A stretch of DNA of 64,000 nucleotides from Candidatus Buchananbacteria bacterium (GTDB lineage Bacteria > Patescibacteriota > Patescibacteriia > 2-01-FULL-39-33 > JBAYJR01), in contig JBAYJR010000003.1 in the NCBI GenBank assembly GCA_041665005.1, positions 17,102-81,101 of the forward strand, in the 5' to 3' direction. A program made the position numbers and the translations under genes. The notes beneath the pieces were generated by a model. It did not search any database and was not told the DNA's origin. It saw only the letters and a list, made by a program, of their open reading frames with translations. Shown here one piece after another: positions 1 through 64,000 of the stretch. Each line of letters opens with the position of its first letter. Positions within the stretch are counted from its first letter, which is position 1.

Positions 1-22
1 TGCTCAAGACAAAAAGCTCAAC

Positions 23-415
23 ATGAGAATTGACGAACTGCAGGACATGCTCTTGTTTGTCCGCAACGCTTACGAAGCCTATACCAAATCGCCAGACGAG
101 ATGAAGCGATTATTCCTCGGTCTTTACTGGGAGAGATTTGAGGTGGCCGACAAAAAAGTCCAAACCGTAATACCAACGCCGATCATCAGAGGACTGATGC
201 AAGCCGAAAACATGGTATTCACCAAGAAATACAAAGAAATCACCGGACCAAGAATAATAACCGACTTGGCCGTAGAATTTACACCATTCATAGCCGGCAA
301 ATCAAAACCATTAGTTGCCCCTAAAACGCAAAAATCCCGACAAATTGCCGAGATTCCTGCAATGATATCCAATCAACCGAACTCGGTTATATTAGATACC
401 GTTTGGGGTGGATAA
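23..415 (+). CDS. Hypothetical protein, 5'-partial (frame is open to the window edge). Codon usage is atypical (CTC/CTG/ATC/ACC-rich). The stop overlaps the 3' end of tRNA-His.
   Basis: ORF track. No in-frame stop between position 2 and 23. Composition differs visibly from neighbouring AT-rich host genes. Confidence 0.4.
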   Translation: MRIDELQDMLLFVRNAYEAYTKSPDEMKRLFLGLYWERFEVADKKVQTVIPTPIIRGLMQAENMVFTKKYKEITGPRIITDLAVEFTPFIAGKSKPLVAPKTQKSRQIAEIPAMISNQPNSVILDTVWGG

Positions 416-481
416 TGGGACTTGAACCCATAACCTCTGGTGCCACAAACCAGCGCTCTAACCAATTGAGCTATACCCACC
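406..481 (-). tRNA. tRNA-His (anticodon GTG)
   Basis: Cloverleaf read from the reverse complement: acceptor GGTGGGT/ATCCACC with one G-U, anticodon stem CTGGT/ACCAG, loop TTGTGGC, T-arm ATGGG-TTCAAGT-CCCAT, discriminator C73. No encoded CCA or G-1. Confidence 0.8.
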
Positions 482-619
482 ATAATAGTAGAAAGTAAAA
501 AGTTGAAAGTTTATAAAGTAGCCTTTGGTCAATTTATTACTTTCCAATGATTATCAATGTAACAGAAATCATCATCATTGTCTAGGCTAGACTAATTTTG
601 TCTGATACATATTAACCAC

Positions 620-694
620 TGGTGTCCCCAAGAGGAGTCGAACCTCTGTCTAGAGCTTAGAAGGCTCTCGTTCTATCCGCTGAACTATGAGGAC
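620..694 (-). tRNA. tRNA-Arg (anticodon TCT)
   Basis: Reverse complement gives acceptor GTCCTCA/TGGGGAC, anticodon stem AGAGC/GCTCT with loop CTTCTAA, T-arm AGAGG-TTCGACT-CCTCT, and an encoded CCA. Confidence 0.85.
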
Positions 695-744
695 TTAAAA
701 AGCAATTAAATTATAGTGAAAAATTGGTCATTTGTCAAGATAAA

Positions 745-778
745 AACCCCGATCACGTTGGATCGGGGTTAATTTTTT
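745..778. terminator. Rho-independent terminator hairpin (AACCCCGATC-acgttg-GATCGGGGTT), T/A-flanked and usable in both directions. Sits downstream of the minus-strand transporter gene.
   Basis: Perfect 10-bp inverted repeat followed by TTTTTT on + and AAAAA on the other side. Confidence 0.6.
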
Positions 779-1964
779 AGTGTTTAAAAATTGGTTGATA
801 ACTGAACAGGATAATCAAACCAAAGGTTAAACCGGTAATTCCTAATAGTTGTAAGCAAGCGGTTAAAGAAAAAATTTTTAACCAGTAAGCAAACAGCCAC
901 ATTGACAAGACTTCGCCCAGACTGACGGCCGAAGATTTGAAGGAAGCGACCGTGGCGCGATTATTAGCATTAAGATAGCGATGTAGCATGTGGTTAGTGA
1001 GGGGCGTCATATAGCCACGAGCGACATTTTGTAGTAATACTAGTAAGGCGGCAGCCTGGCTGACAAAAATTCCCATCGCAATAATTGGCAAACTGACCAC
1101 CAAGACCATTAGCACGGCACTGTAAAACTCTCCTAGTTTTTGATACAACCATTCTGAGCTGTAACTACTAAGGGCAGCTGTGGCATTGAGAGCTAAAAAG
1201 ATCCAGCCAAAAGTTTTGAGGGGTAAGTCGACCAAGGTAAAATAAGGGTTGTAGGTAAAAAACCAAATTTTAGAAATTACGCTGATTAAAATCGAAAAAA
1301 TAATAATCCATTTTAGTTCGCGATGGTTTTTAACAAATCCAAAACTGGTTTTAAACAACTGGTAGTAGCCGGACCAAGTTTTTTGGTAATGTTCTACGAC
1401 CGGTGGATCAATTAGGCGACTGGCCACTAAACAATTTGCAGCGATGAAGATTACGCTTAGATAAGCGGGTAGCCGTAAATTTAAATTAGCTAAGTAGCCA
1501 ACCAGTGGAGAACAAATTGCCATTAAGGCTAAGCGGTAGGAATTTGCTTTACCAATAATGTTTTTGAATTCTTTTTCTCGACCCGCAACTTTTAGGGTGT
1601 CTATTAGTAGCGAAGAATCGGCATTAGACATTAAAGAATAGGCTATCACCCAAATTAAATTAGCCAACCAAACCGTTAGTTGATTGTTGGCCGCAGCGAA
1701 GAGTAAACATTCCAAAGTAATCAGTAGCCGCGACCAAAAAATGGTGCGTCGTCGACCGATTAAATCTGCTAAAGCTCCTGCCGGCACATCTAACAAAACT
1801 ACACCCATTACACAGCACGCTTCCATAAAGTAAATTTGCCCCAAACTCATCCGTCCTACATTTTGAATATAGGTAATCAAAATTGGTCCCCAAAATAAGG
1901 GCTCGGCTAAAAGTTGTAGCCAATAGTAAAGAATGATGTTTCTGTGAACTTGTTGTTGGTTCAT
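777..1964 (-). CDS. Major facilitator superfamily (MFS) transporter, about 12 TM segments
   Basis: 395-aa polytopic hydrophobic protein. Characteristic 'DLIGRRR' loop motif between TM2 and TM3. Confidence 0.7.
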   Translation of the reverse strand: MNQQQVHRNIILYYWLQLLAEPLFWGPILITYIQNVGRMSLGQIYFMEACCVMGVVLLDVPAGALADLIGRRRTIFWSRLLITLECLLFAAANNQLTVWLANLIWVIAYSLMSNADSSLLIDTLKVAGREKEFKNIIGKANSYRLALMAICSPLVGYLANLNLRLPAYLSVIFIAANCLVASRLIDPPVVEHYQKTWSGYYQLFKTSFGFVKNHRELKWIIIFSILISVISKIWFFTYNPYFTLVDLPLKTFGWIFLALNATAALSSYSSEWLYQKLGEFYSAVLMVLVVSLPIIAMGIFVSQAAALLVLLQNVARGYMTPLTNHMLHRYLNANNRATVASFKSSAVSLGEVLSMWLFAYWLKIFSLTACLQLLGITGLTFGLIILFSYQPIFKH

Positions 1965-2368
1965 TAGTTATTCCTCCTGTTGTTGTAAAGTACTAGCCGC
2001 CAAAAATAAAAAACTCGGCAGGTCTAGCCGAGGAAGTTTTTATGAAAAAACAGTAATTGATTAAGTAATTAGTTTAAACACTGCCCGGGTTAGACCACAA
2101 GTAATAGCACTGGTGCCGTAAAAATCGGCATCAGTCCATAAGCTCATTGGGGTGTGTTTAAATTGTTGTTGCATATTAATTTAACTGTAGCATATTGGCT
2201 TAAAAACTGTCAATCGGGTTGCCAGGGTTTATAGTAAATAGCTAAAAGTAGACTTGACAAAGTTAAACAAATCTAGTAAGATATTAGCAGTTAATTAATA
2301 ACGCCCCTCTGGTTTCTTGCTCATTGTCAGGCATAAACTAGGGAGTGCGAAAAGAAAGGAAAAACCAT

Positions 2369-2719
2369 ATGTTGGACAAAAAAGTCAAACAGCGGATTAT
2401 TGACAAGTATAAGACCCATGAAAACGATACCGGGTCGCCCGAAGTACAGATTGCTTTGTTAACTGAGGAAATTAAAAACCTCACGGAGCATTTAAAAATT
2501 CATAAAAAGGATTTTTCTTCACGTCGTGGTTTATTAAAAAAGCTTACTGAAAGACGCCGGTTGTTGCGCTATTTAGAAAAAGAAAGCGAAACCCGTTTTG
2601 AGGAATTAGCTAAAAAATTAAAGTTAAAAATTGCCAAGCGGACTGACGAATTTTCTAAGTTGTTAGCCGAAGCGGCCACCGAACGTGATGAAGCCGCCGA
2701 AAGCCAACCAGTTGTCTAA
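2369..2719 (+). CDS. rpsO: 30S ribosomal protein S15, with a ~30-aa Lys/Glu-rich C-terminal extension
   Basis: '[48 protein letters not shown]' matches the S15 core. Start taken at the Met with upstream AAGGAAAA. The ORF track starts 8 codons earlier. Confidence 0.9.
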
Positions 2720-2728
2720 TTATAATCT

Positions 2729-3238
2729 ATGATCAAACATAAAGAGCAGCGAGTGGGAGTATTTATTGATGTGGCTAACATGTACCACTCGGCCAAGAAT
2801 TTATATTCTGCTCGAGTTAACTATAAGGAGATTCTTACTAAAGCCGTGGCCGGTCGTAAATTGATTCGAGCCATTGCTTATGTCGTCAAGGCGCAAATTG
2901 GTGAGGAAGAAAGTTTTTTCTCGGCTTTAGACAAACAGGGCTTTGAAGTAAAAAGTAAAGATTTACAAATTTTTCCCGGTGGCATGAAAAAAGGCGACTG
3001 GGATGTTGGTATTACTATTGATATGATTAAAATGTCGCCGCAGTTAGACTCCATTGTTTTGGTAACTGGCGACGGTGATTATTTACCAGCGGTACAATAT
3101 TTACAATTTCATGGTCGGCAGGTAGAAGTGATGGCTTTTGGTAAAACCACTTCCGCTAAATTGGTAGAAGTGGCCGATGATTTTATTGATTTATCAACCG
3201 AATCACGTCGTTATTTAATTACCAATCGTCGGTATTAA
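2729..3238 (+). CDS. NYN-domain (LabA/DUF88-like, PIN-fold) predicted RNase
   Basis: 'VGVFIDVANMYHS...VLVTGDGDY' motifs of the NYN/LabA family. Lies between rpsO and pnp. Confidence 0.7.
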   Translation: MIKHKEQRVGVFIDVANMYHSAKNLYSARVNYKEILTKAVAGRKLIRAIAYVVKAQIGEEESFFSALDKQGFEVKSKDLQIFPGGMKKGDWDVGITIDMIKMSPQLDSIVLVTGDGDYLPAVQYLQFHGRQVEVMAFGKTTSAKLVEVADDFIDLSTESRRYLITNRRY

Positions 3239-3396
3239 GTTATTTAAAATTTAATTAATAAAAACTTTTTGGTGTAAGTTGGGGTTATTTGAAAGAGTTA
3301 AATACAAATTTGGTTTAGGTGGTTAAAACTTAAAATGTGTAATTAACTTTTTCAAGTATTTCTCGTTACGACCAAAAAAGTAGAAAGGAATTTTTT

Positions 3397-5619
3397 ATGT
3401 CTGAAGTAAAAAAATTCTCGACCGAATTTTGTGGTCGTACTTTGACTATCGAAACTGGACGGATAGCCAAACAAACTAATGCCAGTTGCACGGTGCAATA
3501 TGGCGAAACCGTGGTGCTAGCGACGGTAGTAATGTCCAAAGATCAACGCGAAGGCATTGATTTTTTTCCGTTATCCGTAGAATATGAAGAACGGTTATAT
3601 GCGGCGGGTAAGATTAAAGGTTCGCGTTGGGTTAAACGGGAAGGTCGGCCGAGCGAAGAAGCAGTACTGTCTGGTCGGATGATCGATCGCGCGATTAGAC
3701 CATTATTTCCTCAAGGCGTCAGAAACGATGTCCAGATAGTTTTGACGGTATTATCTTATGACGCGGAAAATGATTCAAATATTGTGGCTTTAATTGCGGC
3801 TTCGGCGGCGTTAACTATTTCTGATATTCCTTGGGCCGGTCCTTTGGCGGGAGTCAAAGTCGGTCGCGTTGAAGGTAAATTAGTATTTAACCCCACCCCA
3901 GCCGAAAAAGAAAAATCTGATTTAGATTTAGTAGTGGCCGGTTTAAATGACAAAGTTTTAATGTTAGAAGCCGGGGCTAAGCAGATTCCTGAAGCCGAGA
4001 TGTATGAGGCGATTGCTAAAGCCATGGAGCCTATTACCGTGGTGCAGAAATTCTTGCAGGAAATACAGACGCAAATTGGCAAGGTTAAGTTACCAACGGA
4101 ATTTTTTGCCGCCAAGATTACCGCGGAGCAACAAGCCGAAACTGAAAAAATTCAACAGTTGGTGGCAACTTTTGCCGCCGCTAAAGTTGAGGCCGCCTTA
4201 TTTAGTAAATCTTTAGATTCCAAATCCTCACGCAAAGAGGCAATTGCTAAATTGGATGAAGAATTGGCTAAAGAATTAATTGCCCAAGGCTTGCCGGTTG
4301 AAAAAATTGAGTCAGCCCAAGGATATTTGTATGAATTAATCGAAGGTCAAGTGACAGAAAATATTTTAAAGCATGATCGACGGGTGGATGGTCGTTTATT
4401 AACTGACGTTCGAGTTTTGGTGGGTGAAGTTAGTATTTTACCACGGACTCACGGTTCCGCGATTTTTTCTCGTGGCGAAACCCAAGTGCTTTCTTTGGTT
4501 ACCTTAGGCTCTCCGGGAGATGAACAGCAACTGGAAGGTTTGGAAGAAAATGGTAAAAAACGCTACATGCATCATTATAATTTTCCTCCTTATTCTGTTG
4601 GTGAAATCGGCAGACTAGGTTCTCCGGGACGTCGCGAAATTGGTCACGGAGATTTAGCGGAACGCGCTTTAGTGCCGGTATTACCGACCAAAGAGCAGTT
4701 TCCTTATACTATACGGGTAGTTTCAGAAGTAATGGGTTCTAACGGTTCTTCTTCAATGGCCTCTACTTGTGGCTCAACTTTATCCTTAATGGATGCTGGG
4801 GTGCCAATTACTGCTCCCGTCGCGGGAGTGGCCATGGGTTTAGCTTCTGATGGCAAGGGTCAATTTAAAGTACTAACCGATTTACAAGATTTAGAAGATG
4901 GTACTGGTGGCATGGATTTTAAAATCACGGGTACTAGCCAGGGAATTACCGCGATACAATTAGATACCAAAACTGATGGCTTGCCACTAACTGTAGTAAA
5001 ACAAACTTTGGAGCAAGCCAAACCAGCGCGGCAACAAATTTTAGAGTTAATTACTAAAACTATTCCGACGCCAAGATTAGAAATGTCAAAATATGCGCCA
5101 CGGATTATTACTTTCAGTATTCCGATTGATAAAATTAGAGATGTAATTGGTCCAGGCGGCAAAATGATTAATGAAATTATTGATGAAACGGGAGTAACGA
5201 TTGATATTGAACAAGATGGTATGGTTTATATTACTTCGGCTAATGCTGAAGCGGCAGTTAAGGCGCAAGATTGGATAAAAAATATTACTCGCGAAGTAGT
5301 GGCCGGCGAAGTTTATCAAGGTACGATTACTCGGATGTTAGATTTTGGTGCCTTTGCAGAAATTTTACCTAAACAGGAAGGTTTGATTCATGTTTCAGAA
5401 TTAGCCTGGGGTCATGTCAATAGAGTAACCGATGTGGTGCAGATTGGCGATGTGGTGCCGGTCAAGGTGTTGCAAATTGACGATCAAGGACGCATTAATT
5501 TATCTCGTAAGGCTTTAATTCCTAAACCTGAAGGTTATATTGAAGAGCCACCAATGGAACGGCCCCGACGTTTTGATCGTAATAGCGGTTCGGGTGGTCA
5601 AAGACCTTTCCGCCGCTAA
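3397..5619 (+). CDS. pnp: Polyribonucleotide nucleotidyltransferase (PNPase)
   Basis: Two RNase PH-like domains plus KH and S1 domains. Canonical position after rpsO. Confidence 0.95.
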   Translation: MSEVKKFSTEFCGRTLTIETGRIAKQTNASCTVQYGETVVLATVVMSKDQREGIDFFPLSVEYEERLYAAGKIKGSRWVKREGRPSEEAVLSGRMIDRAIRPLFPQGVRNDVQIVLTVLSYDAENDSNIVALIAASAALTISDIPWAGPLAGVKVGRVEGKLVFNPTPAEKEKSDLDLVVAGLNDKVLMLEAGAKQIPEAEMYEAIAKAMEPITVVQKFLQEIQTQIGKVKLPTEFFAAKITAEQQAETEKIQQLVATFAAAKVEAALFSKSLDSKSSRKEAIAKLDEELAKELIAQGLPVEKIESAQGYLYELIEGQVTENILKHDRRVDGRLLTDVRVLVGEVSILPRTHGSAIFSRGETQVLSLVTLGSPGDEQQLEGLEENGKKRYMHHYNFPPYSVGEIGRLGSPGRREIGHGDLAERALVPVLPTKEQFPYTIRVVSEVMGSNGSSSMASTCGSTLSLMDAGVPITAPVAGVAMGLASDGKGQFKVLTDLQDLEDGTGGMDFKITGTSQGITAIQLDTKTDGLPLTVVKQTLEQAKPARQQILELITKTIPTPRLEMSKYAPRIITFSIPIDKIRDVIGPGGKMINEIIDETGVTIDIEQDGMVYITSANAEAAVKAQDWIKNITREVVAGEVYQGTITRMLDFGAFAEILPKQEGLIHVSELAWGHVNRVTDVVQIGDVVPVKVLQIDDQGRINLSRKALIPKPEGYIEEPPMERPRRFDRNSGSGGQRPFRR

Positions 5620-5694
5620 AGCATTTTTCTCGTTATTTTAAAAACCCATAATCAGAGCTGATTAAGCTTAGATTATGGGTTTTAGTTAAAGATT

Positions 5695-7083
5695 ATGTGG
5701 TCAAAAATCAAAGCATTAAAACTTAATTTAAGGCAAAGTATAATTTTGGTTGTAACTTTGTTAATTTTAGGTTTGCTGGGCGGTTGGGGATGGTATGATC
5801 AGAATTTTTTAGCGGATAATTTAGCCAGATATTTGCCAGAAAATCCGGTTTACTATGTGCATCTAAATTTAACGGTTAAACCAATTGATGAATTAAGTAA
5901 AAGTTTTTTAAATAGTCAGAGTAGTATTCTTAAAGAGATTTGGCCCGAGCCGGATTATTTATTAAGCCCAGAATTTTTAACTTTGGTTGATCGCGAGGTC
6001 GCATTGGCGGGTTTTTGGCAGACGACTGAGCAAACTAAGACTTGGCAAACAGTAGTAATTGTTAAAACTAAACAAGCCGGCGGTTTGGTTGATTTGGCTT
6101 TAAGTAAAGGTTTGGCGATTAAAAAATTGGCTAACAATATTTATTTGTTGGGTCAGTTAAAGCCAGAATTAAAAAAAGCAGTTTGGTCAAAAACTGATCT
6201 TTATCAGTTGTATCAAAGAAATTGTTTAAAGCGAGCAAATTTTTGTGCCTATTTAAGCGCTAACCAAATTGAATGGCCTAGTAATTTATCAGAGTTACTT
6301 AAAAATGCTAGTTTACTGAATAATTTAGCAGTGGATCAGCCTAGTTTTTTTAGTTGGCATAAAGAAGCTAAAAGAATTGTTTGGCAAATTGTTCCGGTGG
6401 TTAAACTTAAGCAGAGTTTTGCGCCTGTACTTTGGCGGTTGGCGCAAAATCTTCCCAAAAACGCTTTGGCAGTTGGTTATAACTTGCCGGTTGATCAATG
6501 GGTGAGTCAAGAATTAAATTTAGTAGGCTTAAGTTCGGAATTAAATCAAGAGATTATCAATACTTTAAGTGGTAGTAGTTTGTGGTGGCAGTTTTTAGTT
6601 AAGGATAAACCGGTTAATTTATTAGTTTTAGCCGTGCCAGAATTAAGCCAAGACCAGGTTAGCAATTTTTTGACTAGTTATCTGGCTCGGTTGTGGCCAA
6701 AAACTGAAACCCGAATTTTGCCGGACCGCAGTAGTTATCAGGAATTAATCGTTGATCAAACTACAATTAGCTTACAAAGTCAAAAAATTGCCAGGCAGGT
6801 GGTTTATAATACTTGGTTGCCTTCACAAAAGGCCTTAGTTTGGTGGCAAAAAGATGGTTTGCTGTTTTTGGCCGATTCTTTGGAGGCGGCTAACCAGTAT
6901 TTGTTGGTTGATCAAGAAAGGGTTGGTTGGAATTACGCTAAATTTTTGGCCGGTTTGGGTAATAATTTACCAGCTTGGTCAGTTTATTTAACTGGTGATT
7001 GGCTAGAAAAACTTAACTTAAAAGGCTTTAAGACGATGCTAATTAAGCAAGAAAATGCTAAGTTAACTGGTTTTTTGCAGTAG
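5695..7083 (+). CDS. Hypothetical membrane-anchored protein (N-terminal TM, large extracytoplasmic domain)
   Basis: ORF track. N-terminal hydrophobic helix. No recognisable motif. Confidence 0.5.
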   Translation: MWSKIKALKLNLRQSIILVVTLLILGLLGGWGWYDQNFLADNLARYLPENPVYYVHLNLTVKPIDELSKSFLNSQSSILKEIWPEPDYLLSPEFLTLVDREVALAGFWQTTEQTKTWQTVVIVKTKQAGGLVDLALSKGLAIKKLANNIYLLGQLKPELKKAVWSKTDLYQLYQRNCLKRANFCAYLSANQIEWPSNLSELLKNASLLNNLAVDQPSFFSWHKEAKRIVWQIVPVVKLKQSFAPVLWRLAQNLPKNALAVGYNLPVDQWVSQELNLVGLSSELNQEIINTLSGSSLWWQFLVKDKPVNLLVLAVPELSQDQVSNFLTSYLARLWPKTETRILPDRSSYQELIVDQTTISLQSQKIARQVVYNTWLPSQKALVWWQKDGLLFLADSLEAANQYLLVDQERVGWNYAKFLAGLGNNLPAWSVYLTGDWLEKLNLKGFKTMLIKQENAKLTGFLQ

Positions 7084-7095
7084 TTAATGTTTAGC

Positions 7096-7153
7096 TGTGG
7101 ATAATATGTGGATTAAATAGTATTTTTTTGATTCGTCTAGAGAGCTATCCACA
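7096..7153. promoter_or_regulatory. Cluster of three DnaA-box-like 9-mers, two inverted: TGTGGATAA (rc TTATCCACA), TGTGGATTA and CTATCCACA, with an AT-rich spacer
   Basis: Direct reading. One perfect match and two one-mismatch matches to the TTATCCACA consensus within 58 bp. Confidence 0.35.
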
Positions 7154-7526
7154 ATTGAGTTTTAGGGTTAAAAAGTTTATAGCTGAGGTTAGCAGAAAAT
7201 AATGATTGACCAAGAGCAAATAAAATGTTATAATTAATAATGTTAACTAATGCTTTAACTAAAAAAGAGTTGATAAGTGGCTAGACTCAACTCAAATAAA
7301 AACAAAATCAAAGGTAATTTTGATTGGTCGAAAGAAAAAACCAATTATTACTACCAATTATAAGGCATAGTTTGTCCCTTTCAGCTTTCTGCCACAAAGC
7401 GTCCAAAAACCTTAGCACTGTAAATCTTCACCTTCTAGCTAAAAGTTAGCTGGAAAATGAGGTAGAACTAAGGCCTTGGGCGTCTGTCGGACTAATAAAA
7501 AACTCATTGTGATATACAATAGATTA

Positions 7527-7553
7527 GCGCCGCACAGGCGCCCTTCTTTTTTT
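7527..7553 (+). terminator. Rho-independent terminator (GCGCC-gcaca-GGCGC then CCTTCTTTTTTT)
   Basis: GC hairpin followed by a T-run. Confidence 0.6.
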
Positions 7554-7577
7554 GTAGAAAAATCAATTTTAGTATTC

Positions 7578-7605
7578 TTGACATCTACCCCAGATGGTTT
7601 ATAAT
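7578..7605 (+). promoter_or_regulatory. Consensus sigma70-type promoter: TTGACA, 16 bp spacer, TATAAT
   Basis: Perfect -35 and -10 hexamers about 30 bp upstream of the DksA/TraR-like gene. Confidence 0.6.
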
Positions 7606-7633
7606 AGTAGCTATTAAGTTTAATTAATCTTTT

Positions 7634-8011
7634 ATGGATAAAATTTTTATTGATGAGATAAAAGAAAAGCTAATTCAAGAGCAGGAGCGGAGTCAAAGAG
7701 AATTAGCAAAATTTTCTAAAAAAAGTATAGAAAACGACGCTTCACGAGAAGTAATTTTTCCTGATTTTGGTGACAAGGAAGATGAAAATGCCGAAGAGGT
7801 GGCGACTTATACCACCAATCTTTCTTTAGAAAAGAAGTTAGAAGAAACCTTACGCGATGTGGCTGGAGCGCTAAAGCGAATCGCCGAAGGCAAATATGGT
7901 ATTTGCAAATTTTGTGGTCAAGAAATTGATAAGTCGCGATTGTTAGCTCGGCCGGTTTCCTCCAGCTGTGTTAGCTGTAAAAAAAGCTTAAAAGGAGAAA
8001 ATATTAAATAA
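7634..8011 (+). CDS. DksA/TraR-family C4 zinc-finger protein
   Basis: C-terminal 'CKFCGQEIDKSRLLARPVSSSCVSCKK' (C-x2-C-x17-C-x2-C) after a coiled-coil region. Confidence 0.7.
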   Translation: MDKIFIDEIKEKLIQEQERSQRELAKFSKKSIENDASREVIFPDFGDKEDENAEEVATYTTNLSLEKKLEETLRDVAGALKRIAEGKYGICKFCGQEIDKSRLLARPVSSSCVSCKKSLKGENIK

Positions 8012-8024
8012 AAATTGTTGTGTC

Positions 8025-8486
8025 ATGAAAAAGATAGTAGTGCTTAACTTGGTGGCTTTGTTTTTTTTCTTAGTTTGCCGTTTTATCGCCTATTATTTAT
8101 TATTAAACCCCGAGCTTGCCAGGGGTTTTATTTTTTTGCCGATTTTAACTTGGTCTTTAAAATTTAACACCAATTTAGCTTTTAGTTTGGCCTTACCAAA
8201 TTTTTTGATCATAATTTTAATGGGACTAGTGTTAATTTTTTTGGCCTGGTGGTGGTTTAATAGTTTAAAAAATTTAGTAGCTACCGAAAATTTTTATTTA
8301 GCGTTAATTATTGCCGGCGCCTTGAGTAATTTAAGTGATCGTTTAAACTGGGGCGGAGTGCTAGATTATTGGCAGTTTTTAAATTTATCAATTTTTAATT
8401 TAGCGGATGTTTTGATTGTGGTCGGAATTATCGGATTATTGCTAAAAAATTTATTAGTTAACGAAAACAAAACTTATGTCCGCTAA
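8025..8486 (+). CDS. lspA: Lipoprotein signal peptidase (signal peptidase II)
   Basis: 'GALSNLSDRL' and 'FNLADVLIVVG' LspA signatures. 4-TM topology. Confidence 0.8.
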   Translation: MKKIVVLNLVALFFFLVCRFIAYYLLLNPELARGFIFLPILTWSLKFNTNLAFSLALPNFLIIILMGLVLIFLAWWWFNSLKNLVATENFYLALIIAGALSNLSDRLNWGGVLDYWQFLNLSIFNLADVLIVVGIIGLLLKNLLVNENKTYVR

Positions 8487-9420
8487 GGTTTTTTCGGCCG
8501 CGGTAGTGGGCCTAGATTGTCAGTTAGTGGAAGTGGAGGCTGATGTTTCGCCTTTTAGTCAACCGGGAATTACCATTGTTGGTTTGCCCGATAAGGCGGT
8601 GGATGAAGCCAAAGAAAGAGTGCGTAGCGCCGTTAAAAATTCTAATTTGCAATTTCCTCGGGGCAAGGTGACGGTTAATTTGGCTCCGGCGGATTTAAAA
8701 AAAGAAGGGCCAATTTATGATTTGCCAATGGCCGTTAGTATTTTAATTACCGCCAAAGAATTACCGCAGATTGTCAATAAACAGCAATTATTTATTGGGG
8801 AATTAGCGCTAGACGGTTTATTGCGTCCGGTTTGTGGTGTTATTTCAATTGCGATTTTTTGTCGCGAACATGGGATAAAAGAATTGTTTTTGCCAGAAGC
8901 CAATGCGCCCGAAGCCACCTTAATTCCCGATTTAATTATTTATCCGGTCAAAAATTTAGGCCAATTAATTAATCATCTCAAAGGGCAGGAGTTAATTGAA
9001 GTGGCTAAAGCGTTGGTAATTGAGGCTGAGCAAGTTGTAGCGGTAGATTCGGCGTTTGATTTTGCTTTTATCCGTGGTCAGGAACAGGTTAAGCGTGCTT
9101 TAGAGATTGCCGCGGCGGGCGGGCATAATATTTTAATGTCCGGGCCCCCGGGCTCGGGTAAAACTTTGTTAGCCAAGGCTTTTCCGACTATTTTACCCAC
9201 CATGACTTTAAGAGAAAGCTTGGAAGTGACCAAAATTTATAGCGTGGCCGGGGTGTTGCCAATTGATAAGCCGTTAATTGTGCAACGTCCTTGGCGTAAT
9301 CCGCATCATACGGCTTCGGGAGCGGCTTTGGTCGGCGGTGGCGCTTGGCCGCGGCCGGGAGAAATTTCTTTAGCACATCGCGGCGTGTTATTTTTAACAA
9401 GAGTCCCGCAATCAGCATAA
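8476..9420 (+). pseudogene. comM: ComM/YifB Mg-chelatase-family ATPase, 5' fragment. It is interrupted after '...AHRGVLFL' by the inserted element and runs into the stop as 'TRVPQSA*'.
   Basis: N-terminal Lon-like domain plus Walker A 'MSGPPGSGKTLLAK'. The protein is about 300 aa short of family length, and the missing C-terminus is found at 22881-23513. Confidence 0.8.
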
Positions 9421-9585
9421 GCAATTCTTTACTCATAACGATCCCGATTCTCTCAGAAACCGAGAGAAGACGGGAGGTTTTGGCTACCAATCCAGGAATG
9501 CATCGCGGGCGTAGTTCTGTATGATTACGTACTATCTGAAGATATGGCGGCAATTTATGAAAAATAAAACGACATAGTACTACAT

Positions 9586-10152
9586 ATGAAAATGCTTCAG
9601 GAAAAAGAGGATTTCCTCAAAAATACAATCCGCAACGCCATTGCGGTTAATCCGCTTGTTTCAATTCGCAGGATGCAGGAGATTGTTGAGAGTAACACGG
9701 GCCGTTCAATCAGCGACAAGTACGTTTCTAAATTGATGCGTAAAATCAGACGCCAAGCGGTTATTCAATCGGATCGGAAACAGATGAACGAGCGACTCGC
9801 CGAGATTAGAGAACGATTCAGGGTACTCACTGACGATTTATTCAGAACAATTTACTGGAAACCGGACTTTATTAAACAGTATGGATTATCCTACCCATCC
9901 CAGAAAGAACGATTCGCGGCGATGAAACTACTCGCTCAACTGGACCTCGCGCTTTTTCATGCAGAACTGGACGCCGGAATGTTCGAAGATAGACAAAAAG
10001 CCATAGGAGATATACTCCAACAAGGAATGCTCCCAAATGAGCTGAGAGAGCAGGTTATAGGCGTATTCAGAACATGGAAAATGGCACCGATATACAAAGG
10101 GACTAAAGTATCTTCTAATTTATCAGTAATGCCACACACCGATGGCTCGTAA
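9586..10152 (+). CDS. Hypothetical protein (possible N-terminal HTH), element cargo
   Basis: ORF track. Island-type codon usage. Confidence 0.5.
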   Translation: MKMLQEKEDFLKNTIRNAIAVNPLVSIRRMQEIVESNTGRSISDKYVSKLMRKIRRQAVIQSDRKQMNERLAEIRERFRVLTDDLFRTIYWKPDFIKQYGLSYPSQKERFAAMKLLAQLDLALFHAELDAGMFEDRQKAIGDILQQGMLPNELREQVIGVFRTWKMAPIYKGTKVSSNLSVMPHTDGS

Positions 10153-10306
10153 AAACATACCAACAAGCGGATATGATGCAATAGAGATAAGAGCTATGAT
10201 CACATCATCCAAAATGGAATTTCCAAAGAAGTGGAATAGGATCAAAAATATTACAAGCGTGAATAGCTTGTTGAGTATGGATCCGAGCTCACTATGGAAT
10301 GATCGT

Positions 10307-11767
10307 TTACTCATCGTCGTCTAATTCGTTTTTATCAAGTATCGTCAAATGTGGTTTAGCCCAATCCTCTCCATAAGCATCGCGTGTAATTTCTAAATGA
10401 GAAGGATCAGCCGCTTGTTCAATCGAATCCAGATATTGGAAGAACTCACTCTTGGTATTTGGGCTGAAAACTTTTACAGGATACCGGGACATATCAGTTT
10501 TAATCGGTTCTTCTTGTAAAAGCGCGGCCATACCGTTATCGATGAAAATCGCATCACAATACGGCAATAAGTTTGCTATGGCATTAACATCTGTGAACGT
10601 CCCTTTATTGGGCGGTTCCTTTTGTCCACTGGATGCTTTTCTGGCGATACCGGCGTAAAGCAACGAAGAAATACGCACTGACGGAATCTCCGTAACATAT
10701 TTGGATGAAAGATACTCGATGGCTTTTTTGATGGCATCTTCACCATCAATTCCTCGGCCGCGCAATGTTCGAATAAGGGCTTGAATAAGCTCGCTGGAAG
10801 GAGGTGGAAAAATGTCATTCAGGTCGATGTCCGGCTCTTTTCCCTGAAGATACTGATCGGCATACTTTTGTGGCAGCGCAGCCTGCTTTTTGAGGAACTT
10901 TAAATGAGCTAAAACAGTGCCTTTCCCAAAAGCATAGGCTTCTTCATTAACCCATTCCATGAAATTGCGTCCTCTCTCCTGTTGCCATCGCTGAAATACA
11001 CTTTTCATAGCTTCGTATTGGCTATTCCTTTCCTTGTGGACCGCTTCAAGCTGCCCATCATAGGGGCGCATGTTTACACTAACTCGCATTCTTCCAAGCC
11101 ATTCATGGAGACGACCGTGCACGATGTTGTCGACTTTAAGCTCGAGCGGCTTATCCGGCACATCATTCAAATAATTTTCAAAATGCTCCTGCACTTGAAA
11201 ACGTAGGATTGTATGATGATCGTAAAAAGTACACCCACTGGAAAGTCTTTCATAGACCTTCTTTAGCGACTTATATGGTGGGTCACCAGATAAGAGTGAT
11301 TCATCCGTGTGAAATGTAGAGTCAGGACAAACCACAAGATTCAACATCAGCAACCGATCGAGTTTTTTATATGCTTCAAGCCAAAATGGTTGAGCAATAA
11401 CCTTCTCATGACTACGAGCTGTTTTATCGAGTGCCTTCGTCATATTGCTGATAAGAAATTGGTCAAGATAGATGATTTTCTTTTTGATTTCGGGTAGAGA
11501 AAAACCTTGCTGATGCCAGCAAGTAGTACATTCACGCGAATATCCATTCCCGCCGGTTCCCACAAATACACCAAATGTCTCCTTCCCGCATTTTGGGCAC
11601 GTCTTATATGGACCAGAAATAAAATCTGCACGGGTGATGTGCTTTACGCGTTCTTCAAGTTGAGCCCTACGTTCATCTTTGGCGAGGCAACATTTCTTGT
11701 ATTTTTTTCCACTGCCACAGGAACAAGGGTCATTTCTTCCAACTTTAGTCATAGGATTCCGATTCAA
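10307..11767 (-). CDS. SEC-C motif plus zinc-ribbon protein with a large uncharacterised C-terminal domain
   Basis: N-terminal 'NDPCSCGSGKKYKKCC' SEC-C metal-binding motif, then 'CPKCGKE...CTTC' ribbon. 486 aa, divergent to the R-M operon. Confidence 0.6.
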   Translation of the reverse strand: MNRNPMTKVGRNDPCSCGSGKKYKKCCLAKDERRAQLEERVKHITRADFISGPYKTCPKCGKETFGVFVGTGGNGYSRECTTCWHQQGFSLPEIKKKIIYLDQFLISNMTKALDKTARSHEKVIAQPFWLEAYKKLDRLLMLNLVVCPDSTFHTDESLLSGDPPYKSLKKVYERLSSGCTFYDHHTILRFQVQEHFENYLNDVPDKPLELKVDNIVHGRLHEWLGRMRVSVNMRPYDGQLEAVHKERNSQYEAMKSVFQRWQQERGRNFMEWVNEEAYAFGKGTVLAHLKFLKKQAALPQKYADQYLQGKEPDIDLNDIFPPPSSELIQALIRTLRGRGIDGEDAIKKAIEYLSSKYVTEIPSVRISSLLYAGIARKASSGQKEPPNKGTFTDVNAIANLLPYCDAIFIDNGMAALLQEEPIKTDMSRYPVKVFSPNTKSEFFQYLDSIEQAADPSHLEITRDAYGEDWAKPHLTILDKNELDDDE

Positions 11768-11843
11768 CTACACGATACTTTTATTGCGTAATTATATGTC
11801 CACAAATTTGCACTGTCAACAAAAGTAAAGTATAATAAATTCC

Positions 11844-12020
11844 ATGACATTGAAAGACGAATTTTATACGGCCGAAGAACTGGCGACAAAGCTGAAGCTT
11901 AACGTCATGACGATTTACCGGTATATTAAGGCCGGTAAATTAAAAGCGCTCAAAATTGGCAAAGAATACCGCATCAATCGAGCCGAATTTGCGAAGTTTC
12001 TTAATAAATCAAAACTATAA
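11844..12020 (+). CDS. Small HTH_17/MerR-like (excisionase-family) DNA-binding protein, 58 aa. Absent from the ORF track, which has a 60-aa cutoff.
   Basis: 'LKLNVMTIYRYIKAGKLKALKIGKEYRI' helix-turn-helix. ATG at 11844, TAA at 12018. TATAAT at about 11832. It is the first gene of a coupled operon. Confidence 0.55.
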   Translation: MTLKDEFYTAEELATKLKLNVMTIYRYIKAGKLKALKIGKEYRINRAEFAKFLNKSKL

Positions 12021-12023
12021 TTT

Positions 12024-12692
12024 ATGATCAAGCTTAAATTACTTCCACCAGAAGACATAAAAAATAAAGCGATATGGTTTCAGAAATTTCGGAACGAGTG
12101 CAAGGCATATCTTGCCAAGCACGGAATTGACTACGACAAATTTACCATAGTCGAACACGACGGTTACATTGGCTTCATCTCCGAATGGGTTCTCTCTCAG
12201 TACATACGTGACGAGTTTCACGATGCAATCAAGGAGTGTTCTCCATGGGAGGACAAATTCGATCTTAAGCGAATCGAAAGAATTATAGAAAAAAATTCCA
12301 TGGACGAGGGAGATGTAGCATACGTAAAAGAGTATTTCTACGACAGCTGGGATCTAATGGTTGCTACCAAAGAAGTCGCTTATAGATGTGACATAAAGAC
12401 GGCCCTAACCAAGAAAGAGCCACAACTAAACTGGAATTTTCTCTATCCCATAATTCAAGCAGAAAAATCGGGCAAAGACCTAATGATACTCATCTATTAC
12501 ATCTATGAGGGGGATGATTTTCACAATCTGACTGGTGAGGTATTGATAGGCGCAACAACATACGATGCGATAAAAAAGTGCCCCGTCTTGAAGAAAGGAG
12601 ATACCAGTAAATTCGGGACGAAAAGTCAAGCAGACAATTACGTAACTGAGCTGTCGCGTGACTACTCTGAATTAAGTAAATTCATTCACTGA
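12024..12692 (+). CDS. Hypothetical 222-aa protein, translationally coupled between the HTH gene and Type III mod
   Basis: 3-nt gaps to both neighbours. No recognisable motif. Confidence 0.55.
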   Translation: MIKLKLLPPEDIKNKAIWFQKFRNECKAYLAKHGIDYDKFTIVEHDGYIGFISEWVLSQYIRDEFHDAIKECSPWEDKFDLKRIERIIEKNSMDEGDVAYVKEYFYDSWDLMVATKEVAYRCDIKTALTKKEPQLNWNFLYPIIQAEKSGKDLMILIYYIYEGDDFHNLTGEVLIGATTYDAIKKCPVLKKGDTSKFGTKSQADNYVTELSRDYSELSKFIH

Positions 12693-12694
12693 AC

Positions 12695-14368
12695 ATGAAA
12701 AGGAAAATAAACTACGACAATTGGTCAAAAGAGGAGCTGATTAAAGAACTACGCCGCATTAAAGAAACTAAGTACGGCCTTGTTTGGCATCGCGATTTGC
12801 CGGAAGAAAAGATCGACATATTGATCAATCCCGATGCCCGCACGCCCAGCGAGATGTTCCCGAACGAAATGGCGGGCCGGCCATTCCCTGTCCTAAAAGA
12901 GGTTAAGAACCGCGCCATCGAATCCGACGGCTCGAAGCCGGTTAATCTACTCATCGAGGGCGACAACTACCACTCACTCGCCGTTCTGAACTTCACACAC
13001 CAAGAAGCAATTGATGTTATCTATATTGATCCACCATACAACACTGGGAATAACGATTTTATCTATAGGGATAAATTTGAAAGTGACTATGTGAAAAATG
13101 ATGATCCTTTTCGGCATAGTAAGTGGATCTCTTTTATGGAACGACGGCTGAAGTTAGCGAAAAATCTATTGTCAAAAAAGGGAGCAATTTTCATAAGCAT
13201 TGATGACAATGAGTATGGGCCATTAAAGCTATTGTGTGACGAGCTTTTGGGGGAAGTGAACTTCTTGGGAACTATAGTAAGAAGACGCAGAGGTTCGCAA
13301 GCGAATTTATCAAAGAACATTTCCACGATACATGAGTATGTTCTCTGTTACGCCAAAGGCAGAGAGACACAATTAAATCGACTGACGTTTGAAGCGAAAA
13401 TAGATGACTTCAAAAATCCAGACAAAGATTCACGGGGCCCTTATGTAACAATGCCCTGCACAAATAAAGGTGGTGCAAAATATACAATTACTACTCCTAC
13501 TGGCAAAAAACATACTGACGAATGGCGATTTAAGGAAGAAACATATCTGGAATTGTTAAAAGATAGCCGAATTGTTTTTCCCAAAAAAGGCGATGGCAAA
13601 CCTCGATACAAACTTTTCTTAAAAGAAAAGGAAGGGAGTGGCGTGATCGCCAGTACTTGGTGGGACGATGCCGCTACCAACCAAGAAGCGACGTCGGAGT
13701 TAAAGGCCTTGTTTGGAGGAGAGTTGGTATTCAACAACCCCAAACCCGTTGGTTTAATAAAGCGAATCATAGCATTGGCATCAGATAAAAATTCAACGAT
13801 TCTCGATTTCATGGCCGGATCAGGAACGACTGGACACGCTGTTATGGAACTCAACAAAGAAGATGGCGGCCAGCGGCAATTTATCCTCTGTACTAACAAC
13901 GAAAACAACATTTGTACCGATGTGTGTTATCCCAGAATCAAAAAGGTTATCGAGGGTTACAAAAACTTGAAGAAAGAAAAAGTGGATGGATTGGGAGGCA
14001 ACCTGAGATACTACACTTGCGACTTTGTCGAAGCTAAGCCGACCGATCTCTGTAAACGCAAGCTCGTAAATGAATGCACCGAGATGCTCTGCATCCATGA
14101 AAATACCTTCGAGCTGGTACAAGATGATAAGGACTTCAAAATCTTCAGAAACGGCGACCGATACCTTGGTATTGTATTCTACGAAGACGCAATTGATGAC
14201 TTCAAAAAAGCGATCGTGAAAATTAAAGGTCACTGCAATGCATACATTTTCTCGATGACCGACGATCCAAACAAGAGTCAGTTTGCCGATGTCGCCAGCA
14301 AGGTGACACTGTGTGCCATACCTGAAGTGATCCTGAAGGTTTATCGGGAAATCTTCAAAGAGCAATAA
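12695..14368 (+). CDS. mod: Type III restriction-modification DNA methyltransferase (Mod, N6-adenine, beta class)
   Basis: 'IYIDPPYNTGN' (motif IV DPPY) precedes 'DFMAGSGTTGHAV' (motif I). Size and order are typical of Type III Mod. Confidence 0.9.
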   Translation: MKRKINYDNWSKEELIKELRRIKETKYGLVWHRDLPEEKIDILINPDARTPSEMFPNEMAGRPFPVLKEVKNRAIESDGSKPVNLLIEGDNYHSLAVLNFTHQEAIDVIYIDPPYNTGNNDFIYRDKFESDYVKNDDPFRHSKWISFMERRLKLAKNLLSKKGAIFISIDDNEYGPLKLLCDELLGEVNFLGTIVRRRRGSQANLSKNISTIHEYVLCYAKGRETQLNRLTFEAKIDDFKNPDKDSRGPYVTMPCTNKGGAKYTITTPTGKKHTDEWRFKEETYLELLKDSRIVFPKKGDGKPRYKLFLKEKEGSGVIASTWWDDAATNQEATSELKALFGGELVFNNPKPVGLIKRIIALASDKNSTILDFMAGSGTTGHAVMELNKEDGGQRQFILCTNNENNICTDVCYPRIKKVIEGYKNLKKEKVDGLGGNLRYYTCDFVEAKPTDLCKRKLVNECTEMLCIHENTFELVQDDKDFKIFRNGDRYLGIVFYEDAIDDFKKAIVKIKGHCNAYIFSMTDDPNKSQFADVASKVTLCAIPEVILKVYREIFKEQ

Positions 14369-14369
14369 T

Positions 14370-16607
14370 ATGACAAACGTCGAACTCAAAAATTATCAAG
14401 AAAAAGCAGTTGCGGATATCCGCGACAAAGGAAACCGGCTGTTCGAAAAGGACGGCAGCCGCATTTTGGTATTCAAGGCCCCGACTGGCTCGGGCAAAAC
14501 GCTCATGATGGCTGAATGGATGATGCGACTATGTGATCCATTCTCACGCACCGATGGCAAGAAGTTCTCCTTCATTTGGATCGCAGTCAATAAACTCCAC
14601 GACCAAAGCCATAACAACCTGAAGAAGTTCTATGCGAAAGAAGGGCTTGGTCTCCGGTGCTCATATTTTGAGGATTTGGAGGAGAGGCAGATCAAGCAGA
14701 ACGAAATTCTATTTCTCAACTGGGCAAGTATTAACAAGGAAGGAAACATATACATTCGCGCCAACGAACGTGATAACAACATTTCGAACGTCATTGAGCG
14801 GACAAAAGAAGCTGGCCGCACGGTCGTGCTCATCATCGATGAAAGCCATCACACTGCCAAAAGTGACAATTCACGTGAACTTATTGATGGCATCGGCCCG
14901 AAGCTCACTGTCGAAGTGTCAGCTACGCCTCAGCTCACCAATTTCGTAGACGAAATCGTGACCGTCGAGCTTGCTGACGTAAAAGACGAAGGCATGATCA
15001 AACGAGAGATAACCATCAATCCGGGCTTCGAAAGCTACAAGTTCGACAAGAAAATCAAAGACAAGGCAGCCGATGAGATCGTGATCGAAGCGGCGCTCAA
15101 GGCGCGCGCTGGACTCGTGAAAGCGCTCGCCGCAGAGGGATCGAGCGTCAACCCGCTCCTTCTCATCCAGCTACCGGATGCTCGCAAGGGACTGATCGAT
15201 AAAAAAGACATCGTGATTCAAATCCTCGCAAAATACGGCATCACAACAAAGAATGGCAAACTCGCGATCTACCTTTCGGAAAAAGACAATAAGATCAATC
15301 TTGAAAACATCGAAAAGAACGAGAACGAAGTGGAAGTGATGATCTTCAAACAAGCGATTGCGCTTGGCTGGGATTGCCCACGTGCTTCAATTCTCGTTCT
15401 CTTCCGCGAATGGAAAAGCATGGTGTTCTCCATTCAAACGGTGGGCCGGATTATGCGTATGCCGGAGCACCGCCACTACAAGGACCCGGCACTGAACATC
15501 GGGTATGTCTACACCAGCTTGAGCGACATCACCATCGCTGAGGACATCGCCAAGGAATACGTGACGGTCTACTACGGACGCCGTCGCGACGATTATAAAA
15601 ACATTGATTTCGCCTCCTATCACTCGAAACGCTTCCGCGAGGAAACGCGTTTGTCGGCCGACTTTGTGCCGATCTTCTTCACTGCCGCAGACGAACAGAA
15701 ACTTAAAACCAAAATCTCGCTCAAGCACAGCATCGTAGATACAAAGCTTATAGCGAGTGGCCGGATCACAGATGTGGACAAGGAAGCTAAGAGTATCGAG
15801 AAAAAAGGAACGCTGGATATACCAAAAACAGAAACCGAACTGCAGGCCGCGTTCGACAATTTCGCACGTGAGAATCTTGCGCCATTCGCGCCGGAGCTCC
15901 GATCGCTCAAACGAATCAATGACTCAATCTACAGATTCTTCGATAAGGCGTTCAAGATGGGACTCGATGACTGGCCAAAAATTCAAGCCATCGTGCTTGC
16001 AGAAGAAAACCGACAGGCCCTCGTTGACGTCATCAATCGCGCAAAAGAGCTGTATCAAGAAGCGGTCGGCAAGGGTAAGCATGAGGTAGTGCAAAACGAT
16101 GAGCCGTGGAACGTGCCGGAGGAAATTCGCTACAACATCACATTCACAAAAAAAGACTATAAAAAATCCGTCATCCAACCCTACTACGCAAAAACACAAG
16201 GCGACAGCTCGATAACGGACTTTGAGGAAGATAGCGCGGTCGAGGTTTCATTTATCGACACACTCGAGAAGGCAAAAAAGGTGAAGTGGTGGTTTAAGAA
16301 TGGCAGTAAGGATGGATCGTATTTCGCCGTGCCTTATACCGAGAATGGAATGCAAAAAGCATTCTACGTAGACTTCATTGTCATGCTGACTGACGGATCA
16401 ATTGGCCTTTTCGATACCAAGGGCGGCATCTACGCGCAAACCGCAAAGGATCGTGCCGAGGGACTTGCCGCATACCTCGCCAAAAGCAAGAAGCTTTTCG
16501 GCGGCATTGTCGTCAAAGATAAAAACAGCTGGCGTTATAACGACAATAATAAATACAACTATGATCAGAACAATCTCAAGGATTGGAAGTTCTTGGACAT
16601 AAGCTAA
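14370..16607 (+). CDS. res: Type III restriction enzyme Res subunit (SF2 helicase plus nuclease)
   Basis: Walker A 'KAPTGSGKT' and motif II 'IIDESHH'. Start is 2 nt after the mod stop. Confidence 0.9.
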   Translation: MTNVELKNYQEKAVADIRDKGNRLFEKDGSRILVFKAPTGSGKTLMMAEWMMRLCDPFSRTDGKKFSFIWIAVNKLHDQSHNNLKKFYAKEGLGLRCSYFEDLEERQIKQNEILFLNWASINKEGNIYIRANERDNNISNVIERTKEAGRTVVLIIDESHHTAKSDNSRELIDGIGPKLTVEVSATPQLTNFVDEIVTVELADVKDEGMIKREITINPGFESYKFDKKIKDKAADEIVIEAALKARAGLVKALAAEGSSVNPLLLIQLPDARKGLIDKKDIVIQILAKYGITTKNGKLAIYLSEKDNKINLENIEKNENEVEVMIFKQAIALGWDCPRASILVLFREWKSMVFSIQTVGRIMRMPEHRHYKDPALNIGYVYTSLSDITIAEDIAKEYVTVYYGRRRDDYKNIDFASYHSKRFREETRLSADFVPIFFTAADEQKLKTKISLKHSIVDTKLIASGRITDVDKEAKSIEKKGTLDIPKTETELQAAFDNFARENLAPFAPELRSLKRINDSIYRFFDKAFKMGLDDWPKIQAIVLAEENRQALVDVINRAKELYQEAVGKGKHEVVQNDEPWNVPEEIRYNITFTKKDYKKSVIQPYYAKTQGDSSITDFEEDSAVEVSFIDTLEKAKKVKWWFKNGSKDGSYFAVPYTENGMQKAFYVDFIVMLTDGSIGLFDTKGGIYAQTAKDRAEGLAAYLAKSKKLFGGIVVKDKNSWRYNDNNKYNYDQNNLKDWKFLDIS

Positions 16608-16985
16608 GCACCAGAATCGCGTTAGACAAAAAAATTGGAGCCCCCAGAGGAGTTGTGGCAAGATTCGGAGATTGATAGGGACTTCTGGCTAAAAGCGCAA
16701 CCCTGAGAGCCACAGCAAGAACCATGAGCAATTAAGTAGATTTATTCATATGAATACGGCATAATAGAAATCGACAATTGAATATCAAAGGACCTAACCC
16801 TTTCGGATTAACCCGGGAGGTATGGTCGAAAATCGCATGACTGCAAAGATCCCATCATCAGGATCGCAGTCATGCGTTATGCGGGGAAACTCGCATATGA
16901 GCCGCAAGGCTCTACCTGGTGGTGGGTTTTTTGCAAAAAAGACCCGGTCAAACACCAGGTTAAGTAATTAACTTAACCAACGACT

Positions 16986-18050
16986 ATGATCAGAAAAATA
17001 AGCTGGATCTTCTCGATACTGTTTGGACTCGTGGGCATCGCCTCTTTAGCGAAAACTCCCATATTCGGACTTCTCACGCTCGTACTTGCGATCGTCATCT
17101 TTCCAAAAACAAAAGAGTTCATCAAAAATAAATTCGGCTATATTCTATCGCGCAAATTAAAAATAGGAATTGCTATTGTGTTATTCATCGGGATGGTGAT
17201 AGCCCTTCCCGGAACCAAAGTCACACCAGCAGTAGAAAATCAACAATCAACTCTGCAACAGGCCAACGAACAGGCGGCCGCCACTACTTCTCCGGAGGCT
17301 ACGACTCAACCTCAGTCCGATTCGATTTCCACTCCCCAAACTCAAGTCGCCGACGGCCAACAAAACAATCCGGCGCCTACTCCGACTCAAGCGCAACCAT
17401 CTGGCCTCGTAAAAGTCGTGTCAGTAACCGATGGCGATACAATCAAAGTATCAATAAACGGTACTACACAAACAATCAGAATGATCGGCATGGATACACC
17501 GGAGACGGTTGATCCGAGGAAGCCAGTCCAGTGTTTCGGCAAAGAAGCATCAAACAAAACAAAAGCTACATTGTTGAATCAGATGGTTCGATTAGAGTCC
17601 GATCCAACGCAGGGAGATTTGGATAAATACCAAAGACTGCTCAGATATGTCTTTCTGTCCGACGGCACCAACTTCGAGAAATCCATGATCGAACAGGGAT
17701 ACGCTTACGAATACACGTATAATATTCCATACAAGTATCAAGCCGAATTCAAGGCCGCACAGAAAGATGCCCAACAGAACCAGCGCGGACTGTGGAGTCC
17801 GACAACCTGCAATGGTACGACGAGTCCAACTTCGGGAACGACTCAGCCGACACCAACTCCAACAGCACAACCAGCTCAGACAAGTGGCCACACATTTTAT
17901 TTGAGCAGTTATAAGACGGCAAAGTACTACTACTGCGATACCGATGACGGCTGGAAAGGACTCACTCCAGAATACCTGAAGTCATATCCATCAGAACAAG
18001 CACTGCTCAAAGACTATCCTTCGAGGACACTACACGAAGCGTGCAAATAA
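16986..18050 (+). CDS. Secreted or membrane-anchored thermonuclease (SNase / micrococcal nuclease family) with a TQP-rich linker and a C-terminal Cys-containing domain
   Basis: 'VTDGDTIKV...IRMIGMDTPET...YQRLLRYVF...EQGYAY' SNase core. N-terminal TM. Confidence 0.8.
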   Translation: MIRKISWIFSILFGLVGIASLAKTPIFGLLTLVLAIVIFPKTKEFIKNKFGYILSRKLKIGIAIVLFIGMVIALPGTKVTPAVENQQSTLQQANEQAAATTSPEATTQPQSDSISTPQTQVADGQQNNPAPTPTQAQPSGLVKVVSVTDGDTIKVSINGTTQTIRMIGMDTPETVDPRKPVQCFGKEASNKTKATLLNQMVRLESDPTQGDLDKYQRLLRYVFLSDGTNFEKSMIEQGYAYEYTYNIPYKYQAEFKAAQKDAQQNQRGLWSPTTCNGTTSPTSGTTQPTPTPTAQPAQTSGHTFYLSSYKTAKYYYCDTDDGWKGLTPEYLKSYPSEQALLKDYPSRTLHEACK

Positions 18051-18146
18051 AAAGTGACCCTATATTTTCTTTGATTTTAGGCCGTTTTTTCGGTATCATG
18101 ATATTACAACAGTGTTAGATTAACATGACTATTAACCTAAATTATT

Positions 18147-18965
18147 ATGATGCTCGAGGAAGAATTCAACAAAGATATCTGGTCTCTTTTGCAGGAGATT
18201 AAGAGCAAAATTTTGCGTGCGTCCCAGGGGTCGGATGTTGAATTTCTTAAACCTGCAACTGAACGGTTATCGCTTTTTAGTAAATTAAAGGAATGGGGCG
18301 TAACTGATGATGATTGGGTATTTGCTAAAGACTACGTAGGGCTTGAGAAATTGATTTTAACCGTCCATCAACCGGAGTTTGATCAACTCTACGACAAATT
18401 TAAATACGAATTTTCTCCCAAAATACAAATTTTGGAAAGAGAAATTATTAGAGAAAGACCAGAGCAAGAGAAGATTACTAAAAACAAATTCCCCTATAGG
18501 TTGCCGTCAGGCACAATATGGGCAAATGTTACCATCAAATTTTTAGACGATGAAAATATATTCATCCAAGTTGGGCGCTTCAAGCACAGCACCAACTATA
18601 AAGAAATGGGGTTTGTTGGCAAAGGCAATAACCCTAATCCAAGTGAGGGGTGGGTATTTCTAAGGGTGTTAGCAAGGGTACATGGCGAGCTAACCCTAAA
18701 AGACCCTGAGGCAAGAGATAAGTATAAAAAACAAAAGGAATTATTAACAAAATCACTTCAAGATTATTTTTCTATAGACTATGATCCATTTTTTCCATAC
18801 CGCTCTTCTACAGAGAAACATGGCAATTCCTATCAAATTAAAATAACCTTAATTCCATCATTGTCAGACCAAAACGAAAAAGGGCCTGTTGATGATGACA
18901 ATGATGGGCTCGGCGTAAAAGAGTACTTAGATAGCCAAACCAAACAGGTATACGAGGAAGAATAG
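18147..18965 (+). CDS. Hypothetical protein (element cargo)
   Basis: ORF track. Acidic C-terminus. Confidence 0.5.
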   Translation: MMLEEEFNKDIWSLLQEIKSKILRASQGSDVEFLKPATERLSLFSKLKEWGVTDDDWVFAKDYVGLEKLILTVHQPEFDQLYDKFKYEFSPKIQILEREIIRERPEQEKITKNKFPYRLPSGTIWANVTIKFLDDENIFIQVGRFKHSTNYKEMGFVGKGNNPNPSEGWVFLRVLARVHGELTLKDPEARDKYKKQKELLTKSLQDYFSIDYDPFFPYRSSTEKHGNSYQIKITLIPSLSDQNEKGPVDDDNDGLGVKEYLDSQTKQVYEEE

Positions 18966-19102
18966 CGAAACTCGCCTATAGCGCTTGAATAAATAAGAAG
19001 ACCTAAACTCCCCACAAAATGGGGAGTTTTTACATTTTTTCATTTTCAGCGTGAAATTCGCCATCTATGAGTAGACGAAGGTAATTAACCTAACTAAATT
19101 AT

Positions 19103-19381
19103 ATGACCAAAATATTAGCAGACCAGGAATTAGACAGTTTTGACGATCAGGTAAGGTTTTTTAATACGTTTGATTTAGGCGCCGCCGCATCACTTGCTAC
19201 GGCGGGTTTTGAGTTGATCACTTTAGATAAGTCAAACCCTCGCAAAGTTCAATTCGTCTTTTGCCGGACAAACGGCATCGAAAAGGTCGTGGACGATTAT
19301 TGGGCCGACAAGTTGGAGGTCAAAGCGAGGTCGTTTTTTGACAACGTAAAAATGTTAAAAAATCGTATTTATAGCGAATAA
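19103..19381 (+). CDS. Hypothetical small protein
   Basis: ORF track. Confidence 0.4.
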   Translation: MTKILADQELDSFDDQVRFFNTFDLGAAASLATAGFELITLDKSNPRKVQFVFCRTNGIEKVVDDYWADKLEVKARSFFDNVKMLKNRIYSE

Positions 19382-19386
19382 ATTAT

Positions 19387-19671
19387 ATGAACCAAAATAA
19401 CGAAGAAAATAAGATTGACGATGGGGACTTGATAATCATTACGGTGGAGATTTCAAAGGAAGAAATACAATCGTTAGCCAGTGGCAACTTCGGCAGAGAA
19501 CTCACCGACATTGAAATCAACAGGATTAAAGAATGCTGGTATGACTCTGACGCTGTTTTTGATAATAGGTGTGGTTTAATTTTGGCCGCAATCGAAGATG
19601 CAACAGATGAGAAAAATGGTTGGTGGAATCAAGTAGATAAAGATTTTATAGATCAGCAGAAAAGTAAGTAG
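19387..19671 (+). CDS. Hypothetical small acidic protein
   Basis: ORF track. 5-nt gap from the upstream ORF. Confidence 0.4.
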   Translation: MNQNNEENKIDDGDLIIITVEISKEEIQSLASGNFGRELTDIEINRIKECWYDSDAVFDNRCGLILAAIEDATDEKNGWWNQVDKDFIDQQKSK

Positions 19672-19849
19672 CCGAATACTAAAGCCATGTCAGAAAAAAG
19701 AGAATTACAAATAAAAATAGCAACGCAAGTAATACCCGAGGACGTTTCAGATCGGACACTATTCGCATTGTTTGATTTTCTTTTGACTGACAAAACGCAA
19801 CAAGGCAAAGATGAAAAGGTCGAGCCGATATTAGCAACAACTACTGATT

Positions 19850-20566
19850 ATGAAAACAAAATATAGACCTGGAACCTTCATCACGGTTCCCAGTAAATAC
19901 AGAATCAAAGAAATTGATGCGATCGGTCAAAGCGTCTATATGTGGCTTTCTGATCACGCTAATTCAGCCGGTCTTTGCTTCCCGAGCATCAACAGATTGG
20001 CAAAGCTTTGCAAGGTAACCAAAAATACAATAAAGGATCGTATTCGTAAGCTGGAGAAATTGGGGTTAGTAAGAAAACAATTGCGAAAGAAAAACAACAA
20101 AGAGAACCAATCCAATTTATATCAAGTCGTAGAAGATAATTGGATGCCGACCGATAAGGGTAGGTCAGCACATGACCAACCCGGGTCACCAAGTGACCGC
20201 GGGGTAGATCAACAGATGGCTGGTAACTCAAATCATTCTGAACTCAATCCACAGGACCAAAGCATATATATGCCCTTGCCTCCTCGAAAAACCGCTACAA
20301 TCGATTATCTTGAAAACATTTCCGAGAGTGATGTTATGGAAATCGCCGAGAAATACGGAGTAAGCCGCGAATTTGTACGTGACAACGTAGAAAACGTAAC
20401 CCTCCATTGCGCTTCAGTCGGTAAGGAATACAAAAATTATAAAGCCACTCTCATCCGTTTTATAAAGATCAACAAAGAAAGAATGTGGGAAAAAGAACAT
20501 GCAGGAAAGCCCAAAGGAATTTTCAAGTCGTACCACAGCAAATACGCCGGTATTGGAGATAAATGA
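19850..20566 (+). CDS. Winged-HTH protein (HTH_36-like), putative replication or regulatory protein of the element
   Basis: 'FPSINRLAKLCKVTKNTIKDRIRKLEKLGLV' wHTH, typical of phage and plasmid replication-initiator N-termini. Confidence 0.5.
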   Translation: MKTKYRPGTFITVPSKYRIKEIDAIGQSVYMWLSDHANSAGLCFPSINRLAKLCKVTKNTIKDRIRKLEKLGLVRKQLRKKNNKENQSNLYQVVEDNWMPTDKGRSAHDQPGSPSDRGVDQQMAGNSNHSELNPQDQSIYMPLPPRKTATIDYLENISESDVMEIAEKYGVSREFVRDNVENVTLHCASVGKEYKNYKATLIRFIKINKERMWEKEHAGKPKGIFKSYHSKYAGIGDK

Positions 20567-20658
20567 CAAGCAATATGGGGCAACTCATCCATTACCTTGA
20601 CTTACAATCACTATCCCGGCACCTGTTGTAGTAAGGTCGAAAATTAACCAATAAAAAT

Positions 20659-21162
20659 ATGAACAAAGCAACAATTACAAAGAAGAGGGCGGCGATCTAT
20701 CTTCGGACCGCCAACGATGATCAACAAGGGTCTGGAATCGCAGAGCAAGAAGTACAGTTGAGGGCTTTTGTAGCCTCGAACGACTACTTGGTCGATAAAA
20801 AGCACGTATACAAAGACAGTGGCGTTTCCGGACTACTTCCATTGGAAAAAAGGTCAGGGGCAAAAAAATTATTTGAAGGCGCGGAGAGGCATGAGTTTGA
20901 CTTGATAATCGTCAAAGGAGTCGACAGAATCTCCCGAGGCTATCACCATTTTTTTGAAATGTTAGACAAATTCTCACGCCTCAAAGTAGGCATCAAGGCT
21001 GTAGATGGGTCGATTGATACGCTAACTACTTCCGGTAAAGCAAGGGCTGGACTTCTGACAACAATGATGACGGCGATGGCGAGGTTCGAAAATGATGCCC
21101 TGCGAGAAAGATTAATGCGCGGAAAGCTTGCCGCCAAAGAAAGACGACCAATGAATAAATAA
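20659..21162 (+). CDS. Truncated serine-recombinase catalytic-domain paralog with the nucleophile replaced (RTANDDQ instead of RVSTDEQ). No DNA-binding domains.
   Basis: About 40% identical to the N-terminus of the downstream recombinase. The leader sequence AAAATTAACCAATAAA is duplicated upstream of both genes. Confidence 0.7.
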   Translation: MNKATITKKRAAIYLRTANDDQQGSGIAEQEVQLRAFVASNDYLVDKKHVYKDSGVSGLLPLEKRSGAKKLFEGAERHEFDLIIVKGVDRISRGYHHFFEMLDKFSRLKVGIKAVDGSIDTLTTSGKARAGLLTTMMTAMARFENDALRERLMRGKLAAKERRPMNK

Positions 21163-21184
21163 TTAAAATTAACCAATAAACACC

Positions 21185-22909
21185 ATGGAAACAATAATAA
21201 GCACGAAGAAAATAAGAGCGGCGATCTACATGCGAGTTTCCACAGACGAACAGCTGAAGGGGCATGGAATGGCGGTTCAAGAAGAAAAATTAAGATACTT
21301 CGTAAAAGCCAACGATTACATACTCGAAGAAAAGCACGTCTACAAAGACGAAGGGTTTTCGGGATCACTGCCGGTTGAGCATCGGCCGGACATACAGAGA
21401 CTGATGGAAAATGGAAAGAAATCAGAATTTGATGTAGTTCTGGTTTGGAAGCTTGATAGAATGTTTCGGAGTGCGCGTCTGATGCTCAACATGGTCGAGG
21501 ACTTATCGAAATATAAAGTCGGGGTAAAATCTGCAACCGAGCCATTCGATACGACAACCATTTTCGGGAAAGGAATGGTCGGCTTCCTCGCAGTCATGGC
21601 AGAGATGGAAAGGGACACTATCAGGGAAAGGACCACGGGTGGAAGAATCAGGGCCGCGCAAAGTGGTAAGTGGGTAACAGGAGTCCCCCCTTACGGATAT
21701 AATCTCATAAAAGAAACCGGACAACTTGAGATAAATAAAGAGGAGGCGAAATGGGTGAAGATGTACTTTAAGTGGATTGTTGCGGATCGATTGCCTCTGC
21801 GTGAGATTCAGAGAAGGGCTAATAATATGAAAATACCGATTGCTCGCAGAAAGGTCTCAAACAAAAAGACTCATAACTACTGGCATACTCGAACGATTGG
21901 CAGAATGTTGACCAATGAAACCTATACTGGAACAGCATTCTTCAGAAAGTACAAAAGACCATTCAAAAACCTGACCAGCGTTACCGACGAAAGCCTTCTC
22001 AGGGAAAAAGCCGGATGGATAAGCATTAAAGTCCCGGCAATCATTACCAGGGAGTTATACGATACCTGCATAAAACAACTCCTCAAAAATCGTGAGTTTT
22101 CCAAACGGAACCTAAAGCGAACATATCTTTTTTCAAAGCTTATTTATTGTGGATCATGCGGATTCAAGCTCTTTGGAGGATATCAGCCACCAAGGAAAGA
22201 CGGGCGTGCGGGTACCAAGTACTATCATGGTTGGTGTACCAAAGCTGAGGTCGGGATCAGCAGAAGATGCCTAACGTGTGAGCAGGTATCAGAGATGCGC
22301 CTTCTTCCGATATGGGAACGACTGAAAGAAATCCTGAAGAAGCCGGAATTAACACTGGAAAAACTCGCAAGGTACAACACTGAGAAGATTAAACAGGACG
22401 ATACAGAAGAAAAGCTGGACCAGATCAAAAAGACCTTTGAGACGCTGGCCACCAAACGGCAAAGGCTCGGAATGTTATTCTCAGAAGGTGAATTTGACCA
22501 TGACAGCTACAAGAAGGCTCTGATAGAATGTAAAAGCCAAGAAGAACAACTCCGACAGGAACAACTAAGGCTCGAGCGTCAGCTACTCACAAAGAAAGAG
22601 ATCCGGGAGATAGCGAACGTCATCGATGGGCAGTATAAGAAGCTCATAGCACGACTGGACTCGCTGACATACGAAGAAAAACAAGAAGCAATCAGGCTGG
22701 TAGTAAACAGAGTAACGGTATATCCTAAGAGGGCTGAGGCCGAAGTAGAGTTCAACTTCAATCCAAATATTCAAACACCATCGCCTCTTATTGGGGCAAT
22801 CCGGGAGCCTGTCTATGCTCAATTGCAGGACAATAACGCTAAGACCGGTCTCACAACCATAACGGGGGTAGGGGTAAATAGTGGGTTGCGGGGCGTTAGC
22901 CTTGGATGA
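21185..22909 (+). CDS. Large serine recombinase (integrase)
   Basis: 'AAIYMRVSTDEQ' catalytic motif, recombinase domain, Cys-rich zinc ribbon 'CGSCGFKL...CLTCE', coiled-coil. The 3' end reads across the right junction. Confidence 0.9.
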   Translation: METIISTKKIRAAIYMRVSTDEQLKGHGMAVQEEKLRYFVKANDYILEEKHVYKDEGFSGSLPVEHRPDIQRLMENGKKSEFDVVLVWKLDRMFRSARLMLNMVEDLSKYKVGVKSATEPFDTTTIFGKGMVGFLAVMAEMERDTIRERTTGGRIRAAQSGKWVTGVPPYGYNLIKETGQLEINKEEAKWVKMYFKWIVADRLPLREIQRRANNMKIPIARRKVSNKKTHNYWHTRTIGRMLTNETYTGTAFFRKYKRPFKNLTSVTDESLLREKAGWISIKVPAIITRELYDTCIKQLLKNREFSKRNLKRTYLFSKLIYCGSCGFKLFGGYQPPRKDGRAGTKYYHGWCTKAEVGISRRCLTCEQVSEMRLLPIWERLKEILKKPELTLEKLARYNTEKIKQDDTEEKLDQIKKTFETLATKRQRLGMLFSEGEFDHDSYKKALIECKSQEEQLRQEQLRLERQLLTKKEIREIANVIDGQYKKLIARLDSLTYEEKQEAIRLVVNRVTVYPKRAEAEVEFNFNPNIQTPSPLIGAIREPVYAQLQDNNAKTGLTTITGVGVNSGLRGVSLG

Positions 22910-23513
22910 ATTGCCAGAATTTCCTCGTCAGGTTTTAGAAAATTTACGTCAGCCTTTAGAGGATGGTATTATCTCGGTGTCGCGAGTGCAGGGAACCTTG
23001 CAGTTTCCGGCTAAATTTATTTTAGTCGCGGCAATGAATCCTTGTCCTTGCGGTTATGCCACGGATCCAGACCGGCAATGTATTTGCGGCGCCAGTCAGA
23101 TTATTAAATATCAGAAAAAGATTTCGGGACCACTACTTGATCGAATCGATTTGCATGTGGAAGTGCCCAAAGTTAAGTTTGAAAAATTGGCTGACGATAG
23201 TTTGGCCGAAGATTCGGTTGCTATTCGTCAGCGCATTCAACAGGCGAGAACTCAGCAATTAACCCGGTTTAAGGGGTTAAATTTAGTAACTAATTCAGAA
23301 ATGTCTCAGCAGCAAATTAAAGAATTTTGTCAGATAGATGTGGCAACTCAGCAGCTATTAAAAACTGCCGTGGAACAACTACAACTTTCAGCTAGAGCTT
23401 ATTTTAGAATTTTAAAATTGGCGCGCACTATTGCGGATTTGGCCTCCAGTGTTAAAGTAGAATTAGCCCATGTGGCTGAGGCCCTACAGTATCGGCCTAA
23501 AATTTCGGAATAA
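22881..23513 (+). pseudogene. comM: ComM/YifB 3' fragment (C-terminal AAA lid / Mg-chelatase C domain) downstream of the insertion. Begins '(V)GCGALALDELPEF'.
   Basis: 'DELPEF...RQVLENLRQPLEDG...NPCPCGY' is the conserved continuation of ComM after 'GVLFL'. There is an in-frame stop just upstream. Confidence 0.8.
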
Positions 23514-23526
23514 ATTTTTAAATAAA

Positions 23527-23560
23527 AAACCGCTTGATTTACATCAGGCGGTTTATTTTT
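23527..23560. terminator. Bidirectional rho-independent terminator (CCGCTTGAT-ttaca-ATCAGGCGG, flanked by A-run and T-run)
   Basis: Hairpin plus flanking runs between convergent genes. Confidence 0.55.
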
Positions 23561-23886
23561 TGGTAAAGTGGCAATAAGCTTTGTTTGCCAAAGATAACTT
23601 TTGGCCGCTTGCCCTTTGAATTAAATTTGGCGATAAACTTTATTTTAGCTGCCTCAACAATAGCGAGAAGGGCGAGATTGTTCCTGTTTGGTCGATAAAC
23701 AACTAACAGTATATCAAACAGAGCAATTTCTTTTGCTTGGGTTTCAGTAAGAAAAAAGGAAACATCAGTACTTCCGTGTTGTCCCTCGCACCTACCCGTT
23801 ATTAAAAATTTTTGTGTTTCCCGACGCCAGTCTTTTCTCCCAACTTCAATTCTCGCTATGTTTGTAAGGGGAAAATATTTTGACAT
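23539..23886 (-). CDS. Hypothetical protein
   Basis: ORF track. Confidence 0.4.
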   Translation of the reverse strand: MSKYFPLTNIARIEVGRKDWRRETQKFLITGRCEGQHGSTDVSFFLTETQAKEIALFDILLVVYRPNRNNLALLAIVEAAKIKFIAKFNSKGKRPKVIFGKQSLLPLYQKINRLM

Positions 23887-23991
23887 TAGCCATGCCTCCT
23901 GTTATTTTTTTTATTGATTGCAACTTAACATTTTATTCGGCAATTGTCAAGAGGTTTGTTAATTTTTTTAATAAATTATTAAGAGCTATTT

Positions 23992-25224
23992 TTATCTAAT
24001 ATAACTTAGCGGGTTGACTCTAGTGCCGTTAACCCCGCCTAATCTTACTTCAAAATGTAAGTGTGGCCCGGTGGAGCGACCAGTTGAACCCATAGCCGAA
24101 ATCAATTCGCCACGTTCAACGGTTTGTCCTGGTTCCACATAAATTTTGGAGTTATGTCCGTAAAGAGTATATTTGCCATTGCCGTGATTAATAATAATAT
24201 AGTAGCCGTAACCGGTTTTACCATAAACGACTTTAGCAACCACGCCATTGTCGGCCGCATAAATTGGGGCACCTAAGCCACAAGCAACATCAGCCCCGGT
24301 ATGCCAGATACCACGGAAGTATTGAGTAATGCGGCGACAGGTAGTAGGCCAAATCATCCCGCCAGCACTAACGGTAGTGCTTTGATAAACTGTTGTTGGA
24401 GCCTTGGTTTTAGCTGGAGTAACCACCGCCGGGGCTTGGTAAATAATTTTACCTTCAGGGATAACCAAAGTGTCACCAATGGTTAAGGTATTATTACTAA
24501 CGTAGTTAAAGTTTTCAATTTTTTCTTCAGTCGCTTGGTATTTTTTAGCAATTGAGGAAATGGTGTCACCTTTTTTTACTTTATGTAAAACACCACTGAC
24601 CGGCAGAATATTCAAAGTCGCACCGGGCTTTAAGTAAGAATTTAAGGTTAGGCTGTTAGCCCAGAGAATGGTGTTAGTAGAGATATTAAAGCGTTGGGCC
24701 AGGGCATAGAGCGTATCACCTTTTTGGATTATATATTTTTGGACGCGAGTACGTTTAAGTTCTTCGGGCGTGGTAATTTCTGGTTTAACTAAAGCGCCAC
24801 TGCCAAGCAGTAAAGATTCCGCAGAGGTGTTGTCACTTTCGGTTTCGTTGGCAAGTTGATTAAGAATTTCGCTGGCGTCGGGGTTACTAACTACGGCCAC
24901 AGTATTAGCCGGGCCGCTGTCTTCAATTAATTCTTCATTTTGTCCTAAAATTTTTACAATTAAACTTTGTTGGCCATAATCTTGGGCTTGGACGCGATTA
25001 GAATTTAGTAAGCTATAAATAATTACCAAGCCCGCGCCAAATACAAACAGTACGGTTAAAAAATGTTGGTTGGTAACCAATTTAAGCCAACCTTGGTAAC
25101 TTTTTAATTCCCAATTTTTAAGTTGCCGTTTAAATTGTAAATATGATTTATATAATAATAAAAATAGCCAGCGAATTAACGGAGTTAATTTAATTAAGAA
25201 ATGTTGATAAAAATTTAACCACAT
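23992..25224 (-). CDS. LysM-domain M23 family metallopeptidase (peptidoglycan endopeptidase)
   Basis: Two LysM repeats ('YIIQKGDTLYALAQRF', 'HKVKKGDTISSIAKKY') and the M23 motifs 'HTGAD' and 'GPHLHFEVR'. N-terminal TM. Confidence 0.85.
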   Translation of the reverse strand: MWLNFYQHFLIKLTPLIRWLFLLLYKSYLQFKRQLKNWELKSYQGWLKLVTNQHFLTVLFVFGAGLVIIYSLLNSNRVQAQDYGQQSLIVKILGQNEELIEDSGPANTVAVVSNPDASEILNQLANETESDNTSAESLLLGSGALVKPEITTPEELKRTRVQKYIIQKGDTLYALAQRFNISTNTILWANSLTLNSYLKPGATLNILPVSGVLHKVKKGDTISSIAKKYQATEEKIENFNYVSNNTLTIGDTLVIPEGKIIYQAPAVVTPAKTKAPTTVYQSTTVSAGGMIWPTTCRRITQYFRGIWHTGADVACGLGAPIYAADNGVVAKVVYGKTGYGYYIIINHGNGKYTLYGHNSKIYVEPGQTVERGELISAMGSTGRSTGPHLHFEVRLGGVNGTRVNPLSYIR

Positions 25225-25419
25225 TTGGCCTAGTAAGTGACTAGACCAAGTTAAGATTTTTAATAAATAAACTAATAGCTTGACTATTAGTTGTTTAGTT
25301 TTGTAGATAATTTTATGTAGGATATTTTTGCTGAATTAACTAATTAAAATAATTATTATTTCAGCCGGTAGTCTGCAAGGTATTTTAACATTTATAGCCA
25401 AAAAAATCAACCCCAGGAT

Positions 25420-26367
25420 TTGGCAGTTGGCTTTTTTTGTGCTAAGTTAATAACAAATATGCAAAACTTTAAAGTGATTGAACCCCTAGTTTATTTTGAG
25501 TTATTTGATTACCCCTTAACGGCGGTAGAAGCTTGGCAGTATCAACGACAGAGCAGTAATTTGGCTGAGGTAATTAATAGTTTAACCAACCTAAAATCCG
25601 TGGAGGGTTATTATTTAATTACTGATCGGCCAGAGCTGGTGGCAACCAGAAAAGAACGCTACTTATTAGCCGAGCAGAAATTAAGAAAACGGGGCTGGGT
25701 TTTAAAAATTTTAGCTAATTTGCCGTTTGTGCGAATGATCGCGATTTGTAATTCTTTGGCTTATAATAATTCCCGAGCTGAGGGGGATATTGATTTATTT
25801 ATTATTACCACGCCCGGCAAAATTTGGACCAGTCGTTGTTTGGCCAATCTTTTTTTGTGGTTGTTTAATCTTCGGCCCAAAACTACGCAAACTCAAGATA
25901 AGCTTTGTTTATCTTTTTGGGTGACCGCTGATAATTTAAATTTACAGCCGGCTACTTTGGGAGAAGCTGATATTTATTTTCAGTATTGGCTGGCTACTTT
26001 GTGGCCAATTTATGATGCCGGGGGTTACTATACTTCTTTAGTTAGAGAAAATGTTTGGTTAAAAAAATTTTTACCTAATTGGTCCGGTAAATTGCCGCCG
26101 CCTCGACGGCGGGTTAATTTGGGAGCGTTTGGTTATTTTTTAAAAAAGCTAGGGGAAAAATTGTTGGTGGCTAACTGGCTTGAAAAATTAATTCGGGAGC
26201 GATCGTTAGAAGAAATGCCAAAAGCGTTGACAGATTTAGCCAACCAAGACACCCGGGTGCTAATTAATGAACAGATGTTAAAATTACACACCAAGGATCG
26301 TCGTCAGGAATATCAAGATAAATATCAGCAAAAATTAGCCAGTCTTTATGGACCACAAAATTCTTAA
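25420..26367 (+). CDS. Hypothetical protein with a polymerase-beta-like nucleotidyltransferase motif
   Basis: 'NSLAYNNSRAEGDIDLFII' (G[S]...DxD). The start may be the Met at 25450. Confidence 0.45.
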   Translation: MAVGFFCAKLITNMQNFKVIEPLVYFELFDYPLTAVEAWQYQRQSSNLAEVINSLTNLKSVEGYYLITDRPELVATRKERYLLAEQKLRKRGWVLKILANLPFVRMIAICNSLAYNNSRAEGDIDLFIITTPGKIWTSRCLANLFLWLFNLRPKTTQTQDKLCLSFWVTADNLNLQPATLGEADIYFQYWLATLWPIYDAGGYYTSLVRENVWLKKFLPNWSGKLPPPRRRVNLGAFGYFLKKLGEKLLVANWLEKLIRERSLEEMPKALTDLANQDTRVLINEQMLKLHTKDRRQEYQDKYQQKLASLYGPQNS

Positions 26368-27640
26368 AGTCGCTCGAGGGTTATTTTATCTCTTTATTTT
26401 TTTATTGCCGTGGCAAACTCGGTATTTTTTGCTGCGCGCCAGTAGTGGGGGCTATGAATTAGAGGCGGGCAATTTGGCAATTTACGGCACGGAACTATGG
26501 TTGTGGGTAATTATGATTTTAGCCATTAGCAGTTTATTTAAAAAAAGTTTTTGGTCGGAAGCAGTTGGTAAAATAAAATTTTTAAAATTTAAGCCACAAT
26601 TTTTGGTGGTGAGCTTGTTTATTATCTGGTCTGGCTTATCAATTTTTTGGTCAGTTAATGGTGCAGTGGCTTATTGGCAGTGGTTTAAATTATTAGAAGC
26701 CATGGCGGCGGGCAGTTTGATTATAATTTTGAAAGTTGATTTTAAAAAGATTGCCACCATGTTAGCAGCCAGCGGGGCAGCACAAGGTTTGCTAGCTTTT
26801 TGGCAATTTAGTACTCAACAAATTGTGGCTAACAAGTGGTTGGGGCTGGCCGCGCAAAACCCCGCAGATTTAGGAGTGTCGGTGGTAGAAAACACCGGCC
26901 GTTGGTTGCGGGCTTATGGCTCTTTTCCTCATCCTAATATTTTAGGTGGTTTTTTGGCCGTTACCATTTTAGTTAGCGTCTATTTGATTATTCAGAGTGA
27001 TAAATTGCGAATCCGGTTGTGGCTGTTAGTCGCTTTAGTTTTACAAGTTTTGGGATTAGTTTTAACTTTTTCACGAGCGGCAATTTTTTTGGGTCTGGGT
27101 TTGGCAATAATTTATAGTTTATTGTTAATCAAAAATAAGTTAACCCGCCGCCGGGCTGCGGTAGTTTTAATAAGTTTGGTTTTAGTGGCGACAGTAGGCT
27201 ATGGTTTGTGGGGAGAGTTGTTAATTAATCGTTTTACAGACAGTCGTTTAACTATTAAATCAAACAATGAACGACAAATTGAACTAGAACGGGCTTATTC
27301 TATGATTAAGGCTCGGCCACTTTGGGGTTGGGGGTTAGGTAGTTATCAGTTAGCTTTGCTTAAGTTAAATCCGGGCCAACCGGCTTATCAATATCAGCCG
27401 CCACATAATTTGTTTTGGTTAACGTGGGCCGAATTGGGTTTGGTGGGTTTAAGTTTGTGGTTATTGATTTTAATAATTACGGTTTGGCAGGCGATTAAAC
27501 AAAAATCCGGCTTTGTGGTCTACGGTTTGGGGTTAATTTTTTTGTTAATCTGGTTTGATCATTATTTCTGGGCCAGTTGGTCAATGTTGGTAATTTTTTG
27601 GTTAATGATCTATTTTGGCCTAATAAAAAAAGAGGAATAA
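26348..27640 (+). CDS. O-antigen ligase / Wzy-like polytopic membrane protein
   Basis: 10-12 TM. 'FSRAAIFLGLGLAI' Wzy_C-like segment and a large periplasmic loop. Confidence 0.6.
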   Translation: MDHKILKVARGLFYLFIFLLPWQTRYFLLRASSGGYELEAGNLAIYGTELWLWVIMILAISSLFKKSFWSEAVGKIKFLKFKPQFLVVSLFIIWSGLSIFWSVNGAVAYWQWFKLLEAMAAGSLIIILKVDFKKIATMLAASGAAQGLLAFWQFSTQQIVANKWLGLAAQNPADLGVSVVENTGRWLRAYGSFPHPNILGGFLAVTILVSVYLIIQSDKLRIRLWLLVALVLQVLGLVLTFSRAAIFLGLGLAIIYSLLLIKNKLTRRRAAVVLISLVLVATVGYGLWGELLINRFTDSRLTIKSNNERQIELERAYSMIKARPLWGWGLGSYQLALLKLNPGQPAYQYQPPHNLFWLTWAELGLVGLSLWLLILIITVWQAIKQKSGFVVYGLGLIFLLIWFDHYFWASWSMLVIFWLMIYFGLIKKEE

Positions 27641-27656
27641 AATTCCTCTTTTAGGT

Positions 27657-28064
27657 TTAATAAATTTTTAGATCCGGCTCAATCTTTTCCAAGAGCCAGT
27701 TTTTTAAAAATTGTCGGGAAGATCCTGCGGCGGTCCATTCTCGGTCACCGCAATCTGTAATTAAGTGTCGTTTGTTAATTAACAACACCAGTGGTGTGAC
27801 ATTGTTTTTAATGGGTTTTTCAGTAACGACGCAACAGCAATCGTTTTTGGTACACCAAGCAGTAAAGGTTCGGCAGGTAAACAGGTTGTTTGTACCAATT
27901 AATTGGTCTAACCATTCTTCCTTTTCTATTTCGGTGTTTTCGTTATCTTTTGCTTCAGATAATAAACTAGCTAAATTCTCTGGTCCTTCTGGTTTTAGTT
28001 TTAGATGTTGGCATCTTGGCATGTCAATATCTGCCCACCATACTTTTTGGGTTTTTTGGTCCAT
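27657..28064 (-). CDS. Hypothetical Cys-rich protein
   Basis: ORF track. 'CTKNDCCCV' cluster. Confidence 0.4.
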   Translation of the reverse strand: MDQKTQKVWWADIDMPRCQHLKLKPEGPENLASLLSEAKDNENTEIEKEEWLDQLIGTNNLFTCRTFTAWCTKNDCCCVVTEKPIKNNVTPLVLLINKRHLITDCGDREWTAAGSSRQFLKNWLLEKIEPDLKIY

Positions 28065-28147
28065 ATTTTCCTCCTATTTGTTAGTTTGAATTTAGCATCA
28101 AAAAACAAAAAAGTCAAGCCCGGCAAAGTAGGCTTAGTTAGCGGCTC

Positions 28148-28176
28148 TTGACAGGGTGGTCGGGCTTGGTTAAAAT
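28148..28176 (+). promoter_or_regulatory. groESL promoter: TTGACA, 17 bp spacer, TAAAAT
   Basis: Hexamers directly upstream of the CIRCE element. Confidence 0.55.
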
Positions 28177-28192
28177 AGGAATAGGTTATAAA

Positions 28193-28219
28193 TTAGCACT
28201 CTACCATTTAGAGTGCTAA
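28193..28219 (+). promoter_or_regulatory. CIRCE operator (HrcA binding site): TTAGCACTC-N9-GAGTGCTAA
   Basis: Perfect match to the CIRCE consensus, about 30 bp upstream of groES. Confidence 0.85.
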
Positions 28220-28250
28220 ATCATCTCTTTATTATTAATCATTAAATTCT

Positions 28251-28523
28251 ATGAATTTAAAACCTTTAGGCGATCGTTTAATCGTTAAACCTTTAGAGCA
28301 AGAAGAAATTACCGCGGCGGGCATTGTTTTACCGGATTCGGCTAAAGAAAAAAAAGCCGAAGGCGAAGTTTTAGCCGTGGGTAACGGTGAAAAGATTGTT
28401 AAACTACAACTTAAAAAGGGCGATAAGGTTTTGTACGGCAAATATGCCGGGGAAGAAGTTAAGGTAGGTGAAGAGGAATACAAAATTTTAACTCACGAAG
28501 ATGTGTTAGCGGTGGTGGAGTAA
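28251..28523 (+). CDS. groES: Co-chaperonin GroES
   Basis: '[19 protein letters not shown]...[11 protein letters not shown]' Cpn10 signature. Confidence 0.95.
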
Positions 28524-28646
28524 GGTAAAAAGTAAATAGCAAAAAGTAAAATTAAGGCAGGCGCTTTGCGCATAAATTGATTAAATAATCGCCGCAGGCG
28601 ATACTAAAATTTTAAACTTTAATTTTTAAATTTTAAATTAACAATT

Positions 28647-30302
28647 ATGGCTAAACAAATTTTATACAGTGAAGCCGCTCGGGCGGCGATTAAACGCGGG
28701 GTAGATAAAATTGCCAACGCGGTTAAAGTCAGTTTGGGCCCTAAAGGGCGCAATGTAATTTTGGACAAAGGCTTTGGTTCACCGGTGATTACTAATGATG
28801 GCGTGACCATTGCCAAAGAAATTGAATTGGAAGATAAGTTTGAAAATATTGGTGCTTCGTTAATCCAAGAAGTGGCTAATAAAACTAATGATGTAGCAGG
28901 CGATGGCACTACCACGGCGACAGTTTTGGCGCAAGCGATTATTGAAGAAGGTTTTAAGAACGTGGCGGCCGGTAATGACCCGATGGATATTCGTCGAGGA
29001 ATTGAAAAAGCGGTGATTAGCGCGGTGAAGGCCTTAAAATCAATTAGTAAGCCAGTTAATGGTAAAAAGGAAGTGGCCCAAGTTGCCACCATCTCTTCGT
29101 TGGATGCGCAAGTGGGAGAGTTAATTGCGGAAATAATGGACGAAGTTGGTAAAGATGGCGTGGTCACAGTAGAAGAATCACAAACCATGGGTTTAGAAAA
29201 AGAAGTGGTTAAAGGCATGCGATTTGATAAAGGTTATGTTTCGGCTTATATGGTTACCAACACCGAGCGGATGGAAGCAGAATATAATAATGCTGCAATT
29301 TTGATCACCGAAAAAAAGATTAGTGCGATTCGCGAAATTTTACCCTTGTTAGAGAAATTAGCACAAAGCGGTACTAAAGAATTAGTTATTATTGCCGATG
29401 AAGTTGATGGCGAAGCCCTGGCCACTTTAGTGGTTAATAAATTGCGGGGCACTTTTAATGTGTTAGCGGTTAAAGCGCCAGGTTTTGGTGATCGTCGCAA
29501 AGAAATGTTGCAAGATATTGCCGTCTTAACTGGAGGCACAGTAATTTCTGAAGAACTGGGTCATAAATTAGAAAACACCACCCCAGAACAATTAGGTCAT
29601 GCCCGAAAAGTAGTGGCCAGTAAAGATTACACGACGATTGTTGAAGGCAAGGGTGAAGAAAAATTAATTAAAGATCGAGTAGCCCAAATTAAAAATGAAT
29701 ATGACAAGGCTACCTCGGATTATGATAAAGAAAAACTGCAAGAACGGCTAGCCAAATTGTCCGGCGGAGTCGGTGTCATTAAAGTGGGCGCGGCAACGGA
29801 AACTGAAATGAAAGAAAAGAAATTTAAAATTGAAGATGCTCTGCATGCCACTAAAGCCGCGGTGGAGGAAGGAATTGTGCCTGGTGGTGGTGCCGCTTTG
29901 GTTAAAGTAGCTTATGCTTTGGATGAATTAGTAGGCAAAGTGACCGAAGAAGAAAAAGTTGGCGTGGCGATTATTAAACGCTCCTTAGAAGCACCATTGC
30001 GACAAATTGCCGCTAATGCCGGAATTAAAGATATTGCTTTGATTGTTAATGAAATTAAAGATATTAAAGATGCGCATTCGGGTTATGATTTTGCTAAGAT
30101 GGAAAAAGCGGACATGTTAGAACGTGGCATCGTTGATCCGTTAAAAGTTACTCGTACCGCTTTAGAAAATGCCGCTTCGATTGCCGCTACTTTATTAATG
30201 ACCGAGGCAGTGGTAACGGATATTCCAGAAAAGAAAGAAAATGCTGCCGGCGGTATGCCGGGTATGGGTGGTATGGGTGGTGGTATGGGGATGGATTACT
30301 AG
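28647..30302 (+). CDS. groEL: Chaperonin GroEL
   Basis: '[11 protein letters not shown]', 'GPKGRNV', '[10 protein letters not shown]' and a C-terminal GGM repeat tail. Confidence 0.97.
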
Positions 30303-30375
<73 letters not shown>

Positions 30376-30378
30376 AAA

Positions 30379-30410
30379 GTGCCCCGCTTTGCGGGGCACT
30401 TTTCTTGTCA
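30379..30410 (+). terminator. groEL rho-independent terminator (GTGCCCCGC-ttt-GCGGGGCAC, then TTTTCTT)
   Basis: Perfect 9-bp stem and a T-run. Confidence 0.6.
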
Positions 30411-30515
30411 TTCCGGCCTACGAGCCGGAATCCAGGCCCACTTTTTTTGTTATTTGTTTTAACAAAAATTGGGGTGGCATTTTTCTTAGGTTTTGTGCTA
30501 TAATGCAATCAGTCT

Positions 30516-30959
30516 ATGTCTATTTTTAAGCAAATTGAACCCTTTGATCAGGCTTTTTATCAGGCGCGGTTACGCTTGGTTTTGTGGGTTTGTTTAATTT
30601 TAGAATTAATTTGGCGGTTAGGCCTTAAAATCAGCCTTTACACTTATTATCAACAATATCAAGAAAGAGTCAGTTGGGGGTTCAAAATAATTTTTATCTT
30701 GTGGCTGATTTGGCAAATTTTACGGCGGGCTGAATGGTCCAGCGCCAAAGCGGCTTATCAATTGGCGATAGTTTTGGCCCTAGCGGTTGGTTTGTGGTCA
30801 GCAGTAATTAAAGTTATTTTAGATTTTCAGTTTTGGACGACTTTAAATTTGATTACGGAGCCAGTGCTAGTGGCTTTAGTTACGGCGGGGCTGTTGTTTG
30901 CCACAAATTTTGTTTTATTAAAAATTAACGTTTTAGTTAATAAATTAACTCATAAATAA
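30516..30959 (+). CDS. Hypothetical membrane protein (4 TM)
   Basis: ORF track. Hydrophobic segments. Confidence 0.45.
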   Translation: MSIFKQIEPFDQAFYQARLRLVLWVCLILELIWRLGLKISLYTYYQQYQERVSWGFKIIFILWLIWQILRRAEWSSAKAAYQLAIVLALAVGLWSAVIKVILDFQFWTTLNLITEPVLVALVTAGLLFATNFVLLKINVLVNKLTHK

Positions 30960-30969
30960 AAAACTTGAT

Positions 30970-31299
30970 ATGCAAATTCCCAAGTTTGAAGCCAAAGAAG
31001 TAGAGGATGGCAAAATGGCGGCAGTTTTAGCCTACCTCGGCCCGTTGTTTTTAGTGGCCATGCTAACCAAAAAAGAAAATTCTTTTGCGATGTGGCATGC
31101 CAAGCAGGGTTTAGTGCTATTTATTTTTGAAGTGGTTATTTGGGTGGTTAATATTGTGCCATTCTTAGGACAATTTATTTGGTTGATTGGTTCAATCTTT
31201 ACAATCGTCGTGTTGGTCATGGGTATTTTGAAAGTTTTGGCCGGCGAAGGTTATGAAATTCCTTGGATTGGTCAATATGCCAAAGAAATTAAAATCTAA
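30970..31299 (+). CDS. DUF4870-like small membrane protein
   Basis: 'AAVLAYLGPLFLVAMLTKKENSFAMWHAKQGL' resembles the DUF4870/TM2 family. Confidence 0.5.
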   Translation: MQIPKFEAKEVEDGKMAAVLAYLGPLFLVAMLTKKENSFAMWHAKQGLVLFIFEVVIWVVNIVPFLGQFIWLIGSIFTIVVLVMGILKVLAGEGYEIPWIGQYAKEIKI

Positions 31300-31494
31300 A
31301 AGATTAATGGCTGTTTAAGTATTACAAATTTTTTAGTTAGATTTTGTCACAATCGGGCCGGCTAGCAATAGCCGGCCTATTGTAAAAAATTATTATTTTT
31401 TGATAAAAAATCTTCTGGTTAGATGATTTTTGAGATAAAAAAAGACAGCTGACCGATTTTTGGTCAAGCTGTCTGAAATTTTTAATGCGGTTAA

Positions 31495-32106
31495 TTACCC
31501 TTCACGGTGTAACTCATAGCCACTTTTTATTACCCAAACCGCTAGGGTAGCAAAAAATGCGGTGAGCATCATGATTGCGCTAAGCAATAAGGTGTTGGCG
31601 AAGCCAAGAAATGGTCCGCCAAATATTGTCATGATGCTGGAAAACAGGCAAATCTCAGCAAAGACCTTTTTTGGTTTTTCGGTCTCCTCCCATGGCTTGC
31701 AGGCCGCGGTCATTATTATTGCTAATAAAACCAGAATATATTCACCAACCTTAATCACTGTAATGAGCGGAGTTGGATAGCCGGCTAATAGCACTACGCA
31801 GAGCACAAAGAGTAAAATCAGACCGAAGATAATTCCTGCACAAACTGCCCCACTTTCTTTTTTCTCGTCTTCATTAAGTACCTTTGGTATAATCCAAAGG
31901 TACTGTCCGAATATTAACATAATGGACAGAGCGAAAAGATATTGGTCACTCCAGCGGTTGATTTGGCAGCTGAAGAACGAATATTGGAAGGGATATAGCA
32001 TGGTCAGTGGTACTTTCCAGCTGATCAAATACATCGTAATCAGATAGATTAATTGCCCCCAAAAACCTGCCAGAAGTACCACCTTTGCTTTTTCTTTGTT
32101 ATTCAC
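31495..32106 (-). CDS. Hypothetical polytopic membrane protein
   Basis: ORF track. 5-6 TM helices. Confidence 0.45.
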   Translation of the reverse strand: MNNKEKAKVVLLAGFWGQLIYLITMYLISWKVPLTMLYPFQYSFFSCQINRWSDQYLFALSIMLIFGQYLWIIPKVLNEDEKKESGAVCAGIIFGLILLFVLCVVLLAGYPTPLITVIKVGEYILVLLAIIMTAACKPWEETEKPKKVFAEICLFSSIMTIFGGPFLGFANTLLLSAIMMLTAFFATLAVWVIKSGYELHREG

Positions 32107-32295
32107 GTATTTAACCCTCCTTTCAAGGGTAAATCAATTTTTTATAATTTTTTAAGGTCCAGTCTAACGTTTTATGGTAGCACAGTATTTACTTTTTGTC
32201 AAGACCTTAAATAACCATAAGTATAAAGTTTAGTTTAATATTTAAATAAGAAATCGCCTGGACAGGTGGTCTCTTGGTTGTAACAAATTTAGTTT

Positions 32296-33105
32296 ATGTT
32301 AAGAATCGCTTGGCAGGGTAAACATTTTGGCGAGGAACCGCCGTTGGTTGGCAACAAGTCACAGGGAGCTGGGGGCATATTTTTTTCTGGCTGTAATTTA
32401 TATTGTGTGTTTTGTCAAAATTATCAAATTTCTCAAAATAATTTAGGTCAAAATTACTCAGTAGAACAAACCGCGCAAATGATGTTGGCGTTGCAAAAAC
32501 AAGGGGCGGTTAATATTAATTTAGTGACGCCGACTATTTGGCAACAACCGCTTAGGGAAGTAATTATCTTAGCCAAAAAGCAAGGCTTGGTTATTCCAAT
32601 AGTTTGGAATTCTAATGGTTACGAAGAAGTGGCTGGGATTAAATCCTTGGCGGGCTTAGTAGATATTTATTTGCCGGATTTTAAATATGCGGATGATAGT
32701 TTGGCTGATAAATATTCTGGCGTTAAAAACTATGCGGTTAAGGCGAGGCTTGCCATTCAGGAAATGATTAGCCAGGTTGGCGAATTGCAAGTTAAAGATG
32801 GCTTAGCTAAACAGGGAGTAATTGTTCGGCATTTGATTTTGCCAAATAACGTAAAAAATAGCCTGGCGGTTTTAGATTTATTAGCGCCACTTAAAGAGCA
32901 AATATATTTTAGTTTGATGTCGCAATATTATCCGGCTTATCAGGCTAAAAATTTTTCAGAATTAACCAGAACGATTACTCAAGCGGAGTTTGATCAGGTT
33001 TTTGCTAAAATGTTGGCCGTGGGCTTAGATCGTGGCTGGACTCAAAAATTATCTAGCGCGGCAAATTTATTGCCAGACTTTACTTTGACCCAGCCGTTTA
33101 AATAA
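32296..33105 (+). CDS. Radical SAM protein, PflX-like (COG1313)
   Basis: 'GIFFSGCNLYCVFCQN' C-x3-C-x2-C cluster near the N-terminus. About 270 aa. Confidence 0.65.
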   Translation: MLRIAWQGKHFGEEPPLVGNKSQGAGGIFFSGCNLYCVFCQNYQISQNNLGQNYSVEQTAQMMLALQKQGAVNINLVTPTIWQQPLREVIILAKKQGLVIPIVWNSNGYEEVAGIKSLAGLVDIYLPDFKYADDSLADKYSGVKNYAVKARLAIQEMISQVGELQVKDGLAKQGVIVRHLILPNNVKNSLAVLDLLAPLKEQIYFSLMSQYYPAYQAKNFSELTRTITQAEFDQVFAKMLAVGLDRGWTQKLSSAANLLPDFTLTQPFK

Positions 33106-33196
33106 TCGTTGAAGGCAAGTTAGCTTTTTTGTTAAAATTACGGTATAATTAATCAGTATAAAGTTTATAAAATATAAAGTATAAGGAATAATATTT

Positions 33197-35572
33197 ATGC
33201 CAAAAAGTAAAAAATTGTTATTGTGGTTTAAAGAAGTGGGAATTAAAGATGTACCGTTAGTGGGTGGTAAAAATGCTTCTTTGGGAGAAATGTATCAACA
33301 TCTCACTAAAAAAGGAGTTAGTATTCCTAATGGTTTTGCAATTACCGCGGAAGCTTATCGCTATTTTATTAAATATAACAAGCTAGATAAAAAAATTAAG
33401 GGTATCTTAAAAGGCTTAAAGTCACATCAGGTTAAAGATTTACAACGTAAGGGTTTGCAGGTTCGGCAGTTACTGTTGGCGGCCGAGTTACCGCCAAATT
33501 TAGCCAGTGAAATTAAAGAAAATTATCATAAATTATGTGGCGCTAAAAATTGCGCGGTGGCGGTACGGTCTAGCGCTACGGCGGAAGATTTACCGGATGC
33601 TTCGTTTGCTGGTCAGCAAGAAACTTATTTAAATGTGGTAGGCGAGGAACAAGTAGTGGAGGCAACTAAAAAATGTATTAGTTCATTATTTACCAATCGA
33701 GCGATTTCTTATCGTCACGACAAGGGCTTCGATGATTTTAAAATTGCTTTATCGGTTGGCGTGCAAATGATGGTGCGGTCGGATTTGGCTTGTTCCGGAG
33801 TAATGTTTTCGGCGGACACCGAAAGTGGTTTTGATGATTTAATTGTGATTAATGCCGCTTGGGGTTTGGGCGAATATGTGGTTAAAGGCGTGGTTAATCC
33901 CGACGAATTTTTTATTTATCAAAAAACTTTAGAGCAGGGTTTTAACCCTTTAATTAAAAAGAAGATTGGCAGCAAAGAAGCTAAATTAGTTTATGCGGCT
34001 GGCGGTGGCACAGTAAAAAAAATAAATTCACCGACCGAACGACAAAATTTTTGCTTAAGTAATCAAGAAGTTTTACAGTTAGCCCGTTGGGCGGTAGTGA
34101 TTGAACAACATTATCGTCGGCCGATGGATATGGAATTTGCCAAAGATGGCCAAACCGGTAAATTGTTTATTGTCCAAGCTCGGCCGGAAACAGTAAATTC
34201 CGTGCAGGATAAAAATATTTTAACAGAATATAGTATTAAACGTCGAGGCAAAATTTTAACCACAGGCATTTCGGTAGGTGCCAAGATCGGCCAAGGCAAA
34301 GTGCGAGTAATCTTGGATGTAAAAAATTTAGCTGATTTTAAAGCGGGTGAAGTATTAGTAACTAAAATTACCGATCCCGATTGGGAACCGGTGATGCGGA
34401 TTGCTTCGGCAATTATTACCGAACAAGGCGGACGTACGGCACACGCGGCGATTGTCTCGCGCGAATTGGGTATTCCGGCGGTGGTGGGCACGGGCAATGC
34501 CACCAAAAAATTAAAGACGGGACAAGCGGTAACGGCCAGTTGCGCCGAAGGAGAAAGTGGTTTTGTTTACGAAGGAATTTTACCATTTACCTTGACTAAA
34601 CATAATTTAAAAAAATTAAAACGTCCCCAAACTAAAGTAATGATGAACATTGGTAACCCTGACACTGCCTTTGCCGATTCGTTTATTCCCAATGATGGTG
34701 TGGGTTTGGCGCGTGAAGAGTTTATTATTAATTCTTACATCAAGATTCACCCCTTGGCTTTGTTACAGTTTAAAAAAGTTAAAGATCCGGCGGTGCGAAA
34801 ACAAATTGAAATTTTGACGGCCGGTTATACCAATAAAGCACAATTTTTTGTGGACAAATTAGCCGAAGGCATTGCTCAAATCGCCGCCGCTTTTTATCCT
34901 AAGGATGTAATTGTGCGTTTGTCTGATTTTAAATCTAATGAATATGCCAATTTGATTGGCGGTAAATATTTTGAACCCAAAGAAGAAAATCCGATGATTG
35001 GTTGGCGCGGCGCTTCGCGTTATTACAGCCCGCAATACGAACCAGCTTTTGCCCTAGAGTGCAAGGCCTTTAAAAAAGTGCGGGAAGAATTTGGTTTAAC
35101 TAATGTTAAAGTAATGGTGCCATTTTGTCGCACAGTAGCCGAGGGTAAAAAGGTGGTGGCTACCATGAAAAAATATGGTCTACAAAAAGGGCAAAAAGGT
35201 TTAGAAATTTATGTGATGGTAGAAATTCCTTCTAATGTTATTTTGGCGCAGGAATTTGCTAAAATTTTTGATGGTTTTTCCATCGGTTCTAATGACTTAA
35301 CGCAATTAACTTTAGGCGTGGATCGCGATTCCGCTTTGGTGGCGCATATTTATGACGAACGCAACGCGGCAGTTAAAGCGCTATTAACTTTTGTAATTGG
35401 TTCGGCTAAAGAAACCAAGACCAAAATTGGTATTTGTGGTCAAGCGCCTTCGGATTTTCCAGATTTTGCGCAGTTCTTGGTTAGACAAAAAATTGATTCT
35501 ATTTCTTTAAACCCCGATACAGTAATAAAAACTACCCTAAAGATTTTGCAGGAAGAAAGGAAAAGACGCTAA
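33197..35572 (+). CDS. ppsA: Phosphoenolpyruvate synthase (pyruvate, water dikinase)
   Basis: 'VPLVGGKNASLGEM' ATP-grasp N-terminus, phospho-His domain 'GGRTAHAAIVSRELGIPAVVG', PEP-utilising C-terminal domain. Confidence 0.9.
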   Translation: MPKSKKLLLWFKEVGIKDVPLVGGKNASLGEMYQHLTKKGVSIPNGFAITAEAYRYFIKYNKLDKKIKGILKGLKSHQVKDLQRKGLQVRQLLLAAELPPNLASEIKENYHKLCGAKNCAVAVRSSATAEDLPDASFAGQQETYLNVVGEEQVVEATKKCISSLFTNRAISYRHDKGFDDFKIALSVGVQMMVRSDLACSGVMFSADTESGFDDLIVINAAWGLGEYVVKGVVNPDEFFIYQKTLEQGFNPLIKKKIGSKEAKLVYAAGGGTVKKINSPTERQNFCLSNQEVLQLARWAVVIEQHYRRPMDMEFAKDGQTGKLFIVQARPETVNSVQDKNILTEYSIKRRGKILTTGISVGAKIGQGKVRVILDVKNLADFKAGEVLVTKITDPDWEPVMRIASAIITEQGGRTAHAAIVSRELGIPAVVGTGNATKKLKTGQAVTASCAEGESGFVYEGILPFTLTKHNLKKLKRPQTKVMMNIGNPDTAFADSFIPNDGVGLAREEFIINSYIKIHPLALLQFKKVKDPAVRKQIEILTAGYTNKAQFFVDKLAEGIAQIAAAFYPKDVIVRLSDFKSNEYANLIGGKYFEPKEENPMIGWRGASRYYSPQYEPAFALECKAFKKVREEFGLTNVKVMVPFCRTVAEGKKVVATMKKYGLQKGQKGLEIYVMVEIPSNVILAQEFAKIFDGFSIGSNDLTQLTLGVDRDSALVAHIYDERNAAVKALLTFVIGSAKETKTKIGICGQAPSDFPDFAQFLVRQKIDSISLNPDTVIKTTLKILQEERKRR

Positions 35573-35669
35573 GCTAGCTTGACAAGGTTTTAGATTTTTT
35601 GTAATATCAATTTTACATTTAGAGGATTGAAAGTTAGTTAAATTTCCAAAGAGGAAGGGGGGATAAATT

Positions 35670-35861
35670 TTGTGCAAAGTACAGATTAAGTGGAATCAAG
35701 ATGGCGAAACAAAGAAATTACTTTGTGATCGCAATTCTCCAGAGTATCAAGCTAAGATTGGAGAATTAAAAGACGCCAGAATTCGTTACAGAATTTCTAA
35801 CGTCGGTGGGAGACCCGGACCGGTTGGTAACTTTATCAACCGTCAATCGGCCCACATTTAG
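35670..35861 (+). CDS. Hypothetical small protein (TTG start, strong RBS AGGAAGGGGGG)
   Basis: ORF track. RBS 6-8 nt upstream. Terminator immediately downstream. Confidence 0.3.
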   Translation: MCKVQIKWNQDGETKKLLCDRNSPEYQAKIGELKDARIRYRISNVGGRPGPVGNFINRQSAHI

Positions 35862-35875
35862 TATTTTTTCTAACC

Positions 35876-35914
35876 CAGCCCGCAGATCGGTCACGACTGC
35901 GGGTTTATTTTTTG
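35876..35914 (+). terminator. Rho-independent terminator (CCCGCAG...CTGCGGG then TTTATTTTTT)
   Basis: 7-bp GC stem plus a T-run. Confidence 0.6.
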
Positions 35915-35929
35915 CTATAATATAAGCAT

Positions 35930-36733
35930 ATGATTAGTTGGTTACATCATTATTCACCCGAGCGGATAATTTTTAGCCTAGGGCCGATCAATTTTTATTG
36001 GTATGGTTTAATTTTGGTACTAGCGATTTTAGCGGGTTTAGCAGTGGTTATTAAGTTTGGTAAAAAAATAAATTTAAAACTTGAGCAGATTTTGGATTTA
36101 GCTTTTTATTTAGTGCTTGGTGGTTTGGTTGGCGCCAGAATTTGGGAAGTGCTATTGGTTAACCCTGGTTATTATTTAAATCAACCGCTGGAAATTTTTA
36201 AAATTTGGCAAGGTGGCTTGGCGATTCACGGAGCCTTGGTAGCCGGTTTAATTACGGTGGTGGTTTATTGCAAAAAACAGCAGTTAAATTTTTGGTTGAC
36301 GGCGGATGTTTTGGTTTTAGGTGTAACCTTGGGTCAGGCGATTGGGCGGTGGGGTAATTATTTTAATCAAGAATTATTTGGTTATCCGACCAACCTACCT
36401 TGGGGTATTTTTATTGCGCCGGCTAATCGGCCGGAATTATTTTTGGATTTTAAATATTTTCAGCCAACTTTTTTGTATGAATCGTTGGGCAGTTTAATTA
36501 TTTTGGGTCTGTTGATTTGGCAGTTTAAAAAAATTCAGCGACCTGGTTTAATTTTGGCTGAGTATTTAATGCTCTATTCGGCCTTAAGATTTAGTTTGGA
36601 ATTTATTAGGTTAGATCCGGAAATGGTTTGGTGGGGATTACGTTTACCGCAATGGATTAGTTTGCTGGTAATAATGGCGGTTAGCAGTTGGTTGCTTGGA
36701 GTTAAAAGAAGTGGTATAATTAAAGCAGAATAA
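35930..36733 (+). CDS. lgt: Prolipoprotein diacylglyceryl transferase
   Basis: 'GRWGNYFNQELFG' Lgt signature. 'YWYGLILVLAILAG' N-terminus. Confidence 0.9.
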   Translation: MISWLHHYSPERIIFSLGPINFYWYGLILVLAILAGLAVVIKFGKKINLKLEQILDLAFYLVLGGLVGARIWEVLLVNPGYYLNQPLEIFKIWQGGLAIHGALVAGLITVVVYCKKQQLNFWLTADVLVLGVTLGQAIGRWGNYFNQELFGYPTNLPWGIFIAPANRPELFLDFKYFQPTFLYESLGSLIILGLLIWQFKKIQRPGLILAEYLMLYSALRFSLEFIRLDPEMVWWGLRLPQWISLLVIMAVSSWLLGVKRSGIIKAE

Positions 36734-36739
36734 AAAACT

Positions 36740-37105
36740 ATGAAATTGACCAAAAAATTATTACCTTATTTGTTTTTAGCTTTATTAATTTTGCCAGTAA
36801 CAGTTTTGGCGGCCGAGCAACTGCAAAATCCTTTAACGGGAAATACTAGTCCGATTACCATTGAAGGTTTGGCGACTAATATTATTAATGGGATTTTGGG
36901 CTTTGTGGGAGTGTTGGCTTTTGGGATGTTTTTGTACGGTGGTTTTATTTGGTTAACTTCGGCGGGTAATGCCGACAAGGTTAAACTGGGAATGAATGCG
37001 ATGGTTTGGGCAGTTTTAGGAATTGCAGCGATCTTTTTAGCTTATGCTATTTTGAGCACGGTGTTGGGATTTTTTCAAACTGGCGCCGCCGGAGGCGTTC
37101 AATAA
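36740..37105 (+). CDS. Small secreted double-TM protein with TrbC/VirB2 pilin-like topology
   Basis: Signal peptide ending 'VLA/AEQ', then two hydrophobic helices separated by 'SAGNADK'. 121 aa. Confidence 0.45.
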   Translation: MKLTKKLLPYLFLALLILPVTVLAAEQLQNPLTGNTSPITIEGLATNIINGILGFVGVLAFGMFLYGGFIWLTSAGNADKVKLGMNAMVWAVLGIAAIFLAYAILSTVLGFFQTGAAGGVQ

Positions 37106-37169
37106 TATTAAACAAAATATCAGACAGAAAAACAGCCTTAAAGCTGTTTTTTGGTGTTTTGATTTGTTC

Positions 37170-37198
37170 TTGACAAAATCATTTAGATGTGCTATATT
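37170..37198 (+). promoter_or_regulatory. Promoter: TTGACA, 17 bp spacer, TATATT, after a terminator hairpin at 37129-37153
   Basis: Hexamers read directly. Precedes the two-gene cassette. Confidence 0.5.
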
Positions 37199-37294
37199 AT
37201 AATGTTCTTTACAATTGAACGATAATAATGTTATTAGGCGTAAATTCTGGAAGATTTATGCTTAAAACAATCTACGAAAGGTAGGAATAACACG

Positions 37295-38113
37295 ATGTCA
37301 AAAAGCAAGAAACAAAATAATCAAACACCAGCGCCTGCACCCGCAGCGCCACCAGCTGATCCTGTCAAAAAAGACACTATCATCAGCAATTTAGTTGATA
37401 CTTTTGGCCAAGGAATGATACCAGAAGTGGTCCATTTTCTTGATGATCTCTTGAACAGAGTTGGTTTCCGGGACTTCGTCAAGAAAATGTATGCCAAAAA
37501 TGCTTTTGGCACTAAGGTTGCTCTTGGCGCACTTTCGGTGGGTTTGCAGAAAATCCAGCCGAAAGGAAAGCTCGGCGACTTTGTTCATGATATTTTTGAG
37601 GGATTATTGCAGAGCACGCGCAATGATGCCGAAGGAAAAATCGGAACAGCCGGTCAGAATCCGGTCCAACCAGTAAAAGGTAATGGTTGGAAGAATCTGA
37701 GCGAGACCGAAAAACAGAAGACCCTGATGGAAATGTTGGCAGACCCCAAGTTAAACAAGGAGGCTAGAAATAGCTTTCTTGAAATGCTTAAGGGTCAAGA
37801 TTTTTCTCCGGAAGAGAAACAGGTTTTGGTCGGACTTTTATTCTTATTAAAAGATCCCGCTAAGATCGGTATTTTTCTTAAGGCCAACGATAATACTCAG
37901 ACCAAAGAGTTGCTGACTGTAATTGGTCAGATAATTCCTGAGGAAAAGGAAGTCATTGTGGCCGCTGGTCCAGACGTTATGGATCAGTTGAAAAAAGTCT
38001 GGGAAAAGACTAATCAGAAAGCTGATAATTTTTCCAAAACTGTTGATGGCTGGACGGCCAGCATCAATAAATATCGCCAAGACAAGTTTGGGAAGAAAGG
38101 AAATCGGCAATGA
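37295..38113 (+). CDS. Hypothetical Lys-rich soluble protein with an Ala/Pro-rich N-terminus. Atypical codon usage.
   Basis: ORF track. CTC/ATC/TTC-rich codons, unlike its neighbours. Its stop overlaps the next start (ATGA). Confidence 0.5.
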   Translation: MSKSKKQNNQTPAPAPAAPPADPVKKDTIISNLVDTFGQGMIPEVVHFLDDLLNRVGFRDFVKKMYAKNAFGTKVALGALSVGLQKIQPKGKLGDFVHDIFEGLLQSTRNDAEGKIGTAGQNPVQPVKGNGWKNLSETEKQKTLMEMLADPKLNKEARNSFLEMLKGQDFSPEEKQVLVGLLFLLKDPAKIGIFLKANDNTQTKELLTVIGQIIPEEKEVIVAAGPDVMDQLKKVWEKTNQKADNFSKTVDGWTASINKYRQDKFGKKGNRQ

Positions 38114-39147
38114 AAAATTTACTGAAGTCAATCGGAAATTTTATTGTCGCCATCATACAGTTGTTACTTGATGGCACGCAACACATCACGGAACAGGTGG
38201 TGGCAAAAGTAAAACCATTTGCTACTGCTTATATCTGTATCTTGGCTTTCTTAGCCTTTGTCTCCGCGGTGTTACCCTTGGTAATCTTTGGGGTGGCCTT
38301 GGGATTAAAACTGCATTGGTTAATTGCCATTGCTGGTATCGTCCTGGCTATCCTACATCTAGCGGCTGGATATTTGGCAACGCCGTTAGTAGTTATTCTT
38401 GGGGCTTCTCTAGTGGCTTTAAAGTCACCAATTAAAGTGGTAATGGGCACAATTAGAGGAGACCAAGATGGAATTATCTGCCAGATGGAAAAGATAGCTA
38501 AGTGGTGGGTAAATAGCTTCATGATGGTTGTCTTTTGGGAAATGTGTGTAGTATTGTATACATTTATTTTTCCAGTCTGGCAAAATGCCGCCAGTTTTAT
38601 TGGATTAATTTTTGTCGCCTTATTGTCGGCGATTATGGTGCAGGCATTTTCTATCAAGTCAACGCTTGTACCAAAATTAGTCCGGTGGTTGGTTGTTCCG
38701 GCAACATTTTTATTTTTGACGTTGTCGTTTATTTTACCGCAAACAACAACCGCCTTAGGGGACAAGATTCCTACTTTGGATAAAAATTGGTCTGAGGTAG
38801 TTAAAAATGGTCCCAAAGTTCAAGATGCCATACCTCAACCAGTGGCACCACAGGTATTGCCGCCGGTAGTTAATCAGTCTACTACGGTTGAAGATCAGGA
38901 AAAGCATCTGACCAAAGGTGAAGTCTGGGAATTTCGGATTGATCCTTTGGCCAGGCACTACGAAATTCGGCCGGAGATGGATGTGGAGTTATCATATAAC
39001 CCTGCGTCATTTCCCCCCGGAACCAAAGTGGACTATCTAATTGGTCCCAGTCGTCCGTATGTTACAACACCCAAAGCGGTGCAAAATATAATGGGAAAAA
39101 TTACAGCCCAGGCTGACGGGAAAGTAATTATCTTCCAGTCCCGCTAG
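38110..39147 (+). CDS. Hypothetical polytopic membrane protein (about 6 TM) with a ~130-aa C-terminal soluble domain. Atypical codon usage.
   Basis: ORF track. Translationally coupled to the 37295 ORF. A terminator hairpin follows at about 39150-39215. Confidence 0.5.
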   Translation: MKNLLKSIGNFIVAIIQLLLDGTQHITEQVVAKVKPFATAYICILAFLAFVSAVLPLVIFGVALGLKLHWLIAIAGIVLAILHLAAGYLATPLVVILGASLVALKSPIKVVMGTIRGDQDGIICQMEKIAKWWVNSFMMVVFWEMCVVLYTFIFPVWQNAASFIGLIFVALLSAIMVQAFSIKSTLVPKLVRWLVVPATFLFLTLSFILPQTTTALGDKIPTLDKNWSEVVKNGPKVQDAIPQPVAPQVLPPVVNQSTTVEDQEKHLTKGEVWEFRIDPLARHYEIRPEMDVELSYNPASFPPGTKVDYLIGPSRPYVTTPKAVQNIMGKITAQADGKVIIFQSR

Positions 39148-39303
39148 CCTTAGCCTATCCGGCGGAAGTTTGCGTTGCACACCAAGTTGCAACCGACTTC
39201 CGCCTTATTTTTTTGGTTAATTTTCACTCTTGCCAAATTAAGATTTTTCTGTTATAATCAGTTTGTTATTTTCAAAGTAAGTTAGTAGATCAAGTGTTAA
39301 ATG

Positions 39304-39380
39304 GATCGGTGGTGTAGCCCGGTTAACACGCCTCCCTGTCACGGAGGAGATCGCGGGTTCGAATCCCGTCCGGTCCGCCA
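39304..39380 (+). tRNA. tRNA-Asp (anticodon GTC)
   Basis: Acceptor GGATCGG/CCGGTCC, anticodon stem CCTCC/GGAGG with loop CTGTCAC, T-arm GCGGG-TTCGAAT-CCCGT, encoded CCA. Confidence 0.9.
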
Positions 39381-39554
39381 GTGTTACGATATGGTTTTAG
39401 CAAAATTTTTGATTTAAATAAAACAGTAATTTTGGTGATAAAAAAATCGGCCTTCCGTCAGGGGGCCGATTTTTGGTATTTATCAAAGCGGTAGATTTCT
39501 GTTAAAATACAGACGTTAGTTAGATTTTTATATTTTTTCTAGTCTAAGTAAGTT

Positions 39555-40589
39555 ATGAACTATCACTTTTATGCTACTTCCGAAAAGGCTTGGGATGCCA
39601 TGCTTAGTAGTATTAAGCAGGCTGAAAAATCCATCTATATAGAGATGTTTATTTTTTTGGATGACACTTACGAAAGCCATGATTTTTTTAGTTTACTCAA
39701 AGCCAAAGCTTTGCAGGGCCTAGAAGTTAAGGTGATTGTTGACGCCTACGGCAGTAAGGGTTTAACTGCGCGATCGGTAGCGGAACTGCGGGCTACTGGA
39801 GTGGAAGTTTTATTTTTTTCGCAATGGTTTCGGCGGATTCATAAAAAAGTAGTGATTGTTGATGGTAAGTTTGGTTTTATTGGTGGGGTTAATATTGGTA
39901 AGTATATGCGGTTGTGGGATGATTTACAGTTAAAAGTTTCGGGTGCGGTGGTGAGAAGTTTATTAGCCAGTTTTGCGCGAGCTTATAAAATCTGTGGCGG
40001 TCGGGATTTAACAGTAGCTCGTTATTTAAAAAATAAAAAATTTAAACGAGCTAAGTTTTGGTTGGTAGAAAATTGGTCGGAGTCGGGAATTTTTACGCTA
40101 AAAGATTTTTATGAAGAAAAAATCAACCAAGCTCAGCAAAGTATTATTATTGTGACGCCTTATTTTTTGCCCAAACGTTGGTTAATGGCCATGTTAGATA
40201 CCGCGGTTAAGCGGGGGGTTAAAGTGTTAGTGTTGATTCCACAACGATCAGATTTAATTATTATCAATCGCATTAATTTTTGGTTTTGTTCAAAACTGTT
40301 AGCTAATGGGGTAAAATTTTATTTAGGCCAGACCATGAATCACGCCAAAGTTTTTTTGATTGATAATAACCAAGCTTTAGTCGGTTCACAAAATATTGAT
40401 TTTTTGTCGTTTGATTATAATATTGAAACGGGGGTATTTTTTACCGATCAAAAAATTATTGCCGATTTAAGTAAAATTGTTGAAGGTTGGCTGGCGGTCG
40501 CGGTAGAATTTAACCCTCAAAAGTATCAACCCCGCTGGTATGATAAGTTAATTGGCCTAGCCTTGCGTTTGTTGAGTCCTTGGCTATAA
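39555..40589 (+). CDS. cls: Phospholipase D-family protein / cardiolipin synthase-like
   Basis: Two HKD motifs: 'HKKVVIVDG...GGVNI' and 'HAKVFLIDN...GSQNI'. Confidence 0.8.
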   Translation: MNYHFYATSEKAWDAMLSSIKQAEKSIYIEMFIFLDDTYESHDFFSLLKAKALQGLEVKVIVDAYGSKGLTARSVAELRATGVEVLFFSQWFRRIHKKVVIVDGKFGFIGGVNIGKYMRLWDDLQLKVSGAVVRSLLASFARAYKICGGRDLTVARYLKNKKFKRAKFWLVENWSESGIFTLKDFYEEKINQAQQSIIIVTPYFLPKRWLMAMLDTAVKRGVKVLVLIPQRSDLIIINRINFWFCSKLLANGVKFYLGQTMNHAKVFLIDNNQALVGSQNIDFLSFDYNIETGVFFTDQKIIADLSKIVEGWLAVAVEFNPQKYQPRWYDKLIGLALRLLSPWL

Positions 40590-40739
40590 AACTTGACGAT
40601 ATAGCCGGGATTGACAGGTTACTTGACTTATTTATTTTTATGTGGTATACTATTTAAGCAAAAATATTGTGTCTCAAAAAAGTGGTCGATTTTTAAACTC
40701 TTTATTAAATTGCGATTTTATAAACTAAGTCTTAAACTT

Positions 40740-40940
40740 ATGACAGGTACTATAAAAACTCTATTGACCGAAAAAGGTTTTGGTTTTATCAAAGCCGAAG
40801 GTCAAGAAAAGGATTTATTCTTTCACAGCAATTCCTTGGTTGGTGTCCAATTCAGCGAATTACGTGAAGGTGATGCCGTTTCTTTTGAAACCGAAATGTC
40901 TCCAAAAGGAATGAATGCAGTCAATGTTCAACGCGCTTAA
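40740..40940 (+). CDS. cspA: Cold-shock protein (CspA family)
   Basis: 'GTIKTLLTEKGFGFIKAEGQEKDLFFH' RNP1/RNP2 motifs. The ORF-track entry 40611-40940 carries a spurious N-terminal extension. Confidence 0.85.
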   Translation: MTGTIKTLLTEKGFGFIKAEGQEKDLFFHSNSLVGVQFSELREGDAVSFETEMSPKGMNAVNVQRA

Positions 40941-41093
40941 TAGTTCGTTAGCAAGTAAGGTCCCGCCCAATTTTGTTGAGGCGGGATTTTGCTTGGAATA
41001 GTTTTGGAGTTTTTGGCTCAAGCTATTGCTTTTTGTTGTTTAAACGACTATACTCTAACTATAATTAACTATAATAATTAGTCTAAATAAATT

Positions 41094-41936
41094 ATGAAAA
41101 ATTTTAATCGAGGTGGTGGTTTTGGTGATCGTAAGAGTAGCGGTGGTGGTTTTGGCCGTCGAGATTCGGGTGGTCGCGGTTTTGGTCGCGGTGGTAGTGA
41201 TACTGGCCGGCCGACAATGCATCAGGCCGTTTGTACTGAATGTGGTCAGGCTTGTGAAGTGCCATTTAAACCAACTGGTAGCAAACCAGTCTATTGTAAT
41301 AACTGTTTTAAGGGTAAAGAAGCGGCTGGTCCTCAGCGCGCGGGTGGCGGTTTTGGCCGTCGAGATTCTGGTAGTCGCGGGTTTAACCGTGGTGGTAGCG
41401 ATGGCGGCCGGATGGCGATGCACGAAGCAGTTTGTAGCGAATGCGGTCAGACTTGTGAAGTACCATTTAAGCCAACTGGTGATAAGCCGGTTTATTGCAA
41501 TAATTGTTTTAAAGGTAAGGACGCCGGAAGCTCGTCACGCTTTGGTGGTCGGGATTTTGGCAAGGATAGTTTTCAAGATAAAAAAATGTTTAAAGCCACT
41601 TGCGATAATTGCGGCAAAGCTTGCGAAGTGCCTTTTCGGCCTTCTGCCGGTAAACCAGTTTATTGCAGTGATTGTTTTGGCAAAGTTGATAATGCCGGTG
41701 GCAAAAATCCTTCTGCCGATCAATTTAAAGTTTTAAATGACAAATTAGATAAGATTTTGCGCACCTTGGGAGCCAGTTACCCTACGGCAGTGGTGGCCAA
41801 AAAAGAACCAGTTAAAGAGGTGGTTAAAGAAATAGCCAAGGAACCAGTTAAAGAGGTAAAAAAGATTGAACCTAAAAAGTTGGCTAAAAAAGCGGATAAG
41901 AAGGTGGTCGCACCCAAGAAAGCCAAGAAAAAGTAG
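41094..41936 (+). CDS. Triple zinc-ribbon protein with an RGG/Gly-rich N-terminus and a Lys-rich C-terminal tail. Putative nucleic-acid-binding.
   Basis: Three repeats of 'C-x2-C-x-C-EVPF(K/R)P-x4-KPVYC-x2-CF'. N-terminal 'GGGFGDR..GGGFGRRDSGGRGFGRGG'. C-terminal 'KKADKKVVAPKKAKKK'. Confidence 0.7.
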   Translation: MKNFNRGGGFGDRKSSGGGFGRRDSGGRGFGRGGSDTGRPTMHQAVCTECGQACEVPFKPTGSKPVYCNNCFKGKEAAGPQRAGGGFGRRDSGSRGFNRGGSDGGRMAMHEAVCSECGQTCEVPFKPTGDKPVYCNNCFKGKDAGSSSRFGGRDFGKDSFQDKKMFKATCDNCGKACEVPFRPSAGKPVYCSDCFGKVDNAGGKNPSADQFKVLNDKLDKILRTLGASYPTAVVAKKEPVKEVVKEIAKEPVKEVKKIEPKKLAKKADKKVVAPKKAKKK

Positions 41937-42127
41937 CTTACAATAAATTTTTAGCGATGGCCGTGTCTGTTCAATTTAATATTGCGTAGGCCTTGGTTTG
42001 TGGTAAAGGATAATTGGGTGATAATTAAGTAAAGAATAGCGCGACTTTGCGTAGAATGCGATACTTTGTATAATATATGAAAGCACTTCGCAGATAAATA
42101 GGTTAGGCGAAATAATTTTATAAATTT

Positions 42128-42370
42128 ATGAAATATAAATGGAATGCTTATGAAATTTTCTCCACGGTAATAGCACTATTTGCAATTTTAGTAGCGATTT
42201 ATTTTGGATTTCGAAATTCCGCCTTAAAAAAGGAAATAAGTAATACGAATTGTTCAGGAGGTGATATAAATATAAAAGCTGGTAATGGAAGTCCTTACGG
42301 CTCTGGCGGATCTGTTAAAATTGGCCCTGGGATATACAAAGCGGGAAATGGAGGAACTATTAATCAATAG
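42128..42370 (+). CDS. Hypothetical small protein: N-terminal TM and a Gly/Asn-rich C-terminus
   Basis: ORF track. Lies in a very AT-rich segment (~42.0-43.2 kb). Confidence 0.35.
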   Translation: MKYKWNAYEIFSTVIALFAILVAIYFGFRNSALKKEISNTNCSGGDINIKAGNGSPYGSGGSVKIGPGIYKAGNGGTINQ

Positions 42371-42402
42371 TAGAATAATTATTTGTAACTTTTTTATTTT
42401 TT

Positions 42403-42936
42403 ATGCTTGATTTAACGTTGCCATTTATAATCTCACAAGTTGCGATAACCATCGCCATGGTTTTTGATTTTTTGAGTCTGCAATATAAAAAGCGTGAATA
42501 TACATTTTTATGCTTGATTGTTTCGGCTAGTTTAATAAGCGCTCATTATTTTTTATTGGGTAAAATTGCGGCTGGTGTTATTGTTTTAATTTCTGTTCTA
42601 AGATTTATTACTTGTTATTTTACGACCAATAAAAAATACTTGTTTATATTTATTGCGTTAAACACGATTTCCTTATTTTTTACATACAAAAACCCCACTG
42701 ATTTAATTATTTATGTCGGCTTAATTATTTTTATCATCGGTAATTTTCAAGAGGACAATAAATTAATGAGGAAGCTAATGATGAGCGGCACCTCTTTAAT
42801 TGTTTTGTATAATGCCATTATTCTCTCGCCAATGGGAGTTGTTGCAGAAGGTTCGTTTTTGATCAGCGGTTTTATCGGTTATTATAGGTTTTATATAAAA
42901 AACAAGGAAAAAATAAAAAAGTCCCAAGTAATTTAG
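42403..42936 (+). CDS. Hypothetical polytopic membrane protein
   Basis: ORF track. 5-6 hydrophobic helices. Confidence 0.45.
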   Translation: MLDLTLPFIISQVAITIAMVFDFLSLQYKKREYTFLCLIVSASLISAHYFLLGKIAAGVIVLISVLRFITCYFTTNKKYLFIFIALNTISLFFTYKNPTDLIIYVGLIIFIIGNFQEDNKLMRKLMMSGTSLIVLYNAIILSPMGVVAEGSFLISGFIGYYRFYIKNKEKIKKSQVI

Positions 42937-43004
42937 TAATTATTTAAAATTCAAAAAATATTTTTAGCAGGTTTTGTTTAATAACAATTAAAGGAGGTGT
43001 TGCT

Positions 43005-43190
43005 ATGTTTAATTTCTGTTCCGTAGTCAATTTGTTATTTATTGGCCTGTACAATCTCGTCGCGGTCATTGTTAAAATGTTTGGTCACGAAGAGACGGCC
43101 ACTAAAATTCGGAAACGAGCCGTAAGATGCAGGAAAAAGATTGAGTTTTACGAAGGCGAAGGGCCTTATCCAGAAAAAGAAAAAGTTTAA
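43005..43190 (+). CDS. Hypothetical small protein
   Basis: ORF track. RBS AAAGGAGG 7 nt upstream. Terminator hairpin GGGGATC...GATCCCC downstream. Confidence 0.3.
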   Translation: MFNFCSVVNLLFIGLYNLVAVIVKMFGHEETATKIRKRAVRCRKKIEFYEGEGPYPEKEKV

Positions 43191-43321
43191 ATTTTTTACC
43201 TTCAAATGGGGATCATCACGATCCCCATTTTTTAAAAGGGAAGACCGGGCGGTCGCGGCCCATTAGTTGTTATTAATAAACAAAAACACCCCCAAGTTGG
43301 AGGTGTTTTTTAGGCTAAAAT

Positions 43322-43666
43322 TTATTTAAGACTTTTAACAATGGCCGCGAAAATTTTTGGTTCTTTGACGGCTAATTCGGATAAAACTTTACGGTCTAGT
43401 TCAATTTGGTGCTTTTTTAAGGCGTCAATAAATTTGCTGTAAGAAAAACCCTGTGGCCGCAAGGCAGCGTTTAATTTGATTTGCCACAAAGCGCGGAAAT
43501 CGCGTTTTTTATTGCGACGATCGCGATAAGCATAAACTCCCGCTTTGGTAACGGCGGTTTTAGCTAATTTAATTTTACTTTTGCGTCCCCATTTAAAACC
43601 CTTAGCTTGGCGTAATAGATTGCGGCGACTTTTAGCATGATGGACTCCTCGTTTAACTCTAGGCAT
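43322..43666 (-). CDS. rplT: 50S ribosomal protein L20
   Basis: 'MPRVKRGVHHAKSRRNLLRQAKGF' L20 N-terminus. Confidence 0.95.
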   Translation of the reverse strand: MPRVKRGVHHAKSRRNLLRQAKGFKWGRKSKIKLAKTAVTKAGVYAYRDRRNKKRDFRALWQIKLNAALRPQGFSYSKFIDALKKHQIELDRKVLSELAVKEPKIFAAIVKSLK

Positions 43667-43714
43667 AATAGTTTATAAACTAAAAATTAGATGATTAACG
43701 GTTAAGTTTAAATT

Positions 43715-43912
43715 TTACAACTGGGAAGAAATTAGACTCTTGATGTTTTTAGTGTGACTTTTGGCCATCACTTCATCACGACGTTTATTGCGAGTAGTGT
43801 TGCTTGATTCGCGGGCGTTAAAATGACCCTGGCCGCCTTTGCGACGAAGTAGTTTGCCATTTTTGCTGACCTTAAATCTTTTGGCAATAGTTTTTCTGGT
43901 TTTTAATTTCAT
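43715..43912 (-). CDS. rpmI: 50S ribosomal protein L35
   Basis: 'MKLKTRKTIAKRFKVSKNGKLLRRK' L35 signature. infC-rpmI-rplT order. Confidence 0.9.
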   Translation of the reverse strand: MKLKTRKTIAKRFKVSKNGKLLRRKGGQGHFNARESSNTTRNKRRDEVMAKSHTKNIKSLISSQL

Positions 43913-43935
43913 AGTATTTTCTTAAAAATTTTTAA

Positions 43936-44484
43936 TTATTTGTTGGCAATAGTAGTGGCAATTTTTCCGCCTTGTTGCGTAATTCCTTCTTCAATTTTAA
44001 TTTCACGAGCTTGTTGTAAATCGCTGATAAATTTATTAATAATTTCTTTAGCTAGTTGGTGATGTTGTTTTTCGCGACCGCGTAAAGCCAGTTCAATTCT
44101 AACCTTGTCGCCATTTTCTAAAAAACTTAAGGCTTGTTTTTGACGTACCGCCAAATCATGGGCACCGATTCTTAAAGAAAGCCACAAATTTTTAATTTCT
44201 ACTTCTTTTTGATGAGCCCTGGCTTTACGTTCTTGTTTGGCTTGTTGGTATAAAAATTGGCCGTAGTTAATTAATTTAACCACGGGTGGTTTAGCCGTCG
44301 GAAAAACTTCTACCAAATCAAAACCTTTTTCTTGAGCCATTTGTAAGGCTTGGCTAAAGGGCATTACTCCCAGCTGACCGCCCACTTCGTCGATAATTCT
44401 AATTTCTGGTGCAGTAATTTGGTGGTTAATACGATAGGCTAATTTGCCAGTAGCCTTAACTTTTTTGTGATAACTTTTACGCAT
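43936..44484 (-). CDS. infC: Translation initiation factor IF-3 (the true start may be a downstream non-ATG codon)
   Basis: 'IRIIDEVGGQLGVM' N-domain and 'EIKNLWLSLRIGAHDL' C-domain. Confidence 0.9.
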   Translation of the reverse strand: MRKSYHKKVKATGKLAYRINHQITAPEIRIIDEVGGQLGVMPFSQALQMAQEKGFDLVEVFPTAKPPVVKLINYGQFLYQQAKQERKARAHQKEVEIKNLWLSLRIGAHDLAVRQKQALSFLENGDKVRIELALRGREKQHHQLAKEIINKFISDLQQAREIKIEEGITQQGGKIATTIANK

Positions 44485-44551
44485 GATAGGTTAGATCAAA
44501 ATTTAAAAATCAAAGATTAGTAATTTTAATTTTTAAATTTTTAATTATTTA

Positions 44552-44935
44552 TGGTGGAGATGAGGGGAATTTCACCCCTGTACAAAAGTAATTTTAAAAT
44601 TGTTCTACCAATATAGCTAATTTAAAGGTTGGCCGACAAACTAAAAAACTAGCAAAAAGCTTGCCAGCTGAGCCCGCAATTTGGTCAACAAGTTTGGCAG
44701 GCGCAAAATTGTCCAAGTCTAATAAATGACACCGGTAACTAGCGATTAGACATAACTAGGCCGATGGCTTTAGGTATTAAGCTAAAGCAGGAGCAAAAGT
44801 TAAAGAGGCAAAAGCATCCTTAACCCTGCTAATAAGTGAGTTGGCACTTATAAATTTGATTGAAGTTTAACGAGGTTCAATTTGCTCGACTGGCACAATT
44901 TTAAAACAAGCTCTTGGCGATTTAGAGACATCCCC
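44552..44935 (-). ncRNA. ssrA: tmRNA (SsrA), about 384 nt, immediately downstream of smpB
   Basis: 5' GGGGAUG pairs with 3' CAUCUCC-A-CCA, giving the G3:U70 alanine identity pair. T-arm-like AGGGG-UGAAAUU-CCCCU. Encoded CCA. Candidate tag ORF '...DAFASLTFAPALA*'. Canonical smpB-ssrA synteny. Confidence 0.8.
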
Positions 44936-44944
44936 GTAACTTGT

Positions 44945-45400
44945 CTATTGTCTACTTTTCAACGTTCGGTTAATTTCTCGGTCAAGTTCGCGTTTTTTTA
45001 TCGTTTGACGTTTATCAATTTTTCTTTTTCCTTGACCTAAAATTAGTTTGACTTTAATAAAACTGCCCTTAGTATACACTGAAAGTGGCAAAATTGTCAA
45101 GCCTTGGCGGGAAACTTGGCCGAGCCAGGCTTTAATCTCGGATTTATGCAAAAGTAGCTCCCGAGTACGGTCTGGGCTGTAGTTTTGTTGGTGATTGGCG
45201 GCCGGCGGGTAAGGGGCAATATAAGAGTTCAAGAGCCAGGCTCGGAGGTTGCCATCAATAATAGCATAGCTGTCTTTAATAACTAAACGCCCGGTTTTAG
45301 CGGATTTAACCTCTGGTCCAGTTAATTTTAAGCCCGCCTCCAAAGTTTCTAAGGCTTTGTAGTCAAAAAGGGCTTTTTTGTTCTCAGCTAAGGTTGGCAT
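44945..45400 (-). CDS. smpB: SsrA-binding protein SmpB
   Basis: 'LAENKKA...GNLRAWLLNSYIAPY...ELLLHKSEI'. Start taken at the second Met of the track ORF. Confidence 0.9.
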   Translation of the reverse strand: MPTLAENKKALFDYKALETLEAGLKLTGPEVKSAKTGRLVIKDSYAIIDGNLRAWLLNSYIAPYPPAANHQQNYSPDRTRELLLHKSEIKAWLGQVSRQGLTILPLSVYTKGSFIKVKLILGQGKRKIDKRQTIKKRELDREINRTLKSRQ

Positions 45401-45477
45401 AAAAGTTAACTTTATATTATAATAAAAGCAGACTAAAGGCAATTGTTTAACCTTAATTTTTAAGTTATAATGTATTT

Positions 45478-46533
45478 ATGAACCAACCAGTTCAAAGAAT
45501 TAAAATTGAAATTAGCACTTGGGCGGTAATTAAGGTAGTACTAGCGGTTTTAGCCGTGCTGTTTTTGTTTTATGTGCAAGATATTGTGTTGATTTTGTTT
45601 GTCTCTATGGTTTTGGCAGCAGCCTTTAATCCTTGGACCGATTGGTTACAAAAAAGATCTATTCCGCGCCCTTTGGCGATTTTAACTTTATATTTATTAG
45701 CGTTAATTGTTTTAATTCTAACTGTGGGTTTGTTAATTCCGCCGTTAAGTCAGCAGGTTAGTCAACTATCAGATAATTTTCCGGTTTATTGGCAAAATGT
45801 AACTAAGGGTTTTTTCCATTTGCAGCAGTATTCTCAACAGTTTGGTTTAGAGGATAATGTTAAAAACTTTTTTGCCGGCTTACAAGGTAGTTTAGACAAA
45901 GCAGCCTCGGGTTTGTTTAGCTCCTTAATTTCTTTTTTTGGTGGTTTAGCGGCGATCATTATTATTTTAGTGTTGGCTTTCTATTTGGTGGTAGAACAAG
46001 GGGCAATTAAAAAATCAGTTAAACAAATGATTCCGCTACAGTACCAAGAATTTATTATAAGATTATACAGTGTAATTCAGGAGCGGTTAGGCTGGTGGTT
46101 GCGCGGTCAATTAATTTTAGCTTTAATTATTGGAGTTTTTGCTTATATTGGTTTGACTATCCTAGGGGTAGAATATGCCGCTGTGTTGGCATTGCTATCA
46201 GGCATTACCGAAGTGATTCCTTATTTGGGTCCGGTAATTGCTGCTATTCCTGCGGTATTTTTCGCTTTTACCCAATCGCCGTTTAAAGCTTTAATGGTGA
46301 TAATTTTGTTTTACGTAATTCATTGGACCGAAAACAATTTAATTGTGCCCAAGGTGATGCAGAAAACTACGGGATTAAATCCGATTGTCGTTATCGTTGC
46401 TATTTTATTGGGTGCCAAATTGGCGGGCTTTTGGGGAATTTTGTTGGCGGTACCAACAGCCACGATTATCAGCATCTTAGTAAATGAATTGTCGGCGGTT
46501 GGCTGGGATCCACGCTCTAGCTTGGAAAAATAA
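45478..46533 (+). CDS. AI-2E family transporter (UPF0118 / PerM-like)
   Basis: 8-TM pattern with 'ITEVIPYLGPVIAAIPAVFFAF' conserved segment. Confidence 0.8.
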   Translation: MNQPVQRIKIEISTWAVIKVVLAVLAVLFLFYVQDIVLILFVSMVLAAAFNPWTDWLQKRSIPRPLAILTLYLLALIVLILTVGLLIPPLSQQVSQLSDNFPVYWQNVTKGFFHLQQYSQQFGLEDNVKNFFAGLQGSLDKAASGLFSSLISFFGGLAAIIIILVLAFYLVVEQGAIKKSVKQMIPLQYQEFIIRLYSVIQERLGWWLRGQLILALIIGVFAYIGLTILGVEYAAVLALLSGITEVIPYLGPVIAAIPAVFFAFTQSPFKALMVIILFYVIHWTENNLIVPKVMQKTTGLNPIVVIVAILLGAKLAGFWGILLAVPTATIISILVNELSAVGWDPRSSLEK

Positions 46534-46606
46534 TTTTAGAAGTGCTATAATTAACACACTTAATAAATAATTAATTTGGTCTCTTATTTGGAGACTTGCT
46601 AAAACT

Positions 46607-47164
46607 ATGGTTTATAAAACTAACCCGACTTTAAAAAAATTTTCACCCGAAGAAGATCTTTTAGGTGAAGAACAAGTTGCCACAGAATATGAATTACCTC
46701 GTCCTAGCAGTAGAAAAATTTGGGGTTCTATTCTTTTGGTGGTAGTAGTAATTATGGCTATTTGGTATTTAGTGCCAAATTTTACGCCGTTTAAAAGTTT
46801 TCCGGCCCTAACTTATCCTTGGCCTTCTAACCAATGGCAAGCCGTCTTTTTAACCAATGGTCAAGTTTATTTTGGTAAAATTGAAAGAGTCACCTGGAAC
46901 GCAGTGGTCTTGAAAGATATTTATTACTTGCAGTTAGTCACCAGACCACTGCAAAGAACCATTGAGGGCCAGGCTAGTTCTACAGCGCAGGCTCAGACCA
47001 CCCAAGAGCCGACTTTGATTAAATTAGGCAACGAATTGCATGGTCCAACCGATCAGATTGTAATCAGTCGTAGTCAGATTATGTTTACGGAATTTTTAAA
47101 GACTGATGGCCGGGTAGTGCAAGCAATTAATGATTACGTTAAATCTTTGAAAGAAACCAAATAG
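46607..47164 (+). CDS. Hypothetical membrane-anchored protein
   Basis: ORF track. Single TM. Confidence 0.4.
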   Translation: MVYKTNPTLKKFSPEEDLLGEEQVATEYELPRPSSRKIWGSILLVVVVIMAIWYLVPNFTPFKSFPALTYPWPSNQWQAVFLTNGQVYFGKIERVTWNAVVLKDIYYLQLVTRPLQRTIEGQASSTAQAQTTQEPTLIKLGNELHGPTDQIVISRSQIMFTEFLKTDGRVVQAINDYVKSLKETK

Positions 47165-47249
47165 TTGCCAAAAGTTAAAAAATTAGCTAAATTATAAGGG
47201 TGGCTTAAGCCACCCTTTATAGATTAAAATAAATTATAAACGTAGTTAT

Positions 47250-48569
47250 ATGGATTTAATGGAAAAAATCGTTTCTTTGTGTAAACGTCGTGGTTTTGTT
47301 TATCCCGGTTCAGAAATTTATGGTGGTTTGGCCAATGCTTGGGATTTTGGGCCATTGGGGGTAGAAATGAAAAATAATTTAAAAAATCTTTTTTGGCAAA
47401 AGGCGGTGCGAGAGCGCGCTGATATGGTGGGTTTGGATGCAGCAATTTTAATGAACCCTAAAACTTGGGAAGCCTCGGGTCATCTTAAAAATTTTACCGA
47501 TCCGTTGGTGGAATGTAAAAAATGTCATCAACGTTTTCGGGCGGATCAGTTGCCAATAGACCACGCTCAAATTTGTGGCGGTGAATTAACGGAATCCCGA
47601 CAGTTTAATATGATGTTAAAAACCTTTTTAGGACCAGTGGAAGGCGAAGCTGGTACGGCTTATTTTCGGCCCGAAACGGCGCAAGGCATTTTTGTGAATT
47701 TTTTAAATGTTATTAATACCTCACGGCAAAAAATTCCTTTTGGGATTGCACAAGTAGGTAAGTCTTTTCGCAATGAAATTACGCCGGGCAATTTTATTTT
47801 TCGGACTCGCGAATTTGAACAAATGGAAATTGAATATTTTGTTAAACCTGGCGAAGATGAAAAATATTTTGAAGAGTGGCAAACTTGGCTTTGGAATTTT
47901 TTTTTAGCGGCCGGTTTACAAGCTGAAAATCTGCGGATTTACGAACATCCAAAAGAAAAATTGTCGCATTACTCTAAACGGACGATTGATATTGAATATA
48001 AATTTCCTTGGGGTTGGGGCGAATTGTGCGGTTTGGCCAATCGAACTGATTTTGATTTAAGTCAACACGCTAAATTTTCTGGTCAAGATCTAACTTATCG
48101 CGATTTAGAGACTAATGAAAAATTTACCCCATATGTAATTGAGCCATCTTTGGGGGTCGAACGCGCGGTTTTGGCTATTTTATTGGATGCTTACACCGAA
48201 ATTGCCGGCGGTCGCAGTGTTACCACAGAAGCGACCAAAGAAATGGAAATGGTTTTAAAATTAGCCAAGGCCATTGCGCCAGTTAAGGTGGCGGTTTTGC
48301 CTCTATCTAAAAAAGAAGAATTAGCCAAGCTGGCTAAACCGTTAGCACAAGATTTGCGTAAAATTTTTATGGTAGAATACGACGAAACCCAATCAATTGG
48401 TAAGCGTTATCGACGTCAAGACGAAATTGGCACGCCGTATTGCGTGACAGTTGATTTTGAGAGTCTAGTAGATCAAGCCGTGACGGTGCGCGATCGCGAC
48501 ACGATGCAGCAAGAACGCATTAAGCTGGCGGAATTAAGTGATTATTTAATTAATAAGTTTAATAATTAA
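47250..48569 (+). CDS. glyQS: Glycyl-tRNA synthetase (class II, dimeric GlyQS type)
   Basis: '[25 protein letters not shown]' N-terminus, class II motifs, anticodon-binding C-terminus. Confidence 0.9.
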
Positions 48570-48581
48570 TAATTTTTAAGT

Positions 48582-49148
48582 ATGAAAAATTCTAGCAAAT
48601 GGTTAATTGGCATTGCGATTGTAGTAGTAATCATCGCAGTGTGGTTGGTTGGGGCCTACAATAACTTTATTAAATTGGATCAAGAGGCCCAGGCTCAGTG
48701 GGCGCAGGTAGAAAGCCAATATCAAAGACGGTTTGATTTGATTCCAAATTTAGTGGCCTCAGTCCAAGGTATTTTAAAACAAGAGCAGGCGATTTTTGGT
48801 ATGATTGCCGAGGCCAGAACGCGTTATGCTGGGGCGCAAGGGGTAGAAAACAAAGTGCAGGCCGCTAATCAGTTGGAATCAGCTTTGAGTCGGTTGTTGG
48901 TGGTGATGGAAAATTATCCGACTTTAAAATCTAATGAAAATGTTCAAACTTTAATGGTGCAACTAGAGGGTACTGAGAATCGCATTGCGGTTGAACGCGG
49001 ACGTTATAATGAATTAGTTAAAATTTTTAACGTTTCGGTGACTAAATTTCCTAGCAATGTTTTAGCTCGAATCTTTGGTTTTTCGGCCAAGGGCTTTTTT
49101 GAAAGTACTGTGGGAGCAGAAATAGCTCCCCAAGTGAAACTAAATTAG
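48582..49148 (+). CDS. lemA: LemA family protein
   Basis: N-terminal TM plus 'QYQRRFDLIPNLV...ENYPTLKSNENV...ERGRYNE' LemA motifs. Confidence 0.85.
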   Translation: MKNSSKWLIGIAIVVVIIAVWLVGAYNNFIKLDQEAQAQWAQVESQYQRRFDLIPNLVASVQGILKQEQAIFGMIAEARTRYAGAQGVENKVQAANQLESALSRLLVVMENYPTLKSNENVQTLMVQLEGTENRIAVERGRYNELVKIFNVSVTKFPSNVLARIFGFSAKGFFESTVGAEIAPQVKLN

Positions 49149-49155
49149 TAAGTTA

Positions 49156-50043
49156 ATGTCTCGTTTAATTGGTGTTTTATTAACCTTAGGTGGTTTGTTA
49201 TTATTTAGTCAAAGTGCTTTGGCTTATTATTCTTTGGGTCCGCCGACTGGTTTTGTGACTGATAAAATTGGTTGGCTGAGTGTGTCGGAAAAAAATAAAT
49301 TAGAACAAGATTTAACTAACTACGAAAAACAAACCAGCAACGAAATTGTGGTGGTGACTGTTGATAATTTACAAGGCGATACTATAGAAAATTTTGCAGT
49401 CAAGTTGTTTGCCGAATGGCAAATTGGTAAAAAAGATAAAGATAATGGTATTTTATTGTTGATAGCTAAACAAGAACGACAAATGCGGATTGAAGTTGGT
49501 TATGGCTTAGAGGGGGATTTAACCGATGCTCAGAGCTTTCAGATTATTGATAAAATAGTTAAGCCATTATTTCAGCAAGAAAAATATGGTGAAGGAGTGA
49601 TAGCGGGAGTTAATTCAATTAAACAGGCTTTAAGTGGCAATTTAGAGGTGCCGGCCACTACTACCAATAGTAATACTCAAACTAAGTTTGATTTTGGGGA
49701 ATTTTTCTTTTTGTTAGTGTTTGTTTTACCGGGTTGGTTGCTCAGTATTTTAGCGAGAAGCAAGTCTTGGTGGTTGGGTGGAGTAATCGGTGCGGTAATC
49801 GGTGTAGTGATTTGGTTTTTTTCTACTTGGTTGGTTGGTCTGGGGACTATTTTATTGTTAGGTGGTTTGGGTTTATGGTTAGATTATGCCGTGTCTAAAA
49901 ATTACCATGAGCGTAAAGCTAAGGGTTTAAATCCGGCCTGGTGGGCCGGTGGAGGCGGTTTTGGTGGTCACGGCGGCGGCGGCGGTTTTGGTGGTTTTGG
50001 CGGAGGTTCTTCTGGCGGTGGTGGTGCGAGTGGTGGTTGGTAA
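49156..50043 (+). CDS. TPM-domain (YgcG-like) protein with a Gly-rich C-terminus
   Basis: TPM phosphatase-like domain after the signal peptide, TM, 'GGGGFGGHGGGGGFGG' tail. Typical lemA partner. Confidence 0.8.
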   Translation: MSRLIGVLLTLGGLLLFSQSALAYYSLGPPTGFVTDKIGWLSVSEKNKLEQDLTNYEKQTSNEIVVVTVDNLQGDTIENFAVKLFAEWQIGKKDKDNGILLLIAKQERQMRIEVGYGLEGDLTDAQSFQIIDKIVKPLFQQEKYGEGVIAGVNSIKQALSGNLEVPATTTNSNTQTKFDFGEFFFLLVFVLPGWLLSILARSKSWWLGGVIGAVIGVVIWFFSTWLVGLGTILLLGGLGLWLDYAVSKNYHERKAKGLNPAWWAGGGGFGGHGGGGGFGGFGGGSSGGGGASGGW

Positions 50044-50064
50044 ACTATTATTTTATAAATATTT

Positions 50065-51333
50065 ATGATGTATAAAAAAACTGTTTTAAAAGATAACTTG
50101 CGGGTTATTTTGGTGCCCAGGAAGGATACCGCGGCGGTAACTTTGTTGGTGTTGTTTGGAGTGGGTTCACGTTATGAAAATAGAAGAATTTCCGGTGTCT
50201 CTCATTTTGTCGAACATTTGATGTTTAAGGGTACTAAAAAGCGGCCTAATACTTTAGCGATTTCTAAAGAATTGGATGGCATTGGCGCGGAGTATAATGC
50301 TTTTACCAGTAAAGATTATACCGGTTATTATATTAAGGCTGACGCTAGGCATTTGGCTTTAGCGGTGGAGGTGTTATCTGACATGTTGCTCAATTCAAAA
50401 TTTGACAGTGAAGAAATTGAACGGGAAAAAAGAGTGATTATTGAGGAGATAAATATGTATGAGGATAACCCCATGATGTATGTTGAGGATTTATTAGAGC
50501 AGACCATTTATGGTGATCAGCCGATGGGTTGGTCAATTGCCGGTTGGCGGAAAACAGTTTCGGCTTTAACTAGAGCCGAGATTATAAAATATTTTAAACA
50601 CCACTACCATCCCAAAAATGCGGTGGTCATTCTAGCCGGCCAAGTAGATCAAAAAGCGGTTAGTTTGTTGGCTAAAAAATTTAAATTAATCAAAGCCAAA
50701 AAAACTAAGTTCGCCGCGGTTAAGTTAAAACAAAAAATTCAACAAATAAAGGTACTGGCTAAAACCACGGAACAGTTGCAAGTGGCTTTGGGTTTTTCGG
50801 CTTATGCTTACAATAATCCCAAACTATATGCGTTAAATATTTTGGCAGTTATTTTGGGAGGCAATATGTCTTCACGTTTATTTTTGTCGGTTCGCGAACG
50901 TCAAGGTTTGTGTTATTTTATTCGGGCGTCTTTAAATATTTATCAGGATACTGGCAGTTTGGTAATTCAAGCGGGTTTAGACAAGAGTCGTATTAAGCAG
51001 GCTTTAACCTTAATTTTGTCAGAATTAGTTAAGATAAAAGCGGGAGTAACTCTGGAAGAATTAAAGCGCGCCAAGGAATTTTTGCGGGGTAAAGTAGCTT
51101 TAGATTTGGAAGATTCTTCAGCTTTGGCACAATTTTTTGGTAATCAGGAATTGTTACAAGGAAAAATAAAAACCCCGGCTGAAAAAATGGCCAAGCTGGA
51201 TTTAGTGACTTTAAAACAAGTAAAAGCAGTCGCGCAAGAGATATTAGTTAAAAATAAATTAAATTTAGCAGTAATTGGTCCAAATTTAAAAAAACAAGAG
51301 CTAGAGAAAATTATTTTACAAGCTAAAATTTAA
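50065..51333 (+). CDS. M16 family zinc peptidase (insulinase-like)
   Basis: 'HFVEHLMFKGT' inverted zincin HxxEH motif. Confidence 0.8.
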   Translation: MMYKKTVLKDNLRVILVPRKDTAAVTLLVLFGVGSRYENRRISGVSHFVEHLMFKGTKKRPNTLAISKELDGIGAEYNAFTSKDYTGYYIKADARHLALAVEVLSDMLLNSKFDSEEIEREKRVIIEEINMYEDNPMMYVEDLLEQTIYGDQPMGWSIAGWRKTVSALTRAEIIKYFKHHYHPKNAVVILAGQVDQKAVSLLAKKFKLIKAKKTKFAAVKLKQKIQQIKVLAKTTEQLQVALGFSAYAYNNPKLYALNILAVILGGNMSSRLFLSVRERQGLCYFIRASLNIYQDTGSLVIQAGLDKSRIKQALTLILSELVKIKAGVTLEELKRAKEFLRGKVALDLEDSSALAQFFGNQELLQGKIKTPAEKMAKLDLVTLKQVKAVAQEILVKNKLNLAVIGPNLKKQELEKIILQAKI

Positions 51334-51370
51334 GCAGTTAACTAAAATTTAAAAGGTCCGAAAGGACTTT

Positions 51371-51832
51371 TTAAATTAAACTTAGAGCGAGAATAAAAAA
51401 TGTTAGTTGAATGGTAATACCCCAGAATAAACTAACTTGATCGGAATATTTTTTACCTAAATTGTGAAAGTAGTTATTTAGTTTGGTAAAAGGTTGATAT
51501 TTAAAATCCAGTAAAGATTCTACGGCTACTAAAAAATCTGGGAGCAGGCTGGCAAAGATGGCCGCTAGAGCACTCCAGGGATGATGAAAAGATTTTTGTT
51601 GAGTAATTAAGCCTAACAGATTAGTAAAAACTAAAACATCAATTAGGGTTAGATAAATCAACTTAGCGGTTCTTTGTTTTTCGTCAGCCAGCCAACGATT
51701 TAGGTCTTTGTCTCCGTGAGGTATGAAATCTAATAAAAAATGAGAACCCAAACCAAAAATAAAAGCCAGCGCGGGGTTAGCGACGTACTGGCTGATAGCT
51801 AGGGCGGCGGTAGCATGGACAGTTAAAAGCAT
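51371..51832 (-). CDS. Hypothetical membrane protein
   Basis: ORF track. 4 hydrophobic helices. Confidence 0.4.
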   Translation of the reverse strand: MLLTVHATAALAISQYVANPALAFIFGLGSHFLLDFIPHGDKDLNRWLADEKQRTAKLIYLTLIDVLVFTNLLGLITQQKSFHHPWSALAAIFASLLPDFLVAVESLLDFKYQPFTKLNNYFHNLGKKYSDQVSLFWGITIQLTFFILALSLI

Positions 51833-51938
51833 GTAGCAAAAAATTAATAAAGTCTTGGCTGTATTATAAGGTTATTTTTTTTGGTTGACAAGGGGGAGTT
51901 TTCTTGTTAGAATAAGCAGGTCGTTAAAATTATTTAGC

Positions 51939-52022
51939 GCCGAAGTGGCGGAATTGGTATACGCGTGCGACTCAAAATCGCATTCCCTCCGGGGAGTGAG
52001 AGTTCGATTCTCTCCTTCGGCA
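51939..52022 (+). tRNA. tRNA-Leu (anticodon CAA), long variable arm
   Basis: Acceptor GCCGAAG/CTTCGGC, anticodon loop CTCAAAA, extended variable stem-loop, T-arm GAGAG-TTCGATT-CTCTC. Confidence 0.8.
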
Positions 52023-52043
52023 CTCGGTTTTTGATAATAACAT

Positions 52044-52116
52044 CGCGGGGTAGAGCAGTTGGCAGCTCGCCAGGCCCATAACCTGGAGGTCGTCGGTTCG
52101 AGTCCGACCCCCGCAA
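52044..52116 (+). tRNA. Initiator tRNA-fMet (anticodon CAT)
   Basis: C1:A72 mismatch, A11:U24 pair, anticodon loop CCCATAA, T-arm GTCGG-TTCGAGT-CCGAC. Confidence 0.7.
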
Positions 52117-52205
52117 CATTTTTTACTTTTTTTGCTTGGTTAGTCCTGTCCCGCCTAAACCGGCGGAATAAAGTAAGAGTGTAACATTTACCCTTCACCA
52201 AAATT

Positions 52206-52282
52206 TGGCTGGATAGCTCAGTTGGTAAGAGCGTGGCACTCATAACGCCAAGGTCGGTGGTTCAAATCCACCTCCAGCCACC
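52206..52282 (+). tRNA. tRNA with CAT anticodon: elongator Met or Ile2 (lysidine). Fully paired acceptor, encoded CCA.
   Basis: Acceptor GGCTGGA/TCCAGCC, anticodon loop CTCATAA, T-arm GGTGG-TTCAAAT-CCACC. Terminator hairpin CGCCC-TTGG-GGGCG follows. Confidence 0.75.
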
Positions 52283-52364
52283 AGTATTAAAAATTTGTTA
52301 ATTCGCCCTTGGGGGCGTTTTTTTGTTTCAAAAAACCTAAAAAAATAGTATAATATAAAGTATC

Positions 52365-53129
52365 ATGGCACAAATAATTTCTATTGTTAATCAAAAAGGC
52401 GGGGTGGGCAAAACTACCACGGCGGTTAATCTGGGCGCTTACTTGGCTTATTTAGGCAAGTTTGTTTTGTTGGTTGACTTAGATCCTCAAAGTAATGCCA
52501 CTTCTGGCTTAGGAATTGATCGACGCCAGTTAGCTAAAGGGGTGTATGAGGCGGTAATTGGCCAAGCCAGCTTTAAAGAGGTGATTTTATCTACTAAACA
52601 CCAAGGCTACAAATTAGCGCCTTCTACGGTCAATTTAGCCGGGGCTAATGTGGAATTGGTTAATCTGGAACGTCGCGAATTTCGTTTAGCCGACGCTTTG
52701 CTAGAAATCCGCAATGATTTTGATTATATTTTAATTGATTGCCCGCCTTCTTTGGGATTGTTAACGATTAACGGTTTAACGGCGGCAGATCAAGTTTTAA
52801 TTCCCATTCAAGCAGAATATTATGCCTTGGAAGGTTTAGGACAACTTTTAGATACCGTTAATTTGGTGCGTGATAATGTTAAGCCGGCGCTTAATATTTT
52901 AGGCGCCGTGGTGACCATGTTTGATTCACGGTTAAAACTCTCTAGCGAAGTTTTGGGAGAATTATATAAATATTTTAATAATCGAATTTTTCGTTCGGTG
53001 ATCCCGCGTTCGGTGCGTTTAACCGAGGCGCCAAGCCACGGCATGACGATTTTGCAGTATGACCCCACTTCGCGGGGCGCTAAGGCTTATGAACGTTTAG
53101 CTTATGAAGTTTTAGAAGTTTTAAAATAA
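52365..53129 (+). CDS. parA: Chromosome partitioning ATPase ParA/Soj
   Basis: 'IVNQKGGVGKTTTAVNLGA' deviant Walker A. Confidence 0.9.
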   Translation: MAQIISIVNQKGGVGKTTTAVNLGAYLAYLGKFVLLVDLDPQSNATSGLGIDRRQLAKGVYEAVIGQASFKEVILSTKHQGYKLAPSTVNLAGANVELVNLERREFRLADALLEIRNDFDYILIDCPPSLGLLTINGLTAADQVLIPIQAEYYALEGLGQLLDTVNLVRDNVKPALNILGAVVTMFDSRLKLSSEVLGELYKYFNNRIFRSVIPRSVRLTEAPSHGMTILQYDPTSRGAKAYERLAYEVLEVLK

Positions 53130-53138
53130 AATAAAATT

Positions 53139-54014
53139 ATGAACAAAAGTTTTGGTTTAGGCAAGGGTTTAGGGTCGTTGATTCCGGGACAATACAATAA
53201 AACCGAAAATTATACGGAGCCAATAATTTTGCCGGGAGAAAAGGTACAGTTAGTAGCGGTAGAAAAAATTAAACCTAATCCGCATCAACCGCGCAAGGAT
53301 TTTGCGGCGATAGAGTTAGCCAGTTTAACTGAATCAATCAAGGAACACGGAATTTTACAACCATTGATTGTTTCACCAGCTGCGGAGGGTGACTATCAAT
53401 TGATTGCCGGCGAGCGCCGCTTACGGGCCGCTAAATTAGCAGGCTTAAAAACAGTGCCAGTGATTGCCCGGCAGTTTAAAGAACAGCAGAAATTAGAATT
53501 AGCTTTGATTGAAAATTTACAACGGCAAGATTTAAATATTTTAGAAGAAGCCGATGCTTATCAAAAATTAATTGAGCAATTTAATTTATCACATGAGGAA
53601 GTGGCCAAAAAAGTAGGTAAGAGTCGCCCAGTAGTTTCTAATGCTTTACGGTTATTGAAATTGCCAGCTAAAATTAAACAAGATATTTTATCGGGTAAAG
53701 TGTTAGCCACACACGCGCGGATTATGGCGGGGTTGGCAGGCGAAGAGTTAGAAAAATTTTATCAGCAAGTAGTCAGCCAAAAATTAACGGTAGCGCAAGC
53801 CGAACAGGCGGTTAAGCAAGTAGCGGTTAAAAAACATTTTCGGTCCTTAGCGATTGATCCGGAATTATTAGCCAATCAGGAAGCCTTAAGGCAGGCACTG
53901 GGCACTAAAGTAGAAATTAAAAAGAAAGGCGGCACTGGGCAAATAATTTTGCAGTTTTATTCAGAAGAAGAATATCAAAAACTGCTTAATGAGTTGAAAC
54001 GATTTATTGTTTAG
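53139..54014 (+). CDS. parB: Chromosome partitioning protein ParB/Spo0J
   Basis: 'GERRLRAAKLAGLKTVP' ParB box and HTH. Confidence 0.9.
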   Translation: MNKSFGLGKGLGSLIPGQYNKTENYTEPIILPGEKVQLVAVEKIKPNPHQPRKDFAAIELASLTESIKEHGILQPLIVSPAAEGDYQLIAGERRLRAAKLAGLKTVPVIARQFKEQQKLELALIENLQRQDLNILEEADAYQKLIEQFNLSHEEVAKKVGKSRPVVSNALRLLKLPAKIKQDILSGKVLATHARIMAGLAGEELEKFYQQVVSQKLTVAQAEQAVKQVAVKKHFRSLAIDPELLANQEALRQALGTKVEIKKKGGTGQIILQFYSEEEYQKLLNELKRFIV

Positions 54015-54261
54015 TATGTTTAAAAAGATGACTGAGTTTAGTGAATGGTTGGGGATAATTGCAATTATTTTGGCCTATTTCTTGCTAAGTTTTAATTTAA
54101 TTTTAGCTCATAGTTTATTATATTTAGGGCTGAATTTAGTTGGCTCGGCAGTTATTGTTATTTCCTCTTTTAGTAAAAAAGATTACCAGCCCGGGGTCTT
54201 AAATATTTTTTGGTTGTTGATCACAATTATCACTTTATTTAATTGGTGGTTAAAAACTTAG
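54007..54261 (+). CDS. Hypothetical small membrane protein
   Basis: ORF track. Two TM helices. Confidence 0.35.
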   Translation: MFSMFKKMTEFSEWLGIIAIILAYFLLSFNLILAHSLLYLGLNLVGSAVIVISSFSKKDYQPGVLNIFWLLITIITLFNWWLKT

Positions 54262-54302
54262 ATAAGTAAAACCTCTCTAATACTTAGAGAGGTTTTTAGT
54301 TT

Positions 54303-54608
54303 TTAGGTTAGCACTATTAGGGCTAGGGTTATCAGAAAGCTCAAAGCCCAAAAAATTGATAGTTTTAATTCTTTAGAGTATTCCTGATAATATTTTTCTC
54401 TAATAGTTTTGTCTGAAGTGGTCTGAAAAATTTTTGCCGCTTCTTGGGCACAGGCGTAATTCAAAGCTCCAATCGCAACCATTAAAATTAGGATTGCGAT
54501 TGCCGTTGTCGGCCAGACCAAGCTAACCAAGATGACAATCAATAAAACAACAAAAGCGATTCTTTTGGCGCGAATAAAGTCTTGGTGGTTAGTAATAAGA
54601 TCATCCAT
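54303..54608 (-). CDS. Hypothetical small membrane protein
   Basis: ORF track. Two TM helices. Confidence 0.35.
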   Translation of the reverse strand: MDDLITNHQDFIRAKRIAFVVLLIVILVSLVWPTTAIAILILMVAIGALNYACAQEAAKIFQTTSDKTIREKYYQEYSKELKLSIFWALSFLITLALIVLT

Positions 54609-54662
54609 CAGTCCTACCTCCTTTTTAAAATATTTTAAGCTAATAAAACAGTAAAGTCAAAC

Positions 54663-56171
54663 TTACTTTTTTTTGCGACCAGGCATTAAACCTTTGGCGG
54701 TTTCCCAGGCCTCGTTAAAATAATCCTGAATTTTGGCAGAACTTTTTATTTTGGAGCGGGCGGCGGAAGTTTTGGCAAATTTTAACCAATCTGGATTAGG
54801 GGTTTTGCGATGTTTATCAATAATTATTTCAATCATATCGCCACTTTTTAAAACAGTATCTAGGCCAACCAGTTGTTCATTTATTTTAGCGCCGACGCAG
54901 TGCATACCAATATCGGTGTGGATATGAAAAGCAAAATCAATGGGCGTAGCGCCTTCGGGCAAATCAATCACGTCGCCATTGGGGGTAAAAACAAAAATAC
55001 GGGTGGGAAAAACTTCTAGTTTAATGGCTTCTAAATATTTTTCGGAATCTTTAATTTCTTTTTGCCATTTTAAAACCTCGTTTACCCAAGATAATTGTTT
55101 GGATAAACGGGAACCTTCTTGTGGTTTGCCTTTTTCTACATATTGCCAGTGAGCCGTAATACCATATTCGGCTTCTTCGTGCATTTCTTGGGTACGAATT
55201 TGAATTTCCACAATATGTTCGCGTTCAGCCCAAACGGTGGTGTGGATGGATTGATAGCCGTTGGGTTTAGGTTGCGCGATATAATCTTTAATGCGGCCCG
55301 GTAGAGGTTTCCATAAGCTATGTACAATACCCAAAGTAGCATAACAATCAGCAATATCTTTTACAATAATCCGCAAAGCCACAATGTCATAAATTTTGCT
55401 AATATCGCGGTTATATTCTGGGCGCAATAATTTTTGGCACAGGCTGTACAAATGCTTGGCGCGGCCATGAACGGAAACTGGTTGAATGTTATTTTTGGTT
55501 AGTTCTTTGTCTAAAATTTTTTTGACATCTTCTAAATATATTTCTTGTTCTTGTTTTTTGGTGGGTAAAATTTTAGTAAGCCATTTGTAATCATCAGGAT
55601 AAACAAAAGGAAAGGCTAAATCTTCTAGGTCACCCTTAAGTTGGCCCATGCCTAAACGATTAGCGATTGGGGCGTAAATTTCTAAGGTTTCTTTGGCAAT
55701 TCGAAGTTGTTTGTTGTGGGGTAAGGCGTTAAGAGTTTGTAAATTGTTTAAACGATCAGCTAGCTTAATAAAAATTACTCGGACGTCTTGCGAAATGGCC
55801 AAAAACATGCGGCGCAAATTTTCGGCGTAACGTTCAATGCCACGATATTTCAAAGTCCCTAACTTGGTAATGCCACCAACCAAATTTGCCACTTCATCGC
55901 CAAAATTATTTTTTATTTCTTTCAAAGTAATCTTGGTTTCTTCGGGCACATCATGCAGTAAAGCGGCAATAATAGTATTATTATCAACTTTTAGGTTGGC
56001 TAAATAAATGGCCGCGCCCAAAGGGTGGTTAATATAGGGTTCGCCGGATTTGCGTAATTGACCTTCGTGGGCTTTGGCCGCAAATTCAAAAGCTAGCTGA
56101 ATCATAGTAGTGTCAGCTTGTGGGTCATTAACTTTGATGATTTTAATTAGTTCTTGAAAATCTGGCTTCAT
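54663..56171 (-). CDS. RelA/SpoT-homolog (p)ppGpp synthetase/hydrolase (HD + synthetase + TGS, no ACT domain)
   Basis: HD 'LLHDVPEE', synthetase 'RAKHLYS...DIVALRII', TGS 'IFVFTPNGDVIDLPEGATPIDFAF'. 502 aa. Confidence 0.85.
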   Translation of the reverse strand: MKPDFQELIKIIKVNDPQADTTMIQLAFEFAAKAHEGQLRKSGEPYINHPLGAAIYLANLKVDNNTIIAALLHDVPEETKITLKEIKNNFGDEVANLVGGITKLGTLKYRGIERYAENLRRMFLAISQDVRVIFIKLADRLNNLQTLNALPHNKQLRIAKETLEIYAPIANRLGMGQLKGDLEDLAFPFVYPDDYKWLTKILPTKKQEQEIYLEDVKKILDKELTKNNIQPVSVHGRAKHLYSLCQKLLRPEYNRDISKIYDIVALRIIVKDIADCYATLGIVHSLWKPLPGRIKDYIAQPKPNGYQSIHTTVWAEREHIVEIQIRTQEMHEEAEYGITAHWQYVEKGKPQEGSRLSKQLSWVNEVLKWQKEIKDSEKYLEAIKLEVFPTRIFVFTPNGDVIDLPEGATPIDFAFHIHTDIGMHCVGAKINEQLVGLDTVLKSGDMIEIIIDKHRKTPNPDWLKFAKTSAARSKIKSSAKIQDYFNEAWETAKGLMPGRKKK

Positions 56172-56309
56172 AAGGTTATTTTAGCCATTCTAAAGTAAAA
56201 AGACAAATAGCTTGAATGGGTAGTGGACGAAGAGCAGTAAACATTGGGTCAGTTTGACTAATTTTTAGGATAGGTTTAATATGGTAGCAAATAAAGGAGG
56301 TTATGTTTT

Positions 56310-56489
56310 ATGTTAAAGAAAAGCAAAGGAAAAAAACAAGGCAAGCCAGCGGAACGCACATTAGAGCGGAGAGTAAAAAGATTTTTAAAGACGCCGGAAA
56401 TGGACGATCCGGCTACGGCGCAAAGGAGAAAAGGCGGTTTGTTTCCCCGACTTACGGATGAGGAACAAAGGCTTTTTAGAAAAATTTAA
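56310..56489 (+). CDS. Hypothetical small basic protein (59 aa, below the ORF-track cutoff)
   Basis: ATG preceded by AAAGGAGG. Palindromic terminator CCGACTAATAAATATTGGTCGG downstream. Confidence 0.3.
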   Translation: MLKKSKGKKQGKPAERTLERRVKRFLKTPEMDDPATAQRRKGGLFPRLTDEEQRLFRKI

Positions 56490-56771
56490 AGAGGTTATCA
56501 AAACCGACTAATAAATATTGGTCGGTTTTTTTATTTCGCTTGACCTTGCTATGTCCATCAGTAGATTGGTTCAGGATTTGCCCCTTTGTCACCCAGACCC
56601 TGGGTGCTTCTGACAGTGTTAAATAATAATTAAAATACCCAACAAAATTTAAAATTAGTCATTGGATTGAGCATAATCAACCAAGGTTTTGATTGTTTGT
56701 AAAAAAAGAGGTTTTTTGTTAAGATAGACACAGCTTAGCTGTTAAAAATCAGTTAAGTTTCAAATAATTTT

Positions 56772-57824
56772 ATGCCCCAACTTTGCCCCGAACTCACTAC
56801 TAAACTAGCCTCCCTCAAACAACTTAAACAACAGTTTGATTTGGAATTATCTAGTCTACCGCAAACAGGCAAGACAGAGGATTTAACTTTGATTAGAGAA
56901 GCTAAAAATAAAGTAGAACAAACCCTTCAAGAGCTTCAAAACAAACTCTGGCTTAACACCCTCGAACTAACCCGAGAAAACCTTAAAGCCCAATATGAAT
57001 TTCAGAAAGATGTTCTTATTAAGTCCGGCCTCCTAAAAACCCTCTCCACTGGCGAATTAGGCATTGAAGCAATTGATAAACAAGAATACCCTCTACCCAC
57101 TCTAGAACAGATTGAAAAAATAATGCTAGAGAAACGTAAACTCTTAGAAACCAAAATCCCACAAGGCTTTGTTAAGTTAATTATTGTTCCCTTTGGCTTA
57201 CCGATAGGTTCTCTAATGGAGGCTTATGATAATGCCTTGATGGAGTGTTATCAACAAGCTAAATTATTAGACGCCCAAAATCAACCCTTAAAACTTTATG
57301 GAGAACCCACTTTTGATTATGCTGGATACGTAAAAGCCGAAGCCACAGGGGATTTGGTATATTTCCCCAAAAAATACTCCTACGCTAATCACCAAGGTAA
57401 AACTAAAAAACAACTCCTAGCCACCCAAGCCTGGCAAGTCTTGCTACTTGAAGACTTGCCTTGTCTTCCAGATGAAGGTAAGGGTAAAACCATAGCTGGC
57501 CGTGAGCAACCAGGGGTTTACCAAAAACCCAGTGAGTATCTTAAACAACTCCAAACTGACCCTCAGTATAAAGGTGAACAAGGTTTAACTCTGGAATCCT
57601 GGCTAGTTTACGGCTTAAGCCACTTAGACCAAACTAATCAAGTGATTGACGAGTATCAAAATTCAGGTAAATTTTGTCTTTTGGTGAGTAGTTATTTTAA
57701 ACAACCTGGCAATGTGTCGGGTGCTGATTTTTACCACAACCTTGCGCGGTTTTATTCGGTTCGGAGTGATCCGGATGATCCCTTTTCTTATGGTGTCGCC
57801 CGTTTTGCGGTGAGTATTTTATAA
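56772..57824 (+). CDS. Member A of a paralogous family: conserved ~60-aa N-terminal domain 'M..C..L..KL..LK.LKQ.FD.E' and a variable C-terminal region
   Basis: N-terminus aligns to ORFs 57836 and 63646. About 200 bp upstream is near-identical to the region upstream of 63646. Confidence 0.55.
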   Translation: MPQLCPELTTKLASLKQLKQQFDLELSSLPQTGKTEDLTLIREAKNKVEQTLQELQNKLWLNTLELTRENLKAQYEFQKDVLIKSGLLKTLSTGELGIEAIDKQEYPLPTLEQIEKIMLEKRKLLETKIPQGFVKLIIVPFGLPIGSLMEAYDNALMECYQQAKLLDAQNQPLKLYGEPTFDYAGYVKAEATGDLVYFPKKYSYANHQGKTKKQLLATQAWQVLLLEDLPCLPDEGKGKTIAGREQPGVYQKPSEYLKQLQTDPQYKGEQGLTLESWLVYGLSHLDQTNQVIDEYQNSGKFCLLVSSYFKQPGNVSGADFYHNLARFYSVRSDPDDPFSYGVARFAVSIL

Positions 57825-57835
57825 ATTTTAATTTT

Positions 57836-58594
57836 ATGTCTAAATATTGTTCCAAGCTTTCTGCTAAATTAGAAACTCTTAAAGCGCTTAAACAAGAGTT
57901 TGATCAGGAAATAGTTAAAGCACAAAGTCTAAGCCCCAATAAACCAGAGGATTTAGTTTTGGTTAGGGACATTAAAGCTAAACTAAATCAAGAGCTTAAA
58001 CAGTCTCAAGAGGTGATTGAAGTTTTTTATAAAATAGTTGATTGGCAAGATTTTTATCAAGAAGTTTTTGAACTTAAATATGATTTTTTTGATTTAATCA
58101 TTCCCAAAAAAGAGGAAGGTTTTGATCGGTTAATAATTATGGCCCCGGGTTTAACTAATCAACAACTTTGGGATAAAACTTCGGAAATTTGTAAAAGACT
58201 GGCGGGAACTCTTTTGATAAATTTTAATTTGTTTACTTCTGAGCGGACGACAAAAACGGCTTATGCTTTTTGGGTGCGCGATGATCAAGAGGCTTGTGCA
58301 GATGAATCAGCGGAATTTTTATCCGTTAAACAAGTTAAAGAGCGAGAACCAGTGGCCGAGACACTAGAGGAGCGTTTGTTACACGATTTGAAATATCTTA
58401 AGGAAACAGGTCGTCGTTTAGATTATCAAAGCCAAACTTTATGTAGTGGTTCAGTTGATAAATTTGGTCGGATGCCCTGTATTGATTGTAATAATTATAC
58501 TGAGACTCTGGTTAATTTGCTTGGTCTTGATACCGACTTATCTAAGATTGGCACGGATTATAAAAGATTACGTGCCCGTAAGGTAATTTTGTAA
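57836..58594 (+). CDS. Member B of the same family (tandem to A). Shares the N-terminal domain and a 'GF.RLII..PGL' core.
   Basis: Alignment by eye to A and C. Confidence 0.55.
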   Translation: MSKYCSKLSAKLETLKALKQEFDQEIVKAQSLSPNKPEDLVLVRDIKAKLNQELKQSQEVIEVFYKIVDWQDFYQEVFELKYDFFDLIIPKKEEGFDRLIIMAPGLTNQQLWDKTSEICKRLAGTLLINFNLFTSERTTKTAYAFWVRDDQEACADESAEFLSVKQVKEREPVAETLEERLLHDLKYLKETGRRLDYQSQTLCSGSVDKFGRMPCIDCNNYTETLVNLLGLDTDLSKIGTDYKRLRARKVIL

Positions 58595-58737
58595 ATTTTT
58601 TATTTTTTTTAATCCTTGATGCTCAATTGTTATTCAGTCCGCCCCGCGTAGCGGAGACTCGGGGTGCTTCTGCTGGAATTTTTAAAAAAACAAAAACCGA
58701 CTAATATTTATTAGTCGGTTTTTATAATTGATAATTT

Positions 58738-61002
58738 TTAAACTGCTTCTTTGGTATAACCGCAATCTTTTTTGCTACAGACCAGGGAACCATTTTTGCC
58801 GTAGACGATTAAGCTTTGGCAATTGGGGCATTTTTCGCCGGTTGGTTTGGACCAGAGGGCAAATTTGCAATCCGGATATTTATTGCAAGCATAAAAAACT
58901 CGGCCTCGTCCGCGCTTGGAAACAATTTCGCCCACGCCACACTGCGGGCAAGCGACTCCGGTGCCGTTATTTTTTTCAATATATTTACAATCGGGATATT
59001 TGGAGCAACCAACAAACGGACCATAACGACCCACCCGTTGCTGTAAAGGGGCGCCGCAATCCGGACATTTTTTATCTAAAATTAAAGGTTCCGGAATTTC
59101 TTGGCCGTTCTTATCAATTTTTTTGGTATTTTTGCAATCCGGAAAATTAGAGCAGGCCAAAAATTTGCCATAGCGTCCCCGTTTAATAATCATTGGTGAA
59201 TTACATTTTTCGCAAACTTCATCGGTTTTTTCTTCCGGCATAATGTCGGATTTTTTTACTTCTTCCATTTTTTCGTTAAGTAATTCTTTGAAAGGATGAT
59301 AAAAATTACTAATCACCGGCACCCATTCGGTTTTACCTTCGGCGATAGCATCCAAATCATCTTCTAGTTTGGCGGTAAATTGGTAATCTACAATTTGCGG
59401 AAAATGTTTGATTAATAAATCAATGACGATAAAAGCAATTTCGGTAGGCTTGAGCCGTTTTTCTTCGCGTTCCACATAACCACGATCAATGATGGTAGAA
59501 ATAGTTGGCGCGTAAGTGGAAGGCCGACCAATGCCATATTCTTCCAGGGCTTTAACCAAGGAAGCGTCGGTGTAGCGGGCGGGTGGTTGGGTAAAATGTT
59601 GTTCAGATTTTATCTCTTGGCTTACAATAGTTTCTTTAACTTGCAAAGCGGGCAAGAGTTCTTCTTTGGTGGCGACGGGGTAGACTTTTAGCCAGCCATC
59701 AAATTTAACCACTTGACCATTGGCGCGGAAAATAAATTTTTGGTCTTGCGAAATTAAATCGGCGGCGGCGTTTTCTAATTTGGCTCCGGCCATTTGGCAA
59801 GCCACGGCCCGTTGCCAGATTAATTGGTAAAGTTTAAATTGGTTATCGTTTAAAAAAGTTTCAATTTGTTGAGGAGCCAGTTTAACATCGGTAGGGCGAA
59901 TGGCTTCATGAGCTTCTTGGGCTGATTTTTGGGTTTTAGAAAAATGGCGAGGTTTGGGAGTGGTATAATTAGCGCCAAAGTTGTCAATAATATATTGATG
60001 AGCTTCGGTTAAAAATTTTTCGGCCAGATTTACTGAATCCGTGCGCATATAAGTAATCAAACCTACCGAACCTTGTGGTCCTAAGTCCACACCTTCATAG
60101 AGTTGTTGTGCAATCATCATGGTTTGTTTGGCAGAAAATCCTAGGCGACGGTTAGCTTCTTGTTGTAAAGTAGAAGTGGTAAACGGAGCATTGGGTAATT
60201 TTAGGGTGCTCTTACTAGTTAAATCGGCCACGGTAAAAGGTTGTTGACCGATTTGGTTAACTAATTCTTGGGCTTGCGCTTCGGTGGTGATAGAAAATTT
60301 TTCTAAAACTTTAGCCTCAACTTGTCGTAAGTTAGCTTTAAAAATTTGTTGAAGATTGTTTTGCGGAGCAAATTGTCCGGCGATGGTCCAGTATTCTTCA
60401 ATTTTAAAATCTTTAATTTCCCGTTCGCGTTCTACAATCAAACGAACGGTGACGGATTGGACGCGACCGGCCGATAAACCTTTAGTAACTTTTTTCCACA
60501 AAAATGGCGAAAGTTCATAACCCACCAAGCGATCTAAAACGCGACGAGCTTGTTGGGCGTCTACCATATGTAAATCCAGCGCTTGAGGATTTTTTAAAGC
60601 GTGCAAAATTGCCTCTTCGGTAATTTCATGAAAAGTAATACGTTTAATTTTAGCTTCAGGAGTTTTAAAAATTTGGGCCAGATGCCAAGAAATTGCTTCA
60701 CCTTCGCGGTCTTGATCAGTTGCAAAGTAAATGTTGTCTGCTTTAGTGGCTAATTTTTTTAAAGTAGTGACTACTTTTTTAGCTTTAGTCGGAATTACAT
60801 ATTGCGGAGTAAAATCGTGCTCAATATCAATACCCATTTTGCTTTTGGGCAAATCACGAATATGGCCAAACGAAGACTCCACTTTATAATCTTTAGTTAA
60901 AAAGCGAGAAATGGTTTTGGCTTTAGTGGGGGATTCTACAATTACTAAATTCATAGATGAGAAAATAATTTTAAAGTTATCCTTTAGTATTATCGCGCGC
61001 AA
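58738..61002 (-). CDS. topA: DNA topoisomerase I with four C-terminal zinc ribbons
   Basis: Toprim 'LVIVESPTKAKTI', catalytic-Tyr region, four C4 ribbons ('CEKCNSPM...CSNFPDC', 'CPDCGAPL...CSKYPDC', 'CPQCGVG...CNKYPDC', 'CPNCQSL...CSKKDCGY'). Confidence 0.95.
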   Translation of the reverse strand: MRAIILKDNFKIIFSSMNLVIVESPTKAKTISRFLTKDYKVESSFGHIRDLPKSKMGIDIEHDFTPQYVIPTKAKKVVTTLKKLATKADNIYFATDQDREGEAISWHLAQIFKTPEAKIKRITFHEITEEAILHALKNPQALDLHMVDAQQARRVLDRLVGYELSPFLWKKVTKGLSAGRVQSVTVRLIVEREREIKDFKIEEYWTIAGQFAPQNNLQQIFKANLRQVEAKVLEKFSITTEAQAQELVNQIGQQPFTVADLTSKSTLKLPNAPFTTSTLQQEANRRLGFSAKQTMMIAQQLYEGVDLGPQGSVGLITYMRTDSVNLAEKFLTEAHQYIIDNFGANYTTPKPRHFSKTQKSAQEAHEAIRPTDVKLAPQQIETFLNDNQFKLYQLIWQRAVACQMAGAKLENAAADLISQDQKFIFRANGQVVKFDGWLKVYPVATKEELLPALQVKETIVSQEIKSEQHFTQPPARYTDASLVKALEEYGIGRPSTYAPTISTIIDRGYVEREEKRLKPTEIAFIVIDLLIKHFPQIVDYQFTAKLEDDLDAIAEGKTEWVPVISNFYHPFKELLNEKMEEVKKSDIMPEEKTDEVCEKCNSPMIIKRGRYGKFLACSNFPDCKNTKKIDKNGQEIPEPLILDKKCPDCGAPLQQRVGRYGPFVGCSKYPDCKYIEKNNGTGVACPQCGVGEIVSKRGRGRVFYACNKYPDCKFALWSKPTGEKCPNCQSLIVYGKNGSLVCSKKDCGYTKEAV

Positions 61003-62090
61003 ACGTAATTTTGTCCACCGAGATTTTTTATTTTGCCTTTGATTTCCATAACGGCCAAGGTAGCGGCCACGGTGCTAATGTTTAACTTAGTCAACTTAGC
61101 CAAACTATCAATATGAATTGGTTCGCGGTTCAAATGTTTAAGTAGACTTTCTTCAGCCGGGCTTTCGGGGACAATGGCGTGAGCAGTAATATAACTGGAA
61201 ACGGTTTTTAAGTCAAGGGCGCCCAAGATATCTTGGGCGGTAGTAACCACTATGGCTCCTTGTTTAATTAGATTGTTGGTGCCGGCCGAATTGGGGTGAT
61301 AAATGTTGCCCGGCACGGCAAAAACCTCACGATTTTGTTCTAGGGCATACTTGGCAGTAATTAAGGCGCCAGATTCGGCCGGCGCTTCAATAATTAAAGT
61401 ACCCAAAGACAAACCGGAGATAATACGATTGCGCAAAGGAAAATTATGCACCAAAGGTGGCATACTCAAAGGAAATTCAGAAACCATTAAACTGCCAGCG
61501 GCAATAATTTTTTCGGCCAGTGAGCGATTTTGCGTGGGATAAAGACTAGACCAAGCTAAACCCGAACCCAGCACGGCAAGGGTGCGACCTTGATTTTGTA
61601 AAGTTGCTTGATGCGCCAAAGTATCAATTCCCAAGGCCAGGCCGGAAACAATTGTTAAGCCGGCTTGAACCAAGGGGATAATTAAGGTGTCAATTAATTG
61701 TTGACCATAAGGTGAAACCTTGCGAGTGCCGACGACGCCCAAAGCAAAACGATCACGATTATTATCTAAGGTGCCACGATAGTAAAGGATTGGCGGGGGG
61801 CTGTAAATTTCTTTGAGTAATGGCGGGTAGGCTTCTTCTAAAATTGTTACGGCCTGTACTTTTTCGGTGTGTAATTTTGTTAATTCTGCTTCCGGGTTAA
61901 TTTGCGGTCGACGGCTAATAATTTCTTGGGCTAAGTCAGGTTCTAAGCCACAAGTTATTAATTCGGATAAACTAGCCGCCCAGGCGGTTTGTAAATTTGG
62001 AAAGTAAGAATAAAGTTTTTTAAATCTAACCGGCCCGAGTTTAGTAAATTGATTAAAAGCTAGCCAAAAAGGTAAATCAGTTGAAGACAT
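60990..62090 (-). CDS. dprA: DNA processing protein DprA (Smf)
   Basis: 'GLALGIDTLAHQATL...GALITAKYALEQNREVFAVPGNI'. Overlaps the topA start by 13 nt. Confidence 0.9.
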   Translation of the reverse strand: MSSTDLPFWLAFNQFTKLGPVRFKKLYSYFPNLQTAWAASLSELITCGLEPDLAQEIISRRPQINPEAELTKLHTEKVQAVTILEEAYPPLLKEIYSPPPILYYRGTLDNNRDRFALGVVGTRKVSPYGQQLIDTLIIPLVQAGLTIVSGLALGIDTLAHQATLQNQGRTLAVLGSGLAWSSLYPTQNRSLAEKIIAAGSLMVSEFPLSMPPLVHNFPLRNRIISGLSLGTLIIEAPAESGALITAKYALEQNREVFAVPGNIYHPNSAGTNNLIKQGAIVVTTAQDILGALDLKTVSSYITAHAIVPESPAEESLLKHLNREPIHIDSLAKLTKLNISTVAATLAVMEIKGKIKNLGGQNYVCAR

Positions 62091-62240
62091 AAGATAAGTT
62101 AAAATAATATTTAGTTATTATAAAACTTTTTAGACCATCTTGACAAAGATTTAAAAGGGGGATATAATAAAATATCAAAAAAAATTATTGAAAGATCATT
62201 GAAAGAGAGATAAAATTTACAGAAAAGGGAGGCGCTCATA

Positions 62241-62525
62241 ATGGGCTGTAGTAAGAACAGGACCAAAAATTTACAGTTCAAAAAAGTTAAATTGCGTTAT
62301 CGGGTTGAGTATGATTTAAACCCAAATTGTTTTGTGGAATGTTCGGCCTACAGTGAAGCCCAGGCTTGTGGGTATGTTTCTTCTCATAAAAGAGAGCTTT
62401 GTAAAAATTGGGGGATTAATCTTAGTTTTATTAATTCCTCTACCTTAAAAGCTTTTGTTTTGGGAAGGGCTTATCAAAAAGTAATTGTGGTCGCTGAACA
62501 GTTGGAATTTAATTTCCTCCGCTAA
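62241..62525 (+). CDS. Hypothetical Cys-containing small protein
   Basis: ORF track. RBS GGGAGG upstream. Terminator CCGCTAAATT...AATTTAGCGG downstream. Confidence 0.4.
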   Translation: MGCSKNRTKNLQFKKVKLRYRVEYDLNPNCFVECSAYSEAQACGYVSSHKRELCKNWGINLSFINSSTLKAFVLGRAYQKVIVVAEQLEFNFLR

Positions 62526-62574
62526 ATTAATAAAATTTAGCGGTTTTTTTACCAGAAATTATTTTTGTCAGGTA

Positions 62575-62603
62575 TTGACAAAATTATTAACCTATGCTAT
62601 ACT
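62575..62603 (+). promoter_or_regulatory. Promoter: TTGACA, 17 bp spacer, TATACT (with a second TATAAT 2 nt downstream)
   Basis: Hexamers read directly. No protein-coding ORF of at least 60 aa follows before the terminator. Confidence 0.5.
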
Positions 62604-62611
62604 ATATAATC

Positions 62612-62800
62612 ACTAGGAGTTAATTGAAATTGTCCAATAAACAGCTATCTATCAGTGGCGAGAGCCTGGTTCCCTCCTACCACGCTGATAGCCTAAAGCT
62701 GGGACTTTAGGATGGTTCCTAAACGTTCCACACTGGTAGGTGGCTGTTTGTTGAACACTTTAGTTATAAAAATCACCCCGGTTAGCGGAGTGATTTTTTT
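62612..62800 (+). ncRNA. Candidate structured small RNA (~190 nt) between a consensus promoter and an intrinsic terminator. Identity unknown.
   Basis: Nested inverted repeats (CTATCAGTGG...CCACGCTGATAG; CCTAAAG-ctggga-CTTTAGG). Terminator ATCAC-CCCGGTTAGCGGA-GTGAT then T7. Only a 29-codon ORF inside. Confidence 0.35.
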
Positions 62801-62815
62801 GTTGAATAAAAAGGT

Positions 62816-63385
62816 TTAGCGTTGATTGTATAAGTTGCTGGCCTGGGCCAATTCTCCGGCTAAAATTAAGTTGATGGCGTTTAATAGGTTAGGCCAGAGT
62901 TTAGTTAGTTGTTTTTTTTCGTCAGCGGTTAGTTTGCTTAAAACAATGTTTTCCGCTTTATTTTTTTGTTCAGGATTTTTAATGCCTAGCCGTAAACGAA
63001 TAAAATTTTGCGTCCCCAGTTCTTTAATAATAGAAGCCACGCCGTTATGTCCGGCGGCCGAGGCATTAAGGCTAATTTTAAAGCGGCCTTGAGTTAGATC
63101 AAAATCGTCATGGATAATAATTAGGTCAGCTGGCTTGATTTTATAAAAATTAGTAATTTTTTGGACCGCTTGGCCGGATAAATTCATATAGGTTTGCGGT
63201 TTGGCTAAAATTATTTTTTCGCCGGTCACTTTACTTTCGGCTAATTCGGCTTGGAACTTAGTATTTTTTCGCCAAGTGCTGGCCGCTAATTCTTTAGCTA
63301 ATTTTTCCACCGCCCAAAAACCCAAATTGTGTTTGGTGTGGTTATAAGTTTTGCCAGGGTTACCTAGGCCGATGATTAAATGCAT
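62816..63385 (-). CDS. pth: Peptidyl-tRNA hydrolase
   Basis: 'MHLIIGLGNPGKTYNHTKHNLGF' Pth signature. Confidence 0.9.
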   Translation of the reverse strand: MHLIIGLGNPGKTYNHTKHNLGFWAVEKLAKELAASTWRKNTKFQAELAESKVTGEKIILAKPQTYMNLSGQAVQKITNFYKIKPADLIIIHDDFDLTQGRFKISLNASAAGHNGVASIIKELGTQNFIRLRLGIKNPEQKNKAENIVLSKLTADEKKQLTKLWPNLLNAINLILAGELAQASNLYNQR

Positions 63386-63393
63386 AGGGTTGG

Positions 63394-63444
63394 GTAGTTG
63401 AAAGTATAAAGGGGAAAGTATAAAGTATAAAGTAGAAAGTGGAG
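63394..63444. repeat. GAAAGT-family short tandem repeats ('gtagttgaaagtataaaggggaaagtataaagtataaagtagaaagtgg')
   Basis: Same motif family as the 30303-30375 and 486-520 repeats. Confidence 0.5.
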
Positions 63445-63645
63445 GATGATTATATTTTAGCTTAATCGCTGGGGCTTCGCAAGGTTCAGGATCTAATCCC
63501 TTGTTATCCCGAGTTTGCTTACCTGCTGATGTGCTTAATTGCTTACTCGCTTATTCTAGCCTAATTTGTTTGTAAAAAGTATGGGTTTTTGTTAAGATAG
63601 ACACAGTTTAGCTTTTAAACACCAGTTAAATTTTGAAATATTTAT

Positions 63646-64000
63646 ATGCCCCAACTTTGCCCCGAACTTACAACCAAACTAGAATCTCTTAAACAACTTA
63701 AACAAGGGTTTGATTTGGAGATAATCAAAGCGCAAAGTCTAAGTCATAATAAATCAGAGGATTTAGTTTCAGTTAGAGAAGCTAAAATAAGATTAGAGCA
63801 AAAGCTAGAGCAAATCTCAAAAATATTATGGCAAGAGTTTTATGTCAATTCTCCCCGAGGACTAACCGCTGTAGAAAAGAAAATAAATTATCATGTAATT
63901 GAAACTCTCGAAGGACATGCTAATGCTGTGTTCACTCTCCAGGTCCTACCTGATGGTCGCATTGTTTCGGGTAGTGGTGATAAGACTATTAAAATCTGGC
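63646..64000 (+). CDS. Member C of the paralogous family (3'-partial at the window edge): conserved N-terminal domain followed by WD40 repeats
   Basis: N-terminus 'MPQLCPELTTKLESLKQLKQGFDLE' is near-identical to A. 'GHANAVFTLQVLPDGRIVSGSGDKTIKIW' is a WD40 blade. The upstream ~200 bp are homologous to the region upstream of A. Confidence 0.6.
   Translation, partial: MPQLCPELTTKLESLKQLKQGFDLEIIKAQSLSHNKSEDLVSVREAKIRLEQKLEQISKILWQEFYVNSPRGLTAVEKKINYHVIETLEGHANAVFTLQVLPDGRIVSGSGDKTIKIW

Follow-up and report, generated by a model that had tools for sequence, protein, structure and literature searches.

A large serine recombinase element that splits comM in Candidatus Buchananbacteria carries a spare attP-like site, one of a family of proposed attP arrays

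In the stretch of Candidatus Buchananbacteria DNA analysed here (the window, 64,000 nucleotides), a coding sequence of the Mg_chelatase family (ComM/YifB) is divided in two. The locus raises the questions of what lies between the halves, how it came to be there and what determined its point of entry. The ORF at 8476-9420 matches positions 1-116 of Pfam Mg_chelatase together with ChlI, and the ORF at 22881-23513 matches positions 108-206 together with Mg_chelatase_C. The first ORF continues into foreign sequence before its stop at 9420. When ...HRGVLFL (ending at 9396) is joined to DELPEF... (from 22905), a 509-aa protein is obtained, with 61-69% identity over 99-100% of its length to Patescibacteria ComM/YifB proteins of 504-537 aa. 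The split point lies within G[VIL]LFLDE, a sequence found in 118 of the 120 best ComM matches, at the codon preceding the Walker-B "DE" (GVLF-L-DE). Walker A and Walker B thus end up on different sides of the insertion, and ComM is expected to be non-functional for as long as the element stays there.

The original prediction of a comM split by an insert was borne out by the Pfam halves and the joined alignment, and its proposal to look for an uninterrupted comM in relatives was rewarded. The related genome L246 contains an unbroken gene with the same upstream synteny (a dksA-type zinc finger, then lspA), and its attB DNA is close to the attB reconstructed from the window. The idea that comM is naturally two genes at this position, or that the join is an assembly artefact, was rejected and retains practically no probability. 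Relatives carry full-length single-gene comM, one in the same synteny; the same architecture recurs in independent assemblies, with the same element and context on three contigs; and the junctions have precisely the layout of the attL and attR of a large serine recombinase (LSR).

The insert measures 13,508 bp between the crossover dinucleotides at 9394-9395 and 22902-22903 (Table 1). Its GC content is 43.4%, against 38.7% in the host, where 13.5-kb windows range from 37.8 to 39.5%. Inside the insert, the tetranucleotide composition is 0.27-0.50 away from the host mean; outside it, the distance is 0.12-0.18. AT skew lies at about +0.1 to +0.2 across most of the insert and near zero at its left end, and GC skew falls within it. 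The anticipated compositional break is thus present.

Table 1. Features of the split comM gene and of the inserted element (positions in the window)
Feature	Position	Strand	Description
comM 5′ fragment	8476..9396	+	Host-encoded residues 1-307, ending ...AHRGVLFL; Pfam; aligns with full-length ComM
attL	9376..9413	+	B arm 9376-9393 (host), TT 9394-9395, P′ arm 9396-9413 (element, aacaagagtcccgcaatc)
Left-end block	9414..9585	+	Non-coding, conserved; includes a 7-bp hairpin; 93% nucleotide identity to L005 left end (over 9377-10100)
orf188	9586..10152	+	Left-end gene, conserved in L005; no Pfam, PADLOC, PHROGs or NCBIfam match
486-aa protein, N-terminal SEC-C motif	10307..11767	-	Pfam SEC-C, residues 11-28 only
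orf222	12024..12692	+	Directly upstream of mod; no Pfam, PADLOC or NCBIfam match
Type III restriction-modification methyltransferase (Mod)	12695..14368	+	Pfam N6_N4_Mtase E=2.9e-40; PADLOC MTase_III E=2e-96
Type III-like Res (helicase domain and C-terminal region)	14370..16607	+	Pfam ResIII E=8.9e-21; PADLOC REase_III E=1.3e-19
LOOT RNA (Rfam RF03000)	16791..16913	+	87.3 bits against gathering score 46.4; model positions 1-121 of 121
Staphylococcal-nuclease-like protein	16986..18050	+	Pfam SNase E=5.6e-25; PADLOC 'SNc+LTD' model E=9e-51
orf272	18147..18965	+	No Pfam, PADLOC or PHROGs match
DUF5659 protein	19103..19381	+	Backbone gene; Pfam DUF5659 E=2.5e-13; also in L003, L247, L248
orf94	19387..19671	+	No Pfam, PADLOC or PHROGs match
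HTH_36 protein	19850..20566	+	Backbone gene; Pfam HTH_36 E=3e-13; PHROG replication-initiation families E=1.5e-17
167-aa resolvase-catalytic-domain-only protein	20659..21162	+	Pfam Resolvase E=4.4e-25; 43% identical to LSR N-terminus
LSR, 574 aa	21185..22909	+	Pfam Resolvase E=8e-35, Recombinase E=7e-13; PHROG integrase E=3e-108
Spare intact attP-like dyad	22821..22858	+	Core CT 22839-22840; aattgcaggacaataacg CT aagaccggtctcacaacc
attR	22884..22921	+	P arm 22884-22901 (element, gggttgcggggcgttagcc), TT 22902-22903, B′ arm 22904-22921 (host)
comM 3′ fragment	22902..23513	+	(L)DELPEF... to stop codon; Pfam

The LSR gene closes the element on the right. As had been noticed earlier, its 3′ end crosses the right junction; the ORF runs through the spare attP and over attR to a stop codon at 22907-22909. 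The catalytic domain (PF00239) contains the motif YMRVSTDEQ with the Ser nucleophile, and a 30-sequence alignment shows little or no variation at S19, R17 and other catalytic residues. The C-terminal domain (PF07508) has conserved C322, C325, C362 and C365. PF13408 (Zn_ribbon_recom) was not detected in the window LSR at E<=0.01 and is recorded for the homologues P0026, P0054 and P0120. Judged by these residues and domains, the integrase appears intact and fits the LSR class. It has 424 homologues, and the named sources among the matches listed are Patescibacteria, except for one Firestonebacteria and one unclassified 'bacterium'. The adjacent 167-aa protein has Ala in place of the nucleophile Ser (YLRTANDDQ), and small paralogues like it are also found in L086, L251 and L013. 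It is identical to an NCBI protein from a Candidatus Buchananbacteria MAG. The original prediction that an integrative element with an LSR sits in the comM gene of a CPR genome is supported, and the insert is almost certainly such an element.

The predicted defence cargo stands in part. Adjacent mod and res genes, abutting at 14368/14370, make up a Type III restriction-modification pair. Res is 745 aa, below the length of the matched PADLOC REase_III profiles (809-898 positions), and the match spans only residues 152-415. Residues 331-689 match an NCBIfam restriction-endonuclease family under the family cut-off, and, without profile support, a motif-like 'VDF...FDTK' can be seen near the C-terminus. 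The SEC-C protein had also been listed as a defence gene; its match is limited to a metal-binding motif of 20 residues and is therefore no evidence for defence. The SNase protein, likewise claimed as defence cargo, has an N-terminal hydrophobic segment in its translation, as would suit a nuclease that is anchored in the membrane or secreted. The LOOT RNA lies 72 bp upstream of the SNase gene. Of 21 related elements that were scanned, 17 contain one copy each (18 of 22 counting the window element), and in these this orphan RNA is part of the backbone. It is possibly a dedicated regulatory part of the comM-element family.

The backbone is plasmid-like, consisting of the HTH_36 replication-initiator-like gene, DUF5659, the LOOT RNA and the LSR. 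The HTH_36 protein resembles replication initiators of phages and plasmids, and in L001, L003 and L249 a homologous gene is found upstream of the integrase. None of the element's 12 ORFs matches relaxase, coupling protein or type IV secretion genes (Pfam, PADLOC, PHROGs, NCBIfam). No transposase domain was found in the element by Pfam, and neither a recombination directionality factor nor transfer machinery was identified for it. A defective prophage or phage satellite would account for the PHROG matches of integrase, replication initiator and nuclease, and for the HTH_31/Peptidase_M78 pair of L249 and L253, which is like phage repressor modules. However, no PHROG or Pfam match to virion structural, packaging or lysis genes occurs in the window element; capsid, terminase, tail and lysis genes are absent from it and from about 20 relatives, and IMG/VR holds no close integrase relative or attP pattern match. 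A phage origin is considered quite improbable, and an integrative plasmid-like island is the preferred reading.

The two junctions of this island define the crossover. The TT shared by attL and attR occupies positions 1 and 2 of the Leu codon that leads into the Walker-B DE. Both junctions are available for 14 related elements, and in every one of them the bases common to attL and attR are exactly codon positions 1-2; at the positions next to the crossover the two agree in at most 9 of the 14. The sites are hybrids without target duplication, and their P arms form a conserved dyad. The attL P′ arm scores 20.4 bits on a half-site PWM. A motif like TTGNGGGAC is located at -16 to -8 from the core in all 29 used P half-sites, with TTG, the central G and the final C nearly invariant. 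The imperfect repeat GCGG(C/G)G(T)GTTA noticed earlier at both junctions is not a duplication; it reflects a likeness of the B arm of the host to the P arm of the element. Of the inverted repeats proposed at 9430-9480, one 7-bp hairpin is present (9448-9454/9462-9468) and nothing more; the relevant inverted repeat is the attP dyad. Elements with this dyad and a non-palindromic core all lie in direct orientation, and those with the palindromic core AT occur in both (L014 inverted; L015, L016, L086 and L252 direct).

A second, intact dyad with the core CT lies 63 bp inside attR. It agrees with the consensus at 12 of 12 positions, the sole match at 11 or more in the 64 kb, and its half-sites score 17.3 and 15.4 bits. 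The original prediction did not include this spare attP or the multi-attP arrays described below, and nothing else at the locus is as interesting. The element in L005 is 91-93% identical to that of the window, and identity between the ComM proteins of the two hosts is only about 51%. The attP rebuilt from L005 attL and attR has the same base as the spare dyad at 37 of 38 positions; L005 was entered via the CT site, with its other site left intact. The two elements are circular permutations. Window 21167-22840 corresponds to L005 9935-11611 (91%), window 22839-22899 to 2543-2603 at the L005 left end (92%), and window 9377-10100 to 2589-3324 (93%). The CT site is nearly invariant across 34 bp, and its flanks diverge.

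The arrangement extends to a wider family. At least 20 related elements across Patescibacteria break comM at the same codon, and where the interior can be read, they contain genes for restriction-modification or for related nucleases or methylases. Ten homologous LSRs were looked up by protein id, and each is located next to a comM 3′ fragment or its first codons; genome and metagenome scans yielded the same split at 14 further loci; the L247 contig ends about 30 bp beyond attR. A PWM dyad scan found 26 spare sites, every one within elements, and no match in 2.48 Mb of unrelated loci. Arrays comprise two to four attP-like dyads per element, with the core dinucleotides CT, TT, AT and GT. No core is duplicated in any of the 18 arrays found (0 of 200,000 shuffles), a test whose significance is overstated because the related elements are not independent. 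Cores of NT form make up 42 of 44, the exceptions being spare sites with GC in L003 and AC in L014. No spare site was found in L009, L010, L250 or L253, for three of which the attL side was not identified. In one array, three positions have served as junctions: CT (L003, L005), TT (the window, L001, L007, L247-249) and AT (L086). The used site matches the host codon in every case (Leu TTR, Leu CTN, Met ATG, Val GTT). The second site of the array has the core TT in the window element, and its homologue in L005 has AT; cores therefore drift, and some array sites may be in decay.

The extra dyads could instead be accessory or regulatory integrase-binding sites, serving integrase autoregulation or synapsis, or decaying duplicates. 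They overlap the integrase ORF 3′ end, some have weak arms or odd cores (GC, AC), and in the more distant elements L016, L249 and L252 the sites are separated by hundreds of bp to kb that include genes. Such roles are nevertheless unlikely, since homologous dyads exchange roles between near-identical elements (window and L005), three positions of one array act as junctions in different hosts, and cores never repeat within an array and are of NT form in 42 of 44. Moreover, accessory sites are not known to be required by LSRs. The spare dyads are very likely alternative crossover sites, and are probably maintained to cover comM codon variants. Either attP, CT or TT, is presumably active.

Serine integrases, including Bxb1, phiC31 and others, religate only when attP and attB have the same central dinucleotide. 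Modular core dinucleotides are also documented for LSRs (PMC10083194). Sequence and comparison show that the element entered the Candidatus Buchananbacteria chromosome by attP x attB recombination inside comM. Its circular form would have carried, at the 3′ end of the gene for the integrase, two attP with cores CT and TT separated by 63 bp. Because matching dinucleotides are required and the window host codon is TTG, the TT site recombined and the CT site was left intact. In the CTG host (L005), the near-identical element recombined through CT. Across the family, the arrays would let one integrase enter comM alleles in which the hydrophobic Walker-B residue is spelled Leu-CTN, Leu-TTR, Met-ATG or Val-GTN. 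The whole account, an LSR element with an attP array and codon-matched entry into comM, is given a probability of about 0.78.

Excision with a directionality factor would restore ...GTG TTA TTT TTG GAT GAA... exactly. Of the two frames suggested earlier for the repaired gene, HRGVLFL/DELPEF is host sequence and would join into full-length ComM, as predicted; 'GALAL' is encoded by the element P arm. Both comM halves are full-length and without further lesions, and the integrase and att arms are intact. This state, with exact restoration of GVLFLDE, would suit a developmental or conditional excising switch of comM, in the manner of active lysogeny at Listeria comK or of the Bacillus skin/SPbeta elements. 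The same picture is expected of any recent or active insertion, though, and the cargo varies freely among relatives, which is typical of mobile elements and not of domesticated switches. The switch is thus an unlikely alternative to a selfish comM-inactivating element.

Several known systems share parts of this arrangement. Like the window element, Listeria A118/phi10403S in comK and Bacillus SPbeta/skin split a competence or developmental gene by a serine integrase, and precise excision restores it; their regulated excision has been demonstrated. Each of them has only one attP and is a prophage or a domesticated remnant, whereas the window element has no virion genes. The AbaR/Tn6022-type islands of Acinetobacter share the comM target and the likely loss of ComM-dependent transformation. 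AbaR islands are Tn7-like transposons which move by TnsABC-type transposition with target duplication, whereas the window element has no transposase, no duplication and only the 2-bp LSR crossover. The Wolbachia sr1WO prophages (serine recombinase group 1) reportedly integrate in a magnesium chelatase gene. They too are serine-recombinase elements, but are full temperate phages of an alphaproteobacterial endosymbiont.

The element had been called undescribed. However, magnesium chelatase/ATP-dependent protease homologues (Mg-chelatase/comM) are significantly enriched, and already the most enriched, among LSR targets, being the target of 12.4% of the predicted site-specific LSRs; enrichment was also seen for competence genes (Durrant et al. 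2022, PMC10083194). Those elements share with the window element the recombinase family, the target gene family and the disruption of a competence gene via short attP/attB with a 2-bp core. The survey gives one attP per element and makes no mention of Patescibacteria or candidate phyla. What sets the window family apart, and is new, is the attP arrays with differing cores, the LOOT RNA backbone, and the restriction-modification-rich cargo of comM elements in Patescibacteria. The nearest parallel to the arrays is found in the engineered orthogonal att sites of phiC31/Bxb1, where one integrase is used with attPs differing only in the central dinucleotide and each attP pairs only with a core-matched attB (Colloms et al. 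2014, PMC3936721). Multiplexed landing pads with altered central dinucleotides belong here too, as cited in PMC10083194. Those sites are laboratory constructs, whereas the window arrangement appears natural, lies on one element and follows target codon variants. It seems reasonably probable that natural attP arrays match Leu-CTN, Leu-TTR, Met/Ile-ATN and Val-GTN codons, and so beat codon variation and widen host range. If so, the array would be an adaptation by which a single integrase copes with synonymous and near-synonymous codon changes in a target that encodes protein, and a natural counterpart of the engineered orthogonal att sites.

The comM gene of the host is split by the insert, as originally predicted, and its domain halves lie in two ORFs. 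Rejoining the host-encoded halves (...AHRGVLFL to 9396 and DELPEF... from 22905) restores a 509-aa protein with a full-length ComM alignment, covering 99-100% of the length of ComM/YifB proteins of Patescibacteria (504-537 aa, mostly Buchananbacteria) at 61-69% identity. The motif G[VIL]LFLDE occupies the position of the join in 118 of the 120 best ComM matches. Of the two frames proposed to restore the gene, HRGVLFL/DELPEF is the host sequence and stands; the 'GALAL' version is sequence of the P arm, the half-site of the element. An uninterrupted comM, sought among relatives, is present at locus L246, preceded by a dksA-type zinc-finger gene and lspA as in the window. The site DNA of this locus, catcgcggtgttttgttt TTA gatgagtttcccgaattt, is a close match to the reconstructed window attB, catcgcggcgtgttattt TTG gatgaattgccagaattt. 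Excision would be predicted to give back GVLFLDE. The integrated element parts Walker A from Walker B, which probably abolishes ComM function for as long as it remains in place. The host is a Candidatus Buchananbacteria MAG; the product of a 167-aa ORF of the element is identical to an NCBI protein named as coming from such a MAG, and the element lies in identical context on three assembled contigs.

The element encodes a large serine recombinase (LSR), the integrase. There are 424 matches to this protein, and the named sources among the matches listed are all Patescibacteria except for one Firestonebacteria and one unclassified 'bacterium'. All ten homologues looked up by protein identifier adjoin a 3′ fragment of comM or the first codons of one, including one (L247) whose contig stops ~30 bp beyond attR, and genome and metagenome scans gave 14 further loci in which comM is split identically. 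A scan of metagenome contigs with peptide patterns from the integrase alignment brought up mostly unrelated LSRs, the patterns being too unspecific; L086 was its one useful locus. L087 (34% identity) gave no comM fragment and no attP site.

Alignment of attL and attR from the 14 elements with both junctions locates the crossover. Only two positions are identical in 14/14, namely bases 1 and 2 of the codon before the Walker-B 'DE'; flanking positions agree in at most nine, and the third base of this codon is mostly unlike between junctions (TTA/TTG, CTA/CTG, ATA/ATG). The 2-bp crossover, or core, is therefore fixed at codon bases 1-2. The left side of L022, with N runs near its expected attL, was left out. 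In the window the core is TT and the element measures 13,508 bp, counting the core once. A crossover within the 'GTTA' or 'GCGG' of the imperfect repeat was rejected, as only the TT/CT/AT position is invariably common to the 14 elements. The supposed junction repeat is instead a likeness between the host half-site, or B arm, cgcggcgtgtta and the P arm tgcggggcgtta, each with a GNGG block equally far from the core. Inverted repeats, placed at 9430-9480 just inside the left end by the original prediction, were likewise discarded as terminal repeats, a single 7-bp hairpin being all that this region holds.

A TTGNGGGAC-like motif is found at -16 to -8 from the core in 29/29 used P half-sites, with TTG, the central G and the final C near-invariant. 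A scan model for attP-like dyads built from these half-sites had 0 matches in 2.48 Mb of unrelated loci and recovered 26 extra intact dyads, every one within an element. The window has a sole extra dyad, a spare site with core CT. The spare CT site is near-invariant across 34 bp, with diverged flanks.

The use of alternative sites is seen on comparison of the window with locus L005, where the integrase is 97% identical but the host ComM only ~51%. By BLASTN the two elements are circular permutations of each other: window 21167-22840 matches the L005 integrase region as far as its attR (91%), window 22839-22899 (61 bp) matches the first 61 bp inside the L005 attL (92%) and window 9377-10100 matches L005 2589-3324 (93%). 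L005 therefore entered via the CT site (host codon CTG), and its second site is intact, 63 bp inside its attL. In the window the host codon is TTG, and the element used the second site (TT), leaving the CT site intact. The spare site of the window and the attP rebuilt from the L005 junctions are identical at 37/38 bases.

In the close family the sites are ordered int-(GC)-CT-TT-AT. The junction core is CT in L003 and L005, TT in the window, L001, L007 and L247-249, and AT in L086, where the host has an ATG (Met) codon; unused sites always fall on the side predicted. Distant elements, with integrases ~40-48% identical to that of the window and several from Saccharibacteria-labelled MAGs, follow the same pattern with wider spacing. 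Arrays of L016 and L017 read CT-GT-TT-AT. Three loci were inspected once the rule stood: spare sites with different cores are present in L252 (AT used; CT and TT spare) and L251 (TT used; AT spare), with none in L253. In four elements no spare site was seen, and in only one of these was the attL side identified. No core is repeated within any of the 18 arrays (44 sites), an outcome reached in 0 of 200,000 label shuffles, although the elements are kin to one another and the test ignores shared ancestry; for a reduced set of 11 elements the value is 1e-5, again with shared ancestry ignored. The form NT, the first two bases of hydrophobic-residue codons, accounts for 42 of the 44 cores, the other two not being NT.

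Elements with this dyad and a non-palindromic core have a single orientation throughout, and those with the palindromic core AT occur in both (L014 inverted, four others direct), as expected if the core sets polarity. A sister LSR subfamily (L008 and L040) splits comM at the same codon with a different attP dyad, TTNCAAAC... Relative to comM, the L008 element lies in inverted orientation and has the top-strand core AG, from which it follows that the codon before DE is Ser (AGT) or that a CT core integrated in reverse.

The integrase ORF continues through the spare attP and over attR (22821-22909), so that att DNA encodes its last ~30 residues. Its C-terminal tail varies by integrated form (574 aa in the window, 538 aa in L005) and would change again in the excised form. 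Directly 5′ of the LSR, the window and three other loci encode a protein consisting of a resolvase catalytic domain only. The 167-aa window protein has Ala in place of the nucleophile Ser (YLRTANDDQ) and shares 43% identity with the LSR N-terminus; the same 'aaaattaaccaataaa' sequence precedes both. This protein could be an integrase regulator or a remnant. A word-sharing search for homologues of this Ser-to-Ala resolvase recovered only itself.

The compositional break predicted for the insert was borne out by computed GC, tetranucleotide and skew scans, all of which set it apart from the host. Its GC content is 43.4% against 38.7% for the host, where every 13.5-kb segment is at or below 39.5%. 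In tetranucleotide usage its distance from the host mean is 0.27-0.50, against 0.12-0.18 outside. AT skew is positive across most of the insert and GC skew is lowered there. From the left, the element consists of a conserved non-coding block, orf188, a 486-aa SEC-C-motif protein on the minus strand, orf222, Type III Mod (PADLOC MTase_III, E=2e-96) with abutting Res (ResIII helicase; PADLOC REase_III, E=1e-19), the LOOT RNA, a membrane-anchored SNase, orf272, a DUF5659 protein, orf94, an HTH_36 protein resembling replication initiators, the 167-aa resolvase-domain protein and the LSR. The left-end block has ~93% nucleotide identity to L005 and is recognisable in L001 and L003; it could be the promoter or leader of orf188, an origin or an accessory-factor binding site. 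A tmRNA gene and six tRNA genes (His, Arg, Asp, Leu and two Met) elsewhere in the window are ordinary host content, and none of them adjoins the element.

Coordinates of features in the window and in the comparison loci (L-numbers)
Feature	Locus	Position (strand)	Detail
comM 5′ ORF	window	8476-9420	ChlI domain; Mg_chelatase profile positions 1-116
comM 3′ ORF	window	22881-23513	Mg_chelatase positions 108-206; Mg_chelatase_C
Crossover core	window	9394-9395; 22902-22903	TT; attL and attR
Left-end non-coding block	window	9414-9585	
Hairpin in left-end block	window	9448-9468	TTCTCTC/GAGAGAA, then gacgggaggttttggc
LOOT RNA	window	16791-16913 (+)	Rfam RF03000, 87 bits
LOOT RNA	L001	6505-6625	
LOOT RNA	L003	7404-7523	
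LOOT RNA	L005	6992-7114	
LOOT RNA	L007	7437-7555	
LOOT RNA	L009	5498-5617	
LOOT RNA	L040	7185-7303	
LOOT RNA	L086	3647-3768	
LOOT RNA	L014-L017, L247-L252		
Resolvase-domain protein	window	20659-21162 (+)	167 aa
Resolvase-domain protein	L086	9995-10414	
Resolvase-domain protein	L251	9358-10020	
Resolvase-domain protein	L013	9701-10111	
LSR	window	21185-22909	574 aa
Spare attP dyad	window	22821-22858	core CT; 63 bp inside attR
tmRNA	window	44552-44935 (-)	RF00023, 104 bits
SAM riboswitch	L005	3830-3940 (-)	RF00162, 65.8 bits
LexA/S24 peptidase-Dam fusion	L003	3024-4565	
S24 peptidase and IMS	L252	12571-17433	

The LOOT RNA is present as a single copy in 18 of the 22 scanned comM-integrating LSR elements, falls between the element ends wherever both are known, and is absent from the empty-site locus L246. 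Its 3′ end has a terminator-like stem and T run, and in 16/18 cases it lies 42-73 bp 5′ of an ORF. Many of these ORFs, the SNase of the window among them, open with a hydrophobic membrane- or signal-like segment; the SNase resembles a secreted or membrane-anchored nuclease. The LOOT RNA itself looks like a backbone part of the element family, as an sRNA or 5′ leader. The motif reportedly originates from Weinberg et al. 2017, the main text of which does not discuss it.

The claim of a defence-gene cargo holds for the Type III Mod/Res pair recognised by PADLOC; the SEC-C protein was rejected as a defence gene, its match being limited to a 20-residue motif. Relatives with a readable interior carry methylase, restriction or related nuclease genes of differing types: Type III-like in the window, L001, L247 and L250; Dcm, an NgoFVII-like endonuclease and Vsr in L005; EcoO109I and Dcm in L253; Dam-type methylases and an unknown partner in L003 and L249; a Dam-type methylase and PDDEXK protein in L252; and a C5 DNA methylase, PDDEXK nuclease and SMC/AAA-type ATPase in L251. 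The label 'mobile element rich in restriction-modification genes' is fair. L003 also encodes a LexA/S24 peptidase fused to a Dam-type methylase, and L252 an S24 peptidase with a Y-family polymerase (IMS). This SOS-type cargo hints that induction or mutagenesis functions may be carried along by these elements. A SAM riboswitch 5′ of a 138-aa ORF in L005 is an odd cargo for a small integrative element. Profile searches of the insert ORFs found no virion, conjugation or transposase genes, and a prophage origin was rejected, structural genes being absent. In two IMG/VR protein scans no relative came closer than ~30% across the whole integrase, and a search of IMG/VR with the attP pattern gave 0 matches.

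A serine integrase cleaves attP and attB at their central dinucleotides and rotates the half-sites; religation then requires matching overlaps. The central dinucleotide is modular and has been used for orthogonal targeting (PMC10083194; PMC3936721). At the level of sequence, the comparisons establish where the crossover lies, that the sites exist, are conserved and are used alternatively, and that the used core matches the host codon. The arrays may be retained as they would allow one integrase to enter comM alleles with a pre-DE residue of Leu-CTN, Leu-TTR, Met-ATG or Val-GTN. The excised circle would carry the attP junction ...gttagccTTaacaagag... and may replicate via the HTH_36 protein, and the repaired comM attB would read ...ttatttTTGgatgaa... 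Neither a directionality factor nor a transfer route was found in the element, which its restriction-modification cargo may stabilise. Elements may disrupt competence genes to avoid removal by transformation.

These elements define a widespread family in the poorly known small-genome Patescibacteria, with restriction-modification cargo and competence-gene disruption, and place the orphan LOOT RNA in a genomic setting. Genome engineering relies heavily on serine integrases, and their strict need for matching dinucleotides is exploited in the laboratory. To our knowledge, this need has so far been viewed as a fixed property, with one attP per element. If the arrays are a natural cassette of attP sites with differing cores, they would show how mobile DNA handles codon degeneracy at a conserved protein motif and how near-identical elements move between hosts with a target protein ~50% identical; orthogonal site sets for one enzyme would then exist ready-made in nature. 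Full-text literature searches turned up neither natural multi-attP arrays with differing central dinucleotides nor serine-recombinase integrative elements in Patescibacteria. The serine-recombinase prophages sr1WO of Wolbachia are reportedly connected with Mg chelatase. The element was initially thought to be undescribed, but LSR insertion in Mg-chelatase/comM has already been reported (PMC10083194). Of predicted site-specific LSRs, 12.4% hit these genes, which are significantly enriched among the targets, and competence genes are also enriched (Durrant et al. 2022, PMC10083194). The element itself therefore belongs to a known kind; what is new is the attP array, on a known mechanism.

Follow-up and report, generated by a model that had tools for sequence, protein, structure and literature searches.

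Restriction-modification (R-M) systems of Type III are textbook two-gene machines, and the question raised by the locus described here, which lies in a Candidatus Buchananbacteria genome, is what two further genes do in such a system, above all a gene for a 222-aa protein called X in the following. All coordinates refer to the window, which is the whole 64,000-nt stretch of DNA that was analysed. Within the window, comM is interrupted by a serine-recombinase island of around 13.5 kb, and the R-M cassette is part of the cargo of this island. The recombinase genes (positions 20659-22909) are of the serine and not of the tyrosine type; an alignment of the comM junctions revealed no clear att core. 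The ORF list gives four ORFs of 58, 222, 557 and 745 aa in this order, all located on the + strand (Table 1), and the gaps between them, read from the sequence with the stop codons counted in, are 3, 2 and 1 nt long, which bears out the four-gene operon proposed in a preliminary description of this DNA. A GGAGG-type Shine-Dalgarno sequence is absent upstream of all four start codons; translational coupling would fit both this absence and the tight gaps. The same description had called the layout non-standard for a Type III system, and rightly so, since the mod-res pair is extended here to four cistrons by an HTH gene and X.

Table 1. Features of the R-M cassette and its surroundings in the window.
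Feature	Position	Strand	Basis
Sigma-70-like promoter, TTTGCA-18 nt-TATAAT	11807..11836	+	10/12 consensus matches
Conserved upstream block, candidate operator	11814..11839	+	common to window and L008
HTH_17 protein, 58 aa	11844..12020	+	Pfam HTH_17, E 1e-14
X, 222 aa, modelled as stand-alone PD-(D/E)xK protein	12024..12692	+	AF2, Foldseek, conserved residues, context
Type III Mod, 557 aa	12695..14368	+	domain matches, PDB matches
Mod target-recognition domain, aa 194-325	13274..13669	+	between motif VIII and motif X
Type III-like Res, 745 aa	14370..16607	+	domain matches, motifs
Terminator-like hairpin and T-run	16911..16935	+	300 nt 3' of res; consensus match only

Mod matches the domain model N6_N4_Mtase (E 2.9e-40) and the PADLOC model MTase_III (E 2e-96), and in the PDB a Type III Mod (6k0w, E 2.8e-64) and the EcoP15I Mod (4zcf, E 4.5e-41). 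The recognition domain is located between a DPPY motif at aa 112 and an FMAGSG motif at aa 372. Judged by these matches and motifs, Mod is a Type III beta-class N6-adenine-type methyltransferase. Res matches ResIII (E 8.9e-21) and the PADLOC model REase_III (E about 1e-19). It possesses the motifs of an SF2 helicase (TGSGKT at aa 39, DESHH at aa 157, SAT at aa 184 and QTVGR at aa 356) and those of a C-terminal PD-(D/E)xK nuclease (YVDF at aa 666 and DTKG at aa 682), and the residues of both sets are invariant in 22 homologues. Comparison of the Res sequence with solved structures, including that of EcoP15I Res, gave no match, and the AF2 model of Res (pLDDT 53.6), which is too poor for comparison, was set aside. 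By its sequence, Res is a Type III-like SF2 helicase with its own C-terminal nuclease, which belongs to a short and divergent subfamily. The cassette resembles EcoP15I, EcoPI and HinfIII in that mod and res follow each other in one operon, that Mod is of the beta class and akin to EcoP15I Mod, and that Res consists of an SF2 helicase and a C-terminal PD-(D/E)xK nuclease; it differs from them by the additional HTH and X genes and by the short, divergent Res. Type III enzymes typically cleave in an ATP-dependent manner, for which two unmethylated sites in inverse orientation are required, and they hemimethylate an asymmetric site.

X had initially been regarded as a protein without a recognisable motif; this does not hold, as a PD-(D/E)xK core is present in its AF2 model, which has a mean pLDDT of 90.8. 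In Foldseek searches against the PDB, X matches HincII, SwaI, EcoRV and Hjc with probabilities of 0.96-0.99; the E-values for the Type II structures are only around 1e-3, with low TM-scores of around 0.3. Phage models annotated as 'restriction endonuclease' are matched in BFVD with an E-value of 4e-8 and TM-scores of up to 0.68, and the homing enzyme I-Ssp6803I is a weak match. The residue set E54/D107/D110/D123-x-K125 is kept in 31 of 33 X relatives; in the model, helix 46-65 contains E54, D110 precedes strand 111-115, and D123-x-K125 forms part of strand 119-129. Both the alpha-beta-beta-beta-alpha-beta core of the PD-(D/E)xK superfamily and its catalytic residues, expected on helix 1, strand 2 and strand 3, are therefore found in X, which is confidently modelled as a protein with the restriction-endonuclease fold and represents a new and rare family. 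X has no match in Pfam, NCBIfam, PADLOC or PHROGs, and an X profile searched against PDB sequences gave nothing significant (best E 0.044, the helix of an antitoxin). A Pfam scan of the 33 relatives yielded sub-threshold matches only, e.g., pPIWI_RE_REase with an E-value of 0.035 in four members. At present, X is annotated as 'hypothetical' everywhere. Two explanations that derive X from the nuclease of Res were rejected: hhalign comparison of X with the C-terminal nuclease domains of Res proteins shows no relation, which speaks against a duplicated Res nuclease, and X cannot replace a lost Res nuclease since every Res partnered with X keeps its own PD..(D/E)xK motif.

Of the 29 fetched loci with readable flanks, 28 carry the X family member directly inside a mod/res operon; thus, the four-gene arrangement is not due to chance, and the earlier proposal that the 222-aa ORF is an R-M-linked accessory is confirmed. 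The X loci lie in mod/res operons and not away from R-M genes, and X matches no family that would mark it as a housekeeping protein. Around 17 distinct X-bearing systems were found in several phyla, among them CPR phyla (including a code-25 lineage), Bacteroidota and Acholeplasma. Their operons show seven architectures, in which the position of X varies and the neighbouring Res proteins belong to unrelated subfamilies; the stop and start codons of X and its neighbours often overlap, and they do so in many architectures. In two X-bearing operons (L001 and L004), genes for an SNF2 helicase and a DUF4391 protein are additionally located upstream. Between architectures with only 24-33% identity among their Res proteins, the X proteins share 43-57%. 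The family is rare, with 12 matches to X versus more than 7600 matches to Res in one and the same database. Close relatives of Res (81-90% identity) occur without X, some in plain mod-res operons and others encoded by orphan res genes, and X is therefore facultative. In loci L027 and L028, X is a pseudogene due to a TGG to TAG change at the invariant W137, while mod and res are intact. A variant on a phage-like contig, P0012, lacks E54, D107 and D110, and the same changes are found in P0038. Viral contigs, scanned with either the X profile or P0012, yielded no relative, and tblastn searches of X against plasmid and phage records gave no match.

A link between X and the specificity of Mod is suggested by the finding that one Mod recognition domain (57-77% identity) is common to 12 of 16 X-linked systems, on Mod frameworks which are only around 40% identical. 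The recognition domains of X-less close relatives, for which the control set consists of two operons, are 32-41% identical to the shared one, and Mods of X-less relatives that are identical in the framework carry other recognition domains. In Type III Mods, the ends are usually conserved and the centre is variable (PMC1976455). The Mods of X-bearing systems invert this pattern, since the recognition domain is their best-conserved segment, with a mean identity of 67% compared to 53% and 46% for the two flanks. A search based on the recognition domain reached a further Mod-X-Res locus, L038; in the database, just 10 proteins, all of them fragments, matched the domain and known full-length Mods were not among them, so that this result gives no measure of how frequent the domain is. 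Other recognition domains are present in four X-bearing systems (L016/L020, L017, L018 and L030). The X protein of L030 is 76% identical to that of the window, yet the adjacent Mod differs, and the X protein of L016 is closest to that of L005.

The best reading of these data is that X is an accessory, Mod-dependent endonuclease, to which we assign a probability of around 0.5. According to this model, Mod would methylate the host DNA at the site that is read by its central recognition domain, and Res would act as a complete helicase-nuclease. X would be an active stand-alone PD-(D/E)xK endonuclease and a facultative third component, the presumed catalytic activity, which in this superfamily is metal-dependent, being deduced from its fold and conserved residues. 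A function via the specificity of Mod is proposed because X is independent of the Res type, tied to Mod and mostly found with one recognition domain: X may either dock on this domain or recognise the same site and be blocked by Mod methylation. In either variant, the Type III system would gain from X a second activity that cleaves DNA. However, four X-bearing systems have other recognition domains, the nuclease of Res is already complete, so that the need for a second one is not obvious, and mod and res are intact beside the X pseudogenes. Another small endonuclease, Vsr, shares its operon with a methyltransferase, Dcm; the action of Vsr is tied to the target of this methylase, and it repairs T:G mismatches arising from the deamination of 5mC. 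X is likewise a small nuclease-fold protein in a methyltransferase operon; however, the DPPY motif of the window Mod indicates an N6-adenine type, and X has no similarity to Vsr. A conserved additional gene of unknown role that is tightly linked to mod/res has a precedent in Eco86II and BspHIV, where a third, helicase-like ATPase gene is located upstream of mod (Murray et al. 2021, PMC8259958). In those systems, the additional protein is a large ATPase that lacks a nuclease motif, whereas X is small, has a nuclease fold and contains no ATPase, and the window has no extra helicase.

By analogy with PrrC, X could also be a latent guard, which would be silenced by its association with the recognition domain of Mod, would be freed when a phage anti-restriction factor blocks the Type III enzyme, and would then degrade nucleic acid and abort the infection; we regard this as rather unlikely. 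The distribution of X, which is embedded in R-M operons, facultative and sporadic yet strongly conserved across distant phyla, corresponds to what has been described for prrC in ecoprrI, an accessory nuclease gene inside an R-M operon that is sporadic but conserved and depends on its R-M partner (PMC12707154). The link of X to the recognition surface of Mod would fit silencing by Mod, tight control by the HTH protein would fit a toxic product, and the P0012/P0038 variant without E54, D107 and D110 could be a dominant-negative counter-measure. However, PrrC consists of an N-terminal ABC-ATPase domain and a HEPN RNase that acts as an anticodon nuclease, and is associated with a Type Ic system, whereas X is a PD-(D/E)xK protein in a Type III system. 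In domain scans of X, ATPase and sensor domains were absent, and X did not resemble PrrC, RloC or HEPN proteins.

We know of no Type II-like endonuclease that is partnered with a Type III Mod. Such a partnership would exist if X were a Type II-like site-specific endonuclease against which the Type III Mod protects, giving a hybrid of two nucleases and one methylase in which HTH, X and Mod would follow C-R-M logic. X is similar in size and fold to EcoRV, HincII and SwaI, its best fold matches in the PDB, and the HTH gene, or the C-protein homologue of L010, directly precedes X, an arrangement also known from C-R operons (PMC2632904). A fixed specificity of the nuclease would select one recognition domain across unrelated Mod frameworks, and it would agree with the independence of X from the Res type. 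This possibility is nevertheless improbable. Type III Mods normally methylate a single strand of an asymmetric site (PMC12707154), which would leave one daughter duplex unprotected after replication, and an independent site-specific cutter would therefore meet unprotected DNA. Furthermore, the X sequence does not co-vary with the class of recognition domain, as seen for the X proteins of L030 and L016, and X shares only the low TM-scores mentioned above and no sequence similarity with the Type II enzymes. In a bolder formulation, X would establish a new class of effectors linked to Type III systems whose action is keyed to a single Mod recognition domain, either as a protected Type II-like cutter or as a Mod-docked guard, and phages would counter it with the catalytically dead P0012/P0038 copies; this proposal is tentative and has less than an even chance of being correct.

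The preliminary description had left open whether the first gene encodes the excisionase (Xis) or recombination directionality factor (RDF) of the island or a C-protein-like controller. The controller is favoured over an excisionase, since the HTH gene travels with the cassette, a Control_protein homologue takes its place in L010 and the serine recombinase genes are around 9 kb away. An excisionase seems quite improbable, although the domain family would agree with it: the protein matches TIGR01764 (excisionase family) with 48.5 bits at a cutoff of 28.8 as well as PHROG excisionase families, the cassette is carried by an integrative island, and the related cassettes in L008 and L011 likewise have serine recombinases at their flanks. 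However, the HTH gene lies 9 kb from the recombinases, opens the R-M operon and co-varies with the cassette. Orthologues lead the X-bearing operon or lie inside it in L008 and L030, in the latter between X and mod, and the recognition helix is invariant across the window, L008 and L030. In L010 and L011, an Xre-type Control_protein homologue stands in for the HTH_17 protein (E 4.8e-15 to the PADLOC model in L010), and the promoter block upstream is conserved with the R-M cassette in L008. Two other assignments were rejected. An HTH-X toxin-antitoxin pair is contradicted by the fact that the HTH gene does not adjoin X in most architectures, and a methylation-associated defence system (MADS) by a score of 26.8 bits to NCBIfam MAD1 at a cutoff of 80; the PADLOC mad1 match of the HTH protein (E 4.7e-13) is a generic HTH signal, and the PADLOC models mad2-8 do not match X, Mod or Res.

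Transcription of the operon would start from the sigma-70-like promoter, whose -10 hexamer is followed after 7 nt by the ATG of the HTH gene; the same geometry is found in L008, and the 58-aa protein would thus be made from a leaderless message. The upstream sequence AAAAGTAAAGTAT.ATAA is identical in the window and L008, whereas the DNA around this block fails to align. A conserved AAAGTAAAGTAT block, as well as the tandem AAAGT-AAAGT within the upstream block, overlaps the -10 hexamer, and a 12-mer of the block has one exact copy in the window. The HTH_17 protein would most likely feed back on AAAGTAAAGTAT at the -10 hexamer, and would in this way time the expression of the genes downstream, much as a C protein does. 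As in the systems of C.PvuII and C.AhdI, a small HTH gene is located directly upstream (3 nt) of a nuclease-fold gene, with which it would be co-transcribed, a conserved site lies beside the promoter, and a true Control_protein homologue occupies the slot in L010; leaderless C genes, as predicted here, are typical of C-regulated systems (PMC2632904). In contrast to these, the host system is of Type III, and the window protein belongs to the excisionase/MerR-like HTH_17 family and not to the Xre/HTH_3-type fold expected of C proteins; the PADLOC Control_protein models do not match it. A search upstream of the HTH gene for the palindromic operator revealed no clear palindromic C-box: the candidate operator is a conserved direct-repeat block shared with L008 and not a pair of palindromic C-boxes, and its inverted partner at 11769-11786 is weak, with an inverted repeat of 78% over 18 nt.

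A selfish nature of X, as a free-standing gene for a homing-type endonuclease that invades Type III mod/res operons and has no role in defence, is very improbable: the variable insertion position, the patchy distribution, a conservation far above that of the host genes, the tolerated pseudogenes and the existence of PD-(D/E)xK homing enzymes such as I-Ssp6803I would agree with it, but no relative was found by sequence in the viral contig collection or in phage and plasmid records, X overlaps with the start and stop codons of its neighbours in many architectures, and co-conversion fails as an explanation because the recognition domain is more conserved than the stretch of mod between this domain and X.

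X is found almost only inside Type III clusters, which points to a previously unrecognised third working part of these systems. If X, which is conserved and horizontally shuffled, is an accessory, Mod-dependent endonuclease, some Type III systems may possess an unrecognised second cleavage mode, or, if it is a guard, a built-in PrrC-like back-up; either role would alter the annotation of the Type III loci in which X is now listed as 'hypothetical'. Higher conservation of the recognition domain than of the catalytic framework may further serve as a simple genomic signature for finding other specificity-locked accessory genes. For the CPR bacteria, whose defence biology is almost unexplored, the locus would provide a defined and testable four-gene cassette.

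The operon comprises four consecutive plus-strand ORFs, which encode an HTH_17 protein, a 222-aa protein termed X, and the Type III subunits Mod and Res. The stop-to-start gaps of 3, 2 and 1 nt (counting stop codons) given in the preliminary description were confirmed, and its domain assignments for HTH_17, Mod and Res are all upheld by Pfam or PADLOC matches. Sequence inspection revealed that a Shine-Dalgarno-like sequence is absent before all four starts, which would make translational coupling of the ORFs plausible. Mod aligns with solved Type III Mods (6k0w, E 2.8e-64; EcoP15I Mod, E 4.5e-41). Res possesses the helicase motifs Walker A (TGSGKT), DESHH, SAT and QTVGR and a C-terminal nuclease motif, YVDF...DTKG, and the residues of these motifs are invariant in the 22 homologues compared. 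A sequence search with Res against solved structures gave no direct match, and its structure model was of poor quality and was set aside.

Features of the R-M operon and its surroundings (window positions)
Feature	Position	Strand	Basis or remark
comM (Mg-chelatase-like), first piece	8476-9420
SEC-C-motif gene, 486 aa, divergent	10307-11767
Promoter facing the SEC-C gene	11819-11791	-	perfect sigma-70 consensus, TTGACA-17-TATAAT
HTH_17 protein, 58 aa	11844-12020	+	ORF listing; HTH_17 E 1e-14
X, 222 aa	12024-12692	+	ORF listing
Mod, 557 aa	12695-14368	+	N6_N4_Mtase E 2.9e-40; PADLOC MTase_III E 2e-96
Mod recognition domain, aa 194-325	13274-13669	+	between motifs VIII and X
Res, 745 aa	14370-16607	+	ResIII E 8.9e-21; PADLOC REase_III about E 1e-19
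LOOT RNA motif (Rfam RF03000)	16791-16913	+	87.3 bits vs gathering score 46.4; E 8.8e-16
Terminator-like hairpin	16911-16926
Resolvase fragment	20659-21162		right end of island
Large serine recombinase	21185-22909		right end of island
comM, second piece	22881-23513

X had been described as lacking a recognisable motif, and it has no match in Pfam, NCBIfam, PADLOC or PHROGs. A PD-(D/E)xK core is nevertheless evident from an AlphaFold2 model and the conserved residues. A protein identical to X is on record from a MAG of Candidatus Buchananbacteria. Relatives of X are rare: 12 were found among 5.8 billion proteins, a database with over 7600 Res relatives, and a set of 1.84 billion representatives yielded 69 clusters. 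D46, D123, W75, W137 and N205 are invariant in the alignment, and E54, D107, D110, K125 and Q145 nearly so. The model is confident (pLDDT 90.8, pTM 0.86) and places E54 on the first core helix, D110 at a strand start and D123-x-K125 on the following strand, so that the predicted catalytic residues have the canonical PD-(D/E)xK layout. This catalytic set is kept in 31 of 33 full-length relatives. Foldseek searches retrieved HincII, SwaI, EcoRV and archaeal Hjc from the PDB (E 2.5e-3 upward, probability 0.96-0.99, low TM) and models of uncharacterised phage 'restriction endonucleases' from BFVD (E down to 4e-8, TM up to 0.68). No relationship was found between X and the nuclease domains of Res.

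Several relatives depart from this pattern. Two proteins, P0012 and P0038, form a variant clade sharing E54T, D107S/N, D110H and Q145K. P0012 (L009, 4483-5142) is encoded on a phage-like contig with a T4-type RNA ligase and several PHROG families, which lacks mod and res, and is possibly a phage-borne copy without catalytic activity, or a phage decoy. Among representative proteins read without genomic context, P0021 joins the X domain to a C-terminal S24 (LexA-like) peptidase and a Cys-rich tail, and P0056 carries an N-terminally fused RNase H1-type hybrid-binding domain. P0023 and P0040 have N-terminal extensions of about 70 aa. In two independent long contigs (L027/L028, 8001-8669), an in-frame TAG replaces the TGG of the invariant W137, and the flanking mod and res stay intact.

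The proposed linkage of X to R-M genes was borne out by genomic context: among 38 fetched loci (L001-L038), X lies within a Type III mod/res operon in all those with readable flanks but one, and its start and stop codons frequently overlap those of neighbouring genes. The gene order varies: [HTH]-X-Mod-Res with a 745-aa Res (window, L008, L010/L011, L019), X-HTH_17-Mod (L030), Mod-X-Res with a Res of 866-876 aa (L013-L015, L017, L022) or 920 aa (Siphonobacter, L016, L020), SNF2-DUF4391-Mod-Mod-X-Res with 1032 aa (L001-L003, L023, L027/L028), SNF2-DUF4391-X-Mod-Res with 1007 aa (L004-L007, L025), Mod-Res-X with 651 aa (Acholeplasma, L018), and Mod-X (L026). L026, a contig of 7161 nt and 20% GC, is readable only under code 25 (TGA = glycine); the start of another Mod copy follows X, and McrB-like and McrC-like genes adjoin on the opposite strand. 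In the Candidatus Dojkabacteria operon L017, a DUF6530 gene (4900-5325, E 1.8e-38) lies between X and res. Directly 3' of res, two X-bearing loci encode an ABC/AAA_13-type ATPase of about 570 aa (L010, 6398-8104; L004, 13534-15273), which matches PADLOC PDC-S06 and, weakly, AbiLi and AriA, and may represent a further accessory layer.

All partner Res proteins keep their own PD...(D/E)xK motif; a role of X as stand-in for a lost Res nuclease is therefore ruled out. Across architectures X is 43-57% identical, whereas the corresponding Res proteins share only 24-33%, which argues for movement of X between unrelated Type III systems. X is also a facultative component: Res homologues 81-90% identical to that of the window occur without X, in two plain mod-res operons (L034, L036) and as an orphan res (L031). 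In L031-L033, a mod-less Res with 90% identity to that of the window has a large serine recombinase immediately after it and AbiEi- and Schlafen-helicase-like genes alongside.

Mods were compared segment by segment, with window residues 194-325, at the recognition-domain position of the beta class, treated as the recognition domain. This domain is 57-77% identical to that of the window in 12 of 16 distinct X-bearing systems, whereas the N- and C-terminal methyltransferase parts reach only about 40%. Averaged over eight full-length systems, identity reaches 67% in the recognition domain, compared with 53% in the N part and 46% in the C part of Mod; X averages 50%. Conversely, the two X-less operons have Mod frameworks about 80% identical to the window's and recognition domains only 32-41% identical. 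Usual Type III Mods have conserved termini and a variable central third, with 29-38% identity between specificity groups (PMC1976455); judged by these alignments, X-linked Mods invert this pattern, the centre being kept and the ends divergent. In two-Mod loci, one Mod carries the shared domain (L001b, L027b, first Mod of L023). A search seeded with the domain retrieved L038, again Mod-X-Res, and L037, whose fetched region stops within a mod-paralogue array. This frameshift-rich long-read contig carries at least five Type III mod paralogues 3' of SNF2 and DUF4391 genes (3650-14573), two of them with the recognition domain typical of X-bearing systems. Other recognition domains accompany X in L016/L020 (40%), L030 (34%), L017 and L018. 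As the control sample is small (two X-less operons), the apparent tie between X and Mod specificity should be read as a strong lead, not as a rule.

The reading preferred here, with a probability of about one half, is that X is an active accessory endonuclease working through Mod, with the HTH protein timing expression. X would dock on the shared recognition domain or, alternatively, read Mod's own site and be blocked there by its methylation. It is rather unlikely that X is instead a PrrC-like guard, freed upon attack on the R-M complex. Somewhat less probable still is a stronger version of the Mod-linked reading, in which X acts as a Type II-like cutter with the Type III Mod supplying the protection; the way Type III systems hemimethylate their sites (PMC12707154) speaks against a fully independent site-specific cutter. 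All models based on specificity lose weight through the X-bearing systems that have other recognition domains. That X is a selfish homing-type gene is improbable.

Two roles had been considered for the HTH_17 protein, an Xis/RDF or a C-protein-like controller. Despite an above-cutoff score for the excisionase family, the controller role is favoured, because the gene lies 9 kb from the serine recombinase and is co-inherited with the R-M cassette. The HTH_17 proteins of the window, L008 and L030 are 62-66% identical with an invariant recognition helix, and in L030 the gene lies between X and mod. L010/L011 encode an Xre-type protein in its place (PADLOC 'Control_protein', E 4.8e-15), and Xre-like HTH genes head the operons of L013, L004, L016/L020 and L018. 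The -10 hexamer of the plus-strand promoter, TTTGCA-18-TATAAT, ends 7 nt before the HTH ATG, which implies a putatively leaderless message; the hallmark of C-regulated R-M systems is a leaderless C gene placed immediately 5' of a nuclease gene (PMC2632904). A block over the -10, AAAAGTAAAGTAT.ATAA, is identical in the window and L008 with the same ATG spacing, and the surrounding DNA does not align. The SEC-C gene promoter overlaps this promoter region. Identity of the HTH_17 protein with MADS MAD1 was rejected, its score being below the MAD1 cutoff.

Since comM is split in two and recombinase genes lie at the right end, the operon is cargo of an integrative island of about 13.5 kb inside comM. 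The island also encodes a SEC-C protein, an SNase-domain membrane protein, HTH_36 and the large serine recombinase, and the crossover apparently lies within GVLFL(D/T) codons. Large serine recombinases also flank the related cassettes of L008 and L011. The LOOT motif lies in the 378 nt that separate res from the SNase-domain gene, and the terminator-like hairpin comes after it.

Some Type III systems are reported to carry a third protein, a helicase-like ATPase encoded 5' of mod (PMC8259958); unlike X, this ATPase lacks nuclease motifs. The literature searched yielded no account of a small third component with a nuclease fold in Type III systems. As no family model covers X either, the locus would amount to a Type III R-M cassette equipped with an HTH_17 controller of C-like type and a member of a putative new family of accessory nucleases.

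Follow-up and report, generated by a model that had tools for sequence, protein, structure and literature searches.

At the end of a 64,000-nucleotide stretch of DNA from Candidatus Buchananbacteria (the window), three genes, A, B and C, were found which are likely to belong to a repertoire of binding proteins, partly of DGR type and partly of repeat type, joined by a shared and probably homotypic N-terminal adaptor. All three start with the same module and differ in what follows it:

56772 to 57824, plus strand: gene A (WCW02_01770), 350 aa, with hairpin, A-type body and C-terminal module of variable-region type (ORF, AlphaFold2).
56772 to 56951, plus strand: N-terminal module of A, residues 1–60 (sequence comparison, AlphaFold2 model, profile search).
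57836 to 58594, plus strand: gene B (WCW02_01775), 252 aa, with hairpin (57836–58027), B-type body and a tail module homologous to that of A (about 58352–58591; ORF, model, HHalign).
63646 to 64000, plus strand: gene C, truncated here by the end of the window (full length 388 aa), with hairpin (63646–63831) followed by seven WD40 blades (Pfam, ORF).

As the sequence-only reading of this DNA had proposed, the ORFs at 56772, 57836 and 63646 are all present and have an N-terminal part of ~60 residues in common, over which the identity amounts to 60% for A and C, 56% for B and C and 41% for A and B. Invariant in the three proteins are M1, C5, L8, K11, L12, L15, K16 and L18–Q20 as well as F22, D23, E25, K34, E36–L38, R42 and K45, the module starting with a Met-x3-Cys motif. 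The structure prediction suggested in that reading gave a helical hairpin devoid of a signal peptide: in the AlphaFold2 model of A (pLDDT 91.7; 84.9 for B) helices are predicted at residues 4–27 and 35–59, forming an antiparallel two-helix hairpin with the invariant Cys5, and the Foldseek fold matches of the module are helical hairpins only. Neither a signal peptide nor a hydrophobic N-terminal segment or a lipobox was detected in the N-termini of the family, and a Sec or lipoprotein signal was rejected because the N-terminus carries no hydrophobic segment.

An exhaustive profile search, on which the census of the hairpin is based (the word-indexed version gave 5 short proteins only), returned 157 representatives at E<=1e-3, nearly all of them starting at residue 1. 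The hairpin heads about 150 protein clusters (50% identity), in which an invariant Cys is located around residue 5, and clustering of the hairpin-headed representatives revealed more than 20 types of C-terminal parts, including A-type and B-type bodies, WD40, LRR (LRR_6), WG repeats (WG_beta_rep) and helical repeats. The hairpin is thus a Patescibacteria-wide N-terminal module on many different ligand-binding bodies. In A and B no significant known domain was found with Pfam, NCBIfam, PADLOC and PHROGs, and comparison of both models with PDB and BFVD (Foldseek) and of HMMs with PDB sequences gave generic helical-hairpin matches only. For B, about 90 homologues with many different N-termini were identified in Patescibacteria. 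A compositional anomaly or prophage origin of the genes was rejected, the GC content being that of the neighbours and phage families being absent.

The constant N-terminal module followed by variable C-terminal regions had suggested an effector or polymorphic-protein family. A polymorphic toxin system, in which C-terminal toxin domains vary and immunity genes lie next to them, would share this architecture and the tandem arrangement of the genes, though nothing beyond it. The four database searches unveiled no toxin, immunity or secretion-related domain, the N-termini carry no signal peptide, the tandem partners are full family members with the same N-domain, and binding repeats or modules of DGR type make up the bodies, which makes this assignment scarcely credible.

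Rather improbable, too, is a role of the hairpin as a non-classical export or surface-targeting signal or as a chaperone-binding domain, by which variable binders or effectors would be sent in LXG/WXG style to the cell surface or to the interior of the host cell of this presumably episymbiotic organism. The helical hairpin may resemble WXG100-type substrates, it is strictly N-terminal with an invariant Cys close to residue 5 in about 150 clusters, and the bodies are binding domains as expected for host attachment; moreover, DGR targets of other bacteria are usually surface-exposed (PMC8144416). Against export speak the missing hydrophobic segment and lipobox, the absence of LXG, WXG or similar domains (Pfam) and of any linked secretion-system gene in the loci examined, and the neighbourhood in other genomes, where family members are adjoined by AAA_5 ATPases of cytoplasmic type. 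These ATPases lack the hairpin, as do the HExxH proteins of 707–710 aa which also adjoin family members.

The switch of C to WD40 after the N-module, likewise noticed from the letters, was confirmed by Pfam, where the partial ORF matches PF00400 with E=5e-8 and the full protein comprises seven WD40 repeats (E=5e-66). The blades are encoded by a 132-nt tandem array of 6.7 copies with 80% identity, and WD40-type members carry no variable region. Downstream of C, past the window end, three further genes with the hairpin follow: D is of B-type, E encodes a divergent beta-propeller and F is of A-type.

A genome search for the N-domain, as the earlier reading had recommended, unveiled far more copies than those of the window: at least 28 members are present in this Ca. 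Buchananbacteria MAG of ~1000 genes, and the family is lineage-specifically expanded. It consists of 20 A-type paralogs with WCW02 locus tags (47–70% identical), 3 B-type genes plus a fourth in L014, three WD40-type genes and one hairpin-only gene; three members (D, E and F) lie just beyond the window end. Mixed operons of the composition A-B, C-D-E-F and A-WD-A-B-A occur, and many copies reside within housekeeping operons, about 10 nt past the preceding gene and lacking the shared promoter described below.

The median identity of the hairpins is 54% within this genome, 88–95% within the L017 genome (three proteins with two body types) and 29–37% between genomes. The N-domains of A and D are 75% identical, their bodies 17% only, whereas A and F have the same body type with 66% identity and N-domains of 53% identity. 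N-domain variants therefore cross-cut the body types, indicating that the modules were swapped by recombination over evolutionary time, and the earlier picture of interchangeable bodies behind a constant 5' part, which comprises promoter, leader and N-domain, is corroborated. The family would have spread by duplication and by recombination inside this conserved 5' module, which would account both for the cross-cutting and for A and C sharing promoter, leader and N-domain before they diverge abruptly. The elements flanking the two operons are as follows:

56500 to 56529, plus strand: terminator hairpin upstream of the A-B unit (86–90% identity to the copy at 58690–58725).
56568 to 56579, plus strand: GGTTCAGGATTT motif at the far limit of the upstream sequence common to A and C, with the C copy at 63483–63494 (2 exact copies vs 0.49 expected).
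56693 to 56770, plus strand: shared promoter/leader block of the A-B operon (identity to the C block).
56697 to 56702 and 56717 to 56725, plus strand: putative promoter of A, -35 TTGTAA and extended -10 TGtTAAGAT (sequence reading).
58690 to 58725, no strand assigned: bidirectional terminator hairpin ending the A-B operon and the opposite-strand topA (copy of the 56500–56529 hairpin).
63566 to 63643, plus strand: shared promoter/leader block of the C-D-E-F operon, with putative -35 at 63570–63575 and extended -10 at 63590–63598 (identity to the A block).

The shared upstream DNA of A and C is real, although its description as near-identical was somewhat overstated: the identity amounts to 82% over 78 nt (56693–56770 vs 63566–63643) and to 86% over the first 91 nt around the start codons, and upstream of the 82% block it falls to about 60% with indels, a value also found for the ~60 nt around GGTTCAGGATTT. 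The 18-mer TTGTTAAGATAGACACAG occurs at exactly 2 sites in the window, in the A and C blocks only (0.02 expected), and GGTTCAGGATYT in 2 exact copies (0.49 expected). B has no part in the shared upstream DNA because its start lies 11 nt past the stop of A. The putative promoter of A matches the consensus at 8/12 positions only and is missing from the list of the consensus promoter scan; the spacer between -35 and -10 measures 17 nt in A and in C. The leader of A (~45 nt) contains a 10-bp hairpin (z=-2.7), which is weaker in C, and no Rfam family was found in the shared leader (54–64 kb scanned). No significant RNA fold was observed at the GGTTCAGGATTT motif or at the 'X' motif around GGTTCAGGAT and GGGTGCTTCTG; a reading of the latter as tRNA fragment or att site found no support and was dropped.

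With respect to this upstream DNA, a programmed antigenic or phase variation was considered, in which cassettes would be exchanged at a few expression sites with conserved promoter and N-domain, in line with the cassette-shuffling system suggested by the sequence-only reading and similar to the Mycoplasma-type vlp/vsp or the pilE/pilS systems. The conserved promoter and 5' coding block in A and C followed by unrelated bodies, the mosaic N-domain variants and the homopolymer tracts of the promoter spacers (A7/T6 for A, A5/T5 for C) would fit such a scheme. However, all copies seen are complete ORFs that have start codons of their own, a large number of them sit in housekeeping operons devoid of the shared promoter, neither silent or orphan C-terminal cassettes nor promoterless or 5'-truncated ones were found, and the spacer length does not differ between A and C. 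Furthermore, the divergence of the paralogs is too high for frequent gene conversion. We consider cassette exchange very improbable.

The earlier reading had also assigned a related core to A and B, which applies to the last ~80 residues, a homologous module according to profile-profile comparison with HHalign (probability 96.8%, E=2.7e-10), while the middle parts are unrelated. A-type and B-type are the two commonest bodies, and both end in this module, whose part in A corresponding to a variable region (VR) is located as follows:

57714 to 57821, plus strand: DGR-type variable-region equivalent, last 36 codons of A (homology to the L015/L017 VRs; paralog variation).

The nature of this module became evident from two loci of other Patescibacteria. 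In L015 two A-type genes that bear the hairpin have 3'-terminal VRs matching a template repeat (TR, 11369–11489), and in L017 a TR (2743–2862) matches the VR of an A-type gene of 354 aa, the mismatches between TR and VR being confined to TR adenines. In both loci bAvd and RVT_1 are adjacent, in the order target gene, TR, bAvd and RT. The tail module is therefore a proven DGR variable region (last ~40 codons) in L015 and L017. No similarity of this variable-region module to the C-type-lectin DGR scaffold was detectable (Foldseek vs PDB and BFVD; HMM vs PDB), and no DGR was found in the context of a B-type homologue (L019).

In the genome of the window, five A-type paralogs (A, F, two L005 genes and one L021 gene) were compared by codon position. 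Among 29 codons in the tail, positions 1, 2 and 3 vary in 22, 23 and 15, compared to 91, 57 and 127 among 231 elsewhere (Fisher p=8e-4); third-position A was observed in 2 of 145 cases in the tail. The GC content of A-type tails is 0.45–0.58 vs 0.38–0.41 elsewhere. A-type paralogs of this genome thus carry the adenine-mutagenesis footprint of a DGR. That the bodies vary had been recognized before; the DGR-type variable C-terminus (A-type, and B-type in other genomes) had been missed as the main source of variation. Since the commonest bodies end in a tail which is DGR-hypermutated in related bacteria, the family looks like a repertoire of variable binders and not like a toxin or cassette-switching system.

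The tails of the window itself are less clear-cut. The skeleton of the tail inferred from the paralogs reads TTCGACCGT..GCGCGG..CCG..CCCGTTTTGCGGT, its 3' part being also given as CCCGTTTTGCGGTKAGTAT, and the tail of A is among the more diverged copies, differing from it at positions which are not adenine in the inferred template. B exhibits little adenine depletion (0.28 vs 0.33) and therefore looks decayed, and D and other B-types are intermediate. The tails of B and, less so, of A look partly decayed. No template repeat was found in the window, L001, L002, L005, L006 and L014, no RT or Avd in the window, L002, L005, L006 and L014 (tblastn with the L015 and L017 RT and Avd as queries), and none is listed in the gene tables of L020 and L021; in this MAG the DGR search covered the window and a further ~70 kb.

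These observations bear on a further explanation, according to which the repertoire is a fossil: the paralogs would descend from DGR targets, the retroelement would be lost or inactive on them, and the frozen diversity would be kept up by duplication, recombination and ordinary selection only. The failure to find RT, Avd and TR in about 90 kb of the MAG, the tails of A, B, D and the other B-types as just described, and the documented cyanobacterial paralogs with remnant TR-VR homology only (PMC7517822) are consistent with it. On the other hand, the sequence inspected is a minor part of the genome, and in F, both genes of L005 and the one of L021 the non-variable skeleton and the third positions of the tail are better conserved than synonymous sites elsewhere, although these genes are just 60–70% identical; the tails are also GC-rich (0.56–0.58). 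Such a pattern is expected from repeated resetting by a common template, and we regard a fossil repertoire as possible but rather unlikely.

According to the preferred reading, a DGR-type and repeat-type repertoire with common adaptor, a reverse transcriptase would copy the template repeat and randomise its adenines, and the cDNA would overwrite the 3' end of the target gene. The hairpin would serve as a homotypic oligomerisation or adaptor domain which assembles co-encoded binding subunits inside the cell or links them to a common partner; this is probably its role. From this locus, orphan CPR DGR targets gain an anatomy, in which a shared hairpin is followed by a body of one of a few types and by a small module with the variable region, and the same hairpin heads WD40, LRR and WG-repeat proteins too. 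One minimal genome can hold about 28 genes of this kind, many of them in putative mixed transcription units, and a large block of 'hypothetical proteins' turns into a testable system with respect to hairpin pairing, in situ VR rewriting and ligands.

Compared with known systems, the family differs from the Mycoplasma vlp/vsp families by the lack of a lipoprotein signal and by the constant 17-nt promoter spacer in A and C, and from polymorphic toxin systems (LXG/WXG, Rhs, CDI) by the lack of toxin, immunity and trafficking domains, the downstream genes being family members or housekeeping genes. Collectin-type lectins consist of an N-terminal Cys segment, a coiled coil and a C-terminal lectin domain, and their multimerisation gives avidity. 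The N-terminal cysteine and a putative coiled-coil oligomerisation element before a C-terminal ligand-binding part are reminiscent of this arrangement, which is an architectural analogy only, as there is no homology and the family proteins are of cytoplasmic type.

Closer are the CPR DGR variable proteins with RT of clade 2, considered here as Paul et al. 2017 is cited in PMC8144416 and PMC10907252. DGRs are unusually common in CPR bacteria, their targets have no recognisable domains, intragenic recombination of targets has been proposed, and both the surface and the cell interior are candidate sites of their action (PMC8144416). The targets described here also lack a signal peptide or recognisable domain, and in L015 and L017 a C-terminal VR of ~40 codons is rewritten from a TR with adenine-specific changes. 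In contrast to these proteins, the genes of the window lie away from any RT or TR found, so that they may represent remote targets or fossil ones, no match to the C-type-lectin fold was obtained for their variable-region scaffold, and at least 20 A-type paralogs are present in one ~1-Mb genome. The commonest CPR DGR architecture is a CLec fused to an AAA ATPase (PMC10907252), whereas here the ATPase, if present, has a gene of its own next to that of the target, and a hairpin forms the N-terminus of the target.

In cyanobacteria, dispersed paralogs of DGR targets and remote targets occur (PMC7517822). As in those families, targets are duplicated in the genome and dispersed from the DGR, some with remnant TR-VR homology, and the constant C-terminal module bearing the VR is combined with a modular N-terminal part. 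There, however, the proteins have the C-terminal CLec in common and differ in their N-terminal domains (kinase, orthocaspase and others), whereas here a second shared module is N-terminal and also occurs on VR-less proteins (WD40, LRR, WG repeats).

Shared terminal adaptor domains on DGR targets and neighbouring proteins have been described (PMC7159879, PMC10907252), among them the EADs and Death-like adaptors of NTP-dependent conflict systems (PMC7159879), with EAD8 on DGR targets (PMC10907252). Like these, the alpha-helical hairpin is a small terminal non-enzymatic domain on several different proteins per genome, often in adjacent genes, its copies are nearest to lineage-specific paralogs, and sensors diversified by DGRs as well as AAA ATPases of MoxR type are found in association with it. 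Unlike EADs, it gave no Pfam match to EAD or Death-like domains for A, B, C or 93 hairpin proteins, none of the loci examined has a copy of it on a core NTPase, VMAP or iSTAND component, no enzymatic effector partner or effector domain was recognised in any member, and its host is a reduced-genome CPR bacterium and not a multicellular one. That the hairpin is a new homotypic adaptor of EAD/Death-fold-like kind, by which dozens of sensors with DGR-hypermutated tails or with WD40, LRR or WG repeats are brought together in common complexes inside the cell, is in our estimate unlikely. In this case a CPR bacterium of ~1 Mb would spend about 3% of its genes on a combinatorial repertoire of receptors that anticipates its targets and serves defence or the sensing of a host, with the hypervariable element on a scaffold not recognisable as C-type lectin. 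Should the hairpin be an adaptor at all, the logic of EAD-linked, DGR-diversified sensors would reach beyond multicellular bacteria to reduced-genome symbionts.

Three ORFs of the window open with a common N-terminus, and the family continues behind C and on other contigs of the same organism, the window lying within a 91.7-kb ENA contig of a 'Candidatus Buchananbacteria' MAG. The genes, with A-type and B-type denoting the two commonest bodies behind the N-module, are as follows:

Window 56772-57824: gene A, A-type body
Window 57836-58594: gene B, B-type body
Window 63646 onward: gene C, WD40 body, cut by the window end
Past the window end, after C: gene D, same N-module, B-type body
Past the window end, after C: gene E, same N-module, divergent beta-propeller
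Past the window end, after C: gene F, same N-module, A-type body
Other contig, L014: A-WD40-A-B-A cluster
Other contig, L005: A-A pair behind the MTAP gene
Other contig, L006: lone B-type gene
Other contig, L021: A-type gene behind ileS
Other contig, L020: 81-aa hairpin-only gene

As the sequence-only reading had noticed, A, B and C share ~60 N-terminal residues (41-60% identity, invariant positions including Met1 and Cys5). Homology searches returned 20 A-type paralogs with WCW02 locus tags, 47-70% identical to A, and three of B-type. The family is therefore considerably larger than the three genes first noticed and has at least 28 members, against a total of ~1000 genes implied by the locus tags of this genome. 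Many members lie ~10 nt behind housekeeping genes, and no compositional anomaly was found in the family genes. Independent assemblies of the organism (L014, L020, L021) stop within or beside family members; from these contig ends it follows that the paralogs fragment assemblies, and the true copy number is consequently probably above the counted one.

The upstream DNA reported as common to A and C was recovered as a 78-nt block of 82% identity, with 86% DNA identity around the start codons; the 18-mer TTGTTAAGATAGACACAG is confined to the two upstream sites (0.02 expected). The block can be read as a putative promoter (-35 TTGTAA, 17-nt spacer, extended -10 TGtTAAGAT) followed by a leader of ~45 nt that, according to RNA folding, forms a modest hairpin; this promoter is absent from the list of the consensus promoter scan. 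B, starting 11 nt past the A stop, lacks a separate promoter. The constant module and promoter had suggested cassette shuffling, i.e. programmed switching of variable 3' parts, which we now consider very unlikely, as every copy is a complete gene and many lack the shared promoter. The WD40 repeats proposed for C are present: the full protein (388 aa) has seven blades. A 132-nt tandem array (L002 16067-16956, just past the window end; 6.7 copies) codes for these blades; its copies are 80% identical in DNA, which suggests a propeller that is young or has been homogenised, in contrast to the diverged propellers of E and the L014 gene.

AlphaFold2 models of A and B (pLDDT 91.7 and 84.9) predict the N-domain to be an antiparallel hairpin of helices ~4-27 and 35-59, whose structural neighbours are generic helical hairpins only. 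An export or targeting signal at this N-terminal position is improbable, since the module holds no hydrophobic segment and no secretion genes are linked in the loci examined. In an exhaustive profile search of 1.84 billion representatives (E<=1e-3), 157 proteins matched, nearly all from residue 1, a handful being long coiled-coil false positives. The named hairpin-bearing proteins come from Patescibacteria. The parts that follow the hairpin sort into more than 20 unrelated types, comprising A-type and B-type bodies, helical repeats, several orphan types and the Pfam domains WD40, WG_beta_rep and LRR_6; many matches are stand-alone forms of 50-90 aa. The hairpin is a previously undescribed N-terminal module that also occurs on WD40, LRR and WG-repeat proteins. 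Searches against Pfam, NCBIfam, PADLOC and PHROGs disclosed neither toxin nor immunity domains, which speaks against the suggested likeness to effector or polymorphic-protein families and makes polymorphic toxins hardly credible.

Hairpin identity has a median of 54% within this genome versus 29-37% between genomes, and in the L017 genome (another Patescibacterium) reaches 88-95% among three proteins that represent two body types. A and D are 75% identical in their N-domains but only 17% in their bodies, A and F 66% in their bodies but only 53% in their N-domains, and each of three loop variants of the hairpin sits on more than one body type. Since hairpin relationships cross-cut body types, the N-modules have been repeatedly exchanged between bodies, one exchange junction being the point where A/C similarity ends with the module. 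Recombination within the conserved 5' module, together with duplication, would yield new promoter-hairpin-body combinations.

Two hairpin-bearing homologues of other Patescibacteria (L015, L017) adjoin a diversity-generating retroelement (DGR) with bAvd and RVT_1 reverse transcriptase (RT). The template repeat (TR) of L015 (121 nt) matches the 3' ends of two A-type genes, that of L017 (120 nt) the 3' end of a 354-aa A-type gene. Because all mismatches between TR and variable region (VR) at both loci fall at template adenines, the A-type tail is a bona fide DGR variable region. A C-terminal module of ~80 residues is common to A-type and B-type bodies (profile-profile 96.8%, E=2.7e-10); the 'related core' claimed for A and B holds for this module, which is the claim's true content. 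Proven VRs have an adenine fraction of 0.07-0.15, and the tail of the B-type homologue P0080 is similarly depleted. L017 also carries the hairpin on a third, 327-aa body ('EKAKEIMG...RAKELGQFL'; 7344-8327 and 9693-10676) with a strongly adenine-depleted 3' end (0.07-0.15 vs 0.44) that the TR of this locus does not match; another TR may act on it, or it may have been targeted formerly.

For this organism, five A-type paralogs were compared over the final ~29 codons that can be aligned ahead of the conserved RF(A/G)VSI end. Codons varying at positions 1/2/3 number 22/23/15 of 29 in the tail and 91/57/127 of 231 in the rest of the gene (reversal, Fisher p=8e-4), third-position A is found in 2/145 versus 38%, and GC content is 0.45-0.58 versus 0.38-0.41. 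The five paralogs bear the mutational footprint expected of a DGR. The B tail of the window shows no clear adenine depletion (0.28 vs 0.33), and B-type relatives in this organism are intermediate. A DGR elsewhere in the genome would rewrite, or once have rewritten, the A-type tails. As neither RT, Avd nor TR was found in the window or the MAG's other inspected loci, the paralogs may be either remote targets that are still live or fossils; a fossil repertoire, which departs from our main reading solely as to present DGR activity, is possible though somewhat unlikely.

Further features were observed in the window:

62575-62800 (+): strong promoter TTGACA-17-TATACT with upstream TG, ~170-nt RNA, terminator
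56495-56536 and 58686-58727: terminator hairpins AAAACCGACTAATA..TATTrGTCGGTTTT flanking the A-B pair, 86-90% identical
56602-56612 and 58662-58672: exact 11-mer GGGTGCTTCTG flanking the A-B pair
63393-63441, 30302-30366 and 484-520: short intergenic 7-nt periodic RAAAGTN arrays, one between pth and the C promoter
41142-41524: 182-nt direct repeat, 80% identical
49950-50025 (near) and elsewhere: GGT-rich repeats
56310-56489 and 62241-62525: small ORFs (59 aa, very basic; 94 aa)

The ~170-nt RNA, whose fold is a long rod (-79 kcal/mol, z=-8.5), has no Rfam match at E<=1 and may be an unannotated small RNA, perhaps a 6S- or SRP-like rod. The repeats flanking A-B might delimit an inserted unit, or could be nothing more than a terminator family that recurs. 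The direct and GGT-rich repeats suggest Gly/Arg-rich repetitive ORFs. Each small ORF comes with promoter- and terminator-like signals of its own and matches nothing in Pfam.

An AAA_5 ATPase (650-780 aa, MoxR/dynein-type) adjoins a family member in three other genomes, accompanying hairpin genes and their DGR. After the RT, L015 and L017 encode a conserved protein of 707-710 aa that contains an HExxH motif but matches nothing in Pfam. The regions holding these neighbours are L015 12841-18124, L017 4155-6287 and 10743-12701, and L007 5176-7521. Both proteins are absent from the inspected loci of this MAG. Two Bro-N genes and an AAA_14/DUF4143 ATPase are further found in L017.

In other bacteria, effector-associated adaptor domains are found on DGR targets and neighbouring proteins (PMC7159879, PMC10907252). 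From this analogy, the within-genome hairpin similarity and the mixed operons we infer an assembly or coupling domain, which may join co-encoded subunits homotypically or link them to a common partner. By sequence the hairpin matched no Pfam effector-associated domain family, and the likeness is therefore one of 'works like', not 'is a'. The A body, B body and VR module have no family in Pfam, NCBIfam, PADLOC or PHROG, no PDB or BFVD structure and no PDB sequence match, in agreement with the published remark that DGR targets of CPR lack recognisable domains and may carry new lectin-fold variants (PMC8144416). We place the family with the DGR variable-protein families and their dispersed paralogs (PMC7517822), to which it adds the undescribed hairpin module, a VR scaffold without detectable lectin similarity and a copy number unusually large for a ~1-Mb genome.
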